Shown: piece after piece, positions 1 through 64,000 of the stretch
Layout: the number at the start of each line of letters is the position of its first letter
How positions within the stretch are numbered: the stretch's first letter is position 1
Virus record (IMG/VR): IMGVR_UViG_3300037067_009025
Location: 1 to 64,000 of that record
Length of the DNA stretch: 64,000 nt
Reading direction: 5' to 3' (one strand)
From: a virus
Lineage: Duplodnaviria > Caudoviricetes
Notes under the pieces: generated by a model
Databases searched by the model: none
Seen by the model: only the letters and a program-made list of their open reading frames with translations
Told to the model about the DNA's origin: nothing
Program-made: the position numbers and the translations under genes

Positions 1-654
1 CCAAATATTCCGACCATCGTTAAGACCCGTTTCGTCTGTCATAACACCCAATTATTGAGAGTGGATTATGAAGATAGACGTTCCATTGAGAACACAGAAA
101 TCGGAGATTCAGTGAATGAGTATATTGAAACAGAACTGGATAAGTATGACGCAGTTATTCTCTCCGATTACAATAAGGGAATGCTTTATCCCGCTCTCGC
201 AAAAAGAATTTCTCAAATCTGCCAAGAAAAGAAAATTATCTCCGTTGTAGATACACACAAGAATGATTGGAGACTCTTCGGTGGATTTACCTGTATCACA
301 CCTAATAAGTCAGAACTGGAAGTCGCCGTTCAGACCAAGCTCCCTAAACTCTCAGACGTTCAGGATGCTGCTGATTATATCAGAAAGCAACTCAACCTGG
401 AATATCTTTTGGTAACCCTTAGTGAACAGGGAATGCTTATCGTCACACATGATAAGATGGAACATATTCCCGTCTCCCAAACGGAAGTAGTGGATGTTAC
501 GGGCTGTGGTGATACGGCTATTGCGGTTTTCACGGCTATGCTTTCCGCTGGATATTCTGCGATAGAAAGTGCTCACTGGGCAAATAAGGCTGCTGGTATC
601 GTCTGTAGTAAAATGGGAACTGCCTCAATTTCCTCAGAAGAATTATTCAAATAG
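1..654 (+). CDS. rfaE1: D-glycero-beta-D-manno-heptose-7-phosphate kinase (HldE/RfaE domain I, PfkB family), 5' truncated by window edge
   Basis: Frame is open from base 1 (PTIVKTRF..QLLRVDYE). Has VILSDYNKG, ITPNKSE, LVTLSEQGM and VDVTGCGDT motifs typical of the HldE kinase domain. Confidence 0.85.
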   Translation, partial: PNIPTIVKTRFVCHNTQLLRVDYEDRRSIENTEIGDSVNEYIETELDKYDAVILSDYNKGMLYPALAKRISQICQEKKIISVVDTHKNDWRLFGGFTCITPNKSELEVAVQTKLPKLSDVQDAADYIRKQLNLEYLLVTLSEQGMLIVTHDKMEHIPVSQTEVVDVTGCGDTAIAVFTAMLSAGYSAIESAHWANKAAGIVCSKMGTASISSEELFK

Positions 655-656
655 TC

Positions 657-685
657 TTGACAACGCAGAATTCATGTGATATACT
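657..685 (+). promoter_or_regulatory. sigma70-type promoter, TTGACAACGCA subclass
   Basis: TTGACA(657-662)-17 nt-TATACT(680-685). Confidence 0.85.
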
Positions 686-704
686 TATACTATAGGAGAG
701 TAAA

Positions 705-902
705 ATGGGTTTCAGAGTTGCCTTAAAAAGAAAAGTCAAAGAACTTCCCCGCACAACCAAACAACAAATTTTAGATTTGGTTCACTCGGGGAAAACTGTA
801 GGCGAAGTTTGCAATACCACAAATCTGGAACTTTTGGTTGTGAGCGGTGTCATCCACGAAAACATTGAACGTATCTCAGTGTTGAGAAAGCTGGCCAAAT
901 GA
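705..902 (+). CDS. small putative helix-turn-helix protein
   Basis: 65 aa; TKQQILDLVHSGKTVGEVCNTT resembles an HTH; GGAG RBS; first gene after a promoter. Confidence 0.45.
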   Translation: MGFRVALKRKVKELPRTTKQQILDLVHSGKTVGEVCNTTNLELLVVSGVIHENIERISVLRKLAK

Positions 903-1162
903 CATGGGGAGACATTTTAATATATCTGGCTGGAATTCTGTGGGGCGTTGAACTTATCCCGCAGATTCAAAAAACCATGCAAACCAAAGATGTCAGAGGA
1001 ATCTCTCTGGCTTTTTATGTTATTTGCTATGGGGCCTACATTATTTCCAGTGTGGGGAATGCCATTAACAAAAATTGGCCGATGATTATCTCCTACATCC
1101 CTTCATTCATTTTGTTGGCGGTGATGATATTTTTAATCTTGAAATACAGGGGCGTCAAATGA
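899..1162 (+). CDS. PQ-loop / SemiSWEET-like membrane protein
   Basis: 87 aa, three hydrophobic helices, LIPQIQKTMQTKDVRGIS PQ-loop signature. Confidence 0.75.
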   Translation: MTWGDILIYLAGILWGVELIPQIQKTMQTKDVRGISLAFYVICYGAYIISSVGNAINKNWPMIISYIPSFILLAVMIFLILKYRGVK

Positions 1163-1508
1163 AACTTCAATTGGTTTACTTGAAAGAGAAGGGAATGGCC
1201 TGTATTTCTCACGCTCATTATGACCTGTGCACGATAGAAAAAGAACCAAAGAACGTTGCCTGTATCTTAACAGACAAGAGTGGAGCGAGATTACTCCGTT
1301 CTTGGATTAAGAGCTACAATGAGTCTCAGGGAGATAAGAATGGATGACCCCGATACGCAAGATTCATTCGGTTTTGACGATACTTTTTCTCCGAGCCCGT
1401 TTGACCCTGCTCGGGATAATGTTATTGATGACGACGAGAAAGATAAAGAAGATGAAGACCTCACCATCTTCCTCTGTGCCCTCCTCGCCTGTCTCTAAGG
1501 AGAAGCAA

Positions 1509-1799
1509 ATGGCCTATAACTATGGACAAAGTATTCCTGGTGACCCCAAATTCAAAATTGGAGACCAGGTTTTCTTTATTCTGGATATGACTCAAGGTGG
1601 TGAAAAAATCATTCACCGTGGCGAAATATTTTGCGTCTATGTGAAGAAAGATTTTAAAGGTGGTCTGGCTTACAGCTATTCCATCCGAAATCTTACACAA
1701 ATGATGACTCTGGACGAAGACCGCATTTATGATAATTTTATGCGGGCCCTTCACGAAGCCAAAAGAGAACAGGGAGACGCAGATGAGTGCGGAGCTTAG
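1509..1799 (+). CDS. hypothetical protein (KFKIGDQV SH3/KOW-like motif)
   Basis: ATG at 1509 after GGAG; part of a tightly packed operon. Confidence 0.5.
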   Translation: MAYNYGQSIPGDPKFKIGDQVFFILDMTQGGEKIIHRGEIFCVYVKKDFKGGLAYSYSIRNLTQMMTLDEDRIYDNFMRALHEAKREQGDADECGA

Positions 1800-2221
1800 T
1801 TACGAAAAATTACTGGAAATTAAAAAAGAATTGGGGATGTTAGAACCGATGCCAAAGTGCATGAAAGTTCATCCCATTCTCTGGCTCCACCTGAAATTGG
1901 AAATTCCTGAAGCCAAGAATCTGAAAAAGTCTGGGGATTCAATCCTGGGTCTACCCATCTATATTGACCCTGACTGTAAAGAGGGTTGGAAACTTGAATA
2001 TTAGGAATCAAAATGTGGCCATGTGTAATTTATCTTCTCATAGGAGGCGTCACGGCATGTGTCGCCTATTTGAATAAACGGAAGTCTTCAGAGATTACGC
2101 TCGGGTATCCACCTGGGCTTTTTACTATGCTGGAATATTTTATTCTGGTAACCTGCTGGCCTGGGGTTCTAATTTTAATCGTTGGCGTTATCACGGTGCG
2201 TATGATAAAGGATAAAATACT

Positions 2222-2794
2222 ATGATTTTTCTAATCTCATTGCTGGTCATCATAATTGTTCACGAAGCAGGTCACTTAATTGCTGCCAAACTCTGTAAAT
2301 GTGGGGTGGAAATTTATGCAATTGGCTTTGGCAAAACTCTGTGGCAAAAGAAAATCGGCAGCACGGTCTATCAACTTAACTGTATCCCATTCGGCGGATT
2401 CTGTAAGCTGAAAGGAGAGTTGGATTATTCCAGGTCAAAAACAGCCTTCACCAATAAGACATACTCTCAGAAAGTCTTTATTGCACTCGCTGGTATCGGA
2501 GTCAACGTTCTTACAGGGCTCCCAGCCTATTTTCTGGGCCTGCATTACCAGATTGTCTGGTTGTATGCCTTCGGGATGTATAGTCTCTTAATCGGGCTCT
2601 CCAATGCGTTACCTATTCCTGCTCTTGATGGCAGTTATCCTTTCTGGTTTTTACTGGAAAAGAAATTAGGAAAGAAGCGCACCTATACACTTATGAGAAA
2701 AGTATTTGGTATCAGCTTCATAATCTTAATGATTTTGAATGTTCTTACAATCCCCTGGCTGATTCAGCTTATTGCTTCAGGAAAACTTTTATGA
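2222..2794 (+). CDS. site-2 protease, M50 family intramembrane Zn metalloprotease (RseP-like, no PDZ)
   Basis: HEAGH zinc motif, IPFGGFC, NALPIPALDG motif, hydrophobic segments. Confidence 0.9.
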   Translation: MIFLISLLVIIIVHEAGHLIAAKLCKCGVEIYAIGFGKTLWQKKIGSTVYQLNCIPFGGFCKLKGELDYSRSKTAFTNKTYSQKVFIALAGIGVNVLTGLPAYFLGLHYQIVWLYAFGMYSLLIGLSNALPIPALDGSYPFWFLLEKKLGKKRTYTLMRKVFGISFIILMILNVLTIPWLIQLIASGKLL

Positions 2795-2957
2795 AACAAT
2801 TTTGGCTCACAGTCTTGGCTGCTTCCCTGGCACAGGTAATCACCTATCTGCTCTACCAGGGTTTTGTGCAAAGTTATTGGGGTAGAAATGCCCGAGAAGA
2901 AATATCTCGCTGGTTCGATAGCATGTCAAAACACATGCGTAAACAGAAAGAAAATAA

Positions 2958-3560
2958 ATGAATGTCACGTCTGAAGACATTAAAATCGCTGTGCTGTCGA
3001 ACTATCGGTATAAAAAACAATCTATTTGCGCCGACGAGGTTGGCTTTGTTCTGGGCAACACTGACATAAGCGTTTATCAAGATGGTATCTTGACTGAGAT
3101 TGAAATCAAAACTTCAAAGTCAGATATGTGGCAGGGAGAAAAAGCAAAAGCTCCAAAGCACCAGATTTACAAGACACTGGAATTCAAATTTAATGGAATG
3201 AACTATCCGAAGTGCATCATTCCAAATTATTTTTATATGTGTGTGCCAACTTCGCTCTTGGACGAGGCTAAAAAATGGGTCTTGACAACGAACGAAAAGT
3301 ATGGTATACTTGAATTCAGAGAAGCAAAGGGGTCAGGCGTCTGGACACCCAGGCCCGAGGATATGGTTTATGTGGCCAAAAGACCCAAAATGTTGCACCC
3401 AGAACCATCCCCAAAGTCTTTGGAAAAAATTGCCAGAAGGCTTTGTTCGGCCAATATCGGCCTAAAACAATCTCTCAAAAGTCTCCGAAGAGACTACAAT
3501 GAGACCTACAAAGAACTGAAGGAGCTTAAAAATGTCGGACGACAAGACTTATCAGCATGA
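2958..3560 (+). CDS. PD-(D/E)xK nuclease-fold protein (MmcB-like)
   Basis: ADE..G.TDI....EIEIKTSKSD motif. Confidence 0.6.
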   Translation: MNVTSEDIKIAVLSNYRYKKQSICADEVGFVLGNTDISVYQDGILTEIEIKTSKSDMWQGEKAKAPKHQIYKTLEFKFNGMNYPKCIIPNYFYMCVPTSLLDEAKKWVLTTNEKYGILEFREAKGSGVWTPRPEDMVYVAKRPKMLHPEPSPKSLEKIARRLCSANIGLKQSLKSLRRDYNETYKELKELKNVGRQDLSA

Positions 3561-3664
3561 CAAAAAGTGTCCTAAGTGTGCAAAACGTAAAGTCTACCTG
3601 CAAGTGATTCAAGACATCTATTATTTCATTTGCCAGGCTTGTGGCTTTCGCTGGAAGGCATAAT

Positions 3665-4153
3665 ATGGACATCAAGAAAATTTCAGTGTTTAAAACCATG
3701 CGTCACATTGAAACTGTGCGGAATCATATCAACACAGTTGTCAAGGAACTCTTGATTCGTGGAGAACAACATGACCAGACCAAACTGGATAGTCCCGAAG
3801 TCGAACTTTTTGACAAATATACCTCGGAACTACGGGGTCTGACTTATGGTTCACCCGAGTATAAAGAGTGCATGAAGAAATTGGGGCCTGCAATTGAGCA
3901 TCACAACGCCAATAACAGACATCATCCAGAGCATCATGCCCACGGCATCAAGGACATGACCCTAATTGACCTCTTGGAAATGCTCTGTGATTGGAAAGCT
4001 GCCTCAATGCGTCACAATGATGGAAATATCCTGAAGAGTATCGAAATCAACCAAAAGCGGTTCAAATATACCAAAGAGCTTCAGAGAATTCTGGAAAACA
4101 CCGCCAAGTGGTTGGACTCTCAACAGACATTCCATCATGCGGAGGAAAGCTAA
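3665..4153 (+). CDS. DUF5662-like HD-related protein
   Basis: HDQTK, HHNANNRHHPEHH, DLLEMLCDWKAA motifs. Confidence 0.7.
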   Translation: MDIKKISVFKTMRHIETVRNHINTVVKELLIRGEQHDQTKLDSPEVELFDKYTSELRGLTYGSPEYKECMKKLGPAIEHHNANNRHHPEHHAHGIKDMTLIDLLEMLCDWKAASMRHNDGNILKSIEINQKRFKYTKELQRILENTAKWLDSQQTFHHAEES

Positions 4154-4420
4154 TGCAAGCCACAATGACCAGAGTTTCAGCCCAATCCTCCAAATATGGC
4201 GGAATGTTTTACTATGCCTACTTCAGGGATGACCAGGGGCAGTCTTACAAATCCTGTCTTTACAAGGAATGTAAAAATTATTCACGCTGGGTGCCAGTCA
4301 TACAGCATGTGATTAACGGAAAAACAGTGGTCTTGGACGGTTTAAAAATCAAGGACAAGACACTAATCAACGCTGACAGTAAATTTAACGTGGTCAAAGT
4401 TGAAGAACAGGAGAATTTCA

Positions 4421-4951
4421 ATGGGAATTAAACTCGAAATCGGTTGCGGACGACATCCAAAACCTGGATATGAACACTTGGACTGTCAACCTTTTCCACA
4501 CGTTGAATACGTGGCAGACGCCCGAAAACTTCCTTTCGCTGATAACAGCCTTTCTGTGATTTACTCACAGCACGTTATCGAACATTTCTGGTGGTTTGAG
4601 ACAGAAAACATGTTTAAGGAATGGTATCGAGCCCTGGAACCCAATGGCTTATTTGAAGCCAGCACGCCTGATATGGAAAACATTATCCGTATGTGGCAGG
4701 ATGGGAGTTGGATTAAAGAAGTGCGAGCCTGCCAGGGGCCAGGATATGGTTGGGTGCATAACTCCGATAAGGATAGAAACATGTGGTTAAACTTCAAACT
4801 ACATGGGACACATTGGCCCACCAATATTCATTTGACGGCATTCACCTTTGAGTTACTTAAAACCCAATTGACAAATGCTGGTTTCAAAGACATTGTAAGA
4901 ATCAATTGGACACCTGATACCACCACGCTCCACGTAACAGCAAGGAAATAA
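4421..4951 (+). CDS. class I SAM-dependent methyltransferase
   Basis: LEIGCG motif I, DARKLPFADNS, IYSQHVIEH. Confidence 0.85.
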   Translation: MGIKLEIGCGRHPKPGYEHLDCQPFPHVEYVADARKLPFADNSLSVIYSQHVIEHFWWFETENMFKEWYRALEPNGLFEASTPDMENIIRMWQDGSWIKEVRACQGPGYGWVHNSDKDRNMWLNFKLHGTHWPTNIHLTAFTFELLKTQLTNAGFKDIVRINWTPDTTTLHVTARK

Positions 4952-5511
4952 TATGGGAATGAGATTCGTTTCGAGTAATAAACACATGAATGCTTTAAGA
5001 AAATTGATTGCTCCCATTATCTGGTTCCACGATGATGCCAGCATGGAGGATAACTATAAGTTTAAGCCCCATGCTACGAAACCAGATACCATTGTTGGAT
5101 GCTGGGCCGAAGATATGAGCCCTTACGAGATTACCTGCCCGCCCCAACTCAGGGATGCCATCATCAATGTATTAAACCTGGCTCACAGGATTTACATTAG
5201 ATAATGGAAATAAAACCAGTTGCTCCAATCAGTCTTGCTGACCTCACGGATATTCATATTCATCAGGAAAAGAAGTGGGATAGGCGAGAGCTTGTCATTA
5301 CTGTTTCTGCGCTTTATCAGGGAAAAGAATATGGAGTAACTATCCCCATAAAACTGAAAGATTTAGTATTCAGGCCCGATGGAACCCAGGCCAAAATGCT
5401 TGAAAATTTTCTTCAGAGTCAAATCAATCATGGTCTGGAACAGGTTTGCAAATACATCCAGAAACACGAGGACTATTTCAAACACGCAGTCAAAAAATTG
5501 AGAATTGAGTT

Positions 5512-6678
5512 ATGTTCCACAACTTAGTTAAAAATAAATTCGGATTCATATTTGCTCTAAGTGCTCTGGTCTATTTCGGTCAAGGCATTGAGGGACTCCC
5601 GAGCACCGCTTTCTTTTTTTATCTAAAAGAAACCCTGGGGTTTAATGAATCCAAAATCATGTTCTTGTCCAGTCTTATTGCTCTGGCCTGGTTGATAAAG
5701 CCAGTAATCGGATACTTGATTGATACTTCTCACTGGACAAAGCGCACCTGGATACTGATTTCCCTGGTAACCAGTGGAGTTATAGCAAGTTTACTGGGTT
5801 ATAGCGTTTTTACCATACAAGCTATCATTTTCCTAATGATGCTGGGTAACTGGAATGCTGCCGTTCGAGACGTTGCTGTTGATGGAATCATGTGTATCGA
5901 AGGCAAGAAGCACCAAATCACGGGCAGGATTCAAAGCATTCAGTGGATTGCCATCACAATTGCCTCAGTATTAGTCGGTGTTGGTGGAGGGTTCATTGCA
6001 GAACATTTTGATTACCGCATGGGCTATCTGCTCCTGTTGCCCTTTTATTTTATTATTGGAACGTTTGCCTTTGGATACAAGGAAACAACAGCCGAAAAAA
6101 GAAACACAGAATCATTCATCACGACTTTAAAGCACCTGTTCACTGACAAGAATTTGTTGATTGTAGCCTTATTTATTTTTCTGTATAAGTTCGCTCCCTC
6201 ATTTGGAACACCACTGACGTTTATTATGAGAGACGAATTCCAATGGAGTAAACTTTGGATTGGAACACTGGGAACAATCAGTGCGGGAGTCAGTATTATC
6301 GGTGCCATGCTGTATTTCCATTTCAGCAAATATCTTGATATTAAAAAGGCCCTTGTATGGTCTGTTTATCTTGGGGCCCTAACAACCCTGTGTTATCTCT
6401 ATTTTACACCAGTCACGGCTGTGGCTTATGAGGTCGCATTTAGTTTGATTGGGATGTTCATTCAATTGATGCTTTTGGATTTCATGGCTCGTAACACCAA
6501 ACCTGGTATGGAGGCCACGAGCTTTGCGCTATTATGCAGCGTCAGTAATTTTACCAGCACCTGTGATGGGGTTGTCGGCGGAATTCTTTTCCCACATGTT
6601 GGATTAACGGGCTTGATTCTGATAAGTGCAGGCGCATCTTTCTTATGTCTTCCTCTCATCAAAAGGCTTAAAACATGA
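5512..6678 (+). CDS. MFS transporter, BT1/folate-biopterin transporter-like
   Basis: 388 aa, about 12 TM segments; FYLKETLG, AWLIKPVIG, RDVAVDGIM, IQSIQW motifs. Confidence 0.75.
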   Translation: MFHNLVKNKFGFIFALSALVYFGQGIEGLPSTAFFFYLKETLGFNESKIMFLSSLIALAWLIKPVIGYLIDTSHWTKRTWILISLVTSGVIASLLGYSVFTIQAIIFLMMLGNWNAAVRDVAVDGIMCIEGKKHQITGRIQSIQWIAITIASVLVGVGGGFIAEHFDYRMGYLLLLPFYFIIGTFAFGYKETTAEKRNTESFITTLKHLFTDKNLLIVALFIFLYKFAPSFGTPLTFIMRDEFQWSKLWIGTLGTISAGVSIIGAMLYFHFSKYLDIKKALVWSVYLGALTTLCYLYFTPVTAVAYEVAFSLIGMFIQLMLLDFMARNTKPGMEATSFALLCSVSNFTSTCDGVVGGILFPHVGLTGLILISAGASFLCLPLIKRLKT

Positions 6679-7136
6679 CCAGTAATAAGATAACTAAAAT
6701 GGAGTTTGAACATAAATACTCACCCTCTTCAAGATGGATGAGATTTGCTGTCTCTGGAAAATACCAGGGCCACACCTTTATCCAAGCCGAAATGATTTAC
6801 ATGTCAGACATGGCTCTGCACGATATTGACCTTGTTTGCGAGAATATGAAGACAAGACTAATTAAAAGACTCAAAGAATCCATCGAGGAGGCGAGTTGCA
6901 ATGGCACGCTATAAAGTTGGTGATGAAGTCACTTATGCTGGGAACCAGGAAGTCTACACCGTCGTAGATTATCAACAGCTTCCTAATTGTCGGAATCCCA
7001 AGTTGACCTACTATGTCCTGGAAGACATCAAAGGCAACAAGCATGACTGTAATCAACCACATATTCTACGCATTCATCGTAGACGATTTGCTGAGATATA
7101 ACTAAATTTTTTAGTTGTTTCTCGACAGGAGTGCAA

Positions 7137-7286
7137 GTGAAACTACGTAAATTTAATCGTATTCAAAAACGTGCGCCCAAGAAGGGTAAATTCTGGTGCC
7201 CAGCGTGCGATATGACATTGCTTCGTCCAGGACAGAAATGTTCTGTCTGTGGGGTCTTACCTTCTCGCAGGAGAAATAAGAAATGA
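7137..7286 (+). CDS. small basic zinc-ribbon protein (absent from the ORF track)
   Basis: GTG start after CAGGAG; MKLRKF..WCPACD..KCSVCG. Confidence 0.5.
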   Translation: MKLRKFNRIQKRAPKKGKFWCPACDMTLLRPGQKCSVCGVLPSRRRNKK

Positions 7287-7600
7287 CTTGGTATAAACGT
7301 TTGAGTCTATGCTTTGCCAATTGGATTCATAGAACTCTCTTTCTTCCGTTATATTGGTGGAGTCTAAAAAAATGATGGACATAGGATTCAAATCCAAATA
7401 TCTTTATTTCAGTCTTTTGGAAAACAAACCAAAGACTCGTGTTTTTGGTGTGCATTCCCAAAGTTCTGATTTTCAACTCGGTATCATCAAATGGCACGGG
7501 CCGTGGAGACAGTATTGTTTCTTTCCGAGCCATGATACACTTTTTAGCAAAGGATGTCTTGAAGATATTAACAAATTTATTGAATTGGTGAGACCAACCC

Positions 7601-7852
7601 ATGACAAAAGTCGTCCATTGCAAAAAATCTAAATTTGATGTCTACATTGGAAGACCCAGCAAATGGGGTAATCCTTTTGAGATTGGAAAAGACGGCAATC
7701 GGTCAGAAGTTATTCAAAAATATGAAGCCTGGATTCTAACTCAGCCTCAATTACTGGCTGACCTCCCTGAATTAAAGGGAAAGATACTGGGTTGTTGGTG
7801 TGCACCTTCATCGTGCCACGGAGATGTTTTAGCCCGTCTTGTGGAGAGTTAA
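7601..7852 (+). CDS. DUF4326 domain protein
   Basis: VYIGRPSKWGNPF and LKGKILGCWCAPSSCHGDVL signature. Confidence 0.9.
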   Translation: MTKVVHCKKSKFDVYIGRPSKWGNPFEIGKDGNRSEVIQKYEAWILTQPQLLADLPELKGKILGCWCAPSSCHGDVLARLVES

Positions 7853-8532
7853 AATGGTTAAACGTTGTTGCCCAACTTGTGCCTCAGAAGCTGATTCAGG
7901 TGAATGTCATACTTGTAATCCAGACAGATGGCTGGCTTTAAAACGAGGACAAAATTACTTTAAAATTACCAGCAAGACAAGTAACTGGAAAGAGTTTGAA
8001 TATCGTTGCTTAGAAATCTGGAAACCACAAAATGTGACCATACGCTTTACTGAATTAAATTCAACTGTAAGAATTTATAATGTCTTGGAACATGGTCATT
8101 ATGGTGAAATGAAAATTCCTGAAGGATTTCAAGTAACAATTTTGGAAGAATTTAGAGCACATATAGCCAATGGTTTATTTTCTCGTTAAAAGAATTCGAC
8201 CAACCAATACGGAGTGGCCCCGTTTCTATTTTCCAGGCTTAGAAACTGTCCAATTATCAGAAACAGAACAGGTCTCTCGAATCGAAAGTGAAAGCGTGTC
8301 GAATTTAATACTCAGGAGTATTATTCCTGATTACGAACTCAAAATCATTGATGACCCGTTTCGTATCAAAATCTGTCAAAACCTTTTTGACCAAATAGAA
8401 AGGAAATAAAATGAAAAACAACTTATTTGTTGTATTGATTCTGGTAGGAGCACTGACTGGTGTATACTGTATGATGTATGCTTTCACCCAGGTTTTACAT
8501 TCGGCCTATTATTCCCCAATCGGTGAACTCGA

Positions 8533-9138
8533 ATGGCTGTTACAACGATAGTGCTGAACTTTCATTGTAGTGCACCTTCCGACACTTTGGATGTAACATC
8601 CCGCTCCAAAACTTGGGCACGAGATTTATCTCCCTTTTTGTTAGGGCCAGTCCAACTATGGGGCGGTCATGTTTCTCAAAACGTGGAAAACGCCTGGCAA
8701 TTTTCTAAGGTCTACGATTCACAGTATTATTCCGCACAAGAATTCGACAAATGGCTTGCCTGGGCCCGCAAAGGCTGGGATTCTAAACGAGCCATCCGCT
8801 ACCCCGCTGGAAGAGGAGCAGTTCCTCTGTATTCCTACTGGGATGGTCTCTCACTCGGATATGTCGAAGCCCGCAAGAAAATTTACATTCCCCTTTACAT
8901 GGAAGCCGTCCTCCCGACTGTCGCCTACCATAAACTGGAACACAAGGCCCTCTGGGCCAGAGAAATGCACCACAAGCCCCTTTACCTCCTGGATTTCGAC
9001 GGATATGACCATAAAGCCCTGGGCATGTCCTGGAAAGACGTGATAAATGACCCTTCCAGGCGAATGGGACACGGCCATGTTCTTGGCATGTTACTGGAAC
9101 TGGGTCAAGACGGTGTGAAGGCCCTATTGAGGGCCTGA
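8533..9138 (+). CDS. DUF6939-like / NADAR-related protein
   Basis: DVTSR, LSPF, VENAWQFSKVY, GYVEARKKIYIP, GHGHVL motifs. Confidence 0.55.
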   Translation: MAVTTIVLNFHCSAPSDTLDVTSRSKTWARDLSPFLLGPVQLWGGHVSQNVENAWQFSKVYDSQYYSAQEFDKWLAWARKGWDSKRAIRYPAGRGAVPLYSYWDGLSLGYVEARKKIYIPLYMEAVLPTVAYHKLEHKALWAREMHHKPLYLLDFDGYDHKALGMSWKDVINDPSRRMGHGHVLGMLLELGQDGVKALLRA

Positions 9139-9424
9139 GCAGGCCAGGCGGGGCCCGCAGGGCGTGGCCTGGCCGTTGGAACAGGAAACTCTGGGAGCGC
9201 ACAGCCTGGGCTGTCCTGGGCCCCCGCAGGGGGCTTAGAAACAGACCAGCCCGCCCAAGCACCGTAAAACGGGCCAGGGGAGCAGGGCGACCGCAGCCCG
9301 TATTGCGGGGATTGGGCAAGTATTTATCCCCGATAAGGTATAAACCACCTCAAAACACCTTCCAAAAGGCCCCAAAACCCCCAATTTATACCCGCTCAGG
9401 TATTCTATTCCACAAGCATTTTAC

Positions 9425-9468
9425 AAAAAAAAAGACTGCCCAGCCTCTCAGGACTGGAACAGTCTCTT
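9425..9468 (-). terminator. intrinsic terminator ending the virion operon
   Basis: Minus-strand hairpin AGACUG-UUCCAGUC/GGCUGGG-CAGUCU followed by 9 U (A-run 9425-9433 on +). Confidence 0.85.
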
Positions 9469-9469
9469 G

Positions 9470-9680
9470 TGCCCGCCTACGGGCGTCGGATTGACCCAGT
9501 GTGCACCTCTGGGCTCTCTTGGCCTAATCTGTGTCTGTCTGGAACCTGTGCTCCTCAGAATGAGCCTTGTTCTGGCTCCCACATTTCAGCCTGCAAAAGG
9601 AACGGTAGGACTAACTCACTCGGGAGTTACCTTCCTCCGAGCAACGCCTAATACCGAAGGTTTTGCGGTTGCCGTTCCTA
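9470..9680 (-). ncRNA. candidate structured non-coding RNA, family unknown
   Basis: No plausible sense ORF; AGGAACGG pairs with CCGUUCCU and encloses nested stems; lies between the last gene and the terminator. Confidence 0.35.
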
Positions 9681-9685
9681 TAAAA

Positions 9686-9832
9686 TTATTTGCGTGTGTC
9701 TCTGTAATCCCTACGATTTTTAACCAGCTTGGAGAAAAATCCTTCTTCGGTTTTAGTAGCCTCAACTTTAGTCTCTTCGACTTTTGTTTCTTCAACTTTG
9801 ACTTCTTCAGGTTTATTTTCTAAATTTTCCAT
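9686..9832 (-). CDS. 48-aa protein with (K)VEET repeats (absent from the ORF track)
   Basis: ATG after AGGGGG; MENLENKPEEVKVEETKVEETKVEATKTEEGFFSKLVKNRRDYRDTRK. Confidence 0.6.
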   Translation of the reverse strand: MENLENKPEEVKVEETKVEETKVEATKTEEGFFSKLVKNRRDYRDTRK

Positions 9833-9845
9833 GTCATTCACCCCC

Positions 9846-11051
9846 TTAATTACCTTCTCTAAGATTTAAAGCTCCACGAACATCTAAGTTCGCACTGAGC
9901 GGAACTACGCATAAAACCAATGTATCGGATACTCCCGCAATACTGGAACCCAAAGCAAACGGAATCCTTAAAGGAATATCTACATTGACCTGTTGAGCAG
10001 CTAAACCACATGCCAAAATCGTTCCATTCGTTACAGTATTTACCGTGGCTCCATACGCTGCTTGAATTGGGGTATTCGTGATGTCTCCATAAGTAAAAAC
10101 ATCCGCCACTGTAGGATTCAACATCAGTTGCCAATAAAATCTATCCGCAGTTTCACTCAATAAAGAAACTGATACTGGACGCACAGGATTAGAAAGATGT
10201 GTAGACTTCAATTGAACCCCTAAACAAGCATACATGGTTCCTGCTGTGTTAGCATCCACATGAGTAGCGGTAATCACACCAAAAGTTAAACCTACCTCTT
10301 CGGCTCCGCCCTCTGAAATAACACAACCACAAATCATTTTCAAAGTGCTGGCAGCACCAGTTCCAGTATTTTCAATCTCTCCACGTAAAGGAAGATTTGG
10401 TGTTGACATATAAACATCTGTCAATGAATTAGCATGAAGCATCTCGTGACAAATATAAAGTTTTCCGTCAATTTCAAAACCATAACGAACACGGCCAACC
10501 CCAAGCCATTGGAAATCAATTACGAAGATTTGGGTCTTTGTCAAATCTAATGTAATTCCGCTTGGGCCAGTTCCGTCCAACTTATCTTTATTCCAGTTGG
10601 TCTGATAAACTAAAGTATCCACAGCAGAACCACTCACATGTGTCCGTCTACCAACCGCAAAGCCTGTAGCATTATTCTCAAAGAAAAGACCATTATTCGC
10701 ATCAAGAGCACCTAATCGTTTAATCAAACCAGTCCCCGCTGCGCCCATAACCGCAGTCATAATAATATTCTGGCTTTTTCCAGGTTGATAATTAAACCGT
10801 TGACGGGTTTGCCGAATGCGTTTTCCTGCCGTTGTATTAGAAACCGATAAGCTCACACTCGCAGTATCCACGCTGTGAGCACTTGCCGTGCCACCACCAG
10901 AAGCCTCAACATCATCCCAAAATAAAGGAGCAGCATCATATAAACATTTGCTATCAAAAAGAGTGAGTGGTTGAGATACACGAAATTTTCCAAAAGCATC
11001 TACGGCTCCTGAGTCGGCCACACGGATTTTAGGTTCATTAAACAAACTCAT
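9846..11051 (-). CDS. probable virion structural protein (beta-rich)
   Basis: DAFGKFRVSQPLTLFDS and FNYQPGKS motifs seen in phage structural proteins; GGAGG RBS; end of the tail operon. Confidence 0.55.
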   Translation of the reverse strand: MSLFNEPKIRVADSGAVDAFGKFRVSQPLTLFDSKCLYDAAPLFWDDVEASGGGTASAHSVDTASVSLSVSNTTAGKRIRQTRQRFNYQPGKSQNIIMTAVMGAAGTGLIKRLGALDANNGLFFENNATGFAVGRRTHVSGSAVDTLVYQTNWNKDKLDGTGPSGITLDLTKTQIFVIDFQWLGVGRVRYGFEIDGKLYICHEMLHANSLTDVYMSTPNLPLRGEIENTGTGAASTLKMICGCVISEGGAEEVGLTFGVITATHVDANTAGTMYACLGVQLKSTHLSNPVRPVSVSLLSETADRFYWQLMLNPTVADVFTYGDITNTPIQAAYGATVNTVTNGTILACGLAAQQVNVDIPLRIPFALGSSIAGVSDTLVLCVVPLSANLDVRGALNLREGN

Positions 11052-11632
11052 TATAGTATCCTCCAATTACTTCCATCAGATTGAATGGTTAAATTATCAT
11101 TTGGAGTATCTATTTCACCCGTAAGTTCTCCATCAATAGTTTGAGAACCATCGGGCACCAACAAAACAGAATACGCCGTTTGGTCTACTTTCTTAATATT
11201 ATAAAGCCTACCCCGATTTAAAGTAGCATCAGGTAAAGTAATGGTTATATCCGCCGTGCTACATGTCACTAAAAGAGTGCCTTTAGTAGAGGCCAAGTGA
11301 TTCGAGGTTACTGATTCACTATCCGCATTTTGAACCAATAACAAAATCTCATCCCAACGAATTGCACCCACTCTAAAAGAACGAAAACCCAATAAGGTAT
11401 AATTTACAGACACACTCCCCGAAACAGCCCTAATCCTAATCTTTTGACACGCCGTTTCTGTATAAAAAGGAATTTGAGAAGGAACACTTTGATTAGAATC
11501 ATATCCATCCTCAGTATACTCAGCAAATTCAATGGCTGCATTTGCAAATAATCCAATGCTGGATATATCAAAGGAGGGAGTAAGTTCTGTCCACGCTGTA
11601 GTGACCACAACTGTGGCCCTTTGCGATAACAT
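11051..11632 (-). CDS. probable tail-associated protein
   Basis: C-terminal ITITLPDAT..GRLYNIKKVD..TIDG..LTIQSDGSNW module common in tail fibre proteins. Confidence 0.55.
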   Translation of the reverse strand: MLSQRATVVVTTAWTELTPSFDISSIGLFANAAIEFAEYTEDGYDSNQSVPSQIPFYTETACQKIRIRAVSGSVSVNYTLLGFRSFRVGAIRWDEILLLVQNADSESVTSNHLASTKGTLLVTCSTADITITLPDATLNRGRLYNIKKVDQTAYSVLLVPDGSQTIDGELTGEIDTPNDNLTIQSDGSNWRIL

Positions 11633-11641
11633 ATAAGCTCC

Positions 11642-14260
11642 TTATTTTTGACTATACAGAGCACTCTGCTCCAATAATCCAATTTTAACCAGAGACTCAT
11701 TAGCCCCTCGGCTTCGTTCTCGAATGACATCAAAGAACGGTAAGTCTTCATAGACCTTATTTGATAAATCAACCTTTGTCTTTTTCTTTGGCACATCATA
11801 CTCGATTTCATAAATCGTAAGACTACTGGCCTCACCTGAAGGCAAACTCGTCCCAGTAATGGACACCCGCCCAAGTAATTCCAAATCCAGGTCAAGACTA
11901 TCTTTTTCGAGCACCCCACCAGACACTGGTTGATAAAATTGTTGAATCTCAGTTAAATATTGAGACATCAGAGCCGTATCGTCTACAGAAGTAATATTTG
12001 GCCCACTTACTTTTTTAAACTCTGGTCTCTTAATAACCTCAACGCCACCTGTTAATCCCGTATCTACAGAAACTTGAATCGGACTTCTATCCTGTGTAGC
12101 ATACTGAACCGTAAAAGTATAATCTGTTTGACCAGTCACTTGCCCCCCACCAGCCTGATAAGGCGAAGTAACAAATTCTGAAGGAACAATTGTCCCAGTT
12201 CCAAACTTAGTAGTATCCAGTTCGGCAATAATTCTTCCACCACCTGGTGCAGCTTGAAAACTGACAATCGGCAATTCCACAGTTGTATTCTGAGTAACTG
12301 TCCCACTGATTCCAACACCCGATAGTTGTGAAGTATATGACATCTTCACGATAGCGTTTTTACTGGGGTCAGATAACAGTTTATCCAACAACTGGTCTGT
12401 GGTATTAAAAACAAAATAGAAAAAGCGAGAAGTTCCATAAATACTAATCGTTTTATAATACCAATAAAATCCTGTTGAACCTGCGTTCGCTGGATTTACA
12501 GGGCCCTGAGAGCGGTCTCTAATCGTAGCAATATGCTCTCTCAAGGCAAAATCCCCTGTAAGAACGATTCTACTTCTGGAACGACCATAATCAGTAATGG
12601 GTTCACAATCCATAACACGATAATCACCAGAACCCACAGCCGTTCCCTCCGCAGGAATAGGAATATTCTTAATAAAACTCCCCGAATCCGTTGCTCTAAC
12701 ATTCAACCTCCCATAACGGTCAACGTAAGAGACATATTTCCCATAATATTTCGTGGCCCATTCTAAAACGTTATTCAGGGGCTCATAAACCCACTCAATA
12801 GGAGGAGCAGGAGTATCAGGTAAATCTACTATGGCGTCTGGAATACCTGCAACGTTTAAAATCTCCTTCAAAACTCTCTCATAAGTTTTTTCTGTAGACC
12901 CACCAATTTGCGGTGGCTTATAAAAATAAAAAGAAGGAGAATAAAATTGATTAAAATAATAAGATAAATCCCTACACTCGTAAGTAATTTCTTGAGTGCC
13001 AGAATTTAATTTTCTCTTTCTGCTCACTACATATCCCGTGAATACTGGTTTGCTTTGATGATTATCATCAAAGACATAACCAAAAATTTTCTGACCAATT
13101 GTTAAAGAGGGTGTAGCATCAAATTTTGCTACCTCCACAACAGACATCGTGCTGCCTTCCACACTAAGCCTAACCTTGTCAATGTAGAGAGCGACACTGT
13201 TTGGAAATACCCCAGATTCTGTTACTAAACCGCCACCAGCAGAAACAAAACTGTTATAGTTTGAACCAGTAAGAAAAACAGAATCAAAAGGTAAATTAGA
13301 ATTTCCATACATAGTATTGGTTCTATTCATCCCCTGACTTCCAGAACCTAAACCAGAACCCGACATACCCGAGCCTGCTTGACTGGAACGGTCTTCAGGG
13401 TCACCATCAGTTCCATTAGCTTGCTGCGTCTCATCAGGATTACCCCAATCCCCCGTCCCACTACCCGCCACAATTGACTTAACCCAAATTTTTAAATACA
13501 TGGGCACGCTTCTACCATTACTTACGCAAGTATTGATAGCACAATCCTTCACTGTCTGGGGAAAATTCGCACCTGCTTCGTCATTGGTGACACCTTTAAT
13601 ATTGGTATTTTCCAAGTTTAAGCGGTTAAAAATAGTCTCATCATTGGGATAAGCTGGCCCATAAGGCGTTACTAAGTCATCATATCCCAATTTAGTTAAA
13701 TATTCAAACAATTGCTTTACAACCTCTTCTCCACTATGCTTTGTATCTTGATAAGCTGAATTGATTTCATCCAGGCTGACCAGTCCCTCTTTTACCAAAT
13801 CAATTTGATTCTCACCACTGGCATCCGTAAAACGAACAGCCCCGATAGCATAAAATTTTGGATTATGAGTAGCTCTGACTGCTGCTAAAGCTGCCTCCCA
13901 ATCTACTTCAATATTGGTATCAGTTAATACCGCTACCGTCGTTGTGCCAATATCCACATGAGACCAAGACGCAAAAGGACGATACATAATTGCAAAGCTC
14001 TTACGAATAATATAAGCAGAACCATTCTGATATAAACAGAACTGGCGTCCAATACTCGCACTTCCACCATCATTCCAGGCCCCAACAGAAGAAGAACTTC
14101 CGCATAATGAAGGAGTAGTGGAATTAGTAGGAATATCAAATCCAGCCCCAGTCAACCAGGAACTGGAAGTAGTTTTGGTTCTCCAATGTAATGGAATAAC
14201 AACAGGAACTTCTGCTACGAAGCCCGAGTTTTCATCCAGTAAATAAAATGCCTCTGCCAT
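11642..14260 (-). CDS. tail hub / baseplate (Tal-like) protein
   Basis: 872 aa downstream of the tape measure; FTGYV..RKR..ITYECRDL..VDRYGRLNVR hub-like segment. Confidence 0.6.
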   Translation of the reverse strand: MAEAFYLLDENSGFVAEVPVVIPLHWRTKTTSSSWLTGAGFDIPTNSTTPSLCGSSSSVGAWNDGGSASIGRQFCLYQNGSAYIIRKSFAIMYRPFASWSHVDIGTTTVAVLTDTNIEVDWEAALAAVRATHNPKFYAIGAVRFTDASGENQIDLVKEGLVSLDEINSAYQDTKHSGEEVVKQLFEYLTKLGYDDLVTPYGPAYPNDETIFNRLNLENTNIKGVTNDEAGANFPQTVKDCAINTCVSNGRSVPMYLKIWVKSIVAGSGTGDWGNPDETQQANGTDGDPEDRSSQAGSGMSGSGLGSGSQGMNRTNTMYGNSNLPFDSVFLTGSNYNSFVSAGGGLVTESGVFPNSVALYIDKVRLSVEGSTMSVVEVAKFDATPSLTIGQKIFGYVFDDNHQSKPVFTGYVVSRKRKLNSGTQEITYECRDLSYYFNQFYSPSFYFYKPPQIGGSTEKTYERVLKEILNVAGIPDAIVDLPDTPAPPIEWVYEPLNNVLEWATKYYGKYVSYVDRYGRLNVRATDSGSFIKNIPIPAEGTAVGSGDYRVMDCEPITDYGRSRSRIVLTGDFALREHIATIRDRSQGPVNPANAGSTGFYWYYKTISIYGTSRFFYFVFNTTDQLLDKLLSDPSKNAIVKMSYTSQLSGVGISGTVTQNTTVELPIVSFQAAPGGGRIIAELDTTKFGTGTIVPSEFVTSPYQAGGGQVTGQTDYTFTVQYATQDRSPIQVSVDTGLTGGVEVIKRPEFKKVSGPNITSVDDTALMSQYLTEIQQFYQPVSGGVLEKDSLDLDLELLGRVSITGTSLPSGEASSLTIYEIEYDVPKKKTKVDLSNKVYEDLPFFDVIRERSRGANESLVKIGLLEQSALYSQK

Positions 14261-14272
14261 ATCAATTTCTCC

Positions 14273-17200
14273 TTATAAGGGGTCTTCCCAATCATCAGAA
14301 GTTATGGTGAAATCTAACGAAGTAAAACCATGAATCTCACCAGGTAAAATTTCAATAGTTTCATCGGGGTCAATTAAATCTACCCCTCCTATAGAATCCT
14401 TTAATTCCCATTCACGAATCTGAACATAATTTCCCCCAGAAGTTGCCGTAATATACAAACGATAAGAAGCGTAACTTCCAGGTGTATCTATTGTAAAAGT
14501 AAATGGGCCATCAGCAGCAAAGGTATAACCCGTCACTACGTCCAAATCAGTCCAAGTTCCACCACCATCATTACTCCCCTGTAATTTCCATGCTGTTGGT
14601 TTGGAATTAGCATCAGCGGTTCGGACTTGAATGGTATATTCTACTACTGTTTTCTTATTAGCAATACCAAATTCATGCTGTAACCAAGCAGGAAGTGGGC
14701 CAGCAAGCGGAGAAGTCCAATAGCTGCCTGCCACATCATCTACTGCATTTTCAGGAATATCGGCACCAGCATAACCACTTCCAGAAAACGGATTAGCAGT
14801 AACAACCATACTACGCCAAATATTATAAATGGTCTTAGTAGGACTCCATTTTGACCTCAAGAATCTACCCGCCACATCATAAACCCTGACTTCAATAATT
14901 CTGTCTTCAGCAGTTTCAATCGGAACACTTGCTTCTGGAATGGCAGACAAGGTAGTTGAAAAATTCACATCATAACTCGAAAAATCGGCAGCCTGAGTCG
15001 TGATAGAATATTCAATAACCCACAAAGGAATAAAATCCTCAATAGATTCGGTAATCCCAGACCCTGGTGTTTCATTAACATATTCTTGAAATTCTAAAAC
15101 ACCACTTTTGGTATTGAATCCAAATAATACACGAAACATAACATCAAAACTACTAAAATCAGGGTCTACAGTATAAGGATTCCCAGCCCAAGTATATTTT
15201 TTATTCTGATAATAAACGCTTCCAGCAGCTACTGTAATCGTCTTATTCGTGCTATTCGTAGTAACAGTTTCAAATCCAGAATAAATCGTGGGAACTTCAG
15301 TCTTCTCTAAAATATCGTTATAATAGACCTCTACCCGATTAAAGGGAACATCGTCCTCATAAATAATCCGAGCCTTTTCCCCCAAATATTGAATGCTGGC
15401 GTCAACTGCCCCTTCTGCATAGAGAATACTGAAAGCATCTTCGACAATATTATTTCCTAATTGATATTGAACTTTCATGGAATATGTTCCAGTGGTTTTC
15501 CCATCAAAATCCAAACTCAATTTTTGAGTATCGGCAATGGTCAACCAAGCAGTCCAGGTTGCCCCATTATCAAAACTATAACGGTAATACTTCGCCCCTA
15601 ACCAACAATCTAATTCTAAGACCGAAGTATAAGTGACGATTTTTTCAAACGCATCTAATTCATCAATACCACAATCAAAATACCCAGTGCCCGCATCAGG
15701 GTCAGAGCGATAGTTAGTCTTGATTTTAATACGATACCACCGATAAGCAATATCGTTATCAAACTCAAAATCTTGATACGAAGGAACGGCTAAAACTTGG
15801 GAACCAAAAATACCTTCCCAATCAGCATCGTCCGACAAATCGGGCGCAGCCAGATTGGAACCCCAAATTTCAAAATCCTTCATATAAACACCATTCTGGT
15901 TATTAAATGGCTGAATACTAAATTTGGTAATAATTTTTTCATTACCCAATCCAAAATCATATCCCCAAGACCGAGGTAATCCACTTGGGTCATTAGAATG
16001 CGGAGCAGTTGCCCAATAGCTGTTAAAGTTATCAATACCATCTATTGCTTTATAAGCTGTGCTATCGTTTTCATCCGCATGTGCAGAAGCACCTGTGGTC
16101 ATTAAATTGGTATCACCAGAAACTTCTGATACAAGCTGTTTTGAAAAATATTCTGGAAAATCAGCCATATAAGGCGTAGTCACTGGACGCACTTCAAATA
16201 CGTGAAAAACTTCAAATACATCTTGAACACGAATTCTAAAATGGTCAACGACTCCATCCGTATAAGGCGAAAATCTAATCCTGCTATTATAAAAATTTCC
16301 CCTCTCCAAAGTAGGAGTCAAGGGAATTTCCTGACCATTTGTATCAATAACTTTTAAATAATCCGCAGCAAGCACTGGTTGATTTAATTCAATATACCAG
16401 TCATCCGCAGAATTAAATAAATGTTCTCTATTTCTACCGAAATATTCAATTGAATTTTGTTTATTACCAATCCCCACTACTTCCAAATCAAATGGAAATG
16501 TCATTTGATATAAGTCAACTTTTAAATCATCCGCATCAGTGGCGACCGCAGTCACGTGAACATCCAACTCATCTAAAGGACTGAGAATGGTATCCATGAG
16601 AACATAGTGTAATTTTGTATATTCTAAGCTGTCCGCAGCAATATTTAACGTGCTCTTCAGAATTCCATTAACATAAATTTCAATCGTCGTTGTTCCAGAA
16701 CTACCCGTATCCTTCATGGTCACCGTAAAACCAGGAAAACAACCAGACCACGCAACTGGAACTTTACTATTTTTAATCGAAGGTGTTTCAAAATAAATTG
16801 GATAATGAACCAGATTAGGAATAAACTTATGACTTAAACTGGTAAACCACTCTAAACCTGGTGTAGTTTCATTTGCCTCAATAGCAACCCATTCCAATGA
16901 CGGGGCCTTTTGTAACATACCCGAAGCCAACCATTCCAGAGAAGGGGTAAGTTGAAATTGCTCAATAGGCTCAGTTTCTTCTGTCCCAAAACTCAGTAGA
17001 GCTAAATTATCACTCTCAATACGAGCCTTTCTCCAAGCAGCACTTCGAGCAATACCAATGGACATACGAACTTCATCCATGTAAGCCGAAGACATATAAT
17101 TGATTGTCGAATGACCCCCGAAAACCCAGCCCTGAGCTCTATCTAAGAACCCATCCGCATCCGTATCCGAAGTGCCTAATTGCACATTATCTTTATAAAT

Positions 17201-18880
17201 GGAAAAAGAGGTGCCACTACGCACAACTTCAATATCATAAACTTGACCAGTAGAAAAAGAGGGGGACTCACCAAAGTCAATAATATTTCCAGAGTTATAA
17301 TCCCTAAATCTTAAAGTTCCACTTTCAAGAGCAAAATAAAAATAACTGGTTCCACTGGTATCTCTGCCAATAAAACACTGATTACCACCAGTAGACGTAA
17401 GGTAGAGTTTAAAGCTCCAAGTTAAATCTGCTGTCCCTGGTTCCAACGAAGCAGCATCTGGAACATCAATTCTACTGGTAGCAAATTTCTGACTGTGACC
17501 AAGAATCAATTCAGATTGAGTAACTGTGCCTGTCCCTACTCTGGCATCATTATTATTAGAAGTAGAATCTTTATACTCACCTACGACGCCCTGGCCCTCC
17601 TCACCCAAATGCCATACACCTTTATGATATGTATCCCAAACATTCTCAGGGTCTTCCGTTGGAGAAGTTTCAGAAGCATTCCCATAATAAATATAAAAAG
17701 TAGTATCCACAGTATCATCAACTGTTGGAATTTTTACCCAAAAAAATGCTTGAGTAATATCTGGAACAGGAGATGTGGATTCCATCATTTCCGCTTCATA
17801 GATACCTAACATCGTATGACCCACCATCCAAGAAGTGGTCATGTAAATTCGGTAATATCTATAAGCAGTAGTGTTGGCAAAATAATAAGTTTCCCAACTA
17901 TTGGAATTAGCATGTTGCCCCGTATAAAGGGTATCCCAGTTGGTATTATCATTTGAACCATCAATATGAAAATCTTTGATGGAGTTTCCCCAGGCATTAT
18001 TGTAAGGACGGAACCGCACTTTAGTAACTGTTTTTGTGACGCCTGCCCCTAAGTCATATTTCCACCAGTGGTCACCCGCAGTATCAGTAGAGTTTCCAAA
18101 AGTTCCTTCATTATTATCCACGACATTGGCAGGAGTAGCCCAGGCTCCCCCGTTGGTATCACCAGAAGCCGTGCCCCCCGTAAGAATATCAGAACCATAA
18201 AGAGGCCCATCATAAAGAATATCGTCCAACTCATGTTTTAATTCAGTGCTCCCATCAGCAGCCGTAAATTTTACATCATTCAAATCAGCCCGAGCTTTAC
18301 TAAAATCGAAATTAGCAGCATTGACAGAGGCTTCGTGCATTGCAAATTCTTTGATTTGCACATACACACCACCGCTGGTGGCCGTAATATAAAGCCGATA
18401 ATACCTGTATGCTGTAGAGTTGGAAAACAAATAGGTATTAGGGCCGTCTCCTACAAAGGTCTGTCCCGTTTGAGAATCCAAGACAGTTTCCTCACCAGCG
18501 AAGGCCCCAGTATTACTTCCTTGTAATTGCCACGCAGTTGGCTTACCATTTGGGTCACTCGACCGAATAGTGACCACATATTTTCTAACTGTTTTAGAAT
18601 TACCTACGCCCAAATCTACTTTGAGCCAACGAGGAGGGGTTCCCGAGGTTGCGGAAGTCCAAAAAGTTGCAGTATTCGCATCAATGGCATTACCCGCAAC
18701 TTCAGACCCATTTTCAGAATCTGCGGTTGCAGTAGCACCAATACAAACGTTTGTAGCCAGATAAGTAAAAAGGTCTGCGTGAAGGTGAACTAAGACAGGA
18801 AAATCCGTAAGGTCTGCGTCAATTTTAGACGCATCAACGGTAAGCTCTTTTCTGTAGCTGTAGCCAGTAAGCCAAGCCAT
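14273..18880 (-). CDS. large tail adhesin / receptor-binding protein with split DUF2341, four F5/8-type-C (discoidin) domains and a LamG domain
   Basis: WLTGYSYRKELT..DFPVL, DVKF..ELKHE, FWVKIP..YIYYGN (DUF2341); repeated W..Q/DFG..K..LQGSND..Y..YRLYI; MDEVRMS..ARSAAW (LamG). Confidence 0.75.
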   Translation of the reverse strand: MAWLTGYSYRKELTVDASKIDADLTDFPVLVHLHADLFTYLATNVCIGATATADSENGSEVAGNAIDANTATFWTSATSGTPPRWLKVDLGVGNSKTVRKYVVTIRSSDPNGKPTAWQLQGSNTGAFAGEETVLDSQTGQTFVGDGPNTYLFSNSTAYRYYRLYITATSGGVYVQIKEFAMHEASVNAANFDFSKARADLNDVKFTAADGSTELKHELDDILYDGPLYGSDILTGGTASGDTNGGAWATPANVVDNNEGTFGNSTDTAGDHWWKYDLGAGVTKTVTKVRFRPYNNAWGNSIKDFHIDGSNDNTNWDTLYTGQHANSNSWETYYFANTTAYRYYRIYMTTSWMVGHTMLGIYEAEMMESTSPVPDITQAFFWVKIPTVDDTVDTTFYIYYGNASETSPTEDPENVWDTYHKGVWHLGEEGQGVVGEYKDSTSNNNDARVGTGTVTQSELILGHSQKFATSRIDVPDAASLEPGTADLTWSFKLYLTSTGGNQCFIGRDTSGTSYFYFALESGTLRFRDYNSGNIIDFGESPSFSTGQVYDIEVVRSGTSFSIYKDNVQLGTSDTDADGFLDRAQGWVFGGHSTINYMSSAYMDEVRMSIGIARSAAWRKARIESDNLALLSFGTEETEPIEQFQLTPSLEWLASGMLQKAPSLEWVAIEANETTPGLEWFTSLSHKFIPNLVHYPIYFETPSIKNSKVPVAWSGCFPGFTVTMKDTGSSGTTTIEIYVNGILKSTLNIAADSLEYTKLHYVLMDTILSPLDELDVHVTAVATDADDLKVDLYQMTFPFDLEVVGIGNKQNSIEYFGRNREHLFNSADDWYIELNQPVLAADYLKVIDTNGQEIPLTPTLERGNFYNSRIRFSPYTDGVVDHFRIRVQDVFEVFHVFEVRPVTTPYMADFPEYFSKQLVSEVSGDTNLMTTGASAHADENDSTAYKAIDGIDNFNSYWATAPHSNDPSGLPRSWGYDFGLGNEKIITKFSIQPFNNQNGVYMKDFEIWGSNLAAPDLSDDADWEGIFGSQVLAVPSYQDFEFDNDIAYRWYRIKIKTNYRSDPDAGTGYFDCGIDELDAFEKIVTYTSVLELDCWLGAKYYRYSFDNGATWTAWLTIADTQKLSLDFDGKTTGTYSMKVQYQLGNNIVEDAFSILYAEGAVDASIQYLGEKARIIYEDDVPFNRVEVYYNDILEKTEVPTIYSGFETVTTNSTNKTITVAAGSVYYQNKKYTWAGNPYTVDPDFSSFDVMFRVLFGFNTKSGVLEFQEYVNETPGSGITESIEDFIPLWVIEYSITTQAADFSSYDVNFSTTLSAIPEASVPIETAEDRIIEVRVYDVAGRFLRSKWSPTKTIYNIWRSMVVTANPFSGSGYAGADIPENAVDDVAGSYWTSPLAGPLPAWLQHEFGIANKKTVVEYTIQVRTADANSKPTAWKLQGSNDGGGTWTDLDVVTGYTFAADGPFTFTIDTPGSYASYRLYITATSGGNYVQIREWELKDSIGGVDLIDPDETIEILPGEIHGFTSLDFTITSDDWEDPL

Positions 18881-18897
18881 ATCAAATCACCTTTCCC

Positions 18898-19275
18898 TTA
18901 AAGACTCTTGACAAATTTGAACGTGAAGGTGTTAGACTTCAAATCCTGTTCATCCTGGTCAAAGCCTTCGAGGTAACAATTCGTCAATGTAAATGTTCCA
19001 TCAATAACCAAACTCCCAGGAGCAACTAAGTCCAAGCTGGTGTCAATATTACCAAAATATTGTTCCAAAGCAACACGAGTTGCTTCTGCTTTAACACCCC
19101 GAACAGTAATGGATAAAATTCCACCACCCATCTCTTCGGTAGACCGAATGATGGCTCCTTTCGCCCGAGGAACAATACGCACATCATTATTCCCCTGATA
19201 AGAAAAAGAAATAAAAGCATGGTCTCCAAGAGAAATGCTTTTCCAAGTCACACGATTTGTGGCAGAAATACTCAT
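18898..19275 (-). CDS. probable distal tail protein (Dit-like)
   Basis: 125 aa beta-rich protein immediately after the tape measure; assigned by synteny only. Confidence 0.45.
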   Translation of the reverse strand: MSISATNRVTWKSISLGDHAFISFSYQGNNDVRIVPRAKGAIIRSTEEMGGGILSITVRGVKAEATRVALEQYFGNIDTSLDLVAPGSLVIDGTFTLTNCYLEGFDQDEQDLKSNTFTFKFVKSL

Positions 19276-19276
19276 T

Positions 19277-21592
19277 TTATTTCCCCTTTACATCTCGCAT
19301 ATATTGACTGCGTTCCATTGATTCCGCTTTTCTACGAGCTTCCATAGTTGCTTTGCTGACTTCTTTGAATGCAGAAACAGTGGTATCAATAGCATCCACA
19401 ATTTGTCCGCCTACCATACGAGTTCCACTACCCGCAGCATTTAATTTGGCCATATCAATATCAAACGTTTTTCCATCCACAGTAATCGAACCACTTCCAC
19501 CAGAAGAACCTGTGGGAGCAGTATTTCTCTGAATACGAGAATCCCCCGCATTCATTCTCTCTTCAAAAAAGGTATTTCCACCCAAACTCTTTGCAATTTC
19601 TGTAGGACTCATAGCCATAACGGCTTTTGCAGCCTCATCAGGGCTCATTCCAGCCTTTGCCAGATTTAACGCTGCCTGATTTCTGGGAGGAAGTGTGCTT
19701 GCAGGGCCCAAAACTTTTCCCAATTGAGGAATCTGTGTAACGATGGCATTTTTAATAGCAGCCACCAATACAGGCAACATTTTCTGCATAGCCTCAAAAA
19801 ATCCCTGAGCAACAGCAGCTCCCAAGCGCATAAACATTTCTGTTTTCGCCTGTAAAACAGCAGATAAGGCTTCTGCGAAAATTTTTCCAAATGTTTGAAA
19901 TGCGGGTTCCAATGCTTTCATGGCAGACCGAAACCCCGCACTTAATACCGAAATAAAGGCGTGAGCAGCAAACGCTAATTTTTCTGCGATAGTTCCACCC
20001 TGAGTTTCATCTGTGGTTTCTACTTTTCCCGTATCCTCATTAAATTTGGCAATAGGTAAAGTAACATCAGCACCCTCAGTAAAGACATTCTTCAGTTGAG
20101 TTCCAATAGTCTGAAACACAATTCCAATCTGAGCTACAATTGGAGAAAGTAAATCGGCCACACCCTCAAATAACTTTTTGAAAACTCCCTTATTCTGCTC
20201 CATATAACCCACGATACTTTTTAAACCCATTTCAATGGGGTCAAATAAGGGCCCAAACGCCTCAAAAGCAGCATCAGCAATAATGCTGAAGATAGCAATG
20301 ACATCATTCTTCATAACTTCCCATCTAACTAAAATAGAAGAGAAGAATTTTTCATACACATTCTGCAAAATGCTGGTTCCTCTTTTGGATTCTTCCATGA
20401 ACCTATTTACTTCAGAGCGATTCTTTTTGAAGGCATCAGGATTCTGCAACAGACGCAAAATAGATTCACCACCACGAATACCAAAGGCACGACCAATAGC
20501 CTCTTTGGGGGCTTTACTTAATTCATCCAAAACTTCATGGAAAGGCTTCAACTGACCACCAGCTAATTTAAACTGTTGGTCAACCGCATTCATCCCCTGT
20601 TCCAAAGTTTGCAGGGTATCCGTTGTGGCACTAATTTTCTTTTCAAGCTGGTCATACTCATCTGTCCCCTGTTTTCCCGCAAGCACCATATCAAACTGAG
20701 TATTTTTCAAGTTATTCAATTCCTCATCATAACTGGAAAAAGCTCTTTGCGATTTTAACAGGGTATCCAAATATTTCTGGTTGGCAGAATCAGCCTTGAA
20801 AATATTGATACCATATTTAGAGAATACAGCAGTTGTTTTTGCGGTTCCACTATTCAACTGCTGTAAAGCAGCCCGCATCTTAACACCAGCCGTGGAGTTT
20901 TCAATACCAGCATCATTCAAAGTCATTAACGCAGCCGTCATATCAGTGAAGGTCTCAATACTTTCACCAAACGTGACGTTAGCCACAGAGGCAACGTTTT
21001 TCAAACCCTCGAATAATCCCTGGACAGAGACCTTAGATTTCTGAGCAGCACCCGCAATGGCATCTGCCATCATGGGCACTTGAGAAAATCCAATACCAAA
21101 AGCTCTACTCAACCCAATCATGTCATTCATAATCTCTTTAAAATCTTCGCCAGAAGTGGCAGCCAACATTAAAGCAGATTGAGTAAATCCAAGAGCTTGA
21201 TTCAAGTCATAGCCAGCCTGAGCAGCCGTAAAAAGACCTTCTTGAATTTGTCCCGCAGTAAAATTAACCTGCGTAGATAATTCACGGGCCATCGAAGAGG
21301 CTTGTTCAAAAGCTGCACTAAATCCACTACCACCCTCTGAAGCCACAGAAGCGGTTTTAATGGCAGCCAACTGCAATTCAGCCATCTCCCCAGTAACTTT
21401 AGAGAGAGACTGCCCGATATTATTGATTGTCTGAAAACCTGCACGCATGGCAGCAAAGAATCCGCCAACAACTGCGGTTCTAAATGTGGCCACCAAAGAA
21501 GACCTTACCAGATTCAAAGAACCTTGTAAGAGCTTCAACGGAGCGGTTGAAACCTTCAGACCAATCTCAATAAATAATCGTTTAATCGCCAT
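19277..21592 (-). CDS. tail tape measure protein (TP901-type core)
   Basis: 771 aa, helical; AAQAGY..ALMLAATSG..ADAIAGAAQKS..LMTLNDAGI..AGVKMRAAL core. Confidence 0.9.
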   Translation of the reverse strand: MAIKRLFIEIGLKVSTAPLKLLQGSLNLVRSSLVATFRTAVVGGFFAAMRAGFQTINNIGQSLSKVTGEMAELQLAAIKTASVASEGGSGFSAAFEQASSMARELSTQVNFTAGQIQEGLFTAAQAGYDLNQALGFTQSALMLAATSGEDFKEIMNDMIGLSRAFGIGFSQVPMMADAIAGAAQKSKVSVQGLFEGLKNVASVANVTFGESIETFTDMTAALMTLNDAGIENSTAGVKMRAALQQLNSGTAKTTAVFSKYGINIFKADSANQKYLDTLLKSQRAFSSYDEELNNLKNTQFDMVLAGKQGTDEYDQLEKKISATTDTLQTLEQGMNAVDQQFKLAGGQLKPFHEVLDELSKAPKEAIGRAFGIRGGESILRLLQNPDAFKKNRSEVNRFMEESKRGTSILQNVYEKFFSSILVRWEVMKNDVIAIFSIIADAAFEAFGPLFDPIEMGLKSIVGYMEQNKGVFKKLFEGVADLLSPIVAQIGIVFQTIGTQLKNVFTEGADVTLPIAKFNEDTGKVETTDETQGGTIAEKLAFAAHAFISVLSAGFRSAMKALEPAFQTFGKIFAEALSAVLQAKTEMFMRLGAAVAQGFFEAMQKMLPVLVAAIKNAIVTQIPQLGKVLGPASTLPPRNQAALNLAKAGMSPDEAAKAVMAMSPTEIAKSLGGNTFFEERMNAGDSRIQRNTAPTGSSGGSGSITVDGKTFDIDMAKLNAAGSGTRMVGGQIVDAIDTTVSAFKEVSKATMEARRKAESMERSQYMRDVKGK

Positions 21593-21601
21593 GACTCACT
21601 C

Positions 21602-21961
21602 CTAAAGACTGATATTTTCTCCTCGTTCCCATTTTTCATCAAACTCTTTTAGGTCTTTACCTAAACGGGCCCACAGAGAACGAAGTTGATTTTTCCAGGC
21701 ATCTTCATCTACGGGTTCATTGACTTCAGTATCCTTTTTGAATACCTTGTCTATATTTTCTAATTTTCCTGAGAACCCTGCGTTTACTGCAAGACCAGTC
21801 AGTTTGGTATGAAGATAATCTTCCCGATGTTTACGGGCCAGAATTGCATGATAAAATCCCATAAGGACATCGTGCGGGATTTTCATACAATAATCCACAT
21901 CCCATCCATATTCGGATATGATAATATCCAAAATATAAAACAACTGGTCTTTTTCCAACAT
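21602..21961 (-). CDS. tail assembly chaperone, second ORF (gpT-like)
   Basis: Lies between the TAC and tape measure; YGWDVDYCMKIP motif. Confidence 0.55.
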   Translation of the reverse strand: MLEKDQLFYILDIIISEYGWDVDYCMKIPHDVLMGFYHAILARKHREDYLHTKLTGLAVNAGFSGKLENIDKVFKKDTEVNEPVDEDAWKNQLRSLWARLGKDLKEFDEKWERGENISL

Positions 21962-21973
21962 ATCAAAACCTCG

Positions 21974-22291
21974 TTACTTAGCAGCAACTGGTGTGCCGAA
22001 AGCCCCGAGAGCTTTTTGCATAATACGAACACAGGCTTCGAGAGTCAAAACCTTTTTCAAATCTTCTTTCTTGATTTGATTGTCATCTTTAATGAGAGCA
22101 TAAACAATCTCAGCAAAGATTTCGGCCTGCTTCTCGATGTCTCCATTCTTGTCTTTCATCTTATCCATCTCCTTGAGTTTCGGAGCGAGTAAGATGTAAG
22201 TCTCCAAAGACGCTGGATACACCTTGATAGTAACTTGACCACGGAGTTCAAACTCGGTGGCTTGTGACAGATTAACCTTTTCGTTAGACAT
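21974..22291 (-). CDS. tail assembly chaperone (gpG-like)
   Basis: Size and position upstream of the tape measure. Confidence 0.55.
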   Translation of the reverse strand: MSNEKVNLSQATEFELRGQVTIKVYPASLETYILLAPKLKEMDKMKDKNGDIEKQAEIFAEIVYALIKDDNQIKKEDLKKVLTLEACVRIMQKALGAFGTPVAAK

Positions 22292-22338
22292 TTTAAAATC
22301 CTCCTATGTTTGTTTTAGGTCAACGTTTTTATTCTATA

Positions 22339-22755
22339 TTAACTGGATTCATCCAGAATATATTCATACTCCAACTGATAAAAAAATTCATTGGGCTCAT
22401 CATCCACCTGTAAACCAGCATCGTTAGGAACCCGAGCCAGATGAATAATCTTCCAACCAGTTGTGGAAACCACATTTTCCTTTTTATTTAATAGGTCATC
22501 AACCCGTTTAGCAATATCAATACAGTTTTTGTGACTATTAGCCAACTTACGACTAACAACACATTCGATTTTGAAAGAACCTTTTTGAGAAGGAATATTA
22601 TTTCCATCTTCTCCTACATCTGTAGAGACCACAACATATTTATCTTTTCGGTCTTGAACAAACATGGCAAAAATATTATTGGCGTTTCCCACAAGAGTAG
22701 TTAATGTGGAATCCGTCCTCAAATATGCAATAATTCTTTGGCCGATAATATTCAT
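22339..22755 (-). CDS. tail terminator / completion protein
   Basis: IIAYLRTDSTLTTLVG N-terminus (DUF3168-like) and synteny. Confidence 0.6.
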   Translation of the reverse strand: MNIIGQRIIAYLRTDSTLTTLVGNANNIFAMFVQDRKDKYVVVSTDVGEDGNNIPSQKGSFKIECVVSRKLANSHKNCIDIAKRVDDLLNKKENVVSTTGWKIIHLARVPNDAGLQVDDEPNEFFYQLEYEYILDESS

Positions 22756-22765
22756 CTGAAATTCC

Positions 22766-23305
22766 TTATACGTTTCTGGCAAACACTAAATTTTGCCCAA
22801 TGTCTGCCAAGACTGCATCCTGATTACTGGCATAATAAGCCAGCAAATCGTTAAAAGCTCTTTCTACGAACCGTCGTCCCTTGTAACGACCTCTACGAAC
22901 TCGGGCAAAAATATATACACCCTTTTTCCCAAGTCGCATAATGGAACTTCCTCTGCGGGCCTTCTTCCAAGCATCTTCTGGAAAAGCCATGAGAGGTTTT
23001 CCCTGAATTACAAAACGTCTCTTAAAACCATACTCTGAAGCAAATTGATATTTAATTCTTTCTGGAACAAACACTTCACCTGAAACGGAATTGCCAGACC
23101 ATTTATAACGAGATGTGATGCTATTTGACAAATTACCAGTTGAGCGAGCACTTTTTGAACCCGCATATTTTTTCATGCGTCGTTCAGTAAAAGCTGTAAA
23201 TTTCTTAATCCATTTCGCAGAAGAACGAACCCTACCCCTATCAGCCGAATTCAGCCCACTGATATAATTTCTTAATTGGGCGTCGTTGATAGTAAAATCA
23301 GCCAT
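22766..23305 (-). CDS. HK97 gp10-like neck protein
   Basis: TGNLSNSI, YQFASEYG, GRRFVERA motifs. Confidence 0.65.
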   Translation of the reverse strand: MADFTINDAQLRNYISGLNSADRGRVRSSAKWIKKFTAFTERRMKKYAGSKSARSTGNLSNSITSRYKWSGNSVSGEVFVPERIKYQFASEYGFKRRFVIQGKPLMAFPEDAWKKARRGSSIMRLGKKGVYIFARVRRGRYKGRRFVERAFNDLLAYYASNQDAVLADIGQNLVFARNV

Positions 23306-23306
23306 C

Positions 23307-23648
23307 TTAGTTCTCCATGTTCCAAAGATAAACCTCTTTGTGGTGGCCCTGTCCAGCAGCATCCTCAACAGCAATCACCAAATATTTTTTACTCTGAAAT
23401 TCTACAATGTCATCTTCCAAAATATCCGCAGCAAACTTGAAAAACCCACAAAGGCGAGTTTGAATTTTCTTGCCCCTGCGGGTAAATTCAATAGTCTCTT
23501 CCATCTGCTGAATCAAACAGGAAACACCTGTAGAAGAGGCTGCCACACTTTCAGGAATGGCTCCCCATTCGTCGGCTGTTCCAGCGGTGCTACGCCGATA
23601 GATAGAGACTGAGTGAATAAGTTCTGCATCAAAGATAGAATCAGCCAT
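23307..23648 (-). CDS. head-closure / stopper protein
   Basis: VSIYRR..DEWG..DILEDDIVEF..GHHKEV pattern of SPP1 gp16-like proteins. Confidence 0.65.
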   Translation of the reverse strand: MADSIFDAELIHSVSIYRRSTAGTADEWGAIPESVAASSTGVSCLIQQMEETIEFTRRGKKIQTRLCGFFKFAADILEDDIVEFQSKKYLVIAVEDAAGQGHHKEVYLWNMEN

Positions 23649-23658
23649 TATTTAATCC

Positions 23659-24246
23659 TTAAACGACGCTACCAAACTTCATGCGTCCGTCATCCCCAGC
23701 GATAACCCCGACAGTATCCATAATCTCCATATCGAGACTCTTGATAAAGCTGTCTAAGTCATCCGCAACGTTAGAGAATTGTTTTTGATATTTTCCAATC
23801 TTTACCATTTTCACTTGTCCCAGCTTACTGGGAGTAAAAATGGATAACCCTTTGGTCGCCAATAATGTGACTAAATAATCGTGAATCGCTTCCAGCGTCG
23901 CAGCATTGATAGTGTAAGTAATTTCTACCAACTGACCCCCTGAAAATCCACCAGAATAATTTACCAATCCAGTATCTGGATTAAATTTCAAATCAGTAAA
24001 CAAAGTGAAAGCTGTGGTTACATTATCAATTTTCAGTGTATCAATCTGCTTAATGTTAGAATCAGGCAACTTAATCCACATTCTTGATGTGCTCACAAAC
24101 TCTCGATGTGTTCTCTGTGTATCGGCTGACCGTAAATCCGTGATTTTATAAAAAATAGCCACGGCCCAATCATAAACAGATTGAGGCAAATCCGCATCTG
24201 CGATTCCGAGAACAGAAGCCACGGTTGGTTTAGTAATTAGAGCCAT
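23659..24246 (-). CDS. head-tail adaptor protein
   Basis: ALITKPTV.. N-terminus; VKIGKY..F near C-terminus; synteny. Confidence 0.55.
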   Translation of the reverse strand: MALITKPTVASVLGIADADLPQSVYDWAVAIFYKITDLRSADTQRTHREFVSTSRMWIKLPDSNIKQIDTLKIDNVTTAFTLFTDLKFNPDTGLVNYSGGFSGGQLVEITYTINAATLEAIHDYLVTLLATKGLSIFTPSKLGQVKMVKIGKYQKQFSNVADDLDSFIKSLDMEIMDTVGVIAGDDGRMKFGSVV

Positions 24247-24249
24247 AGC

Positions 24250-24687
24250 TTATTCTCCATTCCTCTTGTCCCTGAAAGGCCGAGAAACTAAACGGGACAC
24301 GATATTTTTAGTTCCAGTTTTTAAAACTTTCCCCTCTTGGTCAAGGATAGATTCACAATTGGGACACTTCGTGGCTCCCATTGCCACTTCTGGCTCAGAG
24401 GTTAAATCAAAAACATGATGACACGCCTGACATTCAACCCTGTATCCTTTGGTGCCAGTAGCTTCTTCAGCCTTAATATATTTCCAGTCATGGTCTTTCA
24501 TCCACTTCTTCGCTTCAGCAAACGTCCATTTGCTGGATGAAAAGCGAATTGACTGAACCTGGCTTTTCCCTTCTTTAATACCATAAATGACATGAATCCC
24601 ATCTCCGAATTCATTATTCTTTCGAGCAAATGAATCGAATTGAGATGGTTCTTTAATCCGAAATGCGTGTTCGTTTGCGTAAGGCAT
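24250..24687 (-). CDS. head-associated protein with C-terminal zinc ribbon
   Basis: MPYANEHAFRI..GIHVIYGIK..QSIRF..WT..EAKKW domain plus CQAC..CPNC. Confidence 0.55.
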   Translation of the reverse strand: MPYANEHAFRIKEPSQFDSFARKNNEFGDGIHVIYGIKEGKSQVQSIRFSSSKWTFAEAKKWMKDHDWKYIKAEEATGTKGYRVECQACHHVFDLTSEPEVAMGATKCPNCESILDQEGKVLKTGTKNIVSRLVSRPFRDKRNGE

Positions 24688-24697
24688 TACTGACTCC

Positions 24698-25132
24698 TTA
24701 ACGATAATTGTGCAAAATATGAACTCGCCACTCAGATTTAGGAACATTGCGGAAAATTTCGGCCACAGTTTTCTGGCCCTCCAAATACTTTTTTGGAGCA
24801 TACAAAATTCCCGCAAAGACATAAACTTTGTTGGCGGTGATTCGGTCTATTTCGTAATTCTCTTTGAAAAGGACGGCCCCGAAGGTGTTAATCTTCTTGA
24901 CCACGATGAGGGGTTTAGACAGGTCTTTCTTAACATAACTTAACACTTTGTCTAAATCCACCTGAAACAAGCTCTGGTTAATGACAATCAGAAGGTTTTC
25001 ATCTTCTGGTCTTACCCGAGACAGGTCAACTTTTTCTCCCAAGTATTCATTCTCCATCTTCAAGGAGCCCTGAATCAACTTGAGAATCACGTTATCACCA
25101 ATATTCTGCTTCCCGAAGATAAAGGCTCTCAT
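24698..25132 (-). CDS. degenerate sugar-phosphate nucleotidyltransferase-like protein
   Basis: LLIVINQSLFQVDLDKVL..TFGAV..VFAGILY resembles NTP_transferase (HddC/MPG-like), but the GGxGTRL motif is missing. Confidence 0.4.
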   Translation of the reverse strand: MRAFIFGKQNIGDNVILKLIQGSLKMENEYLGEKVDLSRVRPEDENLLIVINQSLFQVDLDKVLSYVKKDLSKPLIVVKKINTFGAVLFKENYEIDRITANKVYVFAGILYAPKKYLEGQKTVAEIFRNVPKSEWRVHILHNYR

Positions 25133-25150
25133 AACAGTTTCCTCCATATA

Positions 25151-25177
25151 TTAAATACGATTAAAGGGGTAAAACAT
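25151..25177 (-). promoter_or_regulatory. candidate late promoter TTTTACCC-N6-TCGTATTTAA
   Basis: Same bipartite motif at 32194-32220 and 35212-35238, each just upstream of a virion gene block. Confidence 0.7.
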
Positions 25178-25190
25178 GTGCAAAATTGGT

Positions 25191-26228
25191 CTAAATTACC
25201 AACTTTTCTGCAATTTGTTTCCAGTAATCAAAAAATCTCTGCTTTTCTTTCTCTTTAATCTCCAAGATGTTAGGAACCGTGGAGAACACTGGCTGTCCTA
25301 AAGCAGGATAATTAGACTGAGAAATCGAAGAGACCCCAACCGTCTCTAAGATATTGGAACGACTATCATTTAAAACATTCATTACCTGTTTTCCAAGTGA
25401 TAAGGCCACAACGCTTCCATGAACCCGAAAAGAAATCATCTGGTGAACCTTTGAATAAATTCTTAAAAGGTCATTGGGAAGACAAACACAAATCAAACGT
25501 TCCTTTGGAATAAATTGCTGCCACCAAAGGTATTCACGTTCCTCGTGAACTAAATAATACAAAGGATATTCTCCGTCAAAAAACTGTTCTAAATTCAACG
25601 AGGCTTTGGCGATTCTCTTACACTCTTCTGGATTTTCTTTTCCTCTCAACACAATCAGATTAAACTCATCAGGTTGTTTGGTAACAGAAAACCATTCAGG
25701 AGTATAAAAAACACAATCCAAGAATCGGGTATTCGGCACTCCTCCCCGAGTTAAAAGCTCATTGGTAATTTCATCACGAGTGATAATAAAATCCGCACAC
25801 TGAGAAAGCTCCTTAAAAATTTCCAGATTGGGAGCTAACATTTTTGATACAGCCTCTTCCTTCGTATAGGAATGCTCTGTATATCCAGAACCCAACCAAA
25901 AATAGGCTGTCAAGAGACCCTGAGATTTAGCCACCTTCATTCTTTCAATCAAATTCCTAACATGGGCCCCACATCCATCTTTATTAAATTGGGGTGTTCC
26001 AGCAAAAATAGCCGTTTGAGCCCGCTTATTAACTAAAGACCATGTAAGATTATCGTCCTCAGAATCCAAACGGTCAAAAAGATTTGCTTGAGAAAATAAT
26101 GGCTCTACACCCAAATTTTTCTCAGCCTGAGTGATTAAATATTCCATTCCTCTAAGGATTAGAATATCCCCAGGATTGACTTTAGGGTTTAAGATGGCCC
26201 CAACTAAACAATGGTGTCTAAACTTCAT
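25191..26228 (-). CDS. polysaccharide pyruvyltransferase family protein
   Basis: NPGD, IFAGTPQF, LGSG, ITRD, ISFRVHGSVVALSLGK motifs. Confidence 0.8.
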   Translation of the reverse strand: MKFRHHCLVGAILNPKVNPGDILILRGMEYLITQAEKNLGVEPLFSQANLFDRLDSEDDNLTWSLVNKRAQTAIFAGTPQFNKDGCGAHVRNLIERMKVAKSQGLLTAYFWLGSGYTEHSYTKEEAVSKMLAPNLEIFKELSQCADFIITRDEITNELLTRGGVPNTRFLDCVFYTPEWFSVTKQPDEFNLIVLRGKENPEECKRIAKASLNLEQFFDGEYPLYYLVHEEREYLWWQQFIPKERLICVCLPNDLLRIYSKVHQMISFRVHGSVVALSLGKQVMNVLNDSRSNILETVGVSSISQSNYPALGQPVFSTVPNILEIKEKEKQRFFDYWKQIAEKLVI

Positions 26229-26239
26229 GGCCTTTCTCC

Positions 26240-26959
26240 TTAAATTTTGGGCTCTGCGTAAAAAATTCCCAGTTTCTTATCACGATAATTATCAGGAATA
26301 ATTACCACATGATTGAAACGTTGCATGTAATTTTTGGCGAAGTCCTTTCCCACACAATCTGGTAAATGAAATTCACCCACCATATACTTTATTTTTTTCA
26401 AAATATCATCTGACATTTGACGAAAGGCTTCCCGTTCTCCACCCTCACAGTCAAATTTTGCAATGTCAATACTCTGAAACTGAAAGGGGGCCAACTCAAC
26501 TTCGAGAGTAGACCATTGAATCTCAGTTTCTAATTTGTAAAGACCACTGGCCAGACATCTATCTAAATTAGCAGGACTAATAAATAATCCACCGCCAGTA
26601 GCCCTAATTCCATTAACAAAGATTGTCCGTTCTTTATCGTAATTCACCCCTTTGTTGATGACAGTGACATTCGCATATCCATTCAATGCCACGTTTCTAC
26701 GATAAAGTTCAGCATTATCTTTAACGGGCTCAAAAGCTACAATCTGACACGATGGCCATAAAGATTTGCATTTCACAGCAAATGTTCCAATGTGTCCGCC
26801 CACATCAATGACAAACTTGGGATTAACTCCCCGAGCCTTTAATTGATTGAGCCGATAAACATCATTCACAAATACCTCGTGAATGACTTCGACATCATTC
26901 TGTCTATCAGCACGGACTTCAAATTTCTTACCACCGATAGTCCTTAGCACTGTGTTCAT
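26240..26959 (-). CDS. FkbM family methyltransferase
   Basis: VIDVGGHIG, VAFEP, KFDCEGGE motifs. Confidence 0.9.
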   Translation of the reverse strand: MNTVLRTIGGKKFEVRADRQNDVEVIHEVFVNDVYRLNQLKARGVNPKFVIDVGGHIGTFAVKCKSLWPSCQIVAFEPVKDNAELYRRNVALNGYANVTVINKGVNYDKERTIFVNGIRATGGGLFISPANLDRCLASGLYKLETEIQWSTLEVELAPFQFQSIDIAKFDCEGGEREAFRQMSDDILKKIKYMVGEFHLPDCVGKDFAKNYMQRFNHVVIIPDNYRDKKLGIFYAEPKI

Positions 26960-29226
26960 TTCATTATCTCCTTTAGAGTATTTACTATTTTTTCACACGA
27001 TATTTTATTCATACACTGAGCAGACATGGCCTTAGAACTACATCTGCAATTCCGCTCATTACAAGGATAACAAGAGTCCGATGGAACTATAACTGTGGTC
27101 TCAGAATATTTTCGCCAATCTGCCTGAATAGACGAGGGTAAAAATATTGTGGGCTTAGTAAATCCACCAGCAATATGCAGTATGGCTGAATCAACAGACA
27201 AACAATAATCACTTCGATTAACGACAGAAAATAATTCTCTGATAGTTGTCTTTCCACGTAAGTCCAAACAATTAGTATACCGAAGTTCTTTTTTAACACC
27301 CACATTTTTTATAACCCAAGATTCATCCCCAGCCGTATCTCCAACTAAAACTATTTGCAACTCTGGAAAATTAGCAGCAATCGCATCAATCAATTCCTGT
27401 CGTTTTTCCCGAGGATATTCTCTCTTAGCATCGGCACTGGTGAGCCCTAAACATAATACTTTTTTATCATTATAAAAAAACTTATTAACATAAAATTTTT
27501 CTTCCTCAGATAATATGATATGCGGGCGTTGTCTAAGTAAATCCTCTCCCTTCAATCCAAATAAATGAGCCGTGGCCAATAAACGATGCTGCCTACACCA
27601 AGCCAGTTCATACTGAGAGAGCTTATAACTAATTTCAATCTTCCTATGATATTGTTTTCTGTCAGTAATGCTATCTTTATAACTTAATGCCTGTCTAACA
27701 TAAGGAAGATTCGCAAAAGCCTCGGGATACCTGGTGGCAACATCCACCACATAACCACGTTGATATAGGGCCTCTAAAGAGGGCGTCAACATTAAAACAT
27801 CACCCAATCCATCATTATCATAAACCAGGAGAGCATGTTTTTGAATCTCATTATTTACAGGAACTATCTGAATGGAAGAATTGGTGATTGTTTTTACTTC
27901 TTCTGGAACTTTTAAAATTTGTTTCAATCTCAACTTAAAAGAAACCAATTCTTTATAAAGTCCCTCCCAATTAAAATGTGTATAACAAGAACAATTATGG
28001 CATTGCCATAAATGAGAAGGAACAAATTGTCTACCAACACATGGATGACAATTTACATTTGGTGTCATTGGATGACAATTTTTATAGGTGCTACACCGCC
28101 AGGTGGGGTCAAAATAATTCATCAGAGCAAAAGTCTTTTTTTCCAGAGCACCAGCTATATGGAGAAACGAAGTATCAATCGTTACAACAAAATCCATTAC
28201 AGCCATAAGGGCAAATAACTCTCGCAGAGAAACTTGTTTTGTTAAATCAATACAATTTTGAAGATTATATTTTCTCAAAGAAGCAGTAAAAACAGTAAAC
28301 CCCTTTGCTTTAAAAGCATTTATCTTTTCTTGTGCTAAAAATTCTGGCATCTTGGCATCGGCTCTATCGCTATCAAATCCAAAAAATAATTTGTTTGGAT
28401 ATATCCCCCATTTTTGACGTGCGGTATTCAATTCATCAGTAGTAAAAATTATTTCTGGTTTCAAAATTACCAAATCTTTTCTATCAATACCACATAAGGC
28501 AGCGACCGCAAAAATTCTATTTTGCTTATTAAGGTCAGACCTATAATCATTCAACACCTGACCAAAGTGTAAAATTAAAATTTTCTCAAATTTACTGACA
28601 TTGATATGCTTGCGGTCTGTAAAAATCCCAGAAATATAATCCAGATTAGCAAAACATTCCATCCGATGTTTTTCACAAAGAATAAAAACTTTCTTTCCCT
28701 GAGAGGCCAACGTTTTTAAACTTGGAATAGTCAATAAGTGGTCACCAACACCACCAGTAATTTCAACCAAAATATTATCTTTATCTTGGTCTGTCTTTGT
28801 CAAAAATTTTTCTAATTCGACATCTGTTTTAATCCGTGGAATTTCATAACGAGTAAATTCAGAAAAAGCTCTGGCCAATCTTTCAGAATGGTCATCTGAA
28901 AAAACGGCCCGAAACTGAAGTGGATTCATAAAAAGGGTATGAATATACCAACGGTAGGGACATTCAACATAAATAACGTGGTCATCAATGATAGGATTCT
29001 CAGGAAGAGCTTCACAAATGTAAACCACACCAACGTTATTTTTTATAGCTTGAGCGACAAATGGATGGATTGTTTTTGAACTATCGAGATGGGAAGCAAA
29101 ACATACCGTCAAAAGACGGCCTGCGGGGGCCCGCATAATGTAATTATTTTCTTTGACTAAAGCGGAGTGGTCAAGATTGGAAAAATGAATGTGAACATCA
29201 TCAGAAATCAGTCTGATTGAGGACAT
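26956..29226 (-). CDS. tandem glycosyltransferase family 9 (heptosyltransferase-like) protein
   Basis: Two GT9 units: GGVGDHLLTIP..DTSFLHIAGAL..CHPC and DGLGDVLMLTP..DSAILHIAGG..CYPC. Confidence 0.85.
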   Translation of the reverse strand: MSSIRLISDDVHIHFSNLDHSALVKENNYIMRAPAGRLLTVCFASHLDSSKTIHPFVAQAIKNNVGVVYICEALPENPIIDDHVIYVECPYRWYIHTLFMNPLQFRAVFSDDHSERLARAFSEFTRYEIPRIKTDVELEKFLTKTDQDKDNILVEITGGVGDHLLTIPSLKTLASQGKKVFILCEKHRMECFANLDYISGIFTDRKHINVSKFEKILILHFGQVLNDYRSDLNKQNRIFAVAALCGIDRKDLVILKPEIIFTTDELNTARQKWGIYPNKLFFGFDSDRADAKMPEFLAQEKINAFKAKGFTVFTASLRKYNLQNCIDLTKQVSLRELFALMAVMDFVVTIDTSFLHIAGALEKKTFALMNYFDPTWRCSTYKNCHPMTPNVNCHPCVGRQFVPSHLWQCHNCSCYTHFNWEGLYKELVSFKLRLKQILKVPEEVKTITNSSIQIVPVNNEIQKHALLVYDNDGLGDVLMLTPSLEALYQRGYVVDVATRYPEAFANLPYVRQALSYKDSITDRKQYHRKIEISYKLSQYELAWCRQHRLLATAHLFGLKGEDLLRQRPHIILSEEEKFYVNKFFYNDKKVLCLGLTSADAKREYPREKRQELIDAIAANFPELQIVLVGDTAGDESWVIKNVGVKKELRYTNCLDLRGKTTIRELFSVVNRSDYCLSVDSAILHIAGGFTKPTIFLPSSIQADWRKYSETTVIVPSDSCYPCNERNCRCSSKAMSAQCMNKISCEKIVNTLKEIMK

Positions 29227-29274
29227 GATAATATCTCCAACAATTTAATAACGGTTTAACAATCTTATAATACA

Positions 29275-29303
29275 AGTATAACACACATTTGCTGCGTTGT
29301 CAA
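29275..29303 (-). promoter_or_regulatory. sigma70-type promoter, TTGACAACGCA subclass, driving the GT9 cassette
   Basis: Minus strand TTGACA-acgcagcaaatgtgtgt(17)-TATACT. Confidence 0.85.
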
Positions 29304-29515
29304 GAGAAAAATGCAAGGGACGCCCGAGACGCTTTGCGACTCCTGACGACCCAAGATACGCCCTTCTACACTTGGTAGATGCGCTGTTCCAAACTACCTT
29401 CGTTCTTCGGCCCGTCGGCCTCCGCCATTCAAAGAATCCCTTTAGGGGACAGAAAGCACGGTTTGGAGTTTTACAAAATTGGTGTCCTGGATTTGAGGTT
29501 CCAGGACAGACCTAA

Positions 29516-29550
29516 GAAAAAAGAGGGAGGAGAATAATCTCTCCTCCCTC
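29516..29550 (-). terminator. intrinsic terminator after the major capsid gene
   Basis: GAGGGAGGAGA/TCTCCTCCCTC stem followed by a U run on the minus strand. Confidence 0.85.
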
Positions 29551-29568
29551 GAAGAATCAAGGCTTAGA

Positions 29569-30504
29569 TTACGAGGTCTTCTGGATAAGAACCAGACCGT
29601 TGTAATCCCCATCACCGCTGGTCAGGGCCCATTTGAAATCGAACCAATAGGTCACAACCAACAGGTCAGCCCGACGGCCAGCTTTGTGCTCCACGTCCGC
29701 TTCGATGTTACCGAAGTAGCCCGCAAAGGCACCGCTCATGTTCGCCAGGATGGCTTTTTCACCCGTCAAGAGCATTCTCTTGATAACGGGGATACCATGA
29801 AGATGGACAACGTTCTTGAGGCCCAGAGCAGGGACATCCTCTAAGTCATACCCGACCATGTTCTTGTCGGCGGACTTTTTCGCAGCAGCCAAGAAGTTCG
29901 GAGATGCGAAGATTACGAGGTTTTCCTTGTCTTCCTCTTCACCATAGACACCCAAGCTATTCTGAGCTTCGGCAACGGCATCCAAAATATTCTGGGCGTT
30001 GGAAGTCGTATAGCTCACAGGAGTGGCTTCGGCGGTTCCAGAAGCAGAAAGCACTTCGAGACCATCGGTAATCGTCAACGGATTGGTTGCACCAATGGCA
30101 GTAGTATCACCCTTGATGGCAACTTTGTCCGCTGTGCGAGCGATAGCACGAGCGATTTTGTTTCTGAAGAGGTTCTCCAACTGAAGCTGCGGATACTGCT
30201 TTACCTGTTTCGTCTTCAGGTAAATATAGGTTCCGAGTTCAACGGGGGCCAAATCAGGAGACTTCACATCGAACGTCATCTCGTTCAGAGTCGTGATGTC
30301 CGCAGTATTGTCAATGCGATACACTCTGTCCAGAGATTCCTCGCCGATGACAGGCACAGTGCCTTCATTGACGATTTCGATGAACTGACCACGAGACTCG
30401 ACCATCCGAAGGATGAGCGACTTCTCGACAGCATCGTGAACAATTTTATCAACCAACTCTTTAGGAAGATTGGTTGCACTACCAGCAGGAATTAAGAAAT
30501 CCAT
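29569..30504 (-). CDS. major capsid protein (HK97 fold)
   Basis: 311 aa after the prohead protease; FLIP..LPKE..KIV, KIARAIARTADKVAIKGD, LHGIPV motifs. Confidence 0.85.
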   Translation of the reverse strand: MDFLIPAGSATNLPKELVDKIVHDAVEKSLILRMVESRGQFIEIVNEGTVPVIGEESLDRVYRIDNTADITTLNEMTFDVKSPDLAPVELGTYIYLKTKQVKQYPQLQLENLFRNKIARAIARTADKVAIKGDTTAIGATNPLTITDGLEVLSASGTAEATPVSYTTSNAQNILDAVAEAQNSLGVYGEEEDKENLVIFASPNFLAAAKKSADKNMVGYDLEDVPALGLKNVVHLHGIPVIKRMLLTGEKAILANMSGAFAGYFGNIEADVEHKAGRRADLLVVTYWFDFKWALTSGDGDYNGLVLIQKTS

Positions 30505-30544
30505 TTTAGGTTTCCTCCTTATTATTTTCCTGTTTTCACAAGAC

Positions 30545-31738
30545 TTATTTTCTTGAGATTAAATTGCTGAAAAATGAATCAGCGTTTCCGCCCTTTGCCT
30601 TCTGTTGGGCGACCTGTCTTACTGTATCTATGTTATCAACTTCAACGGATTTTCTTACTTCGACCATTTCGGCCTTTAACGTCTTGACCTCTTCCGAAGT
30701 CGCTTCGTTGGCAGCCATCCTGGTTTCCAGCTTGGCCATCCGTTCTGATAACTCGCAATTCTTCTGATTGAGTTCCCCAAGTTGCCCCTTGAGAGCAGCG
30801 TTTTCAGCCTTTACGGCATCCAATTCCGCCCTTAAAGCATCTTCGGGTTTCCCAGCGACGGGCTCAGGTTCCTTGCCAGCATCAGCAGTTGAGACAGTAG
30901 AAGTTGACTCCGCAGCTTTAGTTTCCTCTGCTTTTGCTTCCGCAGGTGCGGGCTCGACAGATTTTTCCTCGGCTTTAGGAGTTTCAGGAGCAGCTTCCGC
31001 TTTCTTTTCTTCAGCGGGTTTCTCCTCGGTTTTTTTGCAAGTGCAATTCTCTTTATCTTCACATTTGCACTCGGCTTTCCGTCTCGCCTCATCCTTCTTT
31101 AAGAGGTCACGGAAATTGATTCGACGAGTTTCCTCATCTTCCAAAATCCCACGAGTTACCAACTCACGGGAAAACTTTTCAACTTCAGCATCACTGAGAG
31201 CCTCGGGATTTCCAGGAACAGGAACCGCAGAATACTCAAGCATTTCCCATTCGGAGATAATCCAAATTCCCCAGAACGCATTATCCTCAAACTGCTTCTG
31301 CGTAATCGTCACATTGAGGTTGTATTTCTTTTTCAACTCCTCAAAATTCACAGGAGTCACTTCCTCAAAAGTCTTCGGCATGAAACCGATTGACCACGCA
31401 TTTAAGAAACCATCCTTATAAGCGTTGAAAACTTTCATTGACAACGCATCATTCGGATTGAATTCAGTTGTGCAAACAATCTCGTCCTCACCAACTTGCA
31501 AATCCACGCAGCGTCCAATCGGAACTTGCATCGTGGATTTATCCATATTGTGAAGCCAAAGAACAACAGGATTCTTCGTGTAATGCTTTACGTCGGCACC
31601 TTTGGGCAGAACGATTGTCATGTATCTGTCCAGGGCCTTCGTGTTCACAACGTGAGTAATCCTGAAATTCTCAGCATCAACACTACGAACTGAAGTCGTG
31701 AGGAAATTTCTCTCTTTAATTCCAGCGTTAATTCGCAT
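30545..31738 (-). CDS. HK97-type prohead protease fused to an acidic coiled-coil scaffold region
   Basis: NPVVLWLHN, PIGR, AWSIGF, LEYSAVPVPGNPEAL motifs; AEK-rich C-terminus. Confidence 0.9.
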   Translation of the reverse strand: MRINAGIKERNFLTTSVRSVDAENFRITHVVNTKALDRYMTIVLPKGADVKHYTKNPVVLWLHNMDKSTMQVPIGRCVDLQVGEDEIVCTTEFNPNDALSMKVFNAYKDGFLNAWSIGFMPKTFEEVTPVNFEELKKKYNLNVTITQKQFEDNAFWGIWIISEWEMLEYSAVPVPGNPEALSDAEVEKFSRELVTRGILEDEETRRINFRDLLKKDEARRKAECKCEDKENCTCKKTEEKPAEEKKAEAAPETPKAEEKSVEPAPAEAKAEETKAAESTSTVSTADAGKEPEPVAGKPEDALRAELDAVKAENAALKGQLGELNQKNCELSERMAKLETRMAANEATSEEVKTLKAEMVEVRKSVEVDNIDTVRQVAQQKAKGGNADSFFSNLISRK

Positions 31739-31771
31739 GATTTTTTGACTCCTTTCCTCGAACCTCAGTCA

Positions 31772-32158
31772 TTACGTGTCAGACTGCTTGGACAAGATAA
31801 CTCTCGCCTTGACCACATCACCCTGACGGGACGTGACTGTATATTGAACCACGACGCAATTTGTATACGTCGCAGCAGGAATACCACCTGCACGATAACC
31901 CGCAAGCAATTCAACTGTGACAGGCTGACCATTCTGAGCAATCGTGTCAATAGCATAAGTGCTATCGGCCTTATACTCAGCAGAGTCAACAGTAATCGTC
32001 AATTCACTGTTGCCGTGGGCAACGTAAATCGGATACTGTCTGTCAGCAGCGAAGTGTTTAATCGGGTTGAAATCATAATCAACTTCGATACCTTCGCAAT
32101 ATGCGATTTCGTGGGTGCCGATGAGAATACGGCCCACATTCGCTTTTAAATCAGGCAT
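31772..32158 (-). CDS. probable tail tube protein
   Basis: 128 aa; GRILIG..EGIEVDYD..ELTITVD..YTNCVV beta pattern; GGAGG RBS; first gene after a late promoter. Confidence 0.55.
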   Translation of the reverse strand: MPDLKANVGRILIGTHEIAYCEGIEVDYDFNPIKHFAADRQYPIYVAHGNSELTITVDSAEYKADSTYAIDTIAQNGQPVTVELLAGYRAGGIPAATYTNCVVVQYTVTSRQGDVVKARVILSKQSDT

Positions 32159-32193
32159 TTTAGTTTCCTCCTTGAATTTTAAACATCCACCCA

Positions 32194-32220
32194 TTAAATA
32201 CGAATTCACGGGTAAAATAT
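32194..32220 (-). promoter_or_regulatory. candidate late promoter
   Basis: ATATTTTACCC-gtgaat-TCGTATTTAA. Confidence 0.7.
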
Positions 32221-32268
32221 TTACATTTTTCCACCATTTTCTTGACAAAATTGGTCGTCGCTACCAAC

Positions 32269-32517
32269 TTAAATGGTGTCTTTCTGAGTCAACAATTTTG
32301 AAGCCTTCCAGGTTCCACTGACCTCCTCAGCTATTACGAGATAGGTCTTATTTCCCGAGAAATTGAGATTCAATTCTAAAAAATAAACCCCAGTGGAATC
32401 CCACTCGTCAGCAAGCTGATTTAAAATTTCGGCTCCTGTATTACTGTAAACTTTGAACCTAACTTGCTGCCCTGTCACGTAATTTTTGGAGGCAAATGTC
32501 GGTCTAACTTTCGGCAT
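32269..32517 (-). CDS. hypothetical virion-module protein
   Basis: 82 aa ORF in the late operon. Confidence 0.5.
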   Translation of the reverse strand: MPKVRPTFASKNYVTGQQVRFKVYSNTGAEILNQLADEWDSTGVYFLELNLNFSGNKTYLVIAEEVSGTWKASKLLTQKDTI

Positions 32518-32543
32518 TTTGCACCCCCAAATTTTTTCTTAGC

Positions 32544-33050
32544 TTATGCGAAATATCCGCCTGGTTTGATTTCGGCATCAATACCATCCACAGAATCTTG
32601 AATATCCTGTAATGATTGAGCCGTATTCGTTGGCAAATTATCCGTCTTGGCCTTAACGGCATCAACGTTTGCGTCCACAGTGTCTACTTTTCCTTCAACT
32701 GTATTTACCGATGTTTGAACCGCATCCACTTTTCCGTCAACGGTATCAACCTTTGACTCGATGGAAGCAGTTTGAGATTTTACATCATCCACATCAGCAG
32801 CGGTAACTTTAACGGTGCGAACTGCACGGTCACCATTAACGACAGAAGAAACTTTCTCCTGCCAAAGACCAACCACGTCTGGTGTATATTCAAATGTATA
32901 AATCCCGTCGCCCTGTTCAGTAACCGTAGGGGCTGGTGATAAGGTGCTCCCATCAGGTTTACGAACAGCAACAACAAAATCGGAAACACCCGTGTTAAAT
33001 TCCACGGCAACGTAGGCCACCTTGCGTAATTTGTTTATGGTAGCTTCCAT
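32544..33050 (-). CDS. Ig-like plus heptad-repeat coiled-coil protein (decoration/whisker-like)
   Basis: GDGIYTFEYTPDVVGLW Ig-like strand, then KVDTVDG/KVDAVQT/SVNTVEG heptads. Confidence 0.5.
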   Translation of the reverse strand: MEATINKLRKVAYVAVEFNTGVSDFVVAVRKPDGSTLSPAPTVTEQGDGIYTFEYTPDVVGLWQEKVSSVVNGDRAVRTVKVTAADVDDVKSQTASIESKVDTVDGKVDAVQTSVNTVEGKVDTVDANVDAVKAKTDNLPTNTAQSLQDIQDSVDGIDAEIKPGGYFA

Positions 33051-33638
33051 GTTTCTATCTCCATTTCATTTTAGGCGAAGTGTCCGCCATTTGGTTTGTG
33101 ATTATTTTCGTCGCTAAAATAACCACCCTTAATAAGTTCCAAAAATTTAATTTTGATAACTTCAATAATTCTCCGAGCAGTCTTCCACATTATTTTTCTC
33201 CTCGGATATAATAATACAACTGAATAGTAGACGCCACAGCTTTAATTTCAATCTCAACACACGGCATCTCATCAGACATTTCAACGTAAGGAAATCCATG
33301 AATCCACGGGCCCCAGATTTCCATACAGCGCATTCTCACCAAATAATTTCCATCCTCAGTATAAAATGCAAATTTCTTAATGTCAAAGGACGGCTTTAAT
33401 TTGATACCCGTGGTATTTACTGAAACCGAATCAGAAAGGTAATGCGTTTGCATATACCCTCCTTATCGAGTCAAATAATTTTCCGCAGTCAAATAACTCG
33501 CAGGATATTGTTTCTTGCACATGTTACAAATAGCCCCAATGACTTTTCCAGACTTATCACAAATAGGAATCATTGTGCCACAGCACGAAATTTTCTTTTC
33601 ACTTTTTCTTTGCGGTCTACGATAATTCACGGCACACC

Positions 33639-33923
33639 TTATTTCTTGGCTGCAACTCTCTTCGTCTTAGAACTGCGCCCAATTTTCAGAGCACCTTTGA
33701 CGTAAGACATGTCTTCAGCCAGTGAACCAACTTTTTCTCTCAAACCTTTTTGCTCGTCGGAGAGATTTTTAATATTTTCATTCACATGATGCAAATCGTT
33801 TGTCATAATTTTGTGGAATGCCAAACGGTTCGCCACAAAAACAACAATGATGCCCACAAAATTGAGGACACCAATAACACCCGCTACGACCGCAAAAATA
33901 TTTTTTAATGATTCAAGTTCCAT
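33639..33923 (-). CDS. single-TM plus coiled-coil protein (holin-like candidate)
   Basis: Hydrophobic N-terminal helix, coiled coil, basic C-terminus. Confidence 0.4.
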   Translation of the reverse strand: MELESLKNIFAVVAGVIGVLNFVGIIVVFVANRLAFHKIMTNDLHHVNENIKNLSDEQKGLREKVGSLAEDMSYVKGALKIGRSSKTKRVAAKK

Positions 33924-33939
33924 TTTGAAACCTCCCCGA

Positions 33940-34443
33940 TTACGCTTCGTCGTATTGAATAATGTAATCAATGGCGTATTCACCGATGGAGGCTGTATTG
34001 ATTACTTCAAGTTGGAAAACCAGCCACGAAGTATAATCTCCGATATTGACCAGTTCACCATCCATAGAAATCGAATCATTCTCCGCAATATAATCGGTAA
34101 AAGAGACACGAGTGCCTTGAGCAGATTCTGTATCCACGGGCTGTTGATAGGTATTGACCACGGTGGAATTCACCTTGATTGTGAATCCAGGAGTGGGCAT
34201 TCCCGAAACATACCAGGCTTTAAAGTTGTTGCAGAAATTTGCAGGGGCCACATCACAACGACAACGAATCCAGGTCTCGAAAGAATAGGTCGTCCCAGTG
34301 TTCGGAATACGAACAGGATAATCCAATTTATCCACGATACCATCATCAATGGAGATGAGGTTGGAAATATTTTTGGCGACCTCCCCGAAATAACTTGCAG
34401 AGGCCCAGCCGTAATTTTGAACGACAGCAATTGTGGCAGCCAT
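33940..34443 (-). CDS. probable virion structural protein
   Basis: YPVRIP..YSFETW..AP.N..VFQLEV..QYDE pattern seen in phage structural genes. Confidence 0.5.
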   Translation of the reverse strand: MAATIAVVQNYGWASASYFGEVAKNISNLISIDDGIVDKLDYPVRIPNTGTTYSFETWIRCRCDVAPANFCNNFKAWYVSGMPTPGFTIKVNSTVVNTYQQPVDTESAQGTRVSFTDYIAENDSISMDGELVNIGDYTSWLVFQLEVINTASIGEYAIDYIIQYDEA

Positions 34444-34444
34444 T

Positions 34445-35182
34445 TTATTTTCTCTCTTTCAAAGGTTCTACATTCGGCTCGATATAATCACCGTCAGGAG
34501 AAATCCAATGACGGTCATCAGTTCCATCGGCACGAACACGGCCAATACAAATTCTATAAACGTAATGGGCAACAACAATGCCCTTACTGAGTCGCATTCT
34601 TTTTCGCTGAAAATAAAAAACTTTGTCGCCTGGTTCCACATCAAATTCACGAACCTCTACGCCATTCACGATGCGACCACGGCCAGCTATTAAAAAACTA
34701 AAAGGTGCCTCTACATGCTGCAAACTTTCCAGCGGGAGCACCAGTTGATTTTTCAAAACACAAATCGGAGATTTCTTATCCATTGAGATTCTCCTTAGAA
34801 ACAATTTTTAAAAGGTCACGGAGCTTCTGTTCACCCTGCAACAGAAAATATTTTGCTTCTGAAAACAAAATCATGGCGTCACGATTTTTCGTGGACACCT
34901 TGAGTAAATAGTCGTTGATTTTTTTCTGTGCTTCGAGATAACGAGAAACACGCTCGGGATTTAATCGCATTTTTTTAACCTCTCATCACTGTTCATTGCC
35001 TCACCGAACTGATTCAAGACCACCAGGAGCTTATCAACCAAAATATCCCGAGAGACATGTGGAACAGGAATCTGTTCCTCGTTCGAGATTGCGGGGCCGT
35101 CCAAAGACATCACATGCGTTTGAAGCAACCCATAAAGCAAATTTTGATATTCCTGTGCTAAGGTCAATTTATCAGCGGACAT
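34445..35182 (-). CDS. three short hypothetical ORFs at the head of the late operon (34961-35182, 34776-34970, 34445-34783)
   Basis: Overlapping stop/start junctions directly downstream of a late promoter motif. Confidence 0.5.
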
Positions 35183-35211
35183 GGTATCCTCACAATTTGA
35201 ATCTTACATAC

Positions 35212-35238
35212 TTAAATACGAATAACTGGGTAAAATAT
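35212..35238 (-). promoter_or_regulatory. candidate late promoter at the head of the virion operon
   Basis: ATATTTTACCC-agttat-TCGTATTTAA. Confidence 0.7.
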
Positions 35239-35304
35239 CATAGATTTTAGGCCAATAACCGAGGAAATACTCCCGCATTTTTATGCAAAAATGCAATAGT
35301 TAAT

Positions 35305-35424
35305 CTGTGACAGGACTGTATTACAGTCCTGGAACTGATTAACTACATACTGGTTACAGACCTGTCCTGTATTACAGAACTGTCCTGTATACAGACTGTA
35401 TTACAGTTCTGTAACTGTATACAG
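35305..35424. repeat. array of palindromic CTGTA(T)TACAG repeats
   Basis: CAGGACTGTATTACAGTCCTG (35311-35331), further copies at 35367, 35385, 35396 and 35415, plus degenerate ones. Confidence 0.9.
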
Positions 35425-35598
35425 GCCGAGTCCAGGGGGTTTAAGAAAAGACGGGAAAGTAAACCGTGGGTTGACCAAAACCGCACTAAATAAACTCGGG
35501 CCCTCTTTCTCTTCTTAAAGGCTGGACTCACTCCCCTCCGCTTTCAGCATTCGCTGAAACTCGGAGCGGGGCTGGAACAGTTCCTGGCTTAACCCTAA

Positions 35599-35660
35599 TT
35601 GTATGCTATCGTGCAACATATTGTAGGGAATCATACAATTCCTTGTATGGATTCATACAA
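35599..35660. repeat. alternating inverted TTGTATG/CATACAA repeats
   Basis: TTGTATG at 35599 and 35643; CATACAA at 35632 and 35654. Confidence 0.75.
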
Positions 35661-36619
35661 CCAGGGTGCATGAATTTTAAATGAGGTTCCATGCAAAAGC
35701 TCTGCCAAACGAGTGGCAAGGCTCGACGAGGAATGGTCTAAAAAGTCTGCCATCCCGTCTTGGACTCTCACAAATATGGAGCTTTTCTGTGCCAGGAAAT
35801 TTTCCCAGGATTTTTTGGAAAAGTCCTGGATGGATACCCGAGGTCAGGTCGCAAATGTCCACCAGCCACAGGACATTTCTCGGGAGTGGACTATTTGTTC
35901 ATTACTTGGTGAACATTCCAGTTGACAACTTGTTGACGACTTCAAAATTCCATTACTGGCAAAAGTTGTTCACAAAAATTCCAGTGCACATAGTGGGGCT
36001 ATGGAAAACAGAGACTTTTCAAACTGGCCAAATTTTTTTCAGTATTTTGGAACAGGGCGCACCAGTAAGGGAGAGGGTCAGGTCGGGATTTGTCCCGAGC
36101 CTGGGACTATCCCTTTCAGGAAATTTGACTTTTCCCAGGGGCTCTGTGGTTGAGCGTAGAAACAAGTGCCTACTGAAAGAAAACGCTTTCCCAGGTCATG
36201 GGGCCCCTTTAAATTATACTTATATTATAACATATACTTATATATAGACTTATATAAGGCCCTGCCCTTGAAAGAATAAAAAGCCCATGCTTTCCCAGCC
36301 TTTGGGCTGGCCTTGTGCTTTCCTGTTATTCTTTGGCCGTCCCTGGGCTGGGGCGGGTCACGTTTTGCCCCTGTTATCTTCTGGCCGTGAAGGGGTGAAC
36401 CTTTGGGACTATTGGCAGACCTTCAGGGATTGCCAGCCTTTGGGGCCTGGCTGGGGCTGGCTGGTGTTATCCCTGGGCCTTTGGCCTTTGGTGCCAGGTC
36501 ACGGGGTCAAGGTCAAGGGCTGGCCGTGTGCTGGGCCTATGGCCTGGGCCTGGGGTGCTGGGCTGCTATCCCCTGGCCTGGCCCTTTAAGCACGTGTTAA
36601 AATATCTTTGGCCGTGCCC

Positions 36620-36648
36620 TTGACAATTCAAAAGCGGGGTGCTATATT
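36620..36648 (+). promoter_or_regulatory. early sigma70 promoter (extended -10)
   Basis: TTGACA-17-TATATT with TG upstream of -10. Confidence 0.85.
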
Positions 36649-36672
36649 TTAATCAGAAGGGAGGGCCGAACG

Positions 36673-39196
36673 ATGAAAAGCCAAAGCGAACAAAGAAGGC
36701 AGGAAGCGGAAAGAATACTGGAAGGGATAGAAAAAAGCGGGCGGGTTTACTGGCTGGCCGTCTTAGTTAAAAGCGGGGCCCTTCTGGCAAGTGAAGCGGG
36801 TTATATGCTTTTGAATTGGGAGGGTTTAAAATGATTCCATTATTCAAAAACACTGAAGAGGCTTTAAAATACGGGGCCAGCATAGCGGGAAACGCTGAAG
36901 CCCTGGCAGAACTGAAGGCAGAACGGGCCCGCCTTGTCCTGGAAGGGCGCAAACTGCAAGAGGCTGAAGACTGGGCGGGAGCCCTGGCCCTGGCAAGCGG
37001 TCAAAGTCAATTCACACGGGAAGCCCTGGAAGCTGCGGGGCTTAAAGGATAAACACACCACAAACAAGGGAGGGTTAAAAATGGAACACGTCAAGCGCAT
37101 TGCAAACCAAAAAGCACATGAACACGTTTCACGGCGGGAACCGTTCAAAGGGTCAAACCTTTACGCCGAATATAGAACGGTGAAACAAGATTCTTTCAGG
37201 GAGGCAATCAGGGAGGCTTTAGGGGAACCGCTGGAAGTTTACGCCGTCTTTTCATACGGTGAACACTTTCCCATTTATGCCTTTAAGGCGGGCCAGTGGT
37301 TCAGGAATAAGGATAAATACAGCGTGACCACTTCAAAACATCAAAGCCAGGCCAGGCCCTGGGACGTGTCACACTTTACAGACCTTGACACGGACGGAAT
37401 AAAAGCGGTTTGCGGTCTTTAACTTTAACCTTTAAAGGGAGGTCTTAACATGGAAAAAACTTTCAAAGCTGAAACGGTTCAAGTCTGCAAAGTGGCCCGC
37501 CGTTTAGGGGTCATTGCCGAAAAGAAAACCCTTTGCCCTGGCTGCGGGAAAGTAAAACACTATGAAGCCCTGGCCTTTGAACTGCGGGCCCTTGAGGGCA
37601 GAATTAAAGAGGTGAACACACCCAAAGCGGACGGGCTGGAATGGTGCCAGGATTGCCAGGGCGGGAGGGGATAAGATGAAAGAATTCCTTTTCATGCTTT
37701 GGCAGATTTTTAAAGTGGGCCTGGTCTGTATAATCTGGGCCCTGGGGCTGGTAGTCAATGCCTGGGCCCTGGCCCTTTGCGCCCTTGTGGGGATTATAGG
37801 CTTAACAGTGGCCTTTTTTGGGTCACTGATTTTTTTCAATATTATCATTCTTGCAATGGGTTTAAAGTAAATTGTCATAACTTTGACACGTGTTAAGTCT
37901 TAGGACAAAAGGGAGGTCATAAAATGGAACTTTGCACACACGGCAAACCGATAACGGGCTATTGCCAGCCCTGCGCCCAGGCCATAGACGGCGGGGACAA
38001 TATGCTTTTAATGGTCAAGATTCGGGAAGTATACGGGAATAAAAGGGTTTATGTTCAATCCTTCCAGGCTGGGGCTTTAAAGGCTTTGACTGGACGGGAA
38101 ACCTTGACGGATTCAGATATAAAGGCACTTAAAAGCCTGGGTTATTCCTTCCAGGTGCTGGGGAATAGTATTTTATAGGGTTTTACGGGGCAAGGAATAG
38201 GAAAGAATGAGGCGGGGAACACGTCCCGCCCGCATAAACCCAGCCCCTGGGCTATTCTTTCCAGTCCCCTATAGTCAAATAACCCTTTAAAACCCTGGTT
38301 TTCTTTATCCTATATACTGGGGCAAGCTGGGGACTTATTCACGGACTTTTTAACCTGGGAGGGCTTAACTATGGCAAGGCAATCTTTAACGGAATTCATA
38401 AGGGCCAATAGGGCCGAACTTGACGGGGCCATAAAGCGGGCAGTCCCGAACATTGGCAGCCTAAACGATTCAGACCGTAAAGACTGGGTTTTAAACGATG
38501 AAGGGCTTTACAATTGGGCCAGGTCTGAAGGGGTGAAGGTTTAACCCTGGCCGTCTTTTAACAAGGGAGGCTTTACAATGGAAGCGCAAAAAATGACACT
38601 GGCAGAAGCCAGGCAGATTTTAGGCAATCGGCCCCGCTGGGAACTTTTGCAGATAAAGCGGGCCTTGTCCATGCTGGAACTTTTGAACACCCCAGAAGAG
38701 GCCCAAAGGCTGGAAGCTGCAAGGCTTTTACTGGGTGCTATGCCTAAGCCCTGGGCCTAAGCCTGGGGAACCTTTAAACCGTGGGAGGGTCTTTTTATGC
38801 GGTCTTTAATCGCTGGGGCCCTTGTGCTGGCCCTGGGCCTGGCCTTCACTGGGCCAGCCTGGGCGGGCAAGGGCGGGAAGCTGAAAGCCTGCAATGATTC
38901 AAGCGGGCGGGTCTACTACGTGCCAAAAGCTGGGAGCGGGAAGGGGCTTTACTGGGGCAGCAGTCCGAAGACGGCCCAGCCCCTAAAAGACGGGCAGCGG
39001 GTTTATATCATACCAAAGCGGGGCAAGCGGTAAAGCTGGCCCCTGGCTGGGAGGGGTGAACATGCGCTATTATGTCCTATTTTATGCGGGCCTTGTGGCC
39101 TTCTGGGTCTTCCTGGGCTGGCTGGTCTACGGGGCAGCCCTGCGGGCCGTGTCCCAGGCAATGGGCCAGGCTGGGGCCATGCTGGGGACTTTTTGA
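36673..39196 (+). CDS. cluster of about 10 small early hypothetical proteins (36673-36834, 36831-37052, 37081-37422, 37450-37674, 37676-37870, 37924-38178, 38371-38544, 38578-38760, 38797-39033, 39062-39196)
   Basis: Nearly all are preceded by a GGGAGG RBS; sizes typical of host-takeover genes. Confidence 0.7.
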
Positions 39197-39206
39197 GCGG
39201 GTGACC

Positions 39207-39235
39207 TTGACACGCTGGGCCCTGGGTGTTATACT
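39207..39235 (+). promoter_or_regulatory. sigma70 promoter
   Basis: TTGACA-17-TATACT with TG upstream of -10. Confidence 0.8.
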
Positions 39236-39899
39236 TGAAGGGGCGGGGCCCTGGGTGCCTGGGGTGTGCCTGGCAGCGGAAAGCGTTTTCCTGGGAAGCG
39301 TTTTCACGGGGACGGGGTGACTTTGGCCGAACCTTGAAGACGGGCCCCAGTGCTAAAGTGTCCAGTAAATGTCAAATTGATTTTAAGGGTTCAAACTGAA
39401 AATTGCCCCGCTGCAAAAGTGTATCAGTTTAAGGGTGTTTTAGGACTTTGACGTTTTGGCCGATTTTTCGCTTGTAGATTCAAAAACTGGGGATTTTTCT
39501 GGGGAAAATCTGGTATTTTCACAAGTGACCCGAAAACCCTTTGCCCCAGGTTATTCCAGCGTGTTTTTGCGGGTGTTTTTCGGCCCCTGGCGGGGCCCTG
39601 GCGGGCAGCTTTTAAACACCTGGCAGCATATTATAGGATGATGACGGGCCAAAGGCTGGGACAAAGCCCGTGACATTTAAGGCATAAAATTTTGATAATT
39701 TGATGACGTTTTCAGCATAAGGGCGGGCAGAATGCGGGACAAAGGCACGGACAAAAGGCGGGACAATTCGGGAGGGATTGAACGGTGAAAGCGTTTTCTC
39801 AAAAATCCATTCGGGCCAGCCTTCAGCAGAAGAGGTCAAGGGGCCCCAGAATTCCAGGGCCTGGCCCTGGCAGACTGAAAAATATTTTTTGCCTGGCCC

Positions 39900-39928
39900 T
39901 TGTTTTTTGGGCTGGGGTGTGCTATACT
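39900..39928 (+). promoter_or_regulatory. extended -10 sigma70 promoter for the AAA/VWA operon
   Basis: TTGTTT-17-TATACT with TG upstream of -10. Confidence 0.6.
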
Positions 39929-39984
39929 TTATAATGCAATAGGGCAGCACGAACAAACAAACCTTAAACCTGGGAGGGTTAAAA

Positions 39985-40980
39985 ATGACGCCGAAAAAAT
40001 TACAAGAGATTTTAAAAGACGCCGTAAAGCACGGTGAACAATTGCTTATCGTGGGCCCGCCTGGCATTGGCAAAACGGATATTGTCAAGGCGGTATGCAA
40101 GGACTTAGGGGCCGACATGATTATATCACACCCCGCCGTGTCCGACCCCACGGACTACAAGGGTTTACCGTTCAAAGTGTCCGACAATTCACACGCCGAA
40201 TTTTTGCCATTCGGGGAAACCTGGCGGGCTATTCAAGCGGACAAAGTGACATTATGGTTTATTGATGACCTGGGCCAGGCTTCTGAAGCGGTTCAAAAAG
40301 CCCTTATGCAATTGCTTTTAGGGCGGAAGTTAAACGGTCACAAGTTAAGTGACAAAGTGGTTTTTTGCGGGGCCACTAATGACATAGGCCATAGGGCAGG
40401 TGTCACGGGACTTTTGGAACCCGTAAAATCCCGCTGGGATTCAATCGTGAACCTGGAACCGTCACTTGATGACTGGTGCACGTGGGCTTATGGCAATGGG
40501 CAGCCTGCGGAATTGATTGCATTCCTGCGGAACTGTCCCGAATTGCTTTCCCACTTTGAACCGACCAAAGCACTGATAAACCAGCCTTGTCCCAGAACGT
40601 GGGCCAGTGTTGGCCGTAGAATTGCCAGGAACCAGCAGGACTTTGACTTGATTGCTGGGGCCGTGGGGAAGGGTGCAGCCCAGGAACTTTTAGCATTCCT
40701 GGAACTGGCAGCAAAGGCCCCGTCCCTGGACGCTATCTTGATGAACCCGAAGACTGCGCCGATTCCTGAAAAGCCAGCCCTTCTTTATCTTGTGGCTGCG
40801 GGTTTGTCCCAGCGTGCTAAGAAGGATAATTTTAATCGTGTCTATCAATACCTTTTGAGGCTTCCCCAGTCATTCAGAACTATGGCAATCAAGGACGCTA
40901 TCAATCGGGACAATTCCTTGACGGGCACGGACACTTTCACCGCTTATGTCACGTCTGCGGAAGGCAAAAGCATTTTATAA
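39985..40980 (+). CDS. MoxR-like AAA+ ATPase
   Basis: Walker A GPPGIGKT, Walker B FIDDLGQA, GATN, KSRW, CPRTW. Confidence 0.9.
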   Translation: MTPKKLQEILKDAVKHGEQLLIVGPPGIGKTDIVKAVCKDLGADMIISHPAVSDPTDYKGLPFKVSDNSHAEFLPFGETWRAIQADKVTLWFIDDLGQASEAVQKALMQLLLGRKLNGHKLSDKVVFCGATNDIGHRAGVTGLLEPVKSRWDSIVNLEPSLDDWCTWAYGNGQPAELIAFLRNCPELLSHFEPTKALINQPCPRTWASVGRRIARNQQDFDLIAGAVGKGAAQELLAFLELAAKAPSLDAILMNPKTAPIPEKPALLYLVAAGLSQRAKKDNFNRVYQYLLRLPQSFRTMAIKDAINRDNSLTGTDTFTAYVTSAEGKSIL

Positions 40981-41010
40981 ACCGTTTTGAAAACCTGGGA
41001 GGGTTTGAAC

Positions 41011-41856
41011 ATGGACAAAATTTTGACACGTGCCGTATTAGTGAAGGTATCAATCAGCCAATTCAATCCGAAAAGGCAGGACGGGAAAACCACGGCGGAA
41101 GTCCTGGCCGACAAAGGCGCAAAGTCTACCGCTGGGGTGTGGATTAAAAACCTGGTAGACCCTAAAGCCCTTGAGGCTATCAACACGCTGGCCCAGGCTG
41201 CACGGGCTGAACATTACAGGCTTTCGCTTCCCTGGGCGGATGAAGGCTGGCGGATTCTTCCCACGGCCATTTATATGAAGTATCAAGAGGCCATGAGGGA
41301 AAAACGGACGGGATTTTCCTGGGAGGTTCAAAAATTCCTGGATAAATATCCCCAGTATATTGAAGAGGCAAAGGCAGCCTTAAACGGCATGTTTAACCCT
41401 GGGGACTATCCGACCCCTGAACAAGTCAAGGGAAAATTCGGAATGAAAATTGACGTGGCCCCGCTTCCCTGCGGAAGTGATTTTCGGGTGTCCCTGGGAA
41501 GTGATGAACTGGCAGCAATGCAGCAGGATGTTGACCAGCGTGTTAAGGAAGCCACGGCCCAGGCAGTAAAAGACCTTTGGAACCGCCTGGCCCAGCCAGT
41601 AAAAGCAATGGTCAATCGTTTATCGGAACCCGATTCCATTTTTCGGGATTCACTGATTGATAATCTGCGGGATATTATTGACCTGGTGCCGTCCCTGAAT
41701 GTCACGGGTGACCCTGCACTTGACGCCGTGGCCCAGGAATGCAAGGTCAAACTTTCGGGCTTCAAGGCTGAAGACCTGCGGAAAGATAAAGCCCTGCGGA
41801 AGAGTGCAGCGGAAGAGGCGGACGCTATCTTGAAGAAAATGGAGGGCTATATCTAA
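41011..41856 (+). CDS. DUF3150-like helical protein
   Basis: LSLPW..G.RILP, FNPGDYP, PLP..DFR motifs; family that travels with MoxR/VWA in mobile elements. Confidence 0.55.
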   Translation: MDKILTRAVLVKVSISQFNPKRQDGKTTAEVLADKGAKSTAGVWIKNLVDPKALEAINTLAQAARAEHYRLSLPWADEGWRILPTAIYMKYQEAMREKRTGFSWEVQKFLDKYPQYIEEAKAALNGMFNPGDYPTPEQVKGKFGMKIDVAPLPCGSDFRVSLGSDELAAMQQDVDQRVKEATAQAVKDLWNRLAQPVKAMVNRLSEPDSIFRDSLIDNLRDIIDLVPSLNVTGDPALDAVAQECKVKLSGFKAEDLRKDKALRKSAAEEADAILKKMEGYI

Positions 41857-43088
41857 TGACCCCGACACTTTCAAAAATTGACAAGGCAATGAACACCCTG
41901 GTTTTAGACCAGCCCTTTTTTGCCGTGTTGGCAATGCGCCTTGAACAAGTGGAAACCAAAGAAGTCCCGACCTTTGCCACGGACGGAAAACGTCTTTTAA
42001 TCAATCCCGATTTTTGCGCTTCATTATCGGACGGGGAAGTTGTGACCGTCCTGGCCCATGAAGTTTTGCATTGTGCCCTGGGCCATATATGGCGGGCCCC
42101 TGCGGGTGCAGACCTTCAGACCTGGAACCTGGCAATTGATAATGAAACGAACTGGGAACTTGAAAAGGTAAACCGTCAAAATAGGGGTGTCCCGCCCTTC
42201 CCGTGGCCGTCCTGCGGGAAAGTCATGGAAGACCGCTTTGAGGGCTGGGCTGCGGAACGGGTTTATAAAGTCCTGGCAGAAGAGAAGGCCCAGCAAAAGG
42301 AAGACCAGCAGGGCCAGCAAGGCCAGGGAGGCGGTAAAGGGCAGCAGCAGAAGGCGGGAGGCCAGGGGCAGAATAAAGGGAAGGGGCAGCAGGGCCAGGG
42401 GCAGCCTGGACAAGGCCAGCAGCAGGGCTTTGGTGACATTATCCCAGTAAAGAAGGATGACCAGGCCCAGCTTAAACAGGAATGGGAACGGGCCGTTATT
42501 CAGGCGGAAAAATGTGGGCGGGAGCGTGGGGATATTCCAGGGGCCGTCAAGGAATTGATTCAAGAGGTGACCAGCACTAAAGTTGACTGGCGGAATATCC
42601 TGCGGGACTTCTTATCTACCACGGCAAAGGAAGACTGGAACTTTGCCCGACCGAATGCCCGCTTTGAAGACACTGGCTTTTTAATGCCGTCCCTTTACAA
42701 TGAACGGGCGGGCCACTTAGTTTTTGCAATTGATACCAGCGGGAGCACGTCAAGCGAATTGCTGGCCGAATACATAGCGGAAGCCCAGCAGGCCCTTGAT
42801 GAACTGAACCCAGAAAAATTGACCCTTGTTTATTGTGACGCTAAGATTCAACACGTCCAGGAATACGAACCAGGGGACAAGATTGAACTGGAAACCTATG
42901 GACGGGGCGGGACGGATTTTCGGCCCGTGTTCAATCATTTTAACAAGGCGGATGAAGCCCCTAAAATCGTGGTTTACTTGACCGACCTGGAAGGGACTTT
43001 CCCAAAGGAAGCCCCAGAATATCCCGTCTTATGGGTGACCGAAAACCACGGCCAGGAAGTCCCATTCGGGGACTTGATTGAAGTATAA
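41856..43088 (+). CDS. DUF2201-type metallopeptidase plus VWA-like domain protein
   Basis: TFATDG, AHEVLH (HExxH), Q/G-rich linker, IDTSGS MIDAS, GRGGTDF, LTDLEG. Confidence 0.9.
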   Translation: MTPTLSKIDKAMNTLVLDQPFFAVLAMRLEQVETKEVPTFATDGKRLLINPDFCASLSDGEVVTVLAHEVLHCALGHIWRAPAGADLQTWNLAIDNETNWELEKVNRQNRGVPPFPWPSCGKVMEDRFEGWAAERVYKVLAEEKAQQKEDQQGQQGQGGGKGQQQKAGGQGQNKGKGQQGQGQPGQGQQQGFGDIIPVKKDDQAQLKQEWERAVIQAEKCGRERGDIPGAVKELIQEVTSTKVDWRNILRDFLSTTAKEDWNFARPNARFEDTGFLMPSLYNERAGHLVFAIDTSGSTSSELLAEYIAEAQQALDELNPEKLTLVYCDAKIQHVQEYEPGDKIELETYGRGGTDFRPVFNHFNKADEAPKIVVYLTDLEGTFPKEAPEYPVLWVTENHGQEVPFGDLIEV

Positions 43089-43559
43089 ACCAGCAGCCAG
43101 GGGCCCAGTAAGGGCCCCAGGAATTGGAGGGTTAAAACATGTTAGTCTTTTCAGGGGATAGAAAATCTTTGACGGTCAAGGCTGGAAAGTTTTTCCAGAA
43201 AATTTTTGGCCATGCCTTTATCAAAATTGCTTTATGGGACGGATATAAAAGCCTTTGTTATTTTGAGGCGGGAACTTTCCGAATTGCCGTCTATTAAAAG
43301 GGAGGTGTAAACATGGCAGACTTTCGGCGTATTGTTAGGAAGGTCTATAAAACTACCGTGGTTTACAAGCTGGATGTTTTACTGGCTGAAGAAAAACGCT
43401 GGGCCCGCAAAGCCACGATTGCCAATACTAAACTGCGGGCAGTCCGAAAAAAGATAAACACCCTGGCCCAGGAACTGGCGCAAAAGACCGTAAGTGTCCA
43501 GTAAGGGCAGCCCGTGGGAGCGGGTTCAAACTGAAAACTTTTAAGGGAGGTATCAAACT

Positions 43560-44261
43560 ATGGAACCAATTTTTGAGGAAGTTTTGAAGGGCCATAAAAT
43601 TGAGATTCATTCAGACGATGACGGTATCAATCCCCGCCATGAATGGGATAATATGGGGACAATGGTTTGCTTTCATGGCCGTTATAACCTGGGAGATAAA
43701 GACCACGGATTCAAACAAAGCAATTATGATTCCTGGGCGGAACTTCAGAAGGCCATTATCAGGGAGCACGGGCCTTGTTTGATTGCCCCGCTTTATCTTT
43801 ATGACCATTCAGGTATCACAATTTCAATGGGTGAATTTTCTTGCAAGTGGGATTCTGGACAAGTGGGCTTTATCTTTGTCCCGCATTCCAGGATTCGCAA
43901 GGAATATTCTTGCAAAAGAATTTCAAAGAAGACCCTGGAACGTGCCAAAGGGTGCCTGGAAAGTGAAGTCAAGGTATACGATGACTATTTAACGGGAAAC
44001 GTTTACGGATTCAAAATTTTTGATGACGTGGACGGGGAAAATGAAATTGATTCATGCTGGGGATTCTTTGGGGACTATGAAGAAGGGGCCCTGGCTGAAG
44101 CCCGTTCAATCGTGCATTCCAGGACGGACACTTTTAGGAATGCCGTTAGAGAAAAACTGCGGGAAGTGGAAAATCAAAAGAAGGCAGAACTGGCGGACAA
44201 GCTGGACGCTGCACTTGAACACCAGCAGGAACTTAACAAGGAAGTTTTACAGGCAGCTTAA
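43560..44261 (+). CDS. conserved phage/MGE hypothetical protein
   Basis: PLYLYDHSGITIS..WDSGQVG..YLTGNVYGF..DSCWGFFG motif family. Confidence 0.65.
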   Translation: MEPIFEEVLKGHKIEIHSDDDGINPRHEWDNMGTMVCFHGRYNLGDKDHGFKQSNYDSWAELQKAIIREHGPCLIAPLYLYDHSGITISMGEFSCKWDSGQVGFIFVPHSRIRKEYSCKRISKKTLERAKGCLESEVKVYDDYLTGNVYGFKIFDDVDGENEIDSCWGFFGDYEEGALAEARSIVHSRTDTFRNAVREKLREVENQKKAELADKLDAALEHQQELNKEVLQAA

Positions 44262-45146
44262 TTCTAAAATACGGCCAGGGTGTCCAGTAAAGGCCAGGTC
44301 ACAAAAGGCGGTTCAAAATGAAATATAAAATCCAGTATAATGTTGGTAAAGTAAAATATCTTGTTAGTTTTTCAGACGGAACAAAAAGGCACAAGGACGG
44401 AAGCGAATTTTGGGATATTAAATGTTTTAAGTCAAAGGATAAAATGAATAAGTTTATCCTGGGTTTAAATAAGCAATAACTTGAAAGGTTAAAATCATGC
44501 TACAATTAGTCAAGGTGAATGCCATAAAACCCGAATACAGAATTGAGGGCTTATCCGCTGAACAAGTGCTAAGGATTCATTGCGCTTTAAAGGCCGTGCC
44601 ACAAAAGCCCCTGGAAGTGGAAGTCATGGTGAACTGTTTGAACCAGGACATAAACCGTTTGAACAAGTCTGAAGGGAGGGAATAACATGTGCTTTGAAAT
44701 GGGACATAGTGCAGGATGTTTGTGTAATAATTCGGGACGTGAAAAGTCAAAAGCCCAGGGATATAATCCAGTATCCGAACATGGAAAACTGCGGTTAATT
44801 CCAGCCAATGAGCCCAGGAATATTTGCTGGAACTGCGGAAAACTTTTTTCGGAAGACCCAAAACATTTTCTTCCAAAGGAAGTGGGACAAAAACAATATT
44901 TATCCTGTAATCATTGTGGAAAGGTGAACCACTTATAAATTTCTTTAAACACGGAGGGGCCACTATGACCGCCACGGCGAAAAAGGATATTGTTTCAGAA
45001 TTGAAAGTTGTTTCCTTGCAGATTGAGTCTATTGAGGCCCAGCTTAAAAATACGTTCGACCTGCATAAGAAAACAGAACTGAAGGAACAATTGAAAAACA
45101 AGTGGGCCCTGGTTGACAATTTGCTGGATAAATATCCGCCCAGGAC

Positions 45147-45175
45147 TTGACAAAAGTCTGGAAATATGGTATACT
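45147..45175 (+). promoter_or_regulatory. sigma70 promoter
   Basis: TTGACA-17-TATACT with TG upstream of -10. Confidence 0.8.
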
Positions 45176-46167
45176 TATCTTAACGGAGGAACGAATGAAT
45201 AGTCAAGACCGACAACGAATTCAAGAAATGATTGATGCAGCCAAAGCAGGTTCAGCGCAAGTCATTAAGCTGGATGAATTCGGGGTTTTGATGTTCAGGA
45301 ATATTTACAATGAAGCCACGATTGCGGGATTGACCATAACGATTCTTGAACGTGGAAAGATTTTTCAAATTGAGCGGACATAGGGAGGTTAATATGACCT
45401 TAAAAGACTTGATAACAAAAAGCAATTTAAGTAAAGCAGACCTGGAAAAGGAAATTCTTTTCAGCAATGATGAAGAATTAAATAATCTTCATTCAGAAGC
45501 GCAAATTGCCGAACTGGGTAACACTGGAAAATTGGTTATCTATCCCTTAACAATGAGCAGAACGGAAATTTAAGATGAAGACCCGCTTTCGTGCCAGCAT
45601 ATATCTGGATGTTTTCATTGAAGGGGATAAACCCCTTGAAGAAGCACGGGCGGAAGCCACGGCACAAGTCAATGAACTGGTGCAATCAATCTCAGAAGTT
45701 GGCTTCAGGGAAGACTTGAACTATAGCAATCCTTATGTGGGAGGCGTGGCCCACTATGAACCAAAAAATTTGCTGAAGCCTCTGGACAAGGACATTTAAA
45801 ATGTTAAGGATTAAATTGGATATTACAGACAAGGATGAACACAAACTTATAACACACCTTGAACACGTGCAATGGGCCATTGCTGGCGGAGAAAAGGCTG
45901 GCCCAGGCTGGGAACTGGAAGGCGAAAATGAAAGTCAAGACGATTCTAAAAAAACTTAGGACTGAAAATCTTTTCGGAAAACCCGTTAAGATTCTTAAAG
46001 TGTCCAGTAAAGCCCCTAAAGAATTAGAGGGTAAAACTGGAACTTTAACAAACCCATTTGCGGGATTCGAGGTTGAGGGTATTGGAATATTCCTGGATAA
46101 CAATGAGCCCGATGTTTGCAATCTGGGCCTGGAAGATGATATTGAAATAATTGGTTAATTTGTCCGC

Positions 46168-46221
46168 AGCGGGGCCTCCTCCCTAACCCAGTCTCCTCCC
46201 AGTCTGGGTTTTGGCCCCGCT
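46168..46221 (+). ncRNA. structured RNA/terminator displaying two anti-SD (CCUCCC) motifs, cuckoo-like
   Basis: AGCGGGGCC/GGCCCCGCT stem, UCCUCCCU bulge, AACCCAG/CTGGGTT stem, apical CCUCCC loop. Confidence 0.6.
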
Positions 46222-46374
46222 AATATTTTAATGACCAGTAATCACGCACACGGAGAACAGGTTTAAATGGAAAAGGAACTTAACAATAGATGTATTGAAT
46301 GTGGTTGCGTATTAGATGAGGGAGAATATGACCTTTGCGAAGCATGTAGAGAAAGACTGGATAATGACTAACCC

Positions 46375-46403
46375 TTGACAAAATTAGAAAAGTATGCTAT
46401 AAT
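46375..46403 (+). promoter_or_regulatory. consensus sigma70 promoter
   Basis: TTGACA-17-TATAAT with TG upstream of -10. Confidence 0.9.
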
Positions 46404-46414
46404 TAAAGGGCTTT

Positions 46415-48355
46415 ATGAACCTTGCGGACATGCTGAAAGAGATTAGATTTTTTGGAGTGAAGCCCACGCTTGATTCTATCGAGCAGGTAAAATCTCCCAG
46501 GTTAAGGTTAAAATTGAGAAGGCTATTTGAGGAAGCCTTTCATATTTTGAGAGTTGGAGATTATCGTTATCAGAATATCACGTGGCCCGATACTACCAGG
46601 CCCAAAGGAGAAAATCAAAATGGACAAGATTGAAACATCCTACAAAGGTTACAAAATTGAACACGATATTGATTATGATAAAAAAGAGAAGTGGGTTTTA
46701 AAGGATGACGATGACACTTCTGTTTATGAACATGCGTCCCTGGCTGCCGTGAAAGAATATGTGGACAGGTTGAACAAAAAAGGATTCAAGACGTTCACGA
46801 TTCTTTACGATTCTGGATGGGGAAACAATAAAGGATATATTCGTCATACGGTCACATCCATTGATGACCAGGGTGATTATTGGATTAAAAATGATGAAGG
46901 CAGGCGTCAAAAGATTCGTCCTGGGAATGCCGTGGTAGATTCTCCCGAGAATGCAACACTCATTCAGGAGATTCGAGCGGTTGAGGCCGAAGAGGATAAG
47001 CTCCAAAAAAGACGCCATGCTTTGGAGAAAAAGCTCAAGAGACACGGAAAGAACGATGACTAAGTGGAACTACTACGTCAACGATTTTGAGTTTGAATGG
47101 CCCGATGGTGACGGTGGGTATACTTATCTGAAAGCAAATTTTCAGGTGAATGCCTGCCGTTATCTCTTTGGTGATGACGCCGATGGAAACCGTGGCGTCT
47201 ATGTCACAGAGAGAGAACTTGTAAACATTGAAGTCAAAGATGACACGGGCAATCCTATTGAACTTAAACCAGGCATGGAAGAACATCTTGCCGATAGAGT
47301 CAGAGAAGAAGGCAGCGATTTAGAATAACACGGGAGGGAGTTAATGAATAGGCCCCTCAGAAATCCCGAATTGACCAAAAAAGAGCGAGTCGCTCAAAAA
47401 CGTCAAGCCCTCACCCAGGAACTGTATACGGTCTTTACCCGTTCATACGAAATGGATAGGGCCTGGGGTGTGCCTCAAAGAAAAGCATTTGAAAAAGCCT
47501 TTCAGCTTCTGAACAAACGAGTAGATGAGTTGAATAAGCAGAAGCCCCAGGAATCTTCCTTTGTTATCGGTTGTCGTGGGGAAGTGAAAGACCTGGTTCT
47601 TAAACGTGTCGCAGAGCTTGAAGGACAGGTAAACAAACATGACGGAAAGAAAACAGCCAAAATACACTCACATAGAAATTAAGTTGTGGGTGTTTCGTTT
47701 TTCATTTTACAAATTAAACCATAAATGGACAATCAGATTTGAAATGTCCAGCGGGTGGGAATAATATGTGTTTACTGAAAGACCATTCAAAAACTTGTAA
47801 GTGTCATTTGACCACAAAATTTAAGGAAAAGAAAACTATCTGTTTTGTTTGCAAGAAAAGTGTGGATAAGGTTCTTGATTTGTGTGCTACCAGTAAAGAC
47901 CTATGTAGCATTGAGTGTGAACGAACGTTTTGGTTGGATATTCTTTATTAAGGAGCCTCTTCATGTTAAAACTGAATTTAAAAAGTATGGGAGAGTTATT
48001 TACCTCTGCCCAGATTGAGGATTTTATCACCAAGAATTTCTTTAATCTGAAAACCAGTGATGTAATCAAACTCCGTGCTTTGATAAAAACACTCCACGAA
48101 AAAAGTATTAAGGCTGAACTCCTCTGGGATAGTAACTTCAAGGATAAACAAAGTATTTTCTCCCTGGCAGTTTTAAGGTTGAAGCAGGTGTATGGGGACG
48201 ATATTCATGTGGCCTGTATTGAAGATTTGGGAAGGCTCACAGATAAACAATATGATTCCTTCTGGGAATTTTGTAGGAAAATCTCTGAGTATAAAAGCTA
48301 TCAGAAAAGTATGTCATTACGGGCGAAAAGAAAATACTTGACAACGCACAAATAA
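46415..48355 (+). CDS. run of hypothetical proteins (46415-46633, 46620-47063, 47056-47328, 47344-47682, 47963-48355)
   Basis: Coupled ORFs with RBS; no recognisable domain. Confidence 0.55.
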
Positions 48356-48366
48356 TGTGGTATATT
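48338..48366 (+). promoter_or_regulatory. sigma70 promoter, TTGACAACGCA subclass
   Basis: TTGACA-acgcacaaataatgtgg-TATATT. Confidence 0.85.
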
Positions 48367-48721
48367 TAAAGGAGACCAATGAAGCTAATCTACTCTGACA
48401 AGATAAGTGGTAGTTGCAATAAATGTCATGGCCCCTTTACTGGCGGTTTTCTTTCTTTAGATGAAAACGGCACGGTAACGGGTATGCTGTGTAAAGAGTG
48501 TCGGCAGACTGAAGAAGTAGAGACCAATAAAACTGTCACGCTCACCGTGAAGAAGTTGCAAGGTTCTTTTATGCAATTTATTCTGAAGCAAGACCTATAC
48601 CAGGTTGTGACTTGCAAAAATTTAATTTTGAAAAATGATATTTTAACAGGCGAAGAAGTGAATCGTTATATTCAAAATCCGAATGTAGCGGTCACTATTA
48701 GGCATTAAGAGAGGAACTCTC

Positions 48722-51313
48722 ATGGCTTTAAGATGTGAACAATGTCCATTTCATAAGCAATCCCGCAGCGGTTTTCTGTGCACTAACTTTAATGAGGGCG
48801 TTGGTAAAAAGGACGCTAAAGTTATGTTGGTGTATGATGCCCCCTTCTCTTCTGATGTCTTATCAGATAGGTTTGCCTCTGATGACCAGTATAACACTCA
48901 GATGTCACTCTATTTGAGCAGACTGGGACTGAAGCTGGAAGATGTTTATACCACTTCTTTCGTGAAATGTTTTATTGCGGATAAGAAAAAGAAGCCCACA
49001 AAAGGTATCAAGCAGAAGTGCGTGGATTTATATCTTTCTCAGGAAATCAAAAACATTAAGCCAAAAGTAGTTATTCTTTGCGGGAGTATGGTAACAAAAT
49101 GGTTTTTGCCTGAGTCTCAAACATTGTCCCAGATTGTGGGACAGTCGTTCTATTCCAATGAATATAAAACCTATTTTATTCCAATCTTCGATTTGTTTTA
49201 TCTGGCGAATTTTCATAAGCAATCTATCCAGGCACGGAAGATGGACAAAGCCTTTGCTAAAGTCAGTGTTCTTTTGAACGGTAAAGAGACGAATCCGAAT
49301 AAGCCCGAGAAGATTGTATACTTCAGCGATTGGGATAAGCTGAAGTCATTAAAATCTGTGGTTACATGCGACGTTGAAACGACGGGTCTTGATGACTTTG
49401 AAGACCGCATTGTTACGGTGGGTGTAGGCGACAACGAAACCCGAGTAGTTTTTGATGTGTCCGATTGCTCTGGCTATCCAAAAATTCTTGCATTGCAAAA
49501 AGAAATGGATGCTGCACGCAAAGCCAATACAGACACAGAGGCTGAGAATGAAGCAATAAAGGCTGGCAATAAAAATAAGAAAGCAAAAGATAAGCTCCCG
49601 TTTAAGTCTTTACCTTACACGGATGACTACATCGAAGAGCGACGCAAAAAGATAATTGAAGTGGTGGGTCAGACCTTCATACCACAAATTGTTGCCAAGA
49701 TGGTTCCAGAATTAAAGAAGCGGAAACTGGTTTTCCAAAATGGTCTCTTTGATTTAAAGATGTTTCTACGTGATGGCTTTGATTTAACGGATAGTTTTGC
49801 TGGGGATACCCGTCTTCTCCAATATTTAATTGACCCACTTGGAGCCACGGCATTAGGTTTTATGGTGCAGCTTTATTACGGGGTCAATTATAAGGAAGCC
49901 ATTGACCGTGGAAATATTCTTGACATGGATGGAGACGAACGTAAGTATTATTGTAACGAGGATATTTTCTACACCTACAAGCTGTTCAGTGATTTGTATG
50001 CGAAGATTAAGGCCCAGGGCAGCGAGCTTGCTCACGGTATCAAAATCAATCTGGCCAAAATTTTGGCGCATACAGAACGGCGAGGAATTAAAATTGATTT
50101 AAAGAAAGCCGACCAATTGGTTCAGTTTTATACCGAACAAAAAACAAAGACTGAGAAAAAATTCAAGGACAAGTTTAGTCTGTCTCCCGAATTCAATTTG
50201 AACTCACCAAAACAATTGAGCAAATTGCTGTATGAAGATTTACAATTGCCTGTGTTGCGTAAGACGAAAGAAGGAAATCCGTCTACCGATGAATACGCAA
50301 TCAATATGCTGGCAAGTCGAAGACCCTCCCTGGATGTTTTAGTGGATTACAGAACCTTTAAGGGTCACATTGAGAAGTTGGAACTTTACAAACGAAACAC
50401 AAGAGCAGATGGACGCCTGAGAACTCAATTTGATATGTTCGCTCAGGATTCGGCCCGTCTTATGTCAAAGAAGCCGAATATCCAAAATGTTCCGAGGGAT
50501 AGTCTTTACGGGATTTCTGCAAAAGACATTGAGAACTTTATGACCCAATATGGGTGGAAGCCCGATATTAAGGGAATCTTTGTTGCAGAGACTGGTTATT
50601 GTTTTGTGAAATATGATTACAAGGCCATTGAATTCCGTGTGTGGATTGAACTGGCAAAAGACCCAAAGGGCACTGAATTTATTCAGAGTGGCCGTGATAT
50701 TCACGCTTACATTGCCAGTCAGTTTTACCGTGAGGATGAAGCACTTTTCCTGGATAAGAAAAACGAACCGTATCAGGAAAAAAGAAACCGAGTTAAGGCT
50801 ATCGTTTATGGTTCCATGTATGGCCGAACCCCCGAAGGTATCGTTAAAGAACACGGCGGGACAATTGAAGAAGCCGAACAGATTCAAAGAATTTTCTTCA
50901 GTATCTGTCGTGTTGGATACTTGTGGATGAAACAAGTTGAGCAGCAAGTTATGAAAGACCATCATTTGAAAACTCCTTTCGGGGCTCATCGAGTATTCCC
51001 TGATATTGAGTTGGCCATTGGTAATAAGAAGGATGAAATTCTCCGTGAAGCAAAATCATTTATTGTTCAAAGCTGGGCTGCGGAGCTTGGATTTATCGGG
51101 ATGTCCCGAGTTTGGGCAAAGATTCGGGAATTGGGTCTGGATGCGTTTTATGTTCACCAGATTCACGATGCAGGGATTATCGAGGTTAAAGTAGAACAGG
51201 CCGAAAAGCTACAAAAGATTGTCAAGACCTGTGCCACGAATCCCTACAGCAAAATGAAAATCCCGTTGGATGTTGATATGAAGGTTGGACATTCATGGGC
51301 TGAAGTTGGATAA
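48722..51313 (+). CDS. polA: family A DNA polymerase with N-terminal UDG family-4-like domain and 3'-5' exonuclease
   Basis: CxxC..C..KC UDG-like cysteines; CDVETTG, QNGLFDL, YCNED exo motifs; DYKAIE (A), KAIVYGSMYG (B), IHDA (C). Confidence 0.95.
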   Translation: MALRCEQCPFHKQSRSGFLCTNFNEGVGKKDAKVMLVYDAPFSSDVLSDRFASDDQYNTQMSLYLSRLGLKLEDVYTTSFVKCFIADKKKKPTKGIKQKCVDLYLSQEIKNIKPKVVILCGSMVTKWFLPESQTLSQIVGQSFYSNEYKTYFIPIFDLFYLANFHKQSIQARKMDKAFAKVSVLLNGKETNPNKPEKIVYFSDWDKLKSLKSVVTCDVETTGLDDFEDRIVTVGVGDNETRVVFDVSDCSGYPKILALQKEMDAARKANTDTEAENEAIKAGNKNKKAKDKLPFKSLPYTDDYIEERRKKIIEVVGQTFIPQIVAKMVPELKKRKLVFQNGLFDLKMFLRDGFDLTDSFAGDTRLLQYLIDPLGATALGFMVQLYYGVNYKEAIDRGNILDMDGDERKYYCNEDIFYTYKLFSDLYAKIKAQGSELAHGIKINLAKILAHTERRGIKIDLKKADQLVQFYTEQKTKTEKKFKDKFSLSPEFNLNSPKQLSKLLYEDLQLPVLRKTKEGNPSTDEYAINMLASRRPSLDVLVDYRTFKGHIEKLELYKRNTRADGRLRTQFDMFAQDSARLMSKKPNIQNVPRDSLYGISAKDIENFMTQYGWKPDIKGIFVAETGYCFVKYDYKAIEFRVWIELAKDPKGTEFIQSGRDIHAYIASQFYREDEALFLDKKNEPYQEKRNRVKAIVYGSMYGRTPEGIVKEHGGTIEEAEQIQRIFFSICRVGYLWMKQVEQQVMKDHHLKTPFGAHRVFPDIELAIGNKKDEILREAKSFIVQSWAAELGFIGMSRVWAKIRELGLDAFYVHQIHDAGIIEVKVEQAEKLQKIVKTCATNPYSKMKIPLDVDMKVGHSWAEVG

Positions 51314-51324
51314 GGAGGAACAAA

Positions 51325-51567
51325 ATGAAAACCCTAATCGGACTGCTTCTAATTTTGGCAGGAATCGCTCTGGGCCTGTATGTGGGAATCTGGCTTTGTT
51401 TTATTGGCGGTATTGTGGACGTTATCAATGCCATCAAAACAACCCCAGTGCCTGCGTTACAAGTGGCCGTGGGTGTTGCCAAAGTTATTTTCAGCGGATT
51501 TTTAGGCCAGTTGAGTTTCTGGCTGTCTGCTGTTGTTGGGTTAGCATTTATCCAATCGGATAATTAA
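51325..51567 (+). CDS. two-TM membrane protein
   Basis: 80 aa, hydrophobic, GGAGG RBS. Confidence 0.6.
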   Translation: MKTLIGLLLILAGIALGLYVGIWLCFIGGIVDVINAIKTTPVPALQVAVGVAKVIFSGFLGQLSFWLSAVVGLAFIQSDN

Positions 51568-51570
51568 AAC

Positions 51571-51599
51571 TTGACAACGCACATTTTTTGTGCTATACT
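51571..51599 (+). promoter_or_regulatory. sigma70 promoter, TTGACAACGCA subclass
   Basis: TTGACA-acgcacattttttgtgc-TATACT. Confidence 0.9.
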
Positions 51600-51639
51600 T
51601 ATAAAGTGAAAGGTTAAAACCTAAAAGGAGGAAGTAAAA

Positions 51640-52317
51640 ATGCAATTTCAATTACCGAATGGCCAGATGTTCGACACGGAAAATCCGTGCTGCCCGACCT
51701 GTGGCGGAGAAATGTGGGATAATCGGAATAACAAAAAGAATCCGAAACAGCCCGACTTCCGCTGCAAAGACCAAGAATGCAAGGGTGATAAGGGTTACCA
51801 GACAGGCGTCTATCTACCCAAAGCTAAGGGTAAAGCCCCTGCTCCTGCGCCCGCCAAGCCCGTGCCTGCTCAAACTGCGAAGCCCGCTGCTGCGCCTGTT
51901 GCGAGACCCGTGACGCCGACACCTGCCCCTGTGCAGAAGTCTGGTGGAAAAGGTGATTATGGCAATACTGTGCCTCCCTCTATGTATGGAGCCTGGGCCA
52001 TGAATTTGGTTGTGGCTTTGGTGGCTAAGGACAAAGTTACGTCTGTAGCCGAGGGTATCGCTGCCTATAAAGAGGCTCTCAAGGGTGTTGGTGAGACCAT
52101 CGAAGAGAATAAGAAGACCCTGGATGCCAGAACGCCGTTACCGCCTGCACAGCAAGAGAGACAGGTTGCAAAGCCCGCTCCCGCTGCGCCAGTGGCCGAA
52201 ACACCACAAGCTGCGTCTGAGCCCTTACCCGACCCGTTACAACAAATTGAACAGGATTTGGGGACTGCTGGCGTGGATGAAATTTCCGCCGAAGACTTGT
52301 CCAATTTGGACTTATAA
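51640..52317 (+). CDS. zinc-finger protein with acidic tail, candidate ssDNA-binding/recombination mediator
   Basis: CPTCGGEMWDNR..PDFRCKDQEC; Pro/Ala linkers; DEISAEDLSNLDL tail; directly before recA. Confidence 0.45.
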   Translation: MQFQLPNGQMFDTENPCCPTCGGEMWDNRNNKKNPKQPDFRCKDQECKGDKGYQTGVYLPKAKGKAPAPAPAKPVPAQTAKPAAAPVARPVTPTPAPVQKSGGKGDYGNTVPPSMYGAWAMNLVVALVAKDKVTSVAEGIAAYKEALKGVGETIEENKKTLDARTPLPPAQQERQVAKPAPAAPVAETPQAASEPLPDPLQQIEQDLGTAGVDEISAEDLSNLDL

Positions 52318-52411
52318 TCGCCGTTGGTGAGAATCCTATGACGGATGGGCCAACCCAGAGGCGCAACGTGGGCCTCTTTAGGATTTCATTAACGGTTTAA
52401 AGGAGAATACA

Positions 52412-53614
52412 ATGGGCAGAAAACCCAAGAAAAAAGAAGACCAGGCCCCAGTAACAGACCAGGCAACTCCCGAGGTTAAAACTGAAGTTGCCAGTTCAGA
52501 AACTGAGACTAAAAAGAAAAAAGCTCCCAAGACTGAATTGGAGCAGCTTCTTTCTCAGATGGAGTCTCAATTCGGGGAAGGCTGTATTGTGACCGCCGAA
52601 GAATTCTGTGAGGTTGTGAAGATGCCCACGGGAATCTTGTTGGAGGATATTCTCCTACGTGGTGGCATTCCTGAATCCTGTATCGTTCTAAAATGTGGCG
52701 AGGAGAGTTCAGGAAAAACATTGTCTTCTCTTTATGAGGCTGCTGAGTTGACAAAGAAGGGTATCCCTGTTATGTTTGTGGATGCCGAGCATTCTTTTAC
52801 GAAAGAATGGGCCATCAAATTAGGTAATGACCCGAAGCATTTTTATGTGGCCCAGCCCGCTGATTTGGAAAAGGCCGTGGATATTACCGATATTGCCGTC
52901 AGAAGTCGTAAATTTGGCATGGTAATTTTTGATTCATTGACTGCTGCTATTCCGAAAGAAGCTGTGGAGAAATCGGCCTATGAAGTTCAAGTCGCATTAC
53001 AGGCCAGAATCAATTCCAAGCTCTGTCAAAAAGTTACCGCAGGTTTGCAACCCGAAAATCTGGAAGACCCCACCACGCATAATAAAACAAGAGTGATTTG
53101 GATTGCTCACTTGAAACAAAAGGTGGGAGTTGTTTATGGTAATCCAGATATTATTCCTGGCGGTAAGGCAATTCTTTTCCACTCGCATTACATTATGAAA
53201 TATTCCAAAGGTGCTGTTTTAAAAAATGGGGATGACATCATTGGCCGTGAAATTAGAATTAAGATTGAGAAAGCCAAGTATTCCCGTCCTTTGGTTTCTG
53301 GGGTCACTGAATTTTTCTTCGAGCCTCCCAGAATCAATAACGCCAAGACACTCATAGTTTATTCCATGAACTTGGGACTCATTCGCAGAGTCAATAAAGA
53401 AGGCCAGGAACATGAGAAAGGCCAGTTTTATGTTTATGGTGATGTCACGGCAAAAGGTCAGGCGGAACTGGTTCAGATTTTGAAAGAGCGACCCGACCTG
53501 TTATCTAAACTGAAACAATCCATTATTGCGGGAGCCCAGAATGTTGAAATCAAACCCGAAACAGAAGAAACCGAACCAAGCGGAACAACTGAAAAATCTG
53601 CGAAGACTGTTTAA
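52412..53614 (+). CDS. recA: RecA-family recombinase
   Basis: GEESSGKT Walker A, IFDSLTA, ALQAR, PGGKAILF, KIEKAK motifs. Confidence 0.92.
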   Translation: MGRKPKKKEDQAPVTDQATPEVKTEVASSETETKKKKAPKTELEQLLSQMESQFGEGCIVTAEEFCEVVKMPTGILLEDILLRGGIPESCIVLKCGEESSGKTLSSLYEAAELTKKGIPVMFVDAEHSFTKEWAIKLGNDPKHFYVAQPADLEKAVDITDIAVRSRKFGMVIFDSLTAAIPKEAVEKSAYEVQVALQARINSKLCQKVTAGLQPENLEDPTTHNKTRVIWIAHLKQKVGVVYGNPDIIPGGKAILFHSHYIMKYSKGAVLKNGDDIIGREIRIKIEKAKYSRPLVSGVTEFFFEPPRINNAKTLIVYSMNLGLIRRVNKEGQEHEKGQFYVYGDVTAKGQAELVQILKERPDLLSKLKQSIIAGAQNVEIKPETEETEPSGTTEKSAKTV

Positions 53615-53896
53615 GTTTAATGCAGATGGAACTCCCGACATTTACTCTTACGGAGTTTTTAAAGTTGGTGTTTCCTCTACGGAGATTGACGAATATCTTC
53701 AGGTTCGTCTGAACACCCTTAATATCAAGCGAGTTCGCCAGGCTGTCAATGGAGCATTCTCGGGAAGCACTTGTCCTGTTGCTTCTTTTAATAGACAGTC
53801 TGTGTGCCTGTTTTATCGCCACGATGTGCAGCGATTCGCTGATTTGGTTATTTCAAAAACGCCAACCTATTTTGATTAAAAGCGAGGTCAACCATT

Positions 53897-54862
53897 ATGA
53901 AAGAAAATCTCCTCAAAATCCTCAAGCTCTTCACGTTGTCAGTGATAAGTTTTTGCGCTGGCTTTATTATCCTATCAAGCATCTTCTATGTCCGCACCAT
54001 TAAAGAAGAAATTGTTGTGGTTCAGGACATGGTGCTTGAACTTTACGAGGCTCAGGCTGCGATATATGCCAGTCAGAGTTATGTAATTATAGGACTGGAA
54101 GAAAATCTTGAGACCGCTAAAGCAGAGGCTATCAAAAATCGTGATGAACTGGCTCAGACGATTTTGGGAGTTGAGACTACAGTCAATAATAAGATTTCCG
54201 TAACTGATGAGGCATCGAAAAATAGGGATACTGCCATTTTATCCGCTGTTGCCAAAGAGCTTCATCGGCCAGAATATAATGAATTGAAGAGTCACACAGT
54301 GATGATAATCGCTGAAGAAAAAGCTAATCCAGAACATGGTAGTTTGGGAACTGGCGTCGTTATCAAAACCACAGAGTCTTACACATACATTGTGACCAAT
54401 AAGCATGTTTGCGAGGGTGACGATGCTACTCGTTGTTATGTGTTTGACCCCGAGACTAAAGCTGAATATGCTGTTTCCATTGTAAAAAGACACAGCCAAC
54501 ATGATGTTCAGATTGTGAAAGTCAGTGGGACAATTCCTGATAAGACACCAGTAAAAGGAATCAAGGACGTTTCTCACCAACAAAAAGTCTATCTGGTTGG
54601 TCATTATCTGGGAAATAGTTTCTTCTATGCTGAGGGCGTTGTCGCTGGTTTTGCCAGAGAGAATGGAGATTTGGTTGTGGCTGCGCCTGCGGGCCCTGGT
54701 AATTCTGGGTCTGGGATTATTACGCAGGATGGTTACTTAACAGGAATCTTGTATGCAGGGAATGTTGTAGGTTCATTTCCCTTTATGACACTTGATTTAA
54801 CACACAGTCTTTGCGTAAATTCTAAAGTGCTGAGATTGTTTTTGGTGGGTTATATCGAATGA
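53897..54862 (+). CDS. membrane-anchored trypsin-like serine protease
   Basis: N-terminal TM and coiled coil; catalytic VTNKHV, DVQIV, GNSGSG. Confidence 0.85.
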   Translation: MKENLLKILKLFTLSVISFCAGFIILSSIFYVRTIKEEIVVVQDMVLELYEAQAAIYASQSYVIIGLEENLETAKAEAIKNRDELAQTILGVETTVNNKISVTDEASKNRDTAILSAVAKELHRPEYNELKSHTVMIIAEEKANPEHGSLGTGVVIKTTESYTYIVTNKHVCEGDDATRCYVFDPETKAEYAVSIVKRHSQHDVQIVKVSGTIPDKTPVKGIKDVSHQQKVYLVGHYLGNSFFYAEGVVAGFARENGDLVVAAPAGPGNSGSGIITQDGYLTGILYAGNVVGSFPFMTLDLTHSLCVNSKVLRLFLVGYIE

Positions 54863-55227
54863 CACAAGAACAAATTTCAAAAAGAGCAATAGCTGTTCTT
54901 GAGGGGCTCGCTCTCCTTTGGGAGAATGGGCCGAAAACACTTCAACGGGCAGAACCAATGATGGATGCCGTCTATCGGTATTCGCATATAGCCCGTGGAG
55001 ATTGTAAAAACCCGCACGCCGATTGGCTTATTGAAATGAATCAGGTATATGAATCCTTTATTAAAGGTGGCCTGATTACGAGGTGTGATGATGGTAATCG
55101 GACTGAGACAGAGAACCATTGAAAGACTGGCTCATCGTTATTGGATAAAAAATCCTAAACGGTCAGCCGAGGAGAACTGGAAGCTCGCAGAAAAGCTCCT
55201 CGCAAAACTTGAGAAGAGATACTGGAA

Positions 55228-55797
55228 ATGAAAATTCTTTGGTTTGATAGCGAAACGGGTGGTCTAAAACCCAAATTAAATCCAATCCTCACTCTCGCAG
55301 GAATTATAGAAGTCGGCGGGAAAGTGGTGGAAGAATTCTATTTTAAGATTAAACCCTTTCATGGCCAGATTGTAGAAGACGGGGCCTTAAAGGTAAATGG
55401 GATTACTCGGGAAGAAATTGCCACCTTTGAAGAACCCAGAATTGTCCACGACAAACTTAATGCAATCCTGGGAAAATATTGTAATAAGTTCGACCGCAAT
55501 GATAAGTTTATTCCTGGTGGGCACAACGTGGGATTTGATATTGAACAGTTGATTGCTTTTTATGAATTAGCTGGTGATAAATATCTTTTTAGCTGGCTTG
55601 ATTATCATAAATTTGACACAATGACATTGAGCCTTCTCTTGAAAAAGAAGGGCTGGATAGATGTGCCAAACGTGAAACTGGAAACAATGTGCCAGGCGTT
55701 TGGGATTCAGATTAAGGCGCATAATGCTCAAGAAGATATTCGGGCTACCAAACAGTTATGGGAAGCCATAGAAGGCCGTTTGGTATATAAACCTTGA
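55228..55797 (+). CDS. DEDDh 3'-5' exonuclease (DnaQ-like)
   Basis: FDSETGG, GHNVGFD, HNAQED motifs. Confidence 0.9.
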   Translation: MKILWFDSETGGLKPKLNPILTLAGIIEVGGKVVEEFYFKIKPFHGQIVEDGALKVNGITREEIATFEEPRIVHDKLNAILGKYCNKFDRNDKFIPGGHNVGFDIEQLIAFYELAGDKYLFSWLDYHKFDTMTLSLLLKKKGWIDVPNVKLETMCQAFGIQIKAHNAQEDIRATKQLWEAIEGRLVYKP

Positions 55798-55822
55798 CAA
55801 CGTAGGAAAGTTATGCTATACT
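55794..55822 (+). promoter_or_regulatory. sigma70 promoter, TTGACAACG subclass
   Basis: TTGACA-acgtaggaaagttatgc-TATACT. Confidence 0.85.
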
Positions 55823-56070
55823 TATATTAAAGAGGGTATTGACATGTTTCAGAAATCTACACCAGGCTATGAGTTGTTGCAGAAAGAACTTGATGATTTA
55901 GAACGTTCTGGTGTTACCTCTTTGCCCAGTTTAAACGCCTTTCTTGAAAAGAATCACCTCTTTATGACTAAGGCAGATTTGACTGAGCTTAAAAAGATTA
56001 TGACGCAGAACAAGAAATGGAAGATGGTCTGCGTTTATGACAGACAAATTGTTCGCAGAGGTAAGAAAAA

Positions 56071-56433
56071 ATGATAGTTTGCTTAGTCCTATTCTTAATC
56101 GGTTTTGTGGAAGAGTTTATCGCCATTATCTATTATGGATTTGTCCGTAAAGGATGGAAGGGGCCATGCGCCTTCATGTCCATGTTGCGGAACGTGGTTT
56201 GGTTGATTGTTTCTGTGGGTATCTTTTCCAGTTTTTTGGAATCTGCTGAATTGAAGGAACAGATTTCTGTCTTCTTGTTGCGGGCTGCCAGCCATACAGT
56301 TGGAATCGGTGTAGGCGATTATTGCAGCCTGTTAGTAGAACCTTACATTGATAAAGTAATTCTGAAACTATCCCGAAAAGGAAAGCGTAAGGTTAGGTTT
56401 CATATTAAAGGTTCGATGAAGAATGAGTTATAA
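56071..56433 (+). CDS. three-TM membrane protein
   Basis: Hydrophobic segments with a basic C-terminus. Confidence 0.55.
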   Translation: MIVCLVLFLIGFVEEFIAIIYYGFVRKGWKGPCAFMSMLRNVVWLIVSVGIFSSFLESAELKEQISVFLLRAASHTVGIGVGDYCSLLVEPYIDKVILKLSRKGKRKVRFHIKGSMKNEL

Positions 56434-56455
56434 TGCCTAAAGGAGGCGAGTTTAA

Positions 56456-57022
56456 ATGAGACATTTTATTATGATTTTGTTGTTGTGCTTCTCTCTCACA
56501 GGATGTTCTCTGTTGCCAAAAATTACTTTTGACAAACCAGGAGTGACTCCGACAAGCACAGAAAAGTCGAACAAGAATGTTCGCTGTGCGGGCGAGTTAA
56601 AGTTGGCTGAGGATGGCACTGTTTTATATTGCTCAAAGGGTTATTATAACAATGAGCAGAATTATAAACAGGCGGAGAGAAAATTCACCTTACAGGAACG
56701 CATTGCCAATTTTATCCGCAACTTAACTGGATGGGGATTTTGGATTCTGGTTCTCTTGTGTGTGTTTACCCCCTTCGGTGGTGCAATCGTTGGTGGTATC
56801 TTGAATAATATTTACGGTATCGGTGCCCGAGGGATGAAAATGCTGGTTACGGGCATCCAAAATGGTAAGAAGTATGTCCGTGAAAACGGAACAAAATATA
56901 CCGAAGCCGAAAGGGTTATCTATAATCAGGGTGCCAATGATATGTTGACTGCCATTGCAGCCGAGACTACAGACCTGAAAGTGAAAAAACAAATTGCTCT
57001 TTTAAGAGCGGAGGTAGATTAA
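56456..57022 (+). CDS. lipoprotein with internal TM segment
   Basis: Lipobox LTGC after a signal peptide; GWGFWILVLLCVF helix. Confidence 0.6.
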   Translation: MRHFIMILLLCFSLTGCSLLPKITFDKPGVTPTSTEKSNKNVRCAGELKLAEDGTVLYCSKGYYNNEQNYKQAERKFTLQERIANFIRNLTGWGFWILVLLCVFTPFGGAIVGGILNNIYGIGARGMKMLVTGIQNGKKYVRENGTKYTEAERVIYNQGANDMLTAIAAETTDLKVKKQIALLRAEVD

Positions 57023-57024
57023 AC

Positions 57025-57690
57025 ATGTTACAAAATCCTGATGCCAATATCATAAAAAGCCAGGGTATTGATAGACCCTTCCTTTATGTCTATTTGGCTG
57101 GACGTATTGCGGGAGATTGTATTGACAAGTGTCTATCCTGGCGTCATCAAATTGTGGATTATTACCGCAATTATAAAGGCAAGGGAGCGTATCCTATTGT
57201 CTTTTTGGATGCCTTGAATTCTAAAGAGGCAGATAGTATTGACACTAAAGGTCTAACTTCAGCCATACCGCCCAATATGATTTATGATAAAGATTTGTTG
57301 AGCGTTGAGACAGCAGATGTTGTTGTGGCCAATATGGCCGATTATATGGATGCGGGAATCGAAGAGCTTTTAAAAATCCCCAACCCCGATGAGTATAAAG
57401 AAGGTTCGGATTATCCCTATAAAGACTTTGATTTTTGCAAAGCCTTTTTTCAATTACAGGAACGTATTGTGAATCGGCGTCCTAATTGGGGAACGGATTC
57501 TGAGGTTTCTTGGGCCCTATATTTGAAAAAGCCATTGATTCTTATCGCCAGTTCGGATATTCAAAAATCCATGTTAGAAAAACATCCTTTTATGAAGAGA
57601 GCTTCCGTCATTGTGGGTTCTGCGGAAGAACTTCTGGATAAGAAATGGCTGAACATTCTTTACAAATCCATTTCAGGAGCGATTTATTAA
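57025..57690 (+). CDS. nucleoside 2-deoxyribosyltransferase / RCL-like N-glycosidase
   Basis: YLAG..W, DLLSVETADVVVAN, WGTDSEV..ALYLKKP. Confidence 0.75.
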   Translation: MLQNPDANIIKSQGIDRPFLYVYLAGRIAGDCIDKCLSWRHQIVDYYRNYKGKGAYPIVFLDALNSKEADSIDTKGLTSAIPPNMIYDKDLLSVETADVVVANMADYMDAGIEELLKIPNPDEYKEGSDYPYKDFDFCKAFFQLQERIVNRRPNWGTDSEVSWALYLKKPLILIASSDIQKSMLEKHPFMKRASVIVGSAEELLDKKWLNILYKSISGAIY

Positions 57691-57692
57691 AC

Positions 57693-58556
57693 ATGAAAGT
57701 TCTTTGTCCTTCGCCCGAGTTTTATTATTCCCTTGCCAGAGAACATGCTTGGTATGATTATCTTATGCGGGGATTTAAGCAAATTGCTGAGGTCGAATAT
57801 TCCTCGGGGCTCACGAAATTTGCTTCTAAGTTCTTTGATAAAAGTTTATTGATGTTTGAGATTCAAGGGCGTAAAATCATTTATGATTATTCTGATTTTA
57901 CAGGCAAACAAGTGCACGGAATAGATGACGCCGAATACTTTAAAGTTCAGGCCCTCCCCAAAGATGGCACTAAGCCTATTGGCCAAGTTGTAATGGATGT
58001 CTCATTCATGGATAAACTTATTCAACTGCGAGAAGTCAAAGACCAACGAGTTTATGATTATGATGTTGTTGGTTTGTTTCGGACAACGAATATGACTTGG
58101 AGATATAAAGCAGTTGAGATTGTCAACGCCAGACCTGATTGGCGAACTATGTGCGGATTGCATGTAAATAATCTAACAGAAAATGTCCCTGAGCCATTAA
58201 AACGCAACCGCCTTAAGTATGATGCTTATTTGAATCTTCAAGTCAGGTCAAAATTGGTATTGGTATTTGCAGGTCTCGGTGGTAAAGCAGCCTTTAGCTG
58301 GCGATTAACTGAAGCCTTAGCAATGGGCTGTGCTGTGGTCACACATTTCCATGACACAGTTTTACCGAACCATAAGAAATTCCAGCAAGGTATCATTGAG
58401 GTAAGCCCAGACTTAAAAGATTTGGAGTCTGTTATTGAGCATTACCTACAAAATGATGTCGAAAGAGAGCAAATAGCTCAAGTGGGCCGTGAGTATTTTG
58501 AGAAATATTTGGCTCCAAAGCAAATGGCTCAGAGACTAATCAAAGGGGCAAAATAA
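57693..58556 (+). CDS. GT-B glycosyltransferase (Glyco_trans_1_2/CgeB-like)
   Basis: WRLTEALAMGCAVV..YLQNDVEREQIA..GREYF C-terminal signature. Confidence 0.8.
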   Translation: MKVLCPSPEFYYSLAREHAWYDYLMRGFKQIAEVEYSSGLTKFASKFFDKSLLMFEIQGRKIIYDYSDFTGKQVHGIDDAEYFKVQALPKDGTKPIGQVVMDVSFMDKLIQLREVKDQRVYDYDVVGLFRTTNMTWRYKAVEIVNARPDWRTMCGLHVNNLTENVPEPLKRNRLKYDAYLNLQVRSKLVLVFAGLGGKAAFSWRLTEALAMGCAVVTHFHDTVLPNHKKFQQGIIEVSPDLKDLESVIEHYLQNDVEREQIAQVGREYFEKYLAPKQMAQRLIKGAK

Positions 58557-59173
58557 TGAGTCCAGCAGACAACGTTAAAATCATCAATAATTATCTCAAG
58601 GTCTATCTCATCGGGCCAATGGAAAAAACTCAGGCCGATGATGCAGGCCGTGGTTGGCGAGATAAGATTCGTCCAGAACTTGAGGGGCTAATAGACCCCT
58701 CGGGGAATCCTATTTACATTTTCGACCCTACCCGAGAAGAGCAGAATAAGGTCGGCCTTGAACCAAAAGCCTTCCATAAAAAGCTCAAAGGATGGATAAG
58801 TGGTGGCAACAATGACAAGATTGCTGAGGGCACCCGCATGATTTGGAAGGGTAAAAGCTATCTTGAACCAGGCACAGAACCAGGAACTGAGAGATTGATT
58901 CATCTCCTGGGAGATGTGGATTATGTTTTAAATTCTACCTTTTTAATCGCCCGAATGGAAGAAGGCGACCAACCCTGTGGCACTTATGGTGAAGCCTGTA
59001 TGGCATTCGCCAGCAATATTCCAATCTATGTTCTTCAAACCATGCCCCGAGAAAAATATCCAGTTACCTTTACAGGCTGGGTCTTTGGAAGCGGTGGTGA
59101 TTTCTTTCCTAATCAAACCCAGTTGATAGAATTTCTGGTGAAGAAATATAATTTAAAACCCATCAAGAAATAA
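58556..59173 (+). CDS. second nucleoside 2-deoxyribosyltransferase-like protein
   Basis: VYLIGPM..WR..IFDP..DVDYV..CGTYGE..NIPIY. Confidence 0.75.
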   Translation: MSPADNVKIINNYLKVYLIGPMEKTQADDAGRGWRDKIRPELEGLIDPSGNPIYIFDPTREEQNKVGLEPKAFHKKLKGWISGGNNDKIAEGTRMIWKGKSYLEPGTEPGTERLIHLLGDVDYVLNSTFLIARMEEGDQPCGTYGEACMAFASNIPIYVLQTMPREKYPVTFTGWVFGSGGDFFPNQTQLIEFLVKKYNLKPIKK

Positions 59174-59500
59174 GCGAGGATTTTCCTATGCAGGTTACTT
59201 ATTGCGATTTGTGTGGACTCCCAGTTCACGGAAAACGGTATTACTTGGTGGTGGTTGCAGATGACCCCAGACAGGGTGCACATAGACCACCGCAATCGAA
59301 GGAGCAATATGAGATAGACGAATCTTGTTATGCTCTTTTAGGTAAAATCTTTGATTTGAAAAAGGCCAAAATTGCCGAAATCAAAGAATATCTTGATGAA
59401 CAATATAAGCTGCCCTCGAATCGCAAAAAGAAATCCAAGTCCAGAAAAGGAACCAAAATCTATTTCCATGTTCAACCAAAGAAAACTGGGAGTAAGTAAC

Positions 59501-60094
59501 ATGTCCGAATTTACTGAAGTAAAAGATTCTGGAAAGCGTCAGGAATTTTCTACGGGGTCTCGCAGAGATACAGATGATGGAAAGGGTTGGCCACATTTAG
59601 TTGCAGGGGAACCCTTTAATGTCATCCTTAATAAATATGGCTCCTGGACAACCACCGAGTTTCAGGTAGAGCAACCCCTTGTTGAATGTTTAAAGGAACT
59701 CTTTGCCTATAGCCGATTTGAAGAAACTCGGGAAGCAGGCGAAGACCATCTTCATAGAGCAATCATGTTTACTATGAGGGCTATTGCCGAGACAGAGGAT
59801 GGGACATTCAATTCAGTTTTACGTCGTTTGGCGGTGCATTATCAAAACGGGGCTAAGAAATATGCCAAAAATAATTGGCGCAAAGGACAGCCCATTACAC
59901 GATATTATGATTCAGCCATGCGCCACCTGGCAAAGGCTGTTGATGGTTTGAAAGATGAAGACCATCTTGCAGCCCTTCTGTGGAACTTATTTGGGATTGT
60001 TCAGATGAAGATTGACGTAAAGCGTGGGCTCTTACCACCCCAAATTGACGATTTTCCCTTTACTACGGGAGAAACTTTCGTAAAGGCCACATAA
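59501..60094 (+). CDS. dATP/dGTP diphosphohydrolase (DUF5664-like)
   Basis: KDSGKRQEFSTGSRRD, GAKKYAKNNWRKG, DSAMRH, EDHLAA..WN. Confidence 0.85.
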   Translation: MSEFTEVKDSGKRQEFSTGSRRDTDDGKGWPHLVAGEPFNVILNKYGSWTTTEFQVEQPLVECLKELFAYSRFEETREAGEDHLHRAIMFTMRAIAETEDGTFNSVLRRLAVHYQNGAKKYAKNNWRKGQPITRYYDSAMRHLAKAVDGLKDEDHLAALLWNLFGIVQMKIDVKRGLLPPQIDDFPFTTGETFVKAT

Positions 60095-60411
60095 TGGGAA
60101 TGCCTGCATATTTCAATAAATCTGAATCCATCAAAAGCAAAGCCAACAAACGAGAGGCAAAGGTTTATAAGCACCTCGTGAGTGGGGCTTTGTCTTATAA
60201 AGGAGACTTTTCTGATGCGGAATCTCTGATTGATAATAAGAGCACAGAGAAGAAATCCATCAAGGTCACAGAAGATATGCTCCAAAAATTATTGGAGGAT
60301 ACCTTGACAATGAATAAAAAATATGCTATACTTATTTTAGATTTACCGAACTTCTATGTCGTAGGCAAGGTAGTCAAAAAGGATAAATCAGATGGCCCAA
60401 AAAACAAATAA
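60094..60411 (+). CDS. degenerate PD-(D/E)xK / Hjc-like protein
   Basis: SGA..KGD..IDNKST.KKSIKV pattern. Confidence 0.5.
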   Translation: MGMPAYFNKSESIKSKANKREAKVYKHLVSGALSYKGDFSDAESLIDNKSTEKKSIKVTEDMLQKLLEDTLTMNKKYAILILDLPNFYVVGKVVKKDKSDGPKNK

Positions 60412-61414
60412 AAAAGATGCTGGGGCAGCAAATTTGGATGCCCGAGGTAAAGTTCCTGCGCCAGCTTGGACTGAGGCCGTTCTTGACCATTTGGATAAGT
60501 ATCGTATTCTGGTCATCGGTGACCCCCACTACGATGAAAAGCGTAAGAAGTCTATTGCTACCGCTGAGGAGAGCATCTTTCAAGTATTGGAGACTGAATT
60601 TAAACAGAAAAAAGTCGGGTTTGATATTTGTGTGATTACTGGGGACATCTATAATGAAACCCCCACAGTAGAAGAACGAGTCATGTTTGCGACCTTTTTA
60701 AATCGTCTGAGAAAAAGAGTAGGCAATATGATTCTTATTAAGGGAACAGATACCCATGAATTCACCAAAGGGTTTTACAACATGGAGGATATTATTCTTC
60801 TCTCCAACATTCAGGCTTATGAGGAGATTGAAATTGTTGATTTTGTTTTCGGGCATTATGAGGTTAAAGGGACTAAGTATGTAAATGGTTTTGAATCTAA
60901 AAGCGAGAGAGTTATTGACCCAAAGAAAACTTATATGCTCGGGCATATCCACTCTCCTCAGTGTTCTTTTGATAAGGTTCATTATGTAGGCTCAATTTAT
61001 AAAAATGATTTTGCAGAGAGAAATGACCAGAAAAGAATTGCCATCATTGATAGGGGAACACTCCAATGGTTTCCTATTCAATCTCGTCCCATGCACCAGA
61101 TTAAGCTGGTAGGAAAAGACGGTGGTGTAAAGGTTGATAAAGAGACCAAAGAATTTTTGCAGAATACTCCCGAAAAAAGCGAAATGGATTTGAAAATCGT
61201 GGTTGATACAGATGCTCAAAGTTTGGGAGCCATTGACAGACAAATTGCAAAAATCAAAGAGAAGTTTTCTATTGAATATTATGTCCAAGAGAAAAATATT
61301 CGAGAAGTCAAGGTGGATGTTCCCCAGAATTTGAATCAAGACTATCTCTTTGAAACTTACGTTAAAGCAAAGAATGTTCCATTGGAACTTGCCTTGAAAG
61401 AATACAAGGCGTAA
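60392..61414 (+). CDS. Mre11/SbcD-like metallophosphoesterase nuclease
   Basis: GDPH, TGDIY, KGTDTH, LGHIH motifs. Confidence 0.8.
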   Translation: MAQKTNKKDAGAANLDARGKVPAPAWTEAVLDHLDKYRILVIGDPHYDEKRKKSIATAEESIFQVLETEFKQKKVGFDICVITGDIYNETPTVEERVMFATFLNRLRKRVGNMILIKGTDTHEFTKGFYNMEDIILLSNIQAYEEIEIVDFVFGHYEVKGTKYVNGFESKSERVIDPKKTYMLGHIHSPQCSFDKVHYVGSIYKNDFAERNDQKRIAIIDRGTLQWFPIQSRPMHQIKLVGKDGGVKVDKETKEFLQNTPEKSEMDLKIVVDTDAQSLGAIDRQIAKIKEKFSIEYYVQEKNIREVKVDVPQNLNQDYLFETYVKAKNVPLELALKEYKA

Positions 61415-61612
61415 AGGAGGAAATATGGAAGCTAAAGCCTTACCAGAGCGCATGGAAACACTGAAGAAGGACATCAATAAGCTCCTCTTTGAATTCAATC
61501 GGGAGGTGGGCTTAGAAATTTCCGAAGTTCATGTGCAACCCATGACTCTCAAAGAGTTGGATGGAAAATCTAAACTCATGGCGTATGATGTTGTTATCGG
61601 AATGGATTTCTA

Positions 61613-62266
61613 ATGATTAAGAAATTTAACCTTGATGACATCATTGATGTTGTGGGTTCTCCTATAAAAAAGAATACCATGTCCCTGGGAATAGATGTTG
61701 CCCAGATTAAGACAGGTATGTGTCTTTTACGAACGGACGATAAGTTTCTCTATATCGAGGGCCTCTATACGCTCATTGCCAAAAAACAAAAGAATACGTT
61801 ACACCAGATGGTTGACAAATACGTGCATGAGGCTGTCCAGATTAGAGAACAGTTAGAGAAAGATAGTGGGAAAGAAAAACAAACCAAAATTCTTATCATT
61901 GAAGATTGCTGGTTTGGTAAATCTGTTTGGACAACAAAAATTCTGGCGAAGTTTGCTGTAATTGTCTATTTGGTTTTCAAAAAATGGGCCACGGTTACAC
62001 CAGACCCTATACAACCTACCACGGCCAGAAAAAGAGTTGGTTTCAAACAAGATACGGGAGAGTGGCATTATCAAATTTTAGCGGACAATTCACGAAAGAA
62101 AGTTTGGGACAGAAAACCTGATGATACTAAAGACCAGATTTATGATTATCTGGCCGAAGAACTCGGTGTAGAGATTGATGATGAAGATTTAGCAGATGGA
62201 TTTGTTTTGGCTTTGGCTGGTTTAGTAGAGTCAGAGGAGATAGCAAATGCTGAAGATGCAGACTGA
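61613..62266 (+). CDS. RuvC-like Holliday junction resolvase
   Basis: LGIDVA..TG, IIED, DEDLADG acidic motifs. Confidence 0.75.
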   Translation: MIKKFNLDDIIDVVGSPIKKNTMSLGIDVAQIKTGMCLLRTDDKFLYIEGLYTLIAKKQKNTLHQMVDKYVHEAVQIREQLEKDSGKEKQTKILIIEDCWFGKSVWTTKILAKFAVIVYLVFKKWATVTPDPIQPTTARKRVGFKQDTGEWHYQILADNSRKKVWDRKPDDTKDQIYDYLAEELGVEIDDEDLADGFVLALAGLVESEEIANAEDAD

Positions 62267-62488
62267 ACAGTGTTATCCTAATCAACGCTATGTTAAGGTT
62301 GATGATTTTCGTAAGCAAGTTTTTCTGGCCAGCGTTAAAGCAGGGAAAGCAGAGGTTGTCTGGACAAAGACTTCCCCAGGGCAACCAGATAAAGTTCGTC
62401 AAATAATTAAAGCGGGTAATCATAAGTATATGGTGCATTTTTGGAAGAACAAAGTTACTGAAATCTATCTTATCCAGAGAGGTTAGAA

Positions 62489-63745
62489 ATGTCAACTTTA
62501 ATTGTTTCCCTAAGCCGTGTTGAAGAGCTCATTCCCATTCCTGGAAAAGACCGTATAGAGGTCGCCAAGATTAAGGGCTGGAACTGTATTATAGAGAAAG
62601 GTCATCGGGTAGGAGAATTGGCCATCTTTATTCCACCTGAAAGTATTGTCCCCGAAAATGTTGTGGATGCACTCAATTTGGGGTATCTCAAAAAGAATGG
62701 TCGGGTAGGAACGATTAAACTCTCGGGAGTGGTTTCTCAGGGTCTTGTTTTATGGCCATCCAAATTACTTCATCCTGAAATTTTTTCCAACATTGAAGAA
62801 GCGGTGAATTATGTTGTTATTGGAAAGCAGCGATTCAATGAGGGTGATAATATGGCTGAAGTTCTTGGAGTAAAGAAGTATGAACCACCTGAGCCGACCT
62901 TTTCAATCGGGCCCAAGAAAGAGTCCATTAAAGAACAGTGGCAGAAACTCCTGGCGAAAGAGATTACATTACGTCGTTTTGTCACGAAAAGTGTCGGGAT
63001 TATCAAAGACCAATATTTTACTCCCAAGAAAAAGTTGAATCCTCTCTTTGACAAATATACCGATATTGAAAACGTGAAGCATTATAATACGGTTTTCAAG
63101 CCAGGCGAATTGGTCGTAATGACTGAGAAGATTCACGGGACAAATTTTCGTGCTGGGTGTCTTCCTCGCTATGTCACTGGAACCCTTCTCCGAAGACTCT
63201 ATCAATATGTCATGTCTTCAATGGGAAAGAAATACGAGTTTGTTTATGGAAGTCACACAGTTCAAAAAACAATGATGAATTCCAAAACGGGATTCTATGC
63301 GGGTGATGTTTACGGAATGATTTCTGACCGCTATAAACTGAAAGAAATTATTCCCCAGGATTATATAGTATATGGTGAAATCTATGGGACAAATCCTGAG
63401 AACAAATCTCCCATTCAGAAACATTATCAGTATGGTTTAACAGAAGACATTGATGTGATGTTCTTCGATGTCAAGTATAAAGGACGCTACCTTGATTTTA
63501 AAGAAGCCTGGGCCTTTTTCCAGAAATTGAATCTGCCGACAGTGCCTGTTCTATACTATGGGCCATATTCAGAAACAGAAATGAAAAAAGCTACAGAGGG
63601 GCCATCCACCGTTGACGTAAATATTGTGCGAGAGGGTTCTGTCATTAAGCCCGAAAAGGAAAGCACGGATATGTGTGGCCGTAAGATTCTCAAGAGTATC
63701 AATCCTGATTATTTGCTCATCAAGGACAATACACAATGGCACTAA
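62489..63745 (+). CDS. RNA ligase (Rnl2 / DRB0094-like) with N-terminal tRNA-binding-like domain
   Basis: TEKIHGTN, YGEIYG, FFDV, REGSVIK, LKSINPDYL. Confidence 0.9.
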   Translation: MSTLIVSLSRVEELIPIPGKDRIEVAKIKGWNCIIEKGHRVGELAIFIPPESIVPENVVDALNLGYLKKNGRVGTIKLSGVVSQGLVLWPSKLLHPEIFSNIEEAVNYVVIGKQRFNEGDNMAEVLGVKKYEPPEPTFSIGPKKESIKEQWQKLLAKEITLRRFVTKSVGIIKDQYFTPKKKLNPLFDKYTDIENVKHYNTVFKPGELVVMTEKIHGTNFRAGCLPRYVTGTLLRRLYQYVMSSMGKKYEFVYGSHTVQKTMMNSKTGFYAGDVYGMISDRYKLKEIIPQDYIVYGEIYGTNPENKSPIQKHYQYGLTEDIDVMFFDVKYKGRYLDFKEAWAFFQKLNLPTVPVLYYGPYSETEMKKATEGPSTVDVNIVREGSVIKPEKESTDMCGRKILKSINPDYLLIKDNTQWH

Positions 63746-64000
63746 AGCGCAAGATTGAAAATACGGAAGATGTCTTGATAGACCTTCTCGGATACTGGAA
63801 GAAGGTTCTAAGAGTGCCCGATTTTGTTATAGTAGTGCGGGCTATTAAAGATACAAAGTCTGAAGCCTATGTTTATCGCACTCGCAAGGGAATAATTTAT
63901 TGTGTAATTGACCCTGAAAAGTTTGTTAAGCAGCGTAATGATGCACACGATTATATTGCAGCGGTTTTCCATGAATTGGGCCATATTAAGACGAACAGTT
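63736..64000 (+). CDS. HExxH-containing protein, 3' truncated by window edge
   Basis: Open to the window end; FHELGH. Confidence 0.5.
   Translation, partial: MALKRKIENTEDVLIDLLGYWKKVLRVPDFVIVVRAIKDTKSEAYVYRTRKGIIYCVIDPEKFVKQRNDAHDYIAAVFHELGHIKTNS

Follow-up and report, generated by a model that had tools for sequence, protein, structure and literature searches.

The stretch of DNA analysed here (the window, 64,000 nt) belongs to the 85.8-kb genome of an uncultured phage, whose contig was assembled as a circle with a 130-nt overlap. The region under study is a sigma70-driven early operon plus a 510-nt leader, and all its features are given for the + strand. The operon comprises ~25 genes, mostly orphans, and is equipped with consensus sigma70 promoters, uniform strong ribosome sites (GGGAGG) and a strong terminator.

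The leader (36145..36654) holds an AT-rich TATACTTATAT repeat (36215-36258), after which comes a stretch rich in GGCC/CTGG. No promoter was predicted upstream of it, no match was obtained in Rfam, and as RNA it is weakly structured (z -1.4). The first sigma70-type promoter (36620..36648, TTGACA-17-TATATT with TG) is followed by a GGGAGG site and by the first early gene at 36673. From there to 39934, ~12 small orphan genes encoding 44-113 aa follow one another, with GGGAGG-N7-9-ATG nearly throughout. No credible family match was obtained for any of them, the 113-aa gene at 37081 giving no more than a weak match to a PHROG whose function is unknown. An internal sigma70-type promoter (39207..39235, TTGACA-17-TATACT, TG) lies in this part, with copies of GAAAGCGTTTTC just downstream.

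The only part common to all relatives is a conserved three-gene module (39985..43088), which encodes a MoxR-like AAA+ ATPase (39985-40980), a DUF3150-like protein (41011-41856) and a DUF2201 metallopeptidase/VWA protein (41856-43088). Downstream, a 233-aa protein (43560..44261) belongs to a large nameless family with 2,559 homologues; its structure was modelled confidently, yet matched no solved fold. Another internal sigma70-type promoter (TTGACA-17-TATACT, TG) is located at 45147..45175.

In the tail of the operon (45691..46230) the trinucleotide CTC, nearly missing from the preceding 9.5 kb, is back, with two copies in coding sequence and four in the terminator. The latter (46168..46221) forms a stable hairpin (-31 kcal/mol, z -4.5) with a U-rich run downstream, and its unpaired parts read UCCUCCCU and CUCCUCCC. 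The four CUC are kept there at unpaired positions, which runs counter to an RNase as the reader of the word. A perfect sigma70 consensus promoter (46375..46403, 12/12 plus TG) is found 150 nt past the terminator. At this inner border, hairpin, a 34-codon ORF and promoter fall within ~250 nt; the genes driven by this promoter have a normal CTC content. In a wastewater run labelled RNA-Seq, contigs over the CTC-poor block reached a depth of 12-25 vs 0-3 on the neighbouring structural genes and also covered 36184-36520, which is taken as a hint only.

Near-absence of CTC from the sense strand of the block

Across the block, CTC was found on the + strand at 36142, 39798 and 45691 only, which leaves one copy in the 9,546 nt of the void (36145..45690). 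The initial annotation had claimed this single copy (39798-39800), which automated counting bore out, and had set it against ~150 expected at a uniform 1/64; the deficit stands, with an expectation that drops to 70-104 on recomputation. The sole CTC (39798..39800) sits at the end of a GAAAGCGTTTTCT copy, the inverse of which lies at 36178-36190. The CTC gaps inside the void measure 3,656 and 5,893 nt, the next longest in the window being 806 nt, and the CTC gap is the most extreme of any 3- or 4-mer in the whole 85.8-kb genome (expected number 4e-25).

The void does not depend on codons. None of the 281 Leu codons in the block is CTC, and when synonymous codons were permuted within the block, retaining its own CTC-less usage (500 shuffles), 46 +/- 5 cross-codon copies were expected (minimum 29) vs 1 observed. 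Recoding of the block with the codon usage of the genome gave 96 expected copies (minimum 65), again vs 1. [quoted passage not shown] As the void persists unaltered past the shift in GC content at 43 kb, it is not an effect of composition. To the left of the block, CTC density is 6-25 per kb; to the right it returns gradually, with 2 copies in 45-46 kb and 7-16 per kb thereafter. The annotation was thus right in extending the void to all frames and to non-coding DNA, and in describing CTC as common on both flanks.

On the sense strand, no word pair is a stronger outlier than CTC:GAG with its ratio of 1:63 (p 9e-15, relative to the genome's sense-strand share). The 63 GAG, of which 22 lie within GGGAGG and 28 are Glu codons, compare with ~137 expected, in agreement with the earlier description of GAG as reduced but present (about 60 copies, many in GGGAGG); CGAG (0 copies) and TCGA (1 copy) had rightly been listed as missing from most of the block. 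All 16 NCTCN contexts, each with 3-10 copies expected, are absent. Since the loss affects every context, three frames and 1.8 kb of non-coding DNA, the unit that is read is three nucleotides of nucleic acid and not a codon. The CTC void is real, strand-specific and independent of codons and base composition.

The void sets in 510 nt ahead of the first recognisable promoter and stops ~500 nt short of the terminator, so its edges do not match the predicted transcription unit exactly. This offset at both ends also runs counter to an RNase reading.

The surrounding domain and related phages

The void sits inside a wider word-poor domain (~36.15-46 kb), across which at least 13 further short words vanish, several of them on both strands. 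Counted per 250 nt, thirteen domain words picked without reference to CTC or GAG fall from 5 to 0 between ~36.25 and 46 kb. The left edge is sharp, at ~36.2 kb, with the last occurrence of many words at 36071-36156. Purged on both strands are ACAG/CTGT (14 vs 66 expected) and CAAC/GTTG (12 vs 58), and CTGAC, CCAAG, CCACC and AGCCG are each absent vs 11-14 expected; restriction-type words are thus missing from the domain yet present in the rest of the genome. The purges on both strands show that selection at the DNA level also operates in the domain, and it could have caused the CTC void too.

The whole genome lacks CTAG, GATC, GTAC, CCGG, CGCG and 43 of the 64 six-base palindromes, and palindromes that hold the word are no exception to the purge (CTCGAG 0, GAGCTC 2 vs 9-14 expected). 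The phage therefore survives by purging nuclease target words, and its early domain carries an extra purge layer on top of the genome-wide one. This makes a very clean case of layered stealth, with palindromes removed genome-wide, asymmetric words from the early domain only and one word from one strand.

In strain L015, which is ~3% diverged, 110 substitutions and a 149-nt replacement have created no CTC (4.2 expected), and both existing copies, including that at 39798, are retained. The void is thus maintained in the diverged strain. When the count was repeated in related phages, a weaker depletion was found in some of them. In the early regions of L002 and L003 (64-66% identity in the DUF2201 protein), CTC is the single most depleted trinucleotide, with 18 sense-strand copies vs 76 expected in L002 and 14 vs 40 in L003 (3-4 fold), and GAG is little depleted or less so than CTC. 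The depletion is ~2-fold in L007 and L004, and none was seen in the early regions of L006, L008 and L009.

The palindromes purged by these relatives differ (CCGG in L002; GATC in L003; GATC, CGCG and GCGC in L007), so CTC is read by something other than one host's restriction enzyme. The depletion is moreover graded and quantitative, so a cost paid per site, such as mRNA cleavage, fits better than all-or-none cutting of DNA.

Possible readers of the word

Word avoidance in phages is normally taken as the footprint of restriction enzymes that read double-stranded DNA. Here, a 3-nt word is gone from one strand only, over the whole early operon; its absence is kept under divergence and echoed in relatives facing different restriction repertoires, which points to an agent reading three single-stranded bases. 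Something in infected cells probably reads three bases of one strand, most likely of early RNA. Because selection is limited to the sense strand and blind to frame and coding status, its most likely target is sense-polarity nucleic acid in single-stranded form.

The explanation we favour, at less than even confidence, is that the early domain is a stealth region: a single-strand nuclease reads CUC/CTC, and the mRNA of the domain, or its displaced sense strand, has to evade it. Judged from the sequence, RNA-level selection against a CUC-cutting RNase would fit the strand specificity, the frame independence, the cover of non-coding RNA and the graded depletion of the relatives. In such a scenario, the early operon, which the host polymerase transcribes, would be the first DNA exposed in the cell, and the reader would preferably be an endoribonuclease cutting at CUC, more probably a host toxin (MazF-like or of another abortive-infection type) than a shut-off RNase encoded by the phage. 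Its activity would fall in the first minutes, until an early protein neutralised it, and early mRNAs devoid of CUC would stay intact, like engineered ACA-less mRNAs under E. coli MazF. That the reader is an RNase, and whose it is, we infer. To our knowledge, neither a CUC-specific endoribonuclease or toxin nor a phage operon purged of an RNase word has been described. The literature searched yielded no endoribonuclease specific for CUC, and a search of the block's proteins recognised no nuclease and no RNase family. Sequence-specific RNase toxins with 3-nt sites do exist and serve in phage defence (PMC5408214, PMC13107127), and such an RNase leaves RNA that lacks the word uncut, whatever the frame (PMC5408214; PMC9102682). 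Evasion of an RNase predicts that a short word disappears from the sense strand alone, in all frames and in untranslated sequence too, and this is the pattern found here. The phage also encodes an RNA ligase and a CCA-adding enzyme, which indicate RNA-level conflict with its hosts. More tentative still is the proposal that hosts of this phage lineage commonly possess a nuclease which recognises CUC alone in single-stranded RNA, or CTC in single-stranded DNA that has been displaced, and which acts within minutes of infection, and that the phages write their whole first operon without the word.

The block is probably the first DNA exposed in the cell, entering or acting first. The sharp left edge at which 13 words picked without reference to CTC or GAG are lost, throughout the same domain, supports this indirectly, as do the CTC-normal genes behind the 46375 promoter. 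As those genes are not purged, however, the RNase reading needs either delayed DNA entry or regulation of that promoter.

DNA restriction that depends on orientation is a further candidate; T7 keeps its EcoP15I sites in one orientation. It is conceivable, though unlikely, that the domain enters first, likewise keeps GAG sites one-way and so evades enzymes cutting between inverted asymmetric sites (Type III, Type ISP or MANTIS-like). One orientation is indeed emptied and the other kept, and the same skew is shown by CATC/GATG (1/26) and GTCG/CGAC (0/12). The both-strand purges are typical of restriction avoidance, the left edge is sharp, the void spans the leader, for which no promoter was predicted, as a DNA-level cause would, and later entry would readily account for the normal CTC content behind the 46375 promoter. 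Avoidance in leading regions and strand-biased depletion are documented (PMC10644984, PMC12455610, bioRxiv 10.64898/2026.09.23.753747). However, the known enzymes read 5-6 bp, the block as a whole is no more strand-polarised than control segments, and the depletion is graded and common to relatives with different restriction footprints. A single Type III-like site of 5-6 bp is contradicted by the loss of all 16 contexts, which sets the word at 3 nt, and the site orientation proposed in the initial annotation fails in its simple form for this reason and for want of any excess of general strand polarity. The void might instead have no single reader and be the sum of both-strand GAGW/WCTC and CGAG/CTCG purges and sense-strand CCTC/CTCC/GCTC purges, a possibility raised by the loss of GAGW from the sense strand as well; we consider this improbable. 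On that strand, GAG[AT] is down to 7 copies vs 79 expected and CGAG to 0 vs 22, so that for half of the CTC contexts the complement is purged as well, and GAG[CG] is at its expected level (56 vs 57); GAGW is mildly depleted in L002, L003 and L004 too. This sum nevertheless takes as many rules as a single word and leaves GCTCA (0 vs 8) unexplained, completeness over 16 contexts is simplest as one rule, and in L002 both WCTC (13 vs 44) and SCTC (5 vs 32) are low with GAGW only mildly down.

Exclusion of CUC might also keep the 10-kb mRNA from pairing with its ~25 GGGAGG sites, CCUCC being confined to the 3' terminator hairpin, where it would be regulatory. CCTC and CTCC are indeed absent vs 45 GAGG and 33 GGAG, and the terminator sequences UCCUCCCU and CUCCUCCC are unpaired. 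We nevertheless assign this a very small probability: [AG]CTC[AG], which can pair with only 3 nt of the Shine-Dalgarno sequence, is equally absent (0 vs 26), and RNA structure is not markedly lost (block mean z -0.25 vs -0.75 and -0.81 elsewhere). Among the relatives, CTC depletion is independent of GAG-containing ribosome sites, being present in L002 and L003, with AAGGGGG/AAGGA-type sites, and absent from L009 and L006, with GGAG. Avoidance of anti-Shine-Dalgarno pairing, another cause put forward at the outset, is thereby largely refuted. Covalent marking of virion DNA at every GAG (or CTC) is a poor prospect, if a somewhat better one: a template strand free of GAG would let the unmodified host RNA polymerase read the early operon without delay. 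That strand has one GAG in 9.5 kb, and the replication region encodes a dATP/dGTP diphosphohydrolase-like protein, a weak nucleoside-deoxyribosyltransferase-like protein and a glycosyltransferase. Against it, the genome-wide loss of five 4-bp and 43/64 6-bp palindromes, those holding the word included, argues against DNA with broad protection through modification; among the ~50 proteins scanned (~1/3 of the genome's genes), neither a DNA transglycosylase nor a methyltransferase was found, and the genes behind the 46375 sigma70 promoter are CTC-normal. Recognition of a trinucleotide on one strand of DNA is textbook behaviour for DnaG/gp4-type primases (GTC for T7, CTG for E. coli), and the phage encodes a fused primase-helicase (genome position 82243-84096). 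That this T7 gp4-like enzyme or the host DnaG reads CTC, with the early sense strand kept free of priming, is the least probable reading of all: clearing one strand of one domain brings no evident gain, and the genome-wide strand pattern of CTC is tied to nothing but transcription direction.

With a three-base, single-strand reader, the conflict between phage and host would belong to a class that has so far not been described from sequence. Should the reader be an RNase toxin, word voids in early operons could offer a general, culture-free route to toxin specificities and could pair phages with defence systems. If the nuclease reading holds, the specificity of unknown defence nucleases would be discoverable from phage sequence alone.

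Comparison with known systems

The palindrome loss of this genome is the classical, genome-wide avoidance of Type IIP restriction seen in phages; that layer is symmetric and genome-wide, whereas the CTC void is asymmetric and local. With the strand-biased depletion of Type III, ISP and MANTIS sites (T7, EcoP15I), the void shares the removal of an asymmetric word in one of its two orientations, which is documented as a way to evade enzymes requiring inverted pairs (bioRxiv 10.64898/2026.09.23.753747). Those sites, however, are of 5-6 bp and their bias extends over the whole site set of the phage, whereas here a trinucleotide is lost in all contexts and the loss ends at the border of the early domain.

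The restriction-site-free first-step-transfer (pre-early) DNA that T5/BF23 carry and the leading region in Autographiviridae are similar in being a ~10% stretch of small orphan genes with strong sigma70 promoters read by the host polymerase, from which nuclease words present elsewhere in the genome are missing; in both, only sites in the first-entered DNA count (PMC10644984; PMC12455610). The most extreme missing word differs here in being of 3 nt and on one strand only, and nothing comparable was found in the first 9 kb of T5 itself. A search of the inner border for a kb-scale repeat region like the iss of T5 found none. Under the nuclease reading, a further likeness would be to ACA-less mRNAs, which resist the MazF mRNA interferase: those messages were engineered, whereas the block looks as a natural CUC-less operon would and would be their counterpart in nature.

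The CTC void and its controls

An automated count bore out the single CTC (39798) that the initial annotation had reported on the + strand across 36145-45690: the trinucleotide is present at 36142, 39798 and 45691 but at no position in between, which amounts to 1 copy in 9,546 nt. This was by far the least probable gap of any 3- or 4-mer in the whole genome, and all 16 NCTCN contexts were absent from the block. GAG, described as reduced yet present in about 60 copies, was counted 63 times against ~137 expected, and the CTC:GAG ratio of 1:63 was the strongest strand asymmetry among all word pairs of the block.

None of the 281 Leu codons in the block is CTC. Synonymous shuffling within the block, in which this CTC-less usage was kept, still produced 46 ± 5 cross-codon CTC, and recoding with the codon usage of the genome produced 96; therefore, neither codon choice nor amino-acid content accounts for the void. 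CTC was also absent from the non-coding DNA of the block (13-22 expected), from the 510-nt leader (5.5-8.6 expected) and from the part at 43.0-45.7 kb, in which the GC content equals the genome average (15-21 expected), so the void is not an effect of composition either. A foreign origin or a biased base composition was likewise rejected, as the void runs across the GC shift at 43 kb. Thus, the claim that the void extends to all frames and to non-coding DNA stood, and the codon-shuffled control that had been proposed left the depletion unexplained by codons or amino acids. We regard the observation as solid and unusual.

The early domain in its genome

The full virus record has 85,949 nt, of which the window is the initial 64 kb. 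Its ends overlap by 130 nt (window 1-130 = genome 85820-85949), as in a circular assembly of ~85.8 kb, and an HldE-like kinase gene crosses the record junction, which indicates a circular or permuted assembly despite the 'linear' classification. A search with the HldE-like protein returned metagenome proteins only, and hence no pointer to the host. Genes for structural proteins (major head, tape measure, tail) run leftward on the - strand between 35.8 and 8.8 kb, whereas the + strand carries all genes from ~36.6 kb, wrapping to 8.5 kb, and the CTC void lies directly to the right of the point where the two gene sets diverge. The + strand part encodes a family-A DNA polymerase with a UDG-like N-terminus, a UvsX-like recombinase, a T7 gp4-like primase-helicase, the terminase and the portal. 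It also encodes an RNA ligase and a tRNA nucleotidyltransferase (CCA-adding enzyme), located at window 62489-63745 and at 8869-10260 of L010, a locus from the remainder of the genome; this pair suggests that tRNA damaged by nucleases is repaired. A tRNA search detected no tRNA genes. In the replication module (57025-60094), genes for a dATP/dGTP diphosphohydrolase-like domain, a GT-B glycosyltransferase and a weak nucleoside-deoxyribosyltransferase-like protein are grouped, and their products may make up a pathway for nucleotide modification.

The domain begins with a leader without predicted promoter (36145-36654), which consists of an AT-rich repeat and a GGCC/CTGG-rich stretch; its RNA was not significantly structured, and no Rfam family was detected within 35.0-47.5 kb. 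Sigma70 promoters with an extended -10 were predicted at 36620, 39207 and 45147, and nearly all of the ~25 genes downstream have GGGAGG 7-9 nt before the ATG. The early operon ends in a terminator hairpin at 46168-46221 (-31 kcal/mol, z -4.5), in which UCCUCCCU and CUCCUCCC are unpaired. Both segments are complementary to the early genes' GGGAGG sites and make up the earliest CTC cluster past the void. A perfect consensus promoter follows at 46375, and its genes have a normal CTC content. The lone CTC at 39798 is the end of one copy of a repeated GAAAGCGTTTTC motif, which may be an operator. The motif recurs downstream of early promoters (39277-39311 and 39787-39799), and an inverse copy lies at 36178-36190, close to the domain's left edge.

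Family matches among the block genes were limited to three, a MoxR-like AAA+ ATPase, a DUF3150-like protein and a DUF2201 metallopeptidase/VWA protein (39985-43088). Searches of Pfam, PHROGs and PADLOC detected no nuclease, toxin, antitoxin or anti-restriction families among the block proteins, and no strongly acidic candidate for a DNA mimic was seen among them. A 233-aa early protein (43560-44261) belongs to a very large and well-conserved family, with 2,559 homologues at ~50% identity and no Pfam family. Its structural model was confident (pLDDT 94.5). Foldseek and a wide structural search matched only the C-terminal helix, to coiled coils, and no solved structure matched the N-terminal alpha/beta domain; a profile search of the PDB gave zero matches, and an Atlas look-up was uninformative.

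Near-identical DNA was found in runs from groundwater, which is the likely source, and from landfill, freshwater and wastewater, none of them recorded as RNA. In contigs of the wastewater run X4, the RNA-Seq label of which is a guess, compared over 33000-49000, the contig depth was 12-25 on the early domain and 0-3 on the adjacent structural genes; these contigs include the leader (36184-36520) and a stretch at 45879-46259 that ends past the terminator.

Word purges in the phage and its relatives

Thirteen marker words (CAAC, CATC, GTCG, TCGA, CCAAG, CTGTG, GAATC and others) were chosen only for their absence from the 37-45 kb core, and words containing CTC or GAG were left out of the set. TCGA, annotated as missing from most of the block, is thus among them. 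These words fell from ~5 per 250 nt to 0 at ~36.25 kb and returned gradually at 45-46.7 kb. Judged against the block's own Markov expectation, purges on both strands were specific to the block for ACAG/CTGT (14 vs. 66 expected), CAAC/GTTG (12 vs. 58), CCAA/TTGG (47 vs. 126) and CTGA/TCAG (51 vs. 110), as was the complete loss of CTGAC, CCAAG, CCACC and AGCCG (11-14 expected each). In all, 15 four-mers and 50 five-mers are missing from the block, compared to 0-2 in controls of the same length. Words of the CCTGG/CCCTGG/GGCCC type are 5-10 fold enriched in the block (CCWGG 117 copies, GGGCCC 19), which also has a GC content of 52% up to 43 kb compared to 41% elsewhere, and shows a distinct codon usage (Leu CTG, Ala GCC, Arg CGG, Gly GGG).

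Across the whole genome (the window plus L010 and L011, the loci covering its remainder), CTAG, GATC, GTAC, CCGG and CGCG were absent (170-320 expected each). GGWCC and GCSGC were lacking too, as were 43 of the 64 six-base palindromes, whereas GGGCCC (46 copies), TGGCCA, GAATTC, CAATTG and the AT-only AATATT, TTTAAA and AAATTT were at or above expectation. There are therefore three layers of purging: palindromes everywhere, asymmetric words in the early domain only, and CTC on a single strand only. As palindromes are lost genome-wide and asymmetric words in the early domain, the purging of nuclease target words is a general strategy of this phage.

Megablast against phage records gave no close relatives, and neither the DUF2201 protein nor the DNA polymerase had a match in scans of viral contigs; relatives were obtained by a DUF2201 protein search and contig look-ups. 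Between the window and a freshwater strain ~3% diverged (L015), there are 110 substitutions, a 149-nt replacement and several indels at 36.1-40.1 kb. This strain has CTC at only two places, both homologous, and none was created, compared to 4.2 expected from random substitutions of the same types.

The other relatives retain the architecture, with a divergent junction followed by early genes that include the three-gene module. Repetition in related phages, as the initial annotation had proposed, was carried out by comparing sense-strand CTC in the early region with the rest of the same locus. CTC was the most depleted trinucleotide in L002 (18 vs. 76 expected) and L003 (14 vs. 40) and ranked second in L007 (24 vs. 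46) and L004 (35 vs. 66), whereas it was not depleted in L006, L008 and L009. GAG was hardly depleted in L002 (85 vs. 103 expected). The early genes of L002 and L003 mostly have GAG-less ribosome sites (AAGGGGG/AAGGA). Four-base palindromes were purged over 13-20 kb, namely CCGG in L002, GATC in L003 and GATC, CGCG and GCGC in L007; as these purges differ, the restriction repertoires met by these phages would differ too, whereas the reader of CTC would be common to the CTC-depleted relatives, with a graded effect.

What could read CTC on one strand

The initial annotation had offered as one cause that the GGGAGG sites be kept free of anti-SD pairing. This was rejected because [AG]CTC[AG], able to pair with at most 3 nt of the SD, is equally absent (0 vs. 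26 expected), because folding of the block RNA is not markedly weaker than that of its shuffles, and because depletion is uncoupled from GAG-containing sites: L002 and L003 are depleted though most of their early genes have GAG-less sites, and L009 and L006 use GGAG sites yet are not depleted. Selection for unstructured early RNA was also discarded, as the shift in mean folding z was small (-0.25 in the block vs. -0.75 and -0.81 elsewhere). A universal anti-Type III design, with all words in one orientation, was rejected because the strand-overlap index of the block equalled that of the controls. By reasoning, avoidance of Rho sites was dismissed, as CC is enriched and only TC depleted, and so was avoidance of CRISPR PAMs, which should affect both strands alike, and TTC, CTT and CAT show no depletion. 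DarT-type TNTC marks were rejected because TATC and TTTC are present in the block.

We consider it probable that the block is a stealth early domain under direct selection on its nucleotide sequence, with CTC viewed on a single strand. As to mechanism, we tentatively propose, as possible rather than probable, that early mRNAs without CUC would escape an endoribonuclease that reads CUC; this would more likely be a toxin of the host than an enzyme of the phage. Such an RNase would fit a void that is confined to one strand, independent of frame and extended over untranslated parts, as well as the graded depletion in the relatives and the RNA-repair genes of the phage. Against it, we know of no CUC-specific RNase, and our literature searches found neither such an enzyme nor a trinucleotide-free phage operon reported. 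Furthermore, the void is displaced to the left by ~500 nt from the predicted transcription unit, the terminator keeps four unpaired CUC, and the genes behind the 46375 promoter are not purged. The latter would be explained if their DNA enters later, as in T5, in which pre-early and early genes both have sigma70 promoters and differ only in entry (PMC10644984).

Other readers of CTC were weighed against this RNase. Of the asymmetric restriction site that had been suggested to be held in one orientation, the one-orientation pattern is present, and strand-biased depletion has been documented as a way to evade Type III, ISP and MANTIS systems (bioRxiv 10.64898/2026.09.23.753747). However, known sites have 5-6 bp, which disagrees with the loss of every NCTCN context, and the overall strand polarisation of the block is no higher than in controls, so this reading survives only as a rival that postulates a 3-nt, orientation-sensitive DNA reader. 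The void might instead be a composite: if GAGW/WCTC and CGAG/CTCG were purged on both strands and SCTC on the sense strand only, nearly all contexts would be covered. GAG[AT] is scarce on the sense strand (7 vs. 79 expected), CGAG is missing from it, as annotated (0 vs. 22), and GAG[CG] is at expectation (56 vs. 57); yet this scheme requires no fewer rules than the single-word reading, does not account for GCTCA and agrees less well with L002. It is conceivable that a DNA mark at GAG has to be kept off the template strand, and the dATP/dGTP diphosphohydrolase-like gene and its neighbours could provide one, but modification is unlikely in a genome forced to lose nearly all of its palindromes, and those that contain the marked word are purged as well. 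A further rival would make CTC the priming trinucleotide of the phage primase. A primase trinucleotide is the textbook case of a 3-nt single-strand reader, and the phage encodes a gp4-like enzyme, but we see no selective reason for a void on one strand and in one domain.

The closest known systems are the restriction-free first-entered DNA of T5-like phages and Autographiviridae, the strand-biased depletion of Type III-type sites, and the ACA-less messages that resist MazF. By membership tests, the void belongs to none of these three kinds. The first-step-transfer DNA of T5 (L012) has no trinucleotide void. Its + strand is without CTCC for 4.7 kb (4589-9285), a modest signal, and gaps in TCCA and TCCT resemble it.

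Follow-up and report, generated by a model that had tools for sequence, protein, structure and literature searches.

What does a GC-rich hairpin that displays two copies of an anti-Shine-Dalgarno (anti-SD) word do at the end of the early region of a phage? The question is raised by an uncultured virus from IMG/VR, whose record is linear and 85,949 bp long with a CheckV completeness of 95%; the window, that is, the whole stretch of DNA analysed here, is the first 64 kb of this record. The phage has a GC content of 41%. No DNA-level resemblance was detected by blastn in the whole collection of 50,697 phage records, and its UDG-PolA fusion polymerase shows about 23% identity to those of the best named phages. 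Between about 9.8 and 33 kb, structural genes are encoded on the minus strand, plus-strand genes run onward from about 35 kb, and a scan for tRNA and tmRNA genes returned none. Strong sigma-70-type promoters with an extended -10 element are scattered over the genome: one class starts with TTGACAACGCA, and a second class, without the TTGACAACGCA extension, is found at 36620, 39207, 45147 and 46375. From position, gene content and promoter type, we infer that the block from 36 to 46 kb is early, and refer to it as such below.

The hairpin and its surroundings

The hairpin (46168 to 46221, plus strand, 54 nt) folds in two tiers. In the lower stem, AGCGGGGCC (46168-46176) pairs with GGCCCCGCU (46213-46221) over 9 bp. 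This is followed by an 8x2 internal loop, in which the 8 nt of UCCUCCCU on the 5' side (46177-46184) face UU (46211-46212), and by an upper stem of 7 bp between AACCCAG (46185-46191) and CUGGGUU (46204-46210). A U/U mismatch and two further base pairs (CU/AG) then lead to the 6-nt apical loop CCUCCC (46195-46200), which lies inside UCUCCUCCCAGU (46192-46203). The structure is far more stable than expected by chance: a 62-nt fold has a free energy of -31.1 kcal/mol, against -16.5 +/- 2.3 for shuffled sequences (z = -6.39), none of the 200 shuffles folds as stably, and by stability the hairpin ranks in the top ten of all 70-nt windows in the genome. When folded in a context of 471 nt, every base of the stems is paired with a probability of about 1.00, and the eight bases of the internal loop and the six of the apical loop are unpaired with a probability of 1.00. 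The view taken in the initial annotation, that one hairpin exposes two anti-SD motifs, is thus confirmed by both sequence and folds. The span given there, 46168-46228, contains a real hairpin but ends too late, taking in part of the A/U-rich tail. No further copy of the hairpin was found in the same genome.

The last gene before the hairpin (45928-46158, plus strand) encodes a protein of 76 aa with no match in Pfam, and its stop codon is located 9 nt before the stem. The nearest upstream promoter (45147-45175, plus strand; sigma-70 type with extended -10, TTGACA-17-TATACT with TG) opens the last early-type unit, which the hairpin would close. On the other side, a sigma-70 promoter of perfect consensus (46375-46403, plus strand; TTGACA-17-TATAAT with TG, 12/12 matches) starts the next transcription unit, whose first gene (46415-46633, plus strand) encodes 72 aa. 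The interval between hairpin and promoter holds a copy of a recurrent early-region motif, CCAGTAA...GGTTnAAA, from 46235, 14 nt 3' of the hairpin, and a small plus-strand ORF (46267-46371) for a 34-aa protein of the form CxxC...CxxC, with a weak match to the zinc-ribbon family PF18912 (E = 0.002, below the cut-off). Since this ORF has no promoter of its own, its expression would need read-through of the hairpin. We also considered the opposite strand, on which the loops would present GGGAGG and could form a CsrA-type sponge; this reading was rejected, as all neighbouring genes are on the plus strand and minus-facing promoters are only weak (9/12).

A stable GC-rich stem-loop (-31 kcal/mol) that begins 9 nt past a stop codon and is separated by 150 nt from a perfect promoter downstream suggests an intrinsic terminator. 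The hairpin is followed by an A/U-rich tail, AAUAUUUUAAU (46222-46232, plus strand), with a weak U-tract whose four U begin 5 nt after the stem. Its TransTerm-like tail score, computed on UAAUAUUUU, is -2.96 when counted from U46221 and -2.3 when counted from A46222, weaker than that of the clear terminator described next, although still T-rich; the default tail cut-off of TransTermHP is about -2.5. The genome-wide terminator scan was too permissive and only its tail scores are used here; a consensus terminator scan made no call at the hairpin.

The clear terminator, at the end of the capsid gene (about 29510-29545, minus strand), offers a comparison within the same genome. It has an uninterrupted 11-bp stem, GAGGGAGGAGA paired with UCUCCUCCCUC, with neither internal loop nor mismatch, followed by U6. 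Both elements are GC-rich stem-loops placed right after a stop codon, with a T-rich stretch and a downstream promoter; however, the stem of our hairpin is not compact, being broken by the 8x2 loop and the U/U mismatch, and its U run is of only four residues and displaced by 5 nt. The capsid terminator is built from the same CUCCUCCC and GGGAGGAG words as the hairpin, so these words may be common stem material in this phage.

The hairpin may therefore be a plain intrinsic terminator or 3' stabilizer, in which the CCUCCC loops would be functionless and could represent, for instance, the leftover of a local duplication. We hold this to be possible, and nearly as likely as the reading that we prefer below. 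It accounts well for position, and GC-rich hairpins after stop codons are most often simply terminators. It accounts less well for the displaced U run, for the missing call in the consensus scan and for the 8x2 internal loop, which weakens a terminator, and it has to accommodate a promoterless small ORF that would depend on read-through.

Loop words and early ribosome sites

The sequence of the loops is a further point that a plain terminator leaves aside. An exact 8-nt direct repeat, CUCCUCCC, is present at 46176 and 46193, placing CCUCCC in both unpaired parts of the hairpin and thus filling both of the regions that are exposed. Together with two closing C, the motif of the internal loop reads CCUCCUCCC (46175-46183, the first two C being paired), the complement of AGGGAGGG; its counterpart at the apex is UCUCCUCCC (46192-46200). 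The apical CCUCCC is the complement of GGGAGG or, when the flanking AG is included, of CUGGGAGG. The whole genome (86 kb) contains only four CTCCTCC on its plus strand, and the sense strand of plus-strand genes has about 0.2 CCTCCC per kb. Chance would very rarely place two copies of CCTCCC within 17 nt of each other and both of them in loops (by our estimate, at most about 1e-4 per site). Furthermore, an 8x2 loop made of pyrimidines costs energy and is atypical of a plain terminator.

The ribosome sites of the early block are strikingly uniform, with the consensus AAGGGAGGGTTAAAAATG (GGGAGG-GTTAAAA-ATG). We counted 23 GGGAGG words between 35.9 and 46.16 kb, against five in the remaining 40 kb of the plus strand, and 17 of the 23 lie 5-9 nt before the start codon of an ORF of at least 30 aa, confirming that GGGAGG is the ribosome binding site of most early genes, as had been noted from the sequence. 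The base that precedes a start-linked GGAG separates the two classes: among early sites it is G in 17/21 cases and never A, whereas elsewhere it is A in 42/76 and G in 10/76 (early versus elsewhere, G before GGAG: Fisher p = 8e-9). Early-type sites can be written as the AAGGGAGGG type and the contrasting class as the AAGGAG type, a later-type example being AAAGGAGAA-N-ATG.

This difference bears on the loops. Their C fits the early-specific G, and the U that the 16S tail has is absent from them; the loops therefore match the early class and not the AGGAG class. The earlier observation that both exposed motifs are complementary to GGGAGG is borne out, and GGGAGG is precisely the site set found at 17 early starts and rare elsewhere. 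Predicted duplexes follow the same line. The internal loop would bind the early consensus site with -14.7 kcal/mol and the apical loop a CUGGGAGGG-type site with -16.9 kcal/mol; overall, loops and early sites give -13.3 to -16.9 kcal/mol, while the corresponding values for the 16S tail, here a generic sequence, are -10.7 to -13.1 kcal/mol. For later-type sites, the predicted loop duplexes are equal to or weaker than those of the same generic tail. The phage also appears, from structure prediction, to use CCUCCC:GGGAGG pairing in cis elsewhere: at 78043-78074 of the genome, a predicted GGGAGGAU/AUCCUCCC hairpin covers both the ribosome site and the start codon of a 70-aa ORF.

The reading that we prefer, with a probability of about 0.4, is that this 3' hairpin of the last early unit is a leaky terminator or stabilizer that also pairs with early ribosome sites. 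The last early-type unit would begin with the promoter at 45147 and comprise the genes up to 46158, with the hairpin as its 3'-terminal structure. The hairpin would partly stop or pause the host RNA polymerase and shield the 3' end of the transcript, and its 8x2 internal loop and apical loop would keep the two CCUCCC copies single-stranded. Carried on early transcripts or on a stable 3' fragment, the loops would pair with the GGGAGG sites of the early module and compete with the 16S tail, so that early translation would be damped or shut off; middle and late genes, with their AGGAG-type sites, would largely escape this effect. A stable RNA, pairing within the cell and repression of translation by the hairpin are presumed steps of this scheme. 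Its stoichiometry is a weakness: as long as the hairpin remains part of the early mRNA, two loop sites would face at least 17 ribosome sites. The energetic advantage, too, has to be read with the generic nature of the 16S tail in mind.

Relatives and other readings

Several searches were carried out for relatives of this locus. The only other copies of the hairpin found are on two short contigs from other metagenomes, which are 100% identical across the site and therefore carry no information on conservation; exact matches to a 15-mer of the hairpin in IMG/VR number 14, all of them unrelated chance occurrences. Seven loci were fetched through the DNA polymerase, among which L021 alone spans the site. 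Scans of IMG/VR and of JGI metagenomes with the two flanking genes found no relatives, and a word-index protein search with these genes returned only the L021 protein and the phage itself. A full HMMER search gave 12 matches and four more loci were fetched, with the hairpin in none of them. Homologues of the 76-aa gene are located at L021:2922-3167, L025:1972-2226, L027:35-280, L028:1164-1400 and L031:975-1202. L025, L027, L028 and L031 have neither a comparable hairpin nor a CCUCC word; an extended -10 promoter is present downstream of the homologous gene in L025, L027 and L028. A CCTCC near a promoter in L017 was considered as a counterpart and discarded, since it is not part of a hairpin.

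Both flanking genes are found in a single diverged relative, L021, with amino acid identities of 40-53% (64% for the polymerase). The 72-aa gene is 50% identical to L021:3282-3503, a promoter matching that at 45147-45175 sits before the orthologous gene, and the small CxxC...CxxC ORF is absent. The same intergenic slot is occupied in L021 by a 114-nt spacer that is not alignable with the hairpin region and that folds with -37 kcal/mol (z = -4.4): its outer stem, GC-rich and 11 bp long, surrounds two inner hairpins, and C-rich stretches are single-stranded at the apex (GCCUCCCGCCC), at a junction (CUUCCUU) and on the 3' side (CCCCUCCCCUUCC). The L021 element is part of a read-through transcript and directly adjoins the next gene's ribosome site. 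As it has no U-tract, and as no promoter precedes the next gene, it is not a terminator.

These comparisons cut both ways. The four homologous loci without a hairpin are what a plain, replaceable terminator would lead one to expect and count against our preferred reading, whereas the presence in L021 of a structured element in the same slot, differently built, also C-rich and devoid of a U-tract, counts against plain termination and in favour of our preferred reading. The phage carrying L021 has neither a CTC desert nor uniform GGGAGG sites; with an unalignable element and heterogeneous sites, nothing in this comparison indicates that the loop co-evolved with the site. Conservation is neither for nor against a function of the loops, and lends no support to the pairing that we propose.

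A reading that we consider improbable makes the hairpin a processing or bait site, either an RNase III-type site similar to those of T7, or the first accessible cluster of CUC words for a CUC-directed ribonuclease or RNA-binding factor, which the CUC-free early module would have been shaped to escape; cleavage or binding would fix where the early mRNA ends on its 3' side, or would titrate the factor. In its favour is the composition of the early module, which also holds the proposed targets of the loops. From 36143 to 45690 on the plus strand we observed one CTC, against about 100 expected from the rate of later plus-strand genes (about 10.5 per kb). The depletion is strand-specific and frame-independent, and GAG is about 3.5-fold low outside ribosome sites. 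TCCC, CCCT and CCTT are enriched, not shunned, so CTC itself is the avoided word, and a general avoidance of anti-SD-like words was ruled out as the cause of the desert on the same ground. So extreme a lack implies that something recognises CUC in RNA or in single-stranded DNA. The hairpin contains four CUC, each wholly or partly in loops.

The desert had been described as 9.5 kb of CUC avoidance with the hairpin at its end. The desert itself stands, but the hairpin does not sit on its edge: CTC occurs at 45691 and 45780, which places the hairpin about 0.4-0.5 kb past the edge, although CTC density becomes normal only after the hairpin, from the 72-aa gene on. Because the desert ends before it, the hairpin is not the first CUC that a CUC-reading factor would meet. 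Moreover, no RNase-like domain was detected by Pfam and PHROGs in the approximately 25 early-module ORFs scanned, a stoichiometric decoy with one hairpin per transcript would be weak, and L021 does without CUC avoidance, even though its element, lying in a read-through transcript, fits processing better than termination. As for RNase III, the early genes of T7 are separated by RNase III signals, which are two-stem hairpins with an internal loop, placed between cistrons of an early transcript made by the host polymerase; the processed 3' ends stabilize mRNA, and for one of them pairing to a ribosome site further upstream has been reported. Our hairpin is similar in having two stems and an internal loop between units, with a helix of 9+7+2 bp (about 18 bp), and differs in that its internal loop is strongly asymmetric (8x2, against the more symmetric T7 loops) and made of pyrimidines only.

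Another alternative is a protein-binding or DNA-level element, such as the operator of a phage repressor that binds RNA, a signal for replication or packaging, or a boundary in stepwise DNA entry. The position at a module boundary and the neighbouring CCAGTAA...GGTTnAAA copy at 46235 agree with such a role; however, nothing specific speaks for it, the hairpin is not repeated in the genome and no known family in Rfam matches, so that we rate it below the processing site. Weakest of all, and hardly probable, is a cis translational regulator of one neighbouring gene, its loops pairing with a ribosome site on the same transcript, either UAGGGAGG of the gene from 45397 or GGAGA of the small ORF from 46267: the CCUCCCUA loop does form a perfect 8-bp Watson-Crick match with the UAGGGAGG site at 45384, an SD-occluding cis hairpin is predicted elsewhere in the genome and the element in L021 directly borders the ribosome site of the gene that follows, but the 471-nt fold is dominated by the hairpin, with its loops unpaired, the 45384 site is 800 nt away, and pairing with the GGAGA amounts to just 5 bp.

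Returning to pairing with early ribosome sites, we may hypothesize, more speculatively, that GGGAGG-GTTAAAA-ATG is a private mark of early genes, and that an accumulating 3' hairpin selectively masks the sites so marked, driving a switch from early to middle translation; the hairpin may in addition be the designed target of whichever factor reads CUC. We regard this extension as possible but less likely than not. Should the loops mask early sites, they would form a minimal, protein-free timing switch for phage expression, the specificity of which would rest on a single base, the loop having C where the 16S tail has U, and early sites having G where the others have A. Such a device would be a possible orthogonal translational off-switch. 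The hairpin also marks the end of a much stranger object, the CUC-free early module.

Comparison with known systems

The initial annotation had related the hairpin to the cuckoo, CcsR (RSs0680a-d) and alpha-r14 small RNAs of Alphaproteobacteria (Rfam RF02344). Cuckoo RNAs consist of two to four adjacent hairpins of 24-50 nt, whose apical loops, 9-27 nt long, all contain CCUCCUCCC (PMC4615179). RNase E releases the CcsR RNAs from the 3' UTR of a gene for a DUF1127 protein, and cuckoo/CcsR loci are found beside such a gene (CIN1 loci) in Rhizobiales or Rhodobacterales (PMC8034643). The likeness is clear: in both cases, a CCUCCUCCC or CUCCUCCC word complementary to the SD sequence is unpaired in a GC-rich hairpin (here with a probability of 1.00 for the parts of the word that fall in the loops), and the phage hairpin, like CcsR, is located 3' of a small gene. 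The differences outweigh it. Instead of adjacent hairpins we have a single nested one of 54 nt, whose two motifs lie in an internal loop and in an apical loop of 6 nt, respectively; it is carried by a phage of 41% GC, not by an alphaproteobacterial chromosome.

Covariance models point the same way. At the gathering score, Rfam gave no relevant match in the whole window; in the region 45900-46500, no cuckoo, CcsR or alpha-r14 match appeared even at E <= 10, the best hit being Flavivirus_DB on the minus strand (E = 1.7), a chance match. The upstream genes have no DUF1127 or other Pfam domain above the cut-off. The proposed kinship thus fails on the absence of a match to the cuckoo/alpha-r14 models, on the nested layout and on the lack of a DUF1127 neighbour: the hairpin is not a member of this family. 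We also scanned IMG/VR for two such words 4-30 nt apart, which yielded at least 120 loci; among the matches listed, about 18 have the classic form of two hairpins side by side and come from GC-rich viral contigs; none has the nested layout seen here.

Functionally, the nearest analogues are the C-rich-loop small RNAs that mask ribosome sites. RNAIII and the Rsa RNAs of S. aureus use UCCC loops for this purpose and thereby block initiation of translation (PMC4615179, PMC3961350). These Bacillota RNAs and our hairpin would have in common several unpaired C-rich loops per RNA and, by prediction in our case, G-rich ribosome sites as partners; the former are host-encoded, independently transcribed and have proven targets, whereas the latter is phage-encoded, located at the 3' end of an operon, and has predicted targets. 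That C-rich loops pairing with ribosome sites are an established device of small RNAs (PMC4615179) argues for our preferred reading.

A precedent, and the closest analogue in logic, for shutting off early messages through their SD sequences comes from a protein: RegB of phage T4 is a nuclease that cuts GG/AG in early mRNAs (PMC3014915). Early genes share an SD context in both phages, GGAG with an A-rich spacer in T4 and GGGAGG-GTTAAAA-ATG here, and such a shared context would enable a phage to inactivate its early messages selectively. Unlike RegB, the effector proposed here is an RNA that would mask the site; no nuclease turned up in the scan of about 25 early-module ORFs. If masking of early sites is real, the hairpin would be an RNA-only counterpart of RegB, and RNAs that display anti-SD words would extend from the cuckoo RNAs of Alphaproteobacteria and the small RNAs of staphylococci to lytic-type phages.

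Sequence composition of the early module

Several short words are nearly absent from the plus strand of the early module, the block of genes at about 36 to 46 kb whose early expression is inferred from position, gene content and promoter type. CTC occurs once in window positions 36143-45690 (+), against about 100 occurrences expected, and this scarcity extends to every reading frame and to intergenic DNA. Between 35.9 and 46.16 kb (+), CATC and GTCG are each found once, against about 24 and 18 expected, respectively. GAG is also depleted in the module (+), by about 3.5-fold when ribosome sites are left out of the count. The module has a GC content of 50% as far as about 44 kb; elsewhere the value is 41%.

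Two stretches of the plus strand, 36290-36600 and 38700-39650, are GC-rich, contain few ORFs and are dense in CTGG and GGCC words. Very stable structure is predicted in both, and the 130 nt preceding the promoter at 36620 have a predicted fold of -66.7 kcal/mol. The two stretches may be structured leader RNAs. Among the protein genes of the module, a trio at 39985-43088 (+) encodes a MoxR/CobS-like AAA ATPase, a protein with a weak DUF3150 match and a DUF2201 metallopeptidase/VWA protein.

Promoter classes and a bipartite motif

The early-type promoters (36620, 39207, 45147 and 46375) differ from a second, very uniform class with the pattern TTGACAACGCA-N-TGnTATACT-TATA, found at 657, 3282, 48338, 51571, 55794 and 60304 (+), at 29303 (-) and, beyond the window, at 68659 and 72697. 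That the two classes are distinct suggests two temporal classes, with host sigma-70 polymerase reading both.

We also observed a bipartite motif, (GTGT)CCAGTAA followed after 18-22 nt by GGTTnAAA(CTGAAAA), in co-oriented copies at 39362, 43105, 43498, 44284, 46004, 46235 and 52448 (+). Its second box, GGTTnAAA, is similar to GTTAAAA, the spacer that separates GGGAGG from the start codon in early genes. One copy lies directly 3' of the hairpin.

Other hairpins in this genome and on other contigs

Beyond the window, at genome positions 78043-78074 (+), GGGAGGAU pairs with AUCCUCCC in a predicted hairpin that covers both the ribosome site and the initiation codon of an ORF of 70 aa (start 78057); the pairing partner is formed by Pro-Pro codons of the same ORF. 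The 80-nt window around it (78031-78110) folds at -22.4 kcal/mol, versus -14.0 for shuffles. The same words recur in the stem of the capsid-gene terminator (about 29510-29545, -), where GAGGGAGGAGA pairs with UCUCCUCCCUC, followed by U6; the promoter at 29303 (-) comes after this terminator.

In a related phage (L025:2515-2610, +), a stretch shortly after a promoter contains a T-arm-like GGTTCGAGGCC; ARAGORN found no tRNA or tmRNA there.

Classic cuckoo-type adjacent hairpin pairs, with CCUCCUCCC in each loop, are present among the matches listed on GC-rich IMG/VR viral contigs (loci L042, L045, L046, L052, L055, L065, L066, L074, L084, L090, L097, L105, L116, L127, L133, L139, L142 and L148), which probably represent alphaproteobacterial prophages or phages.
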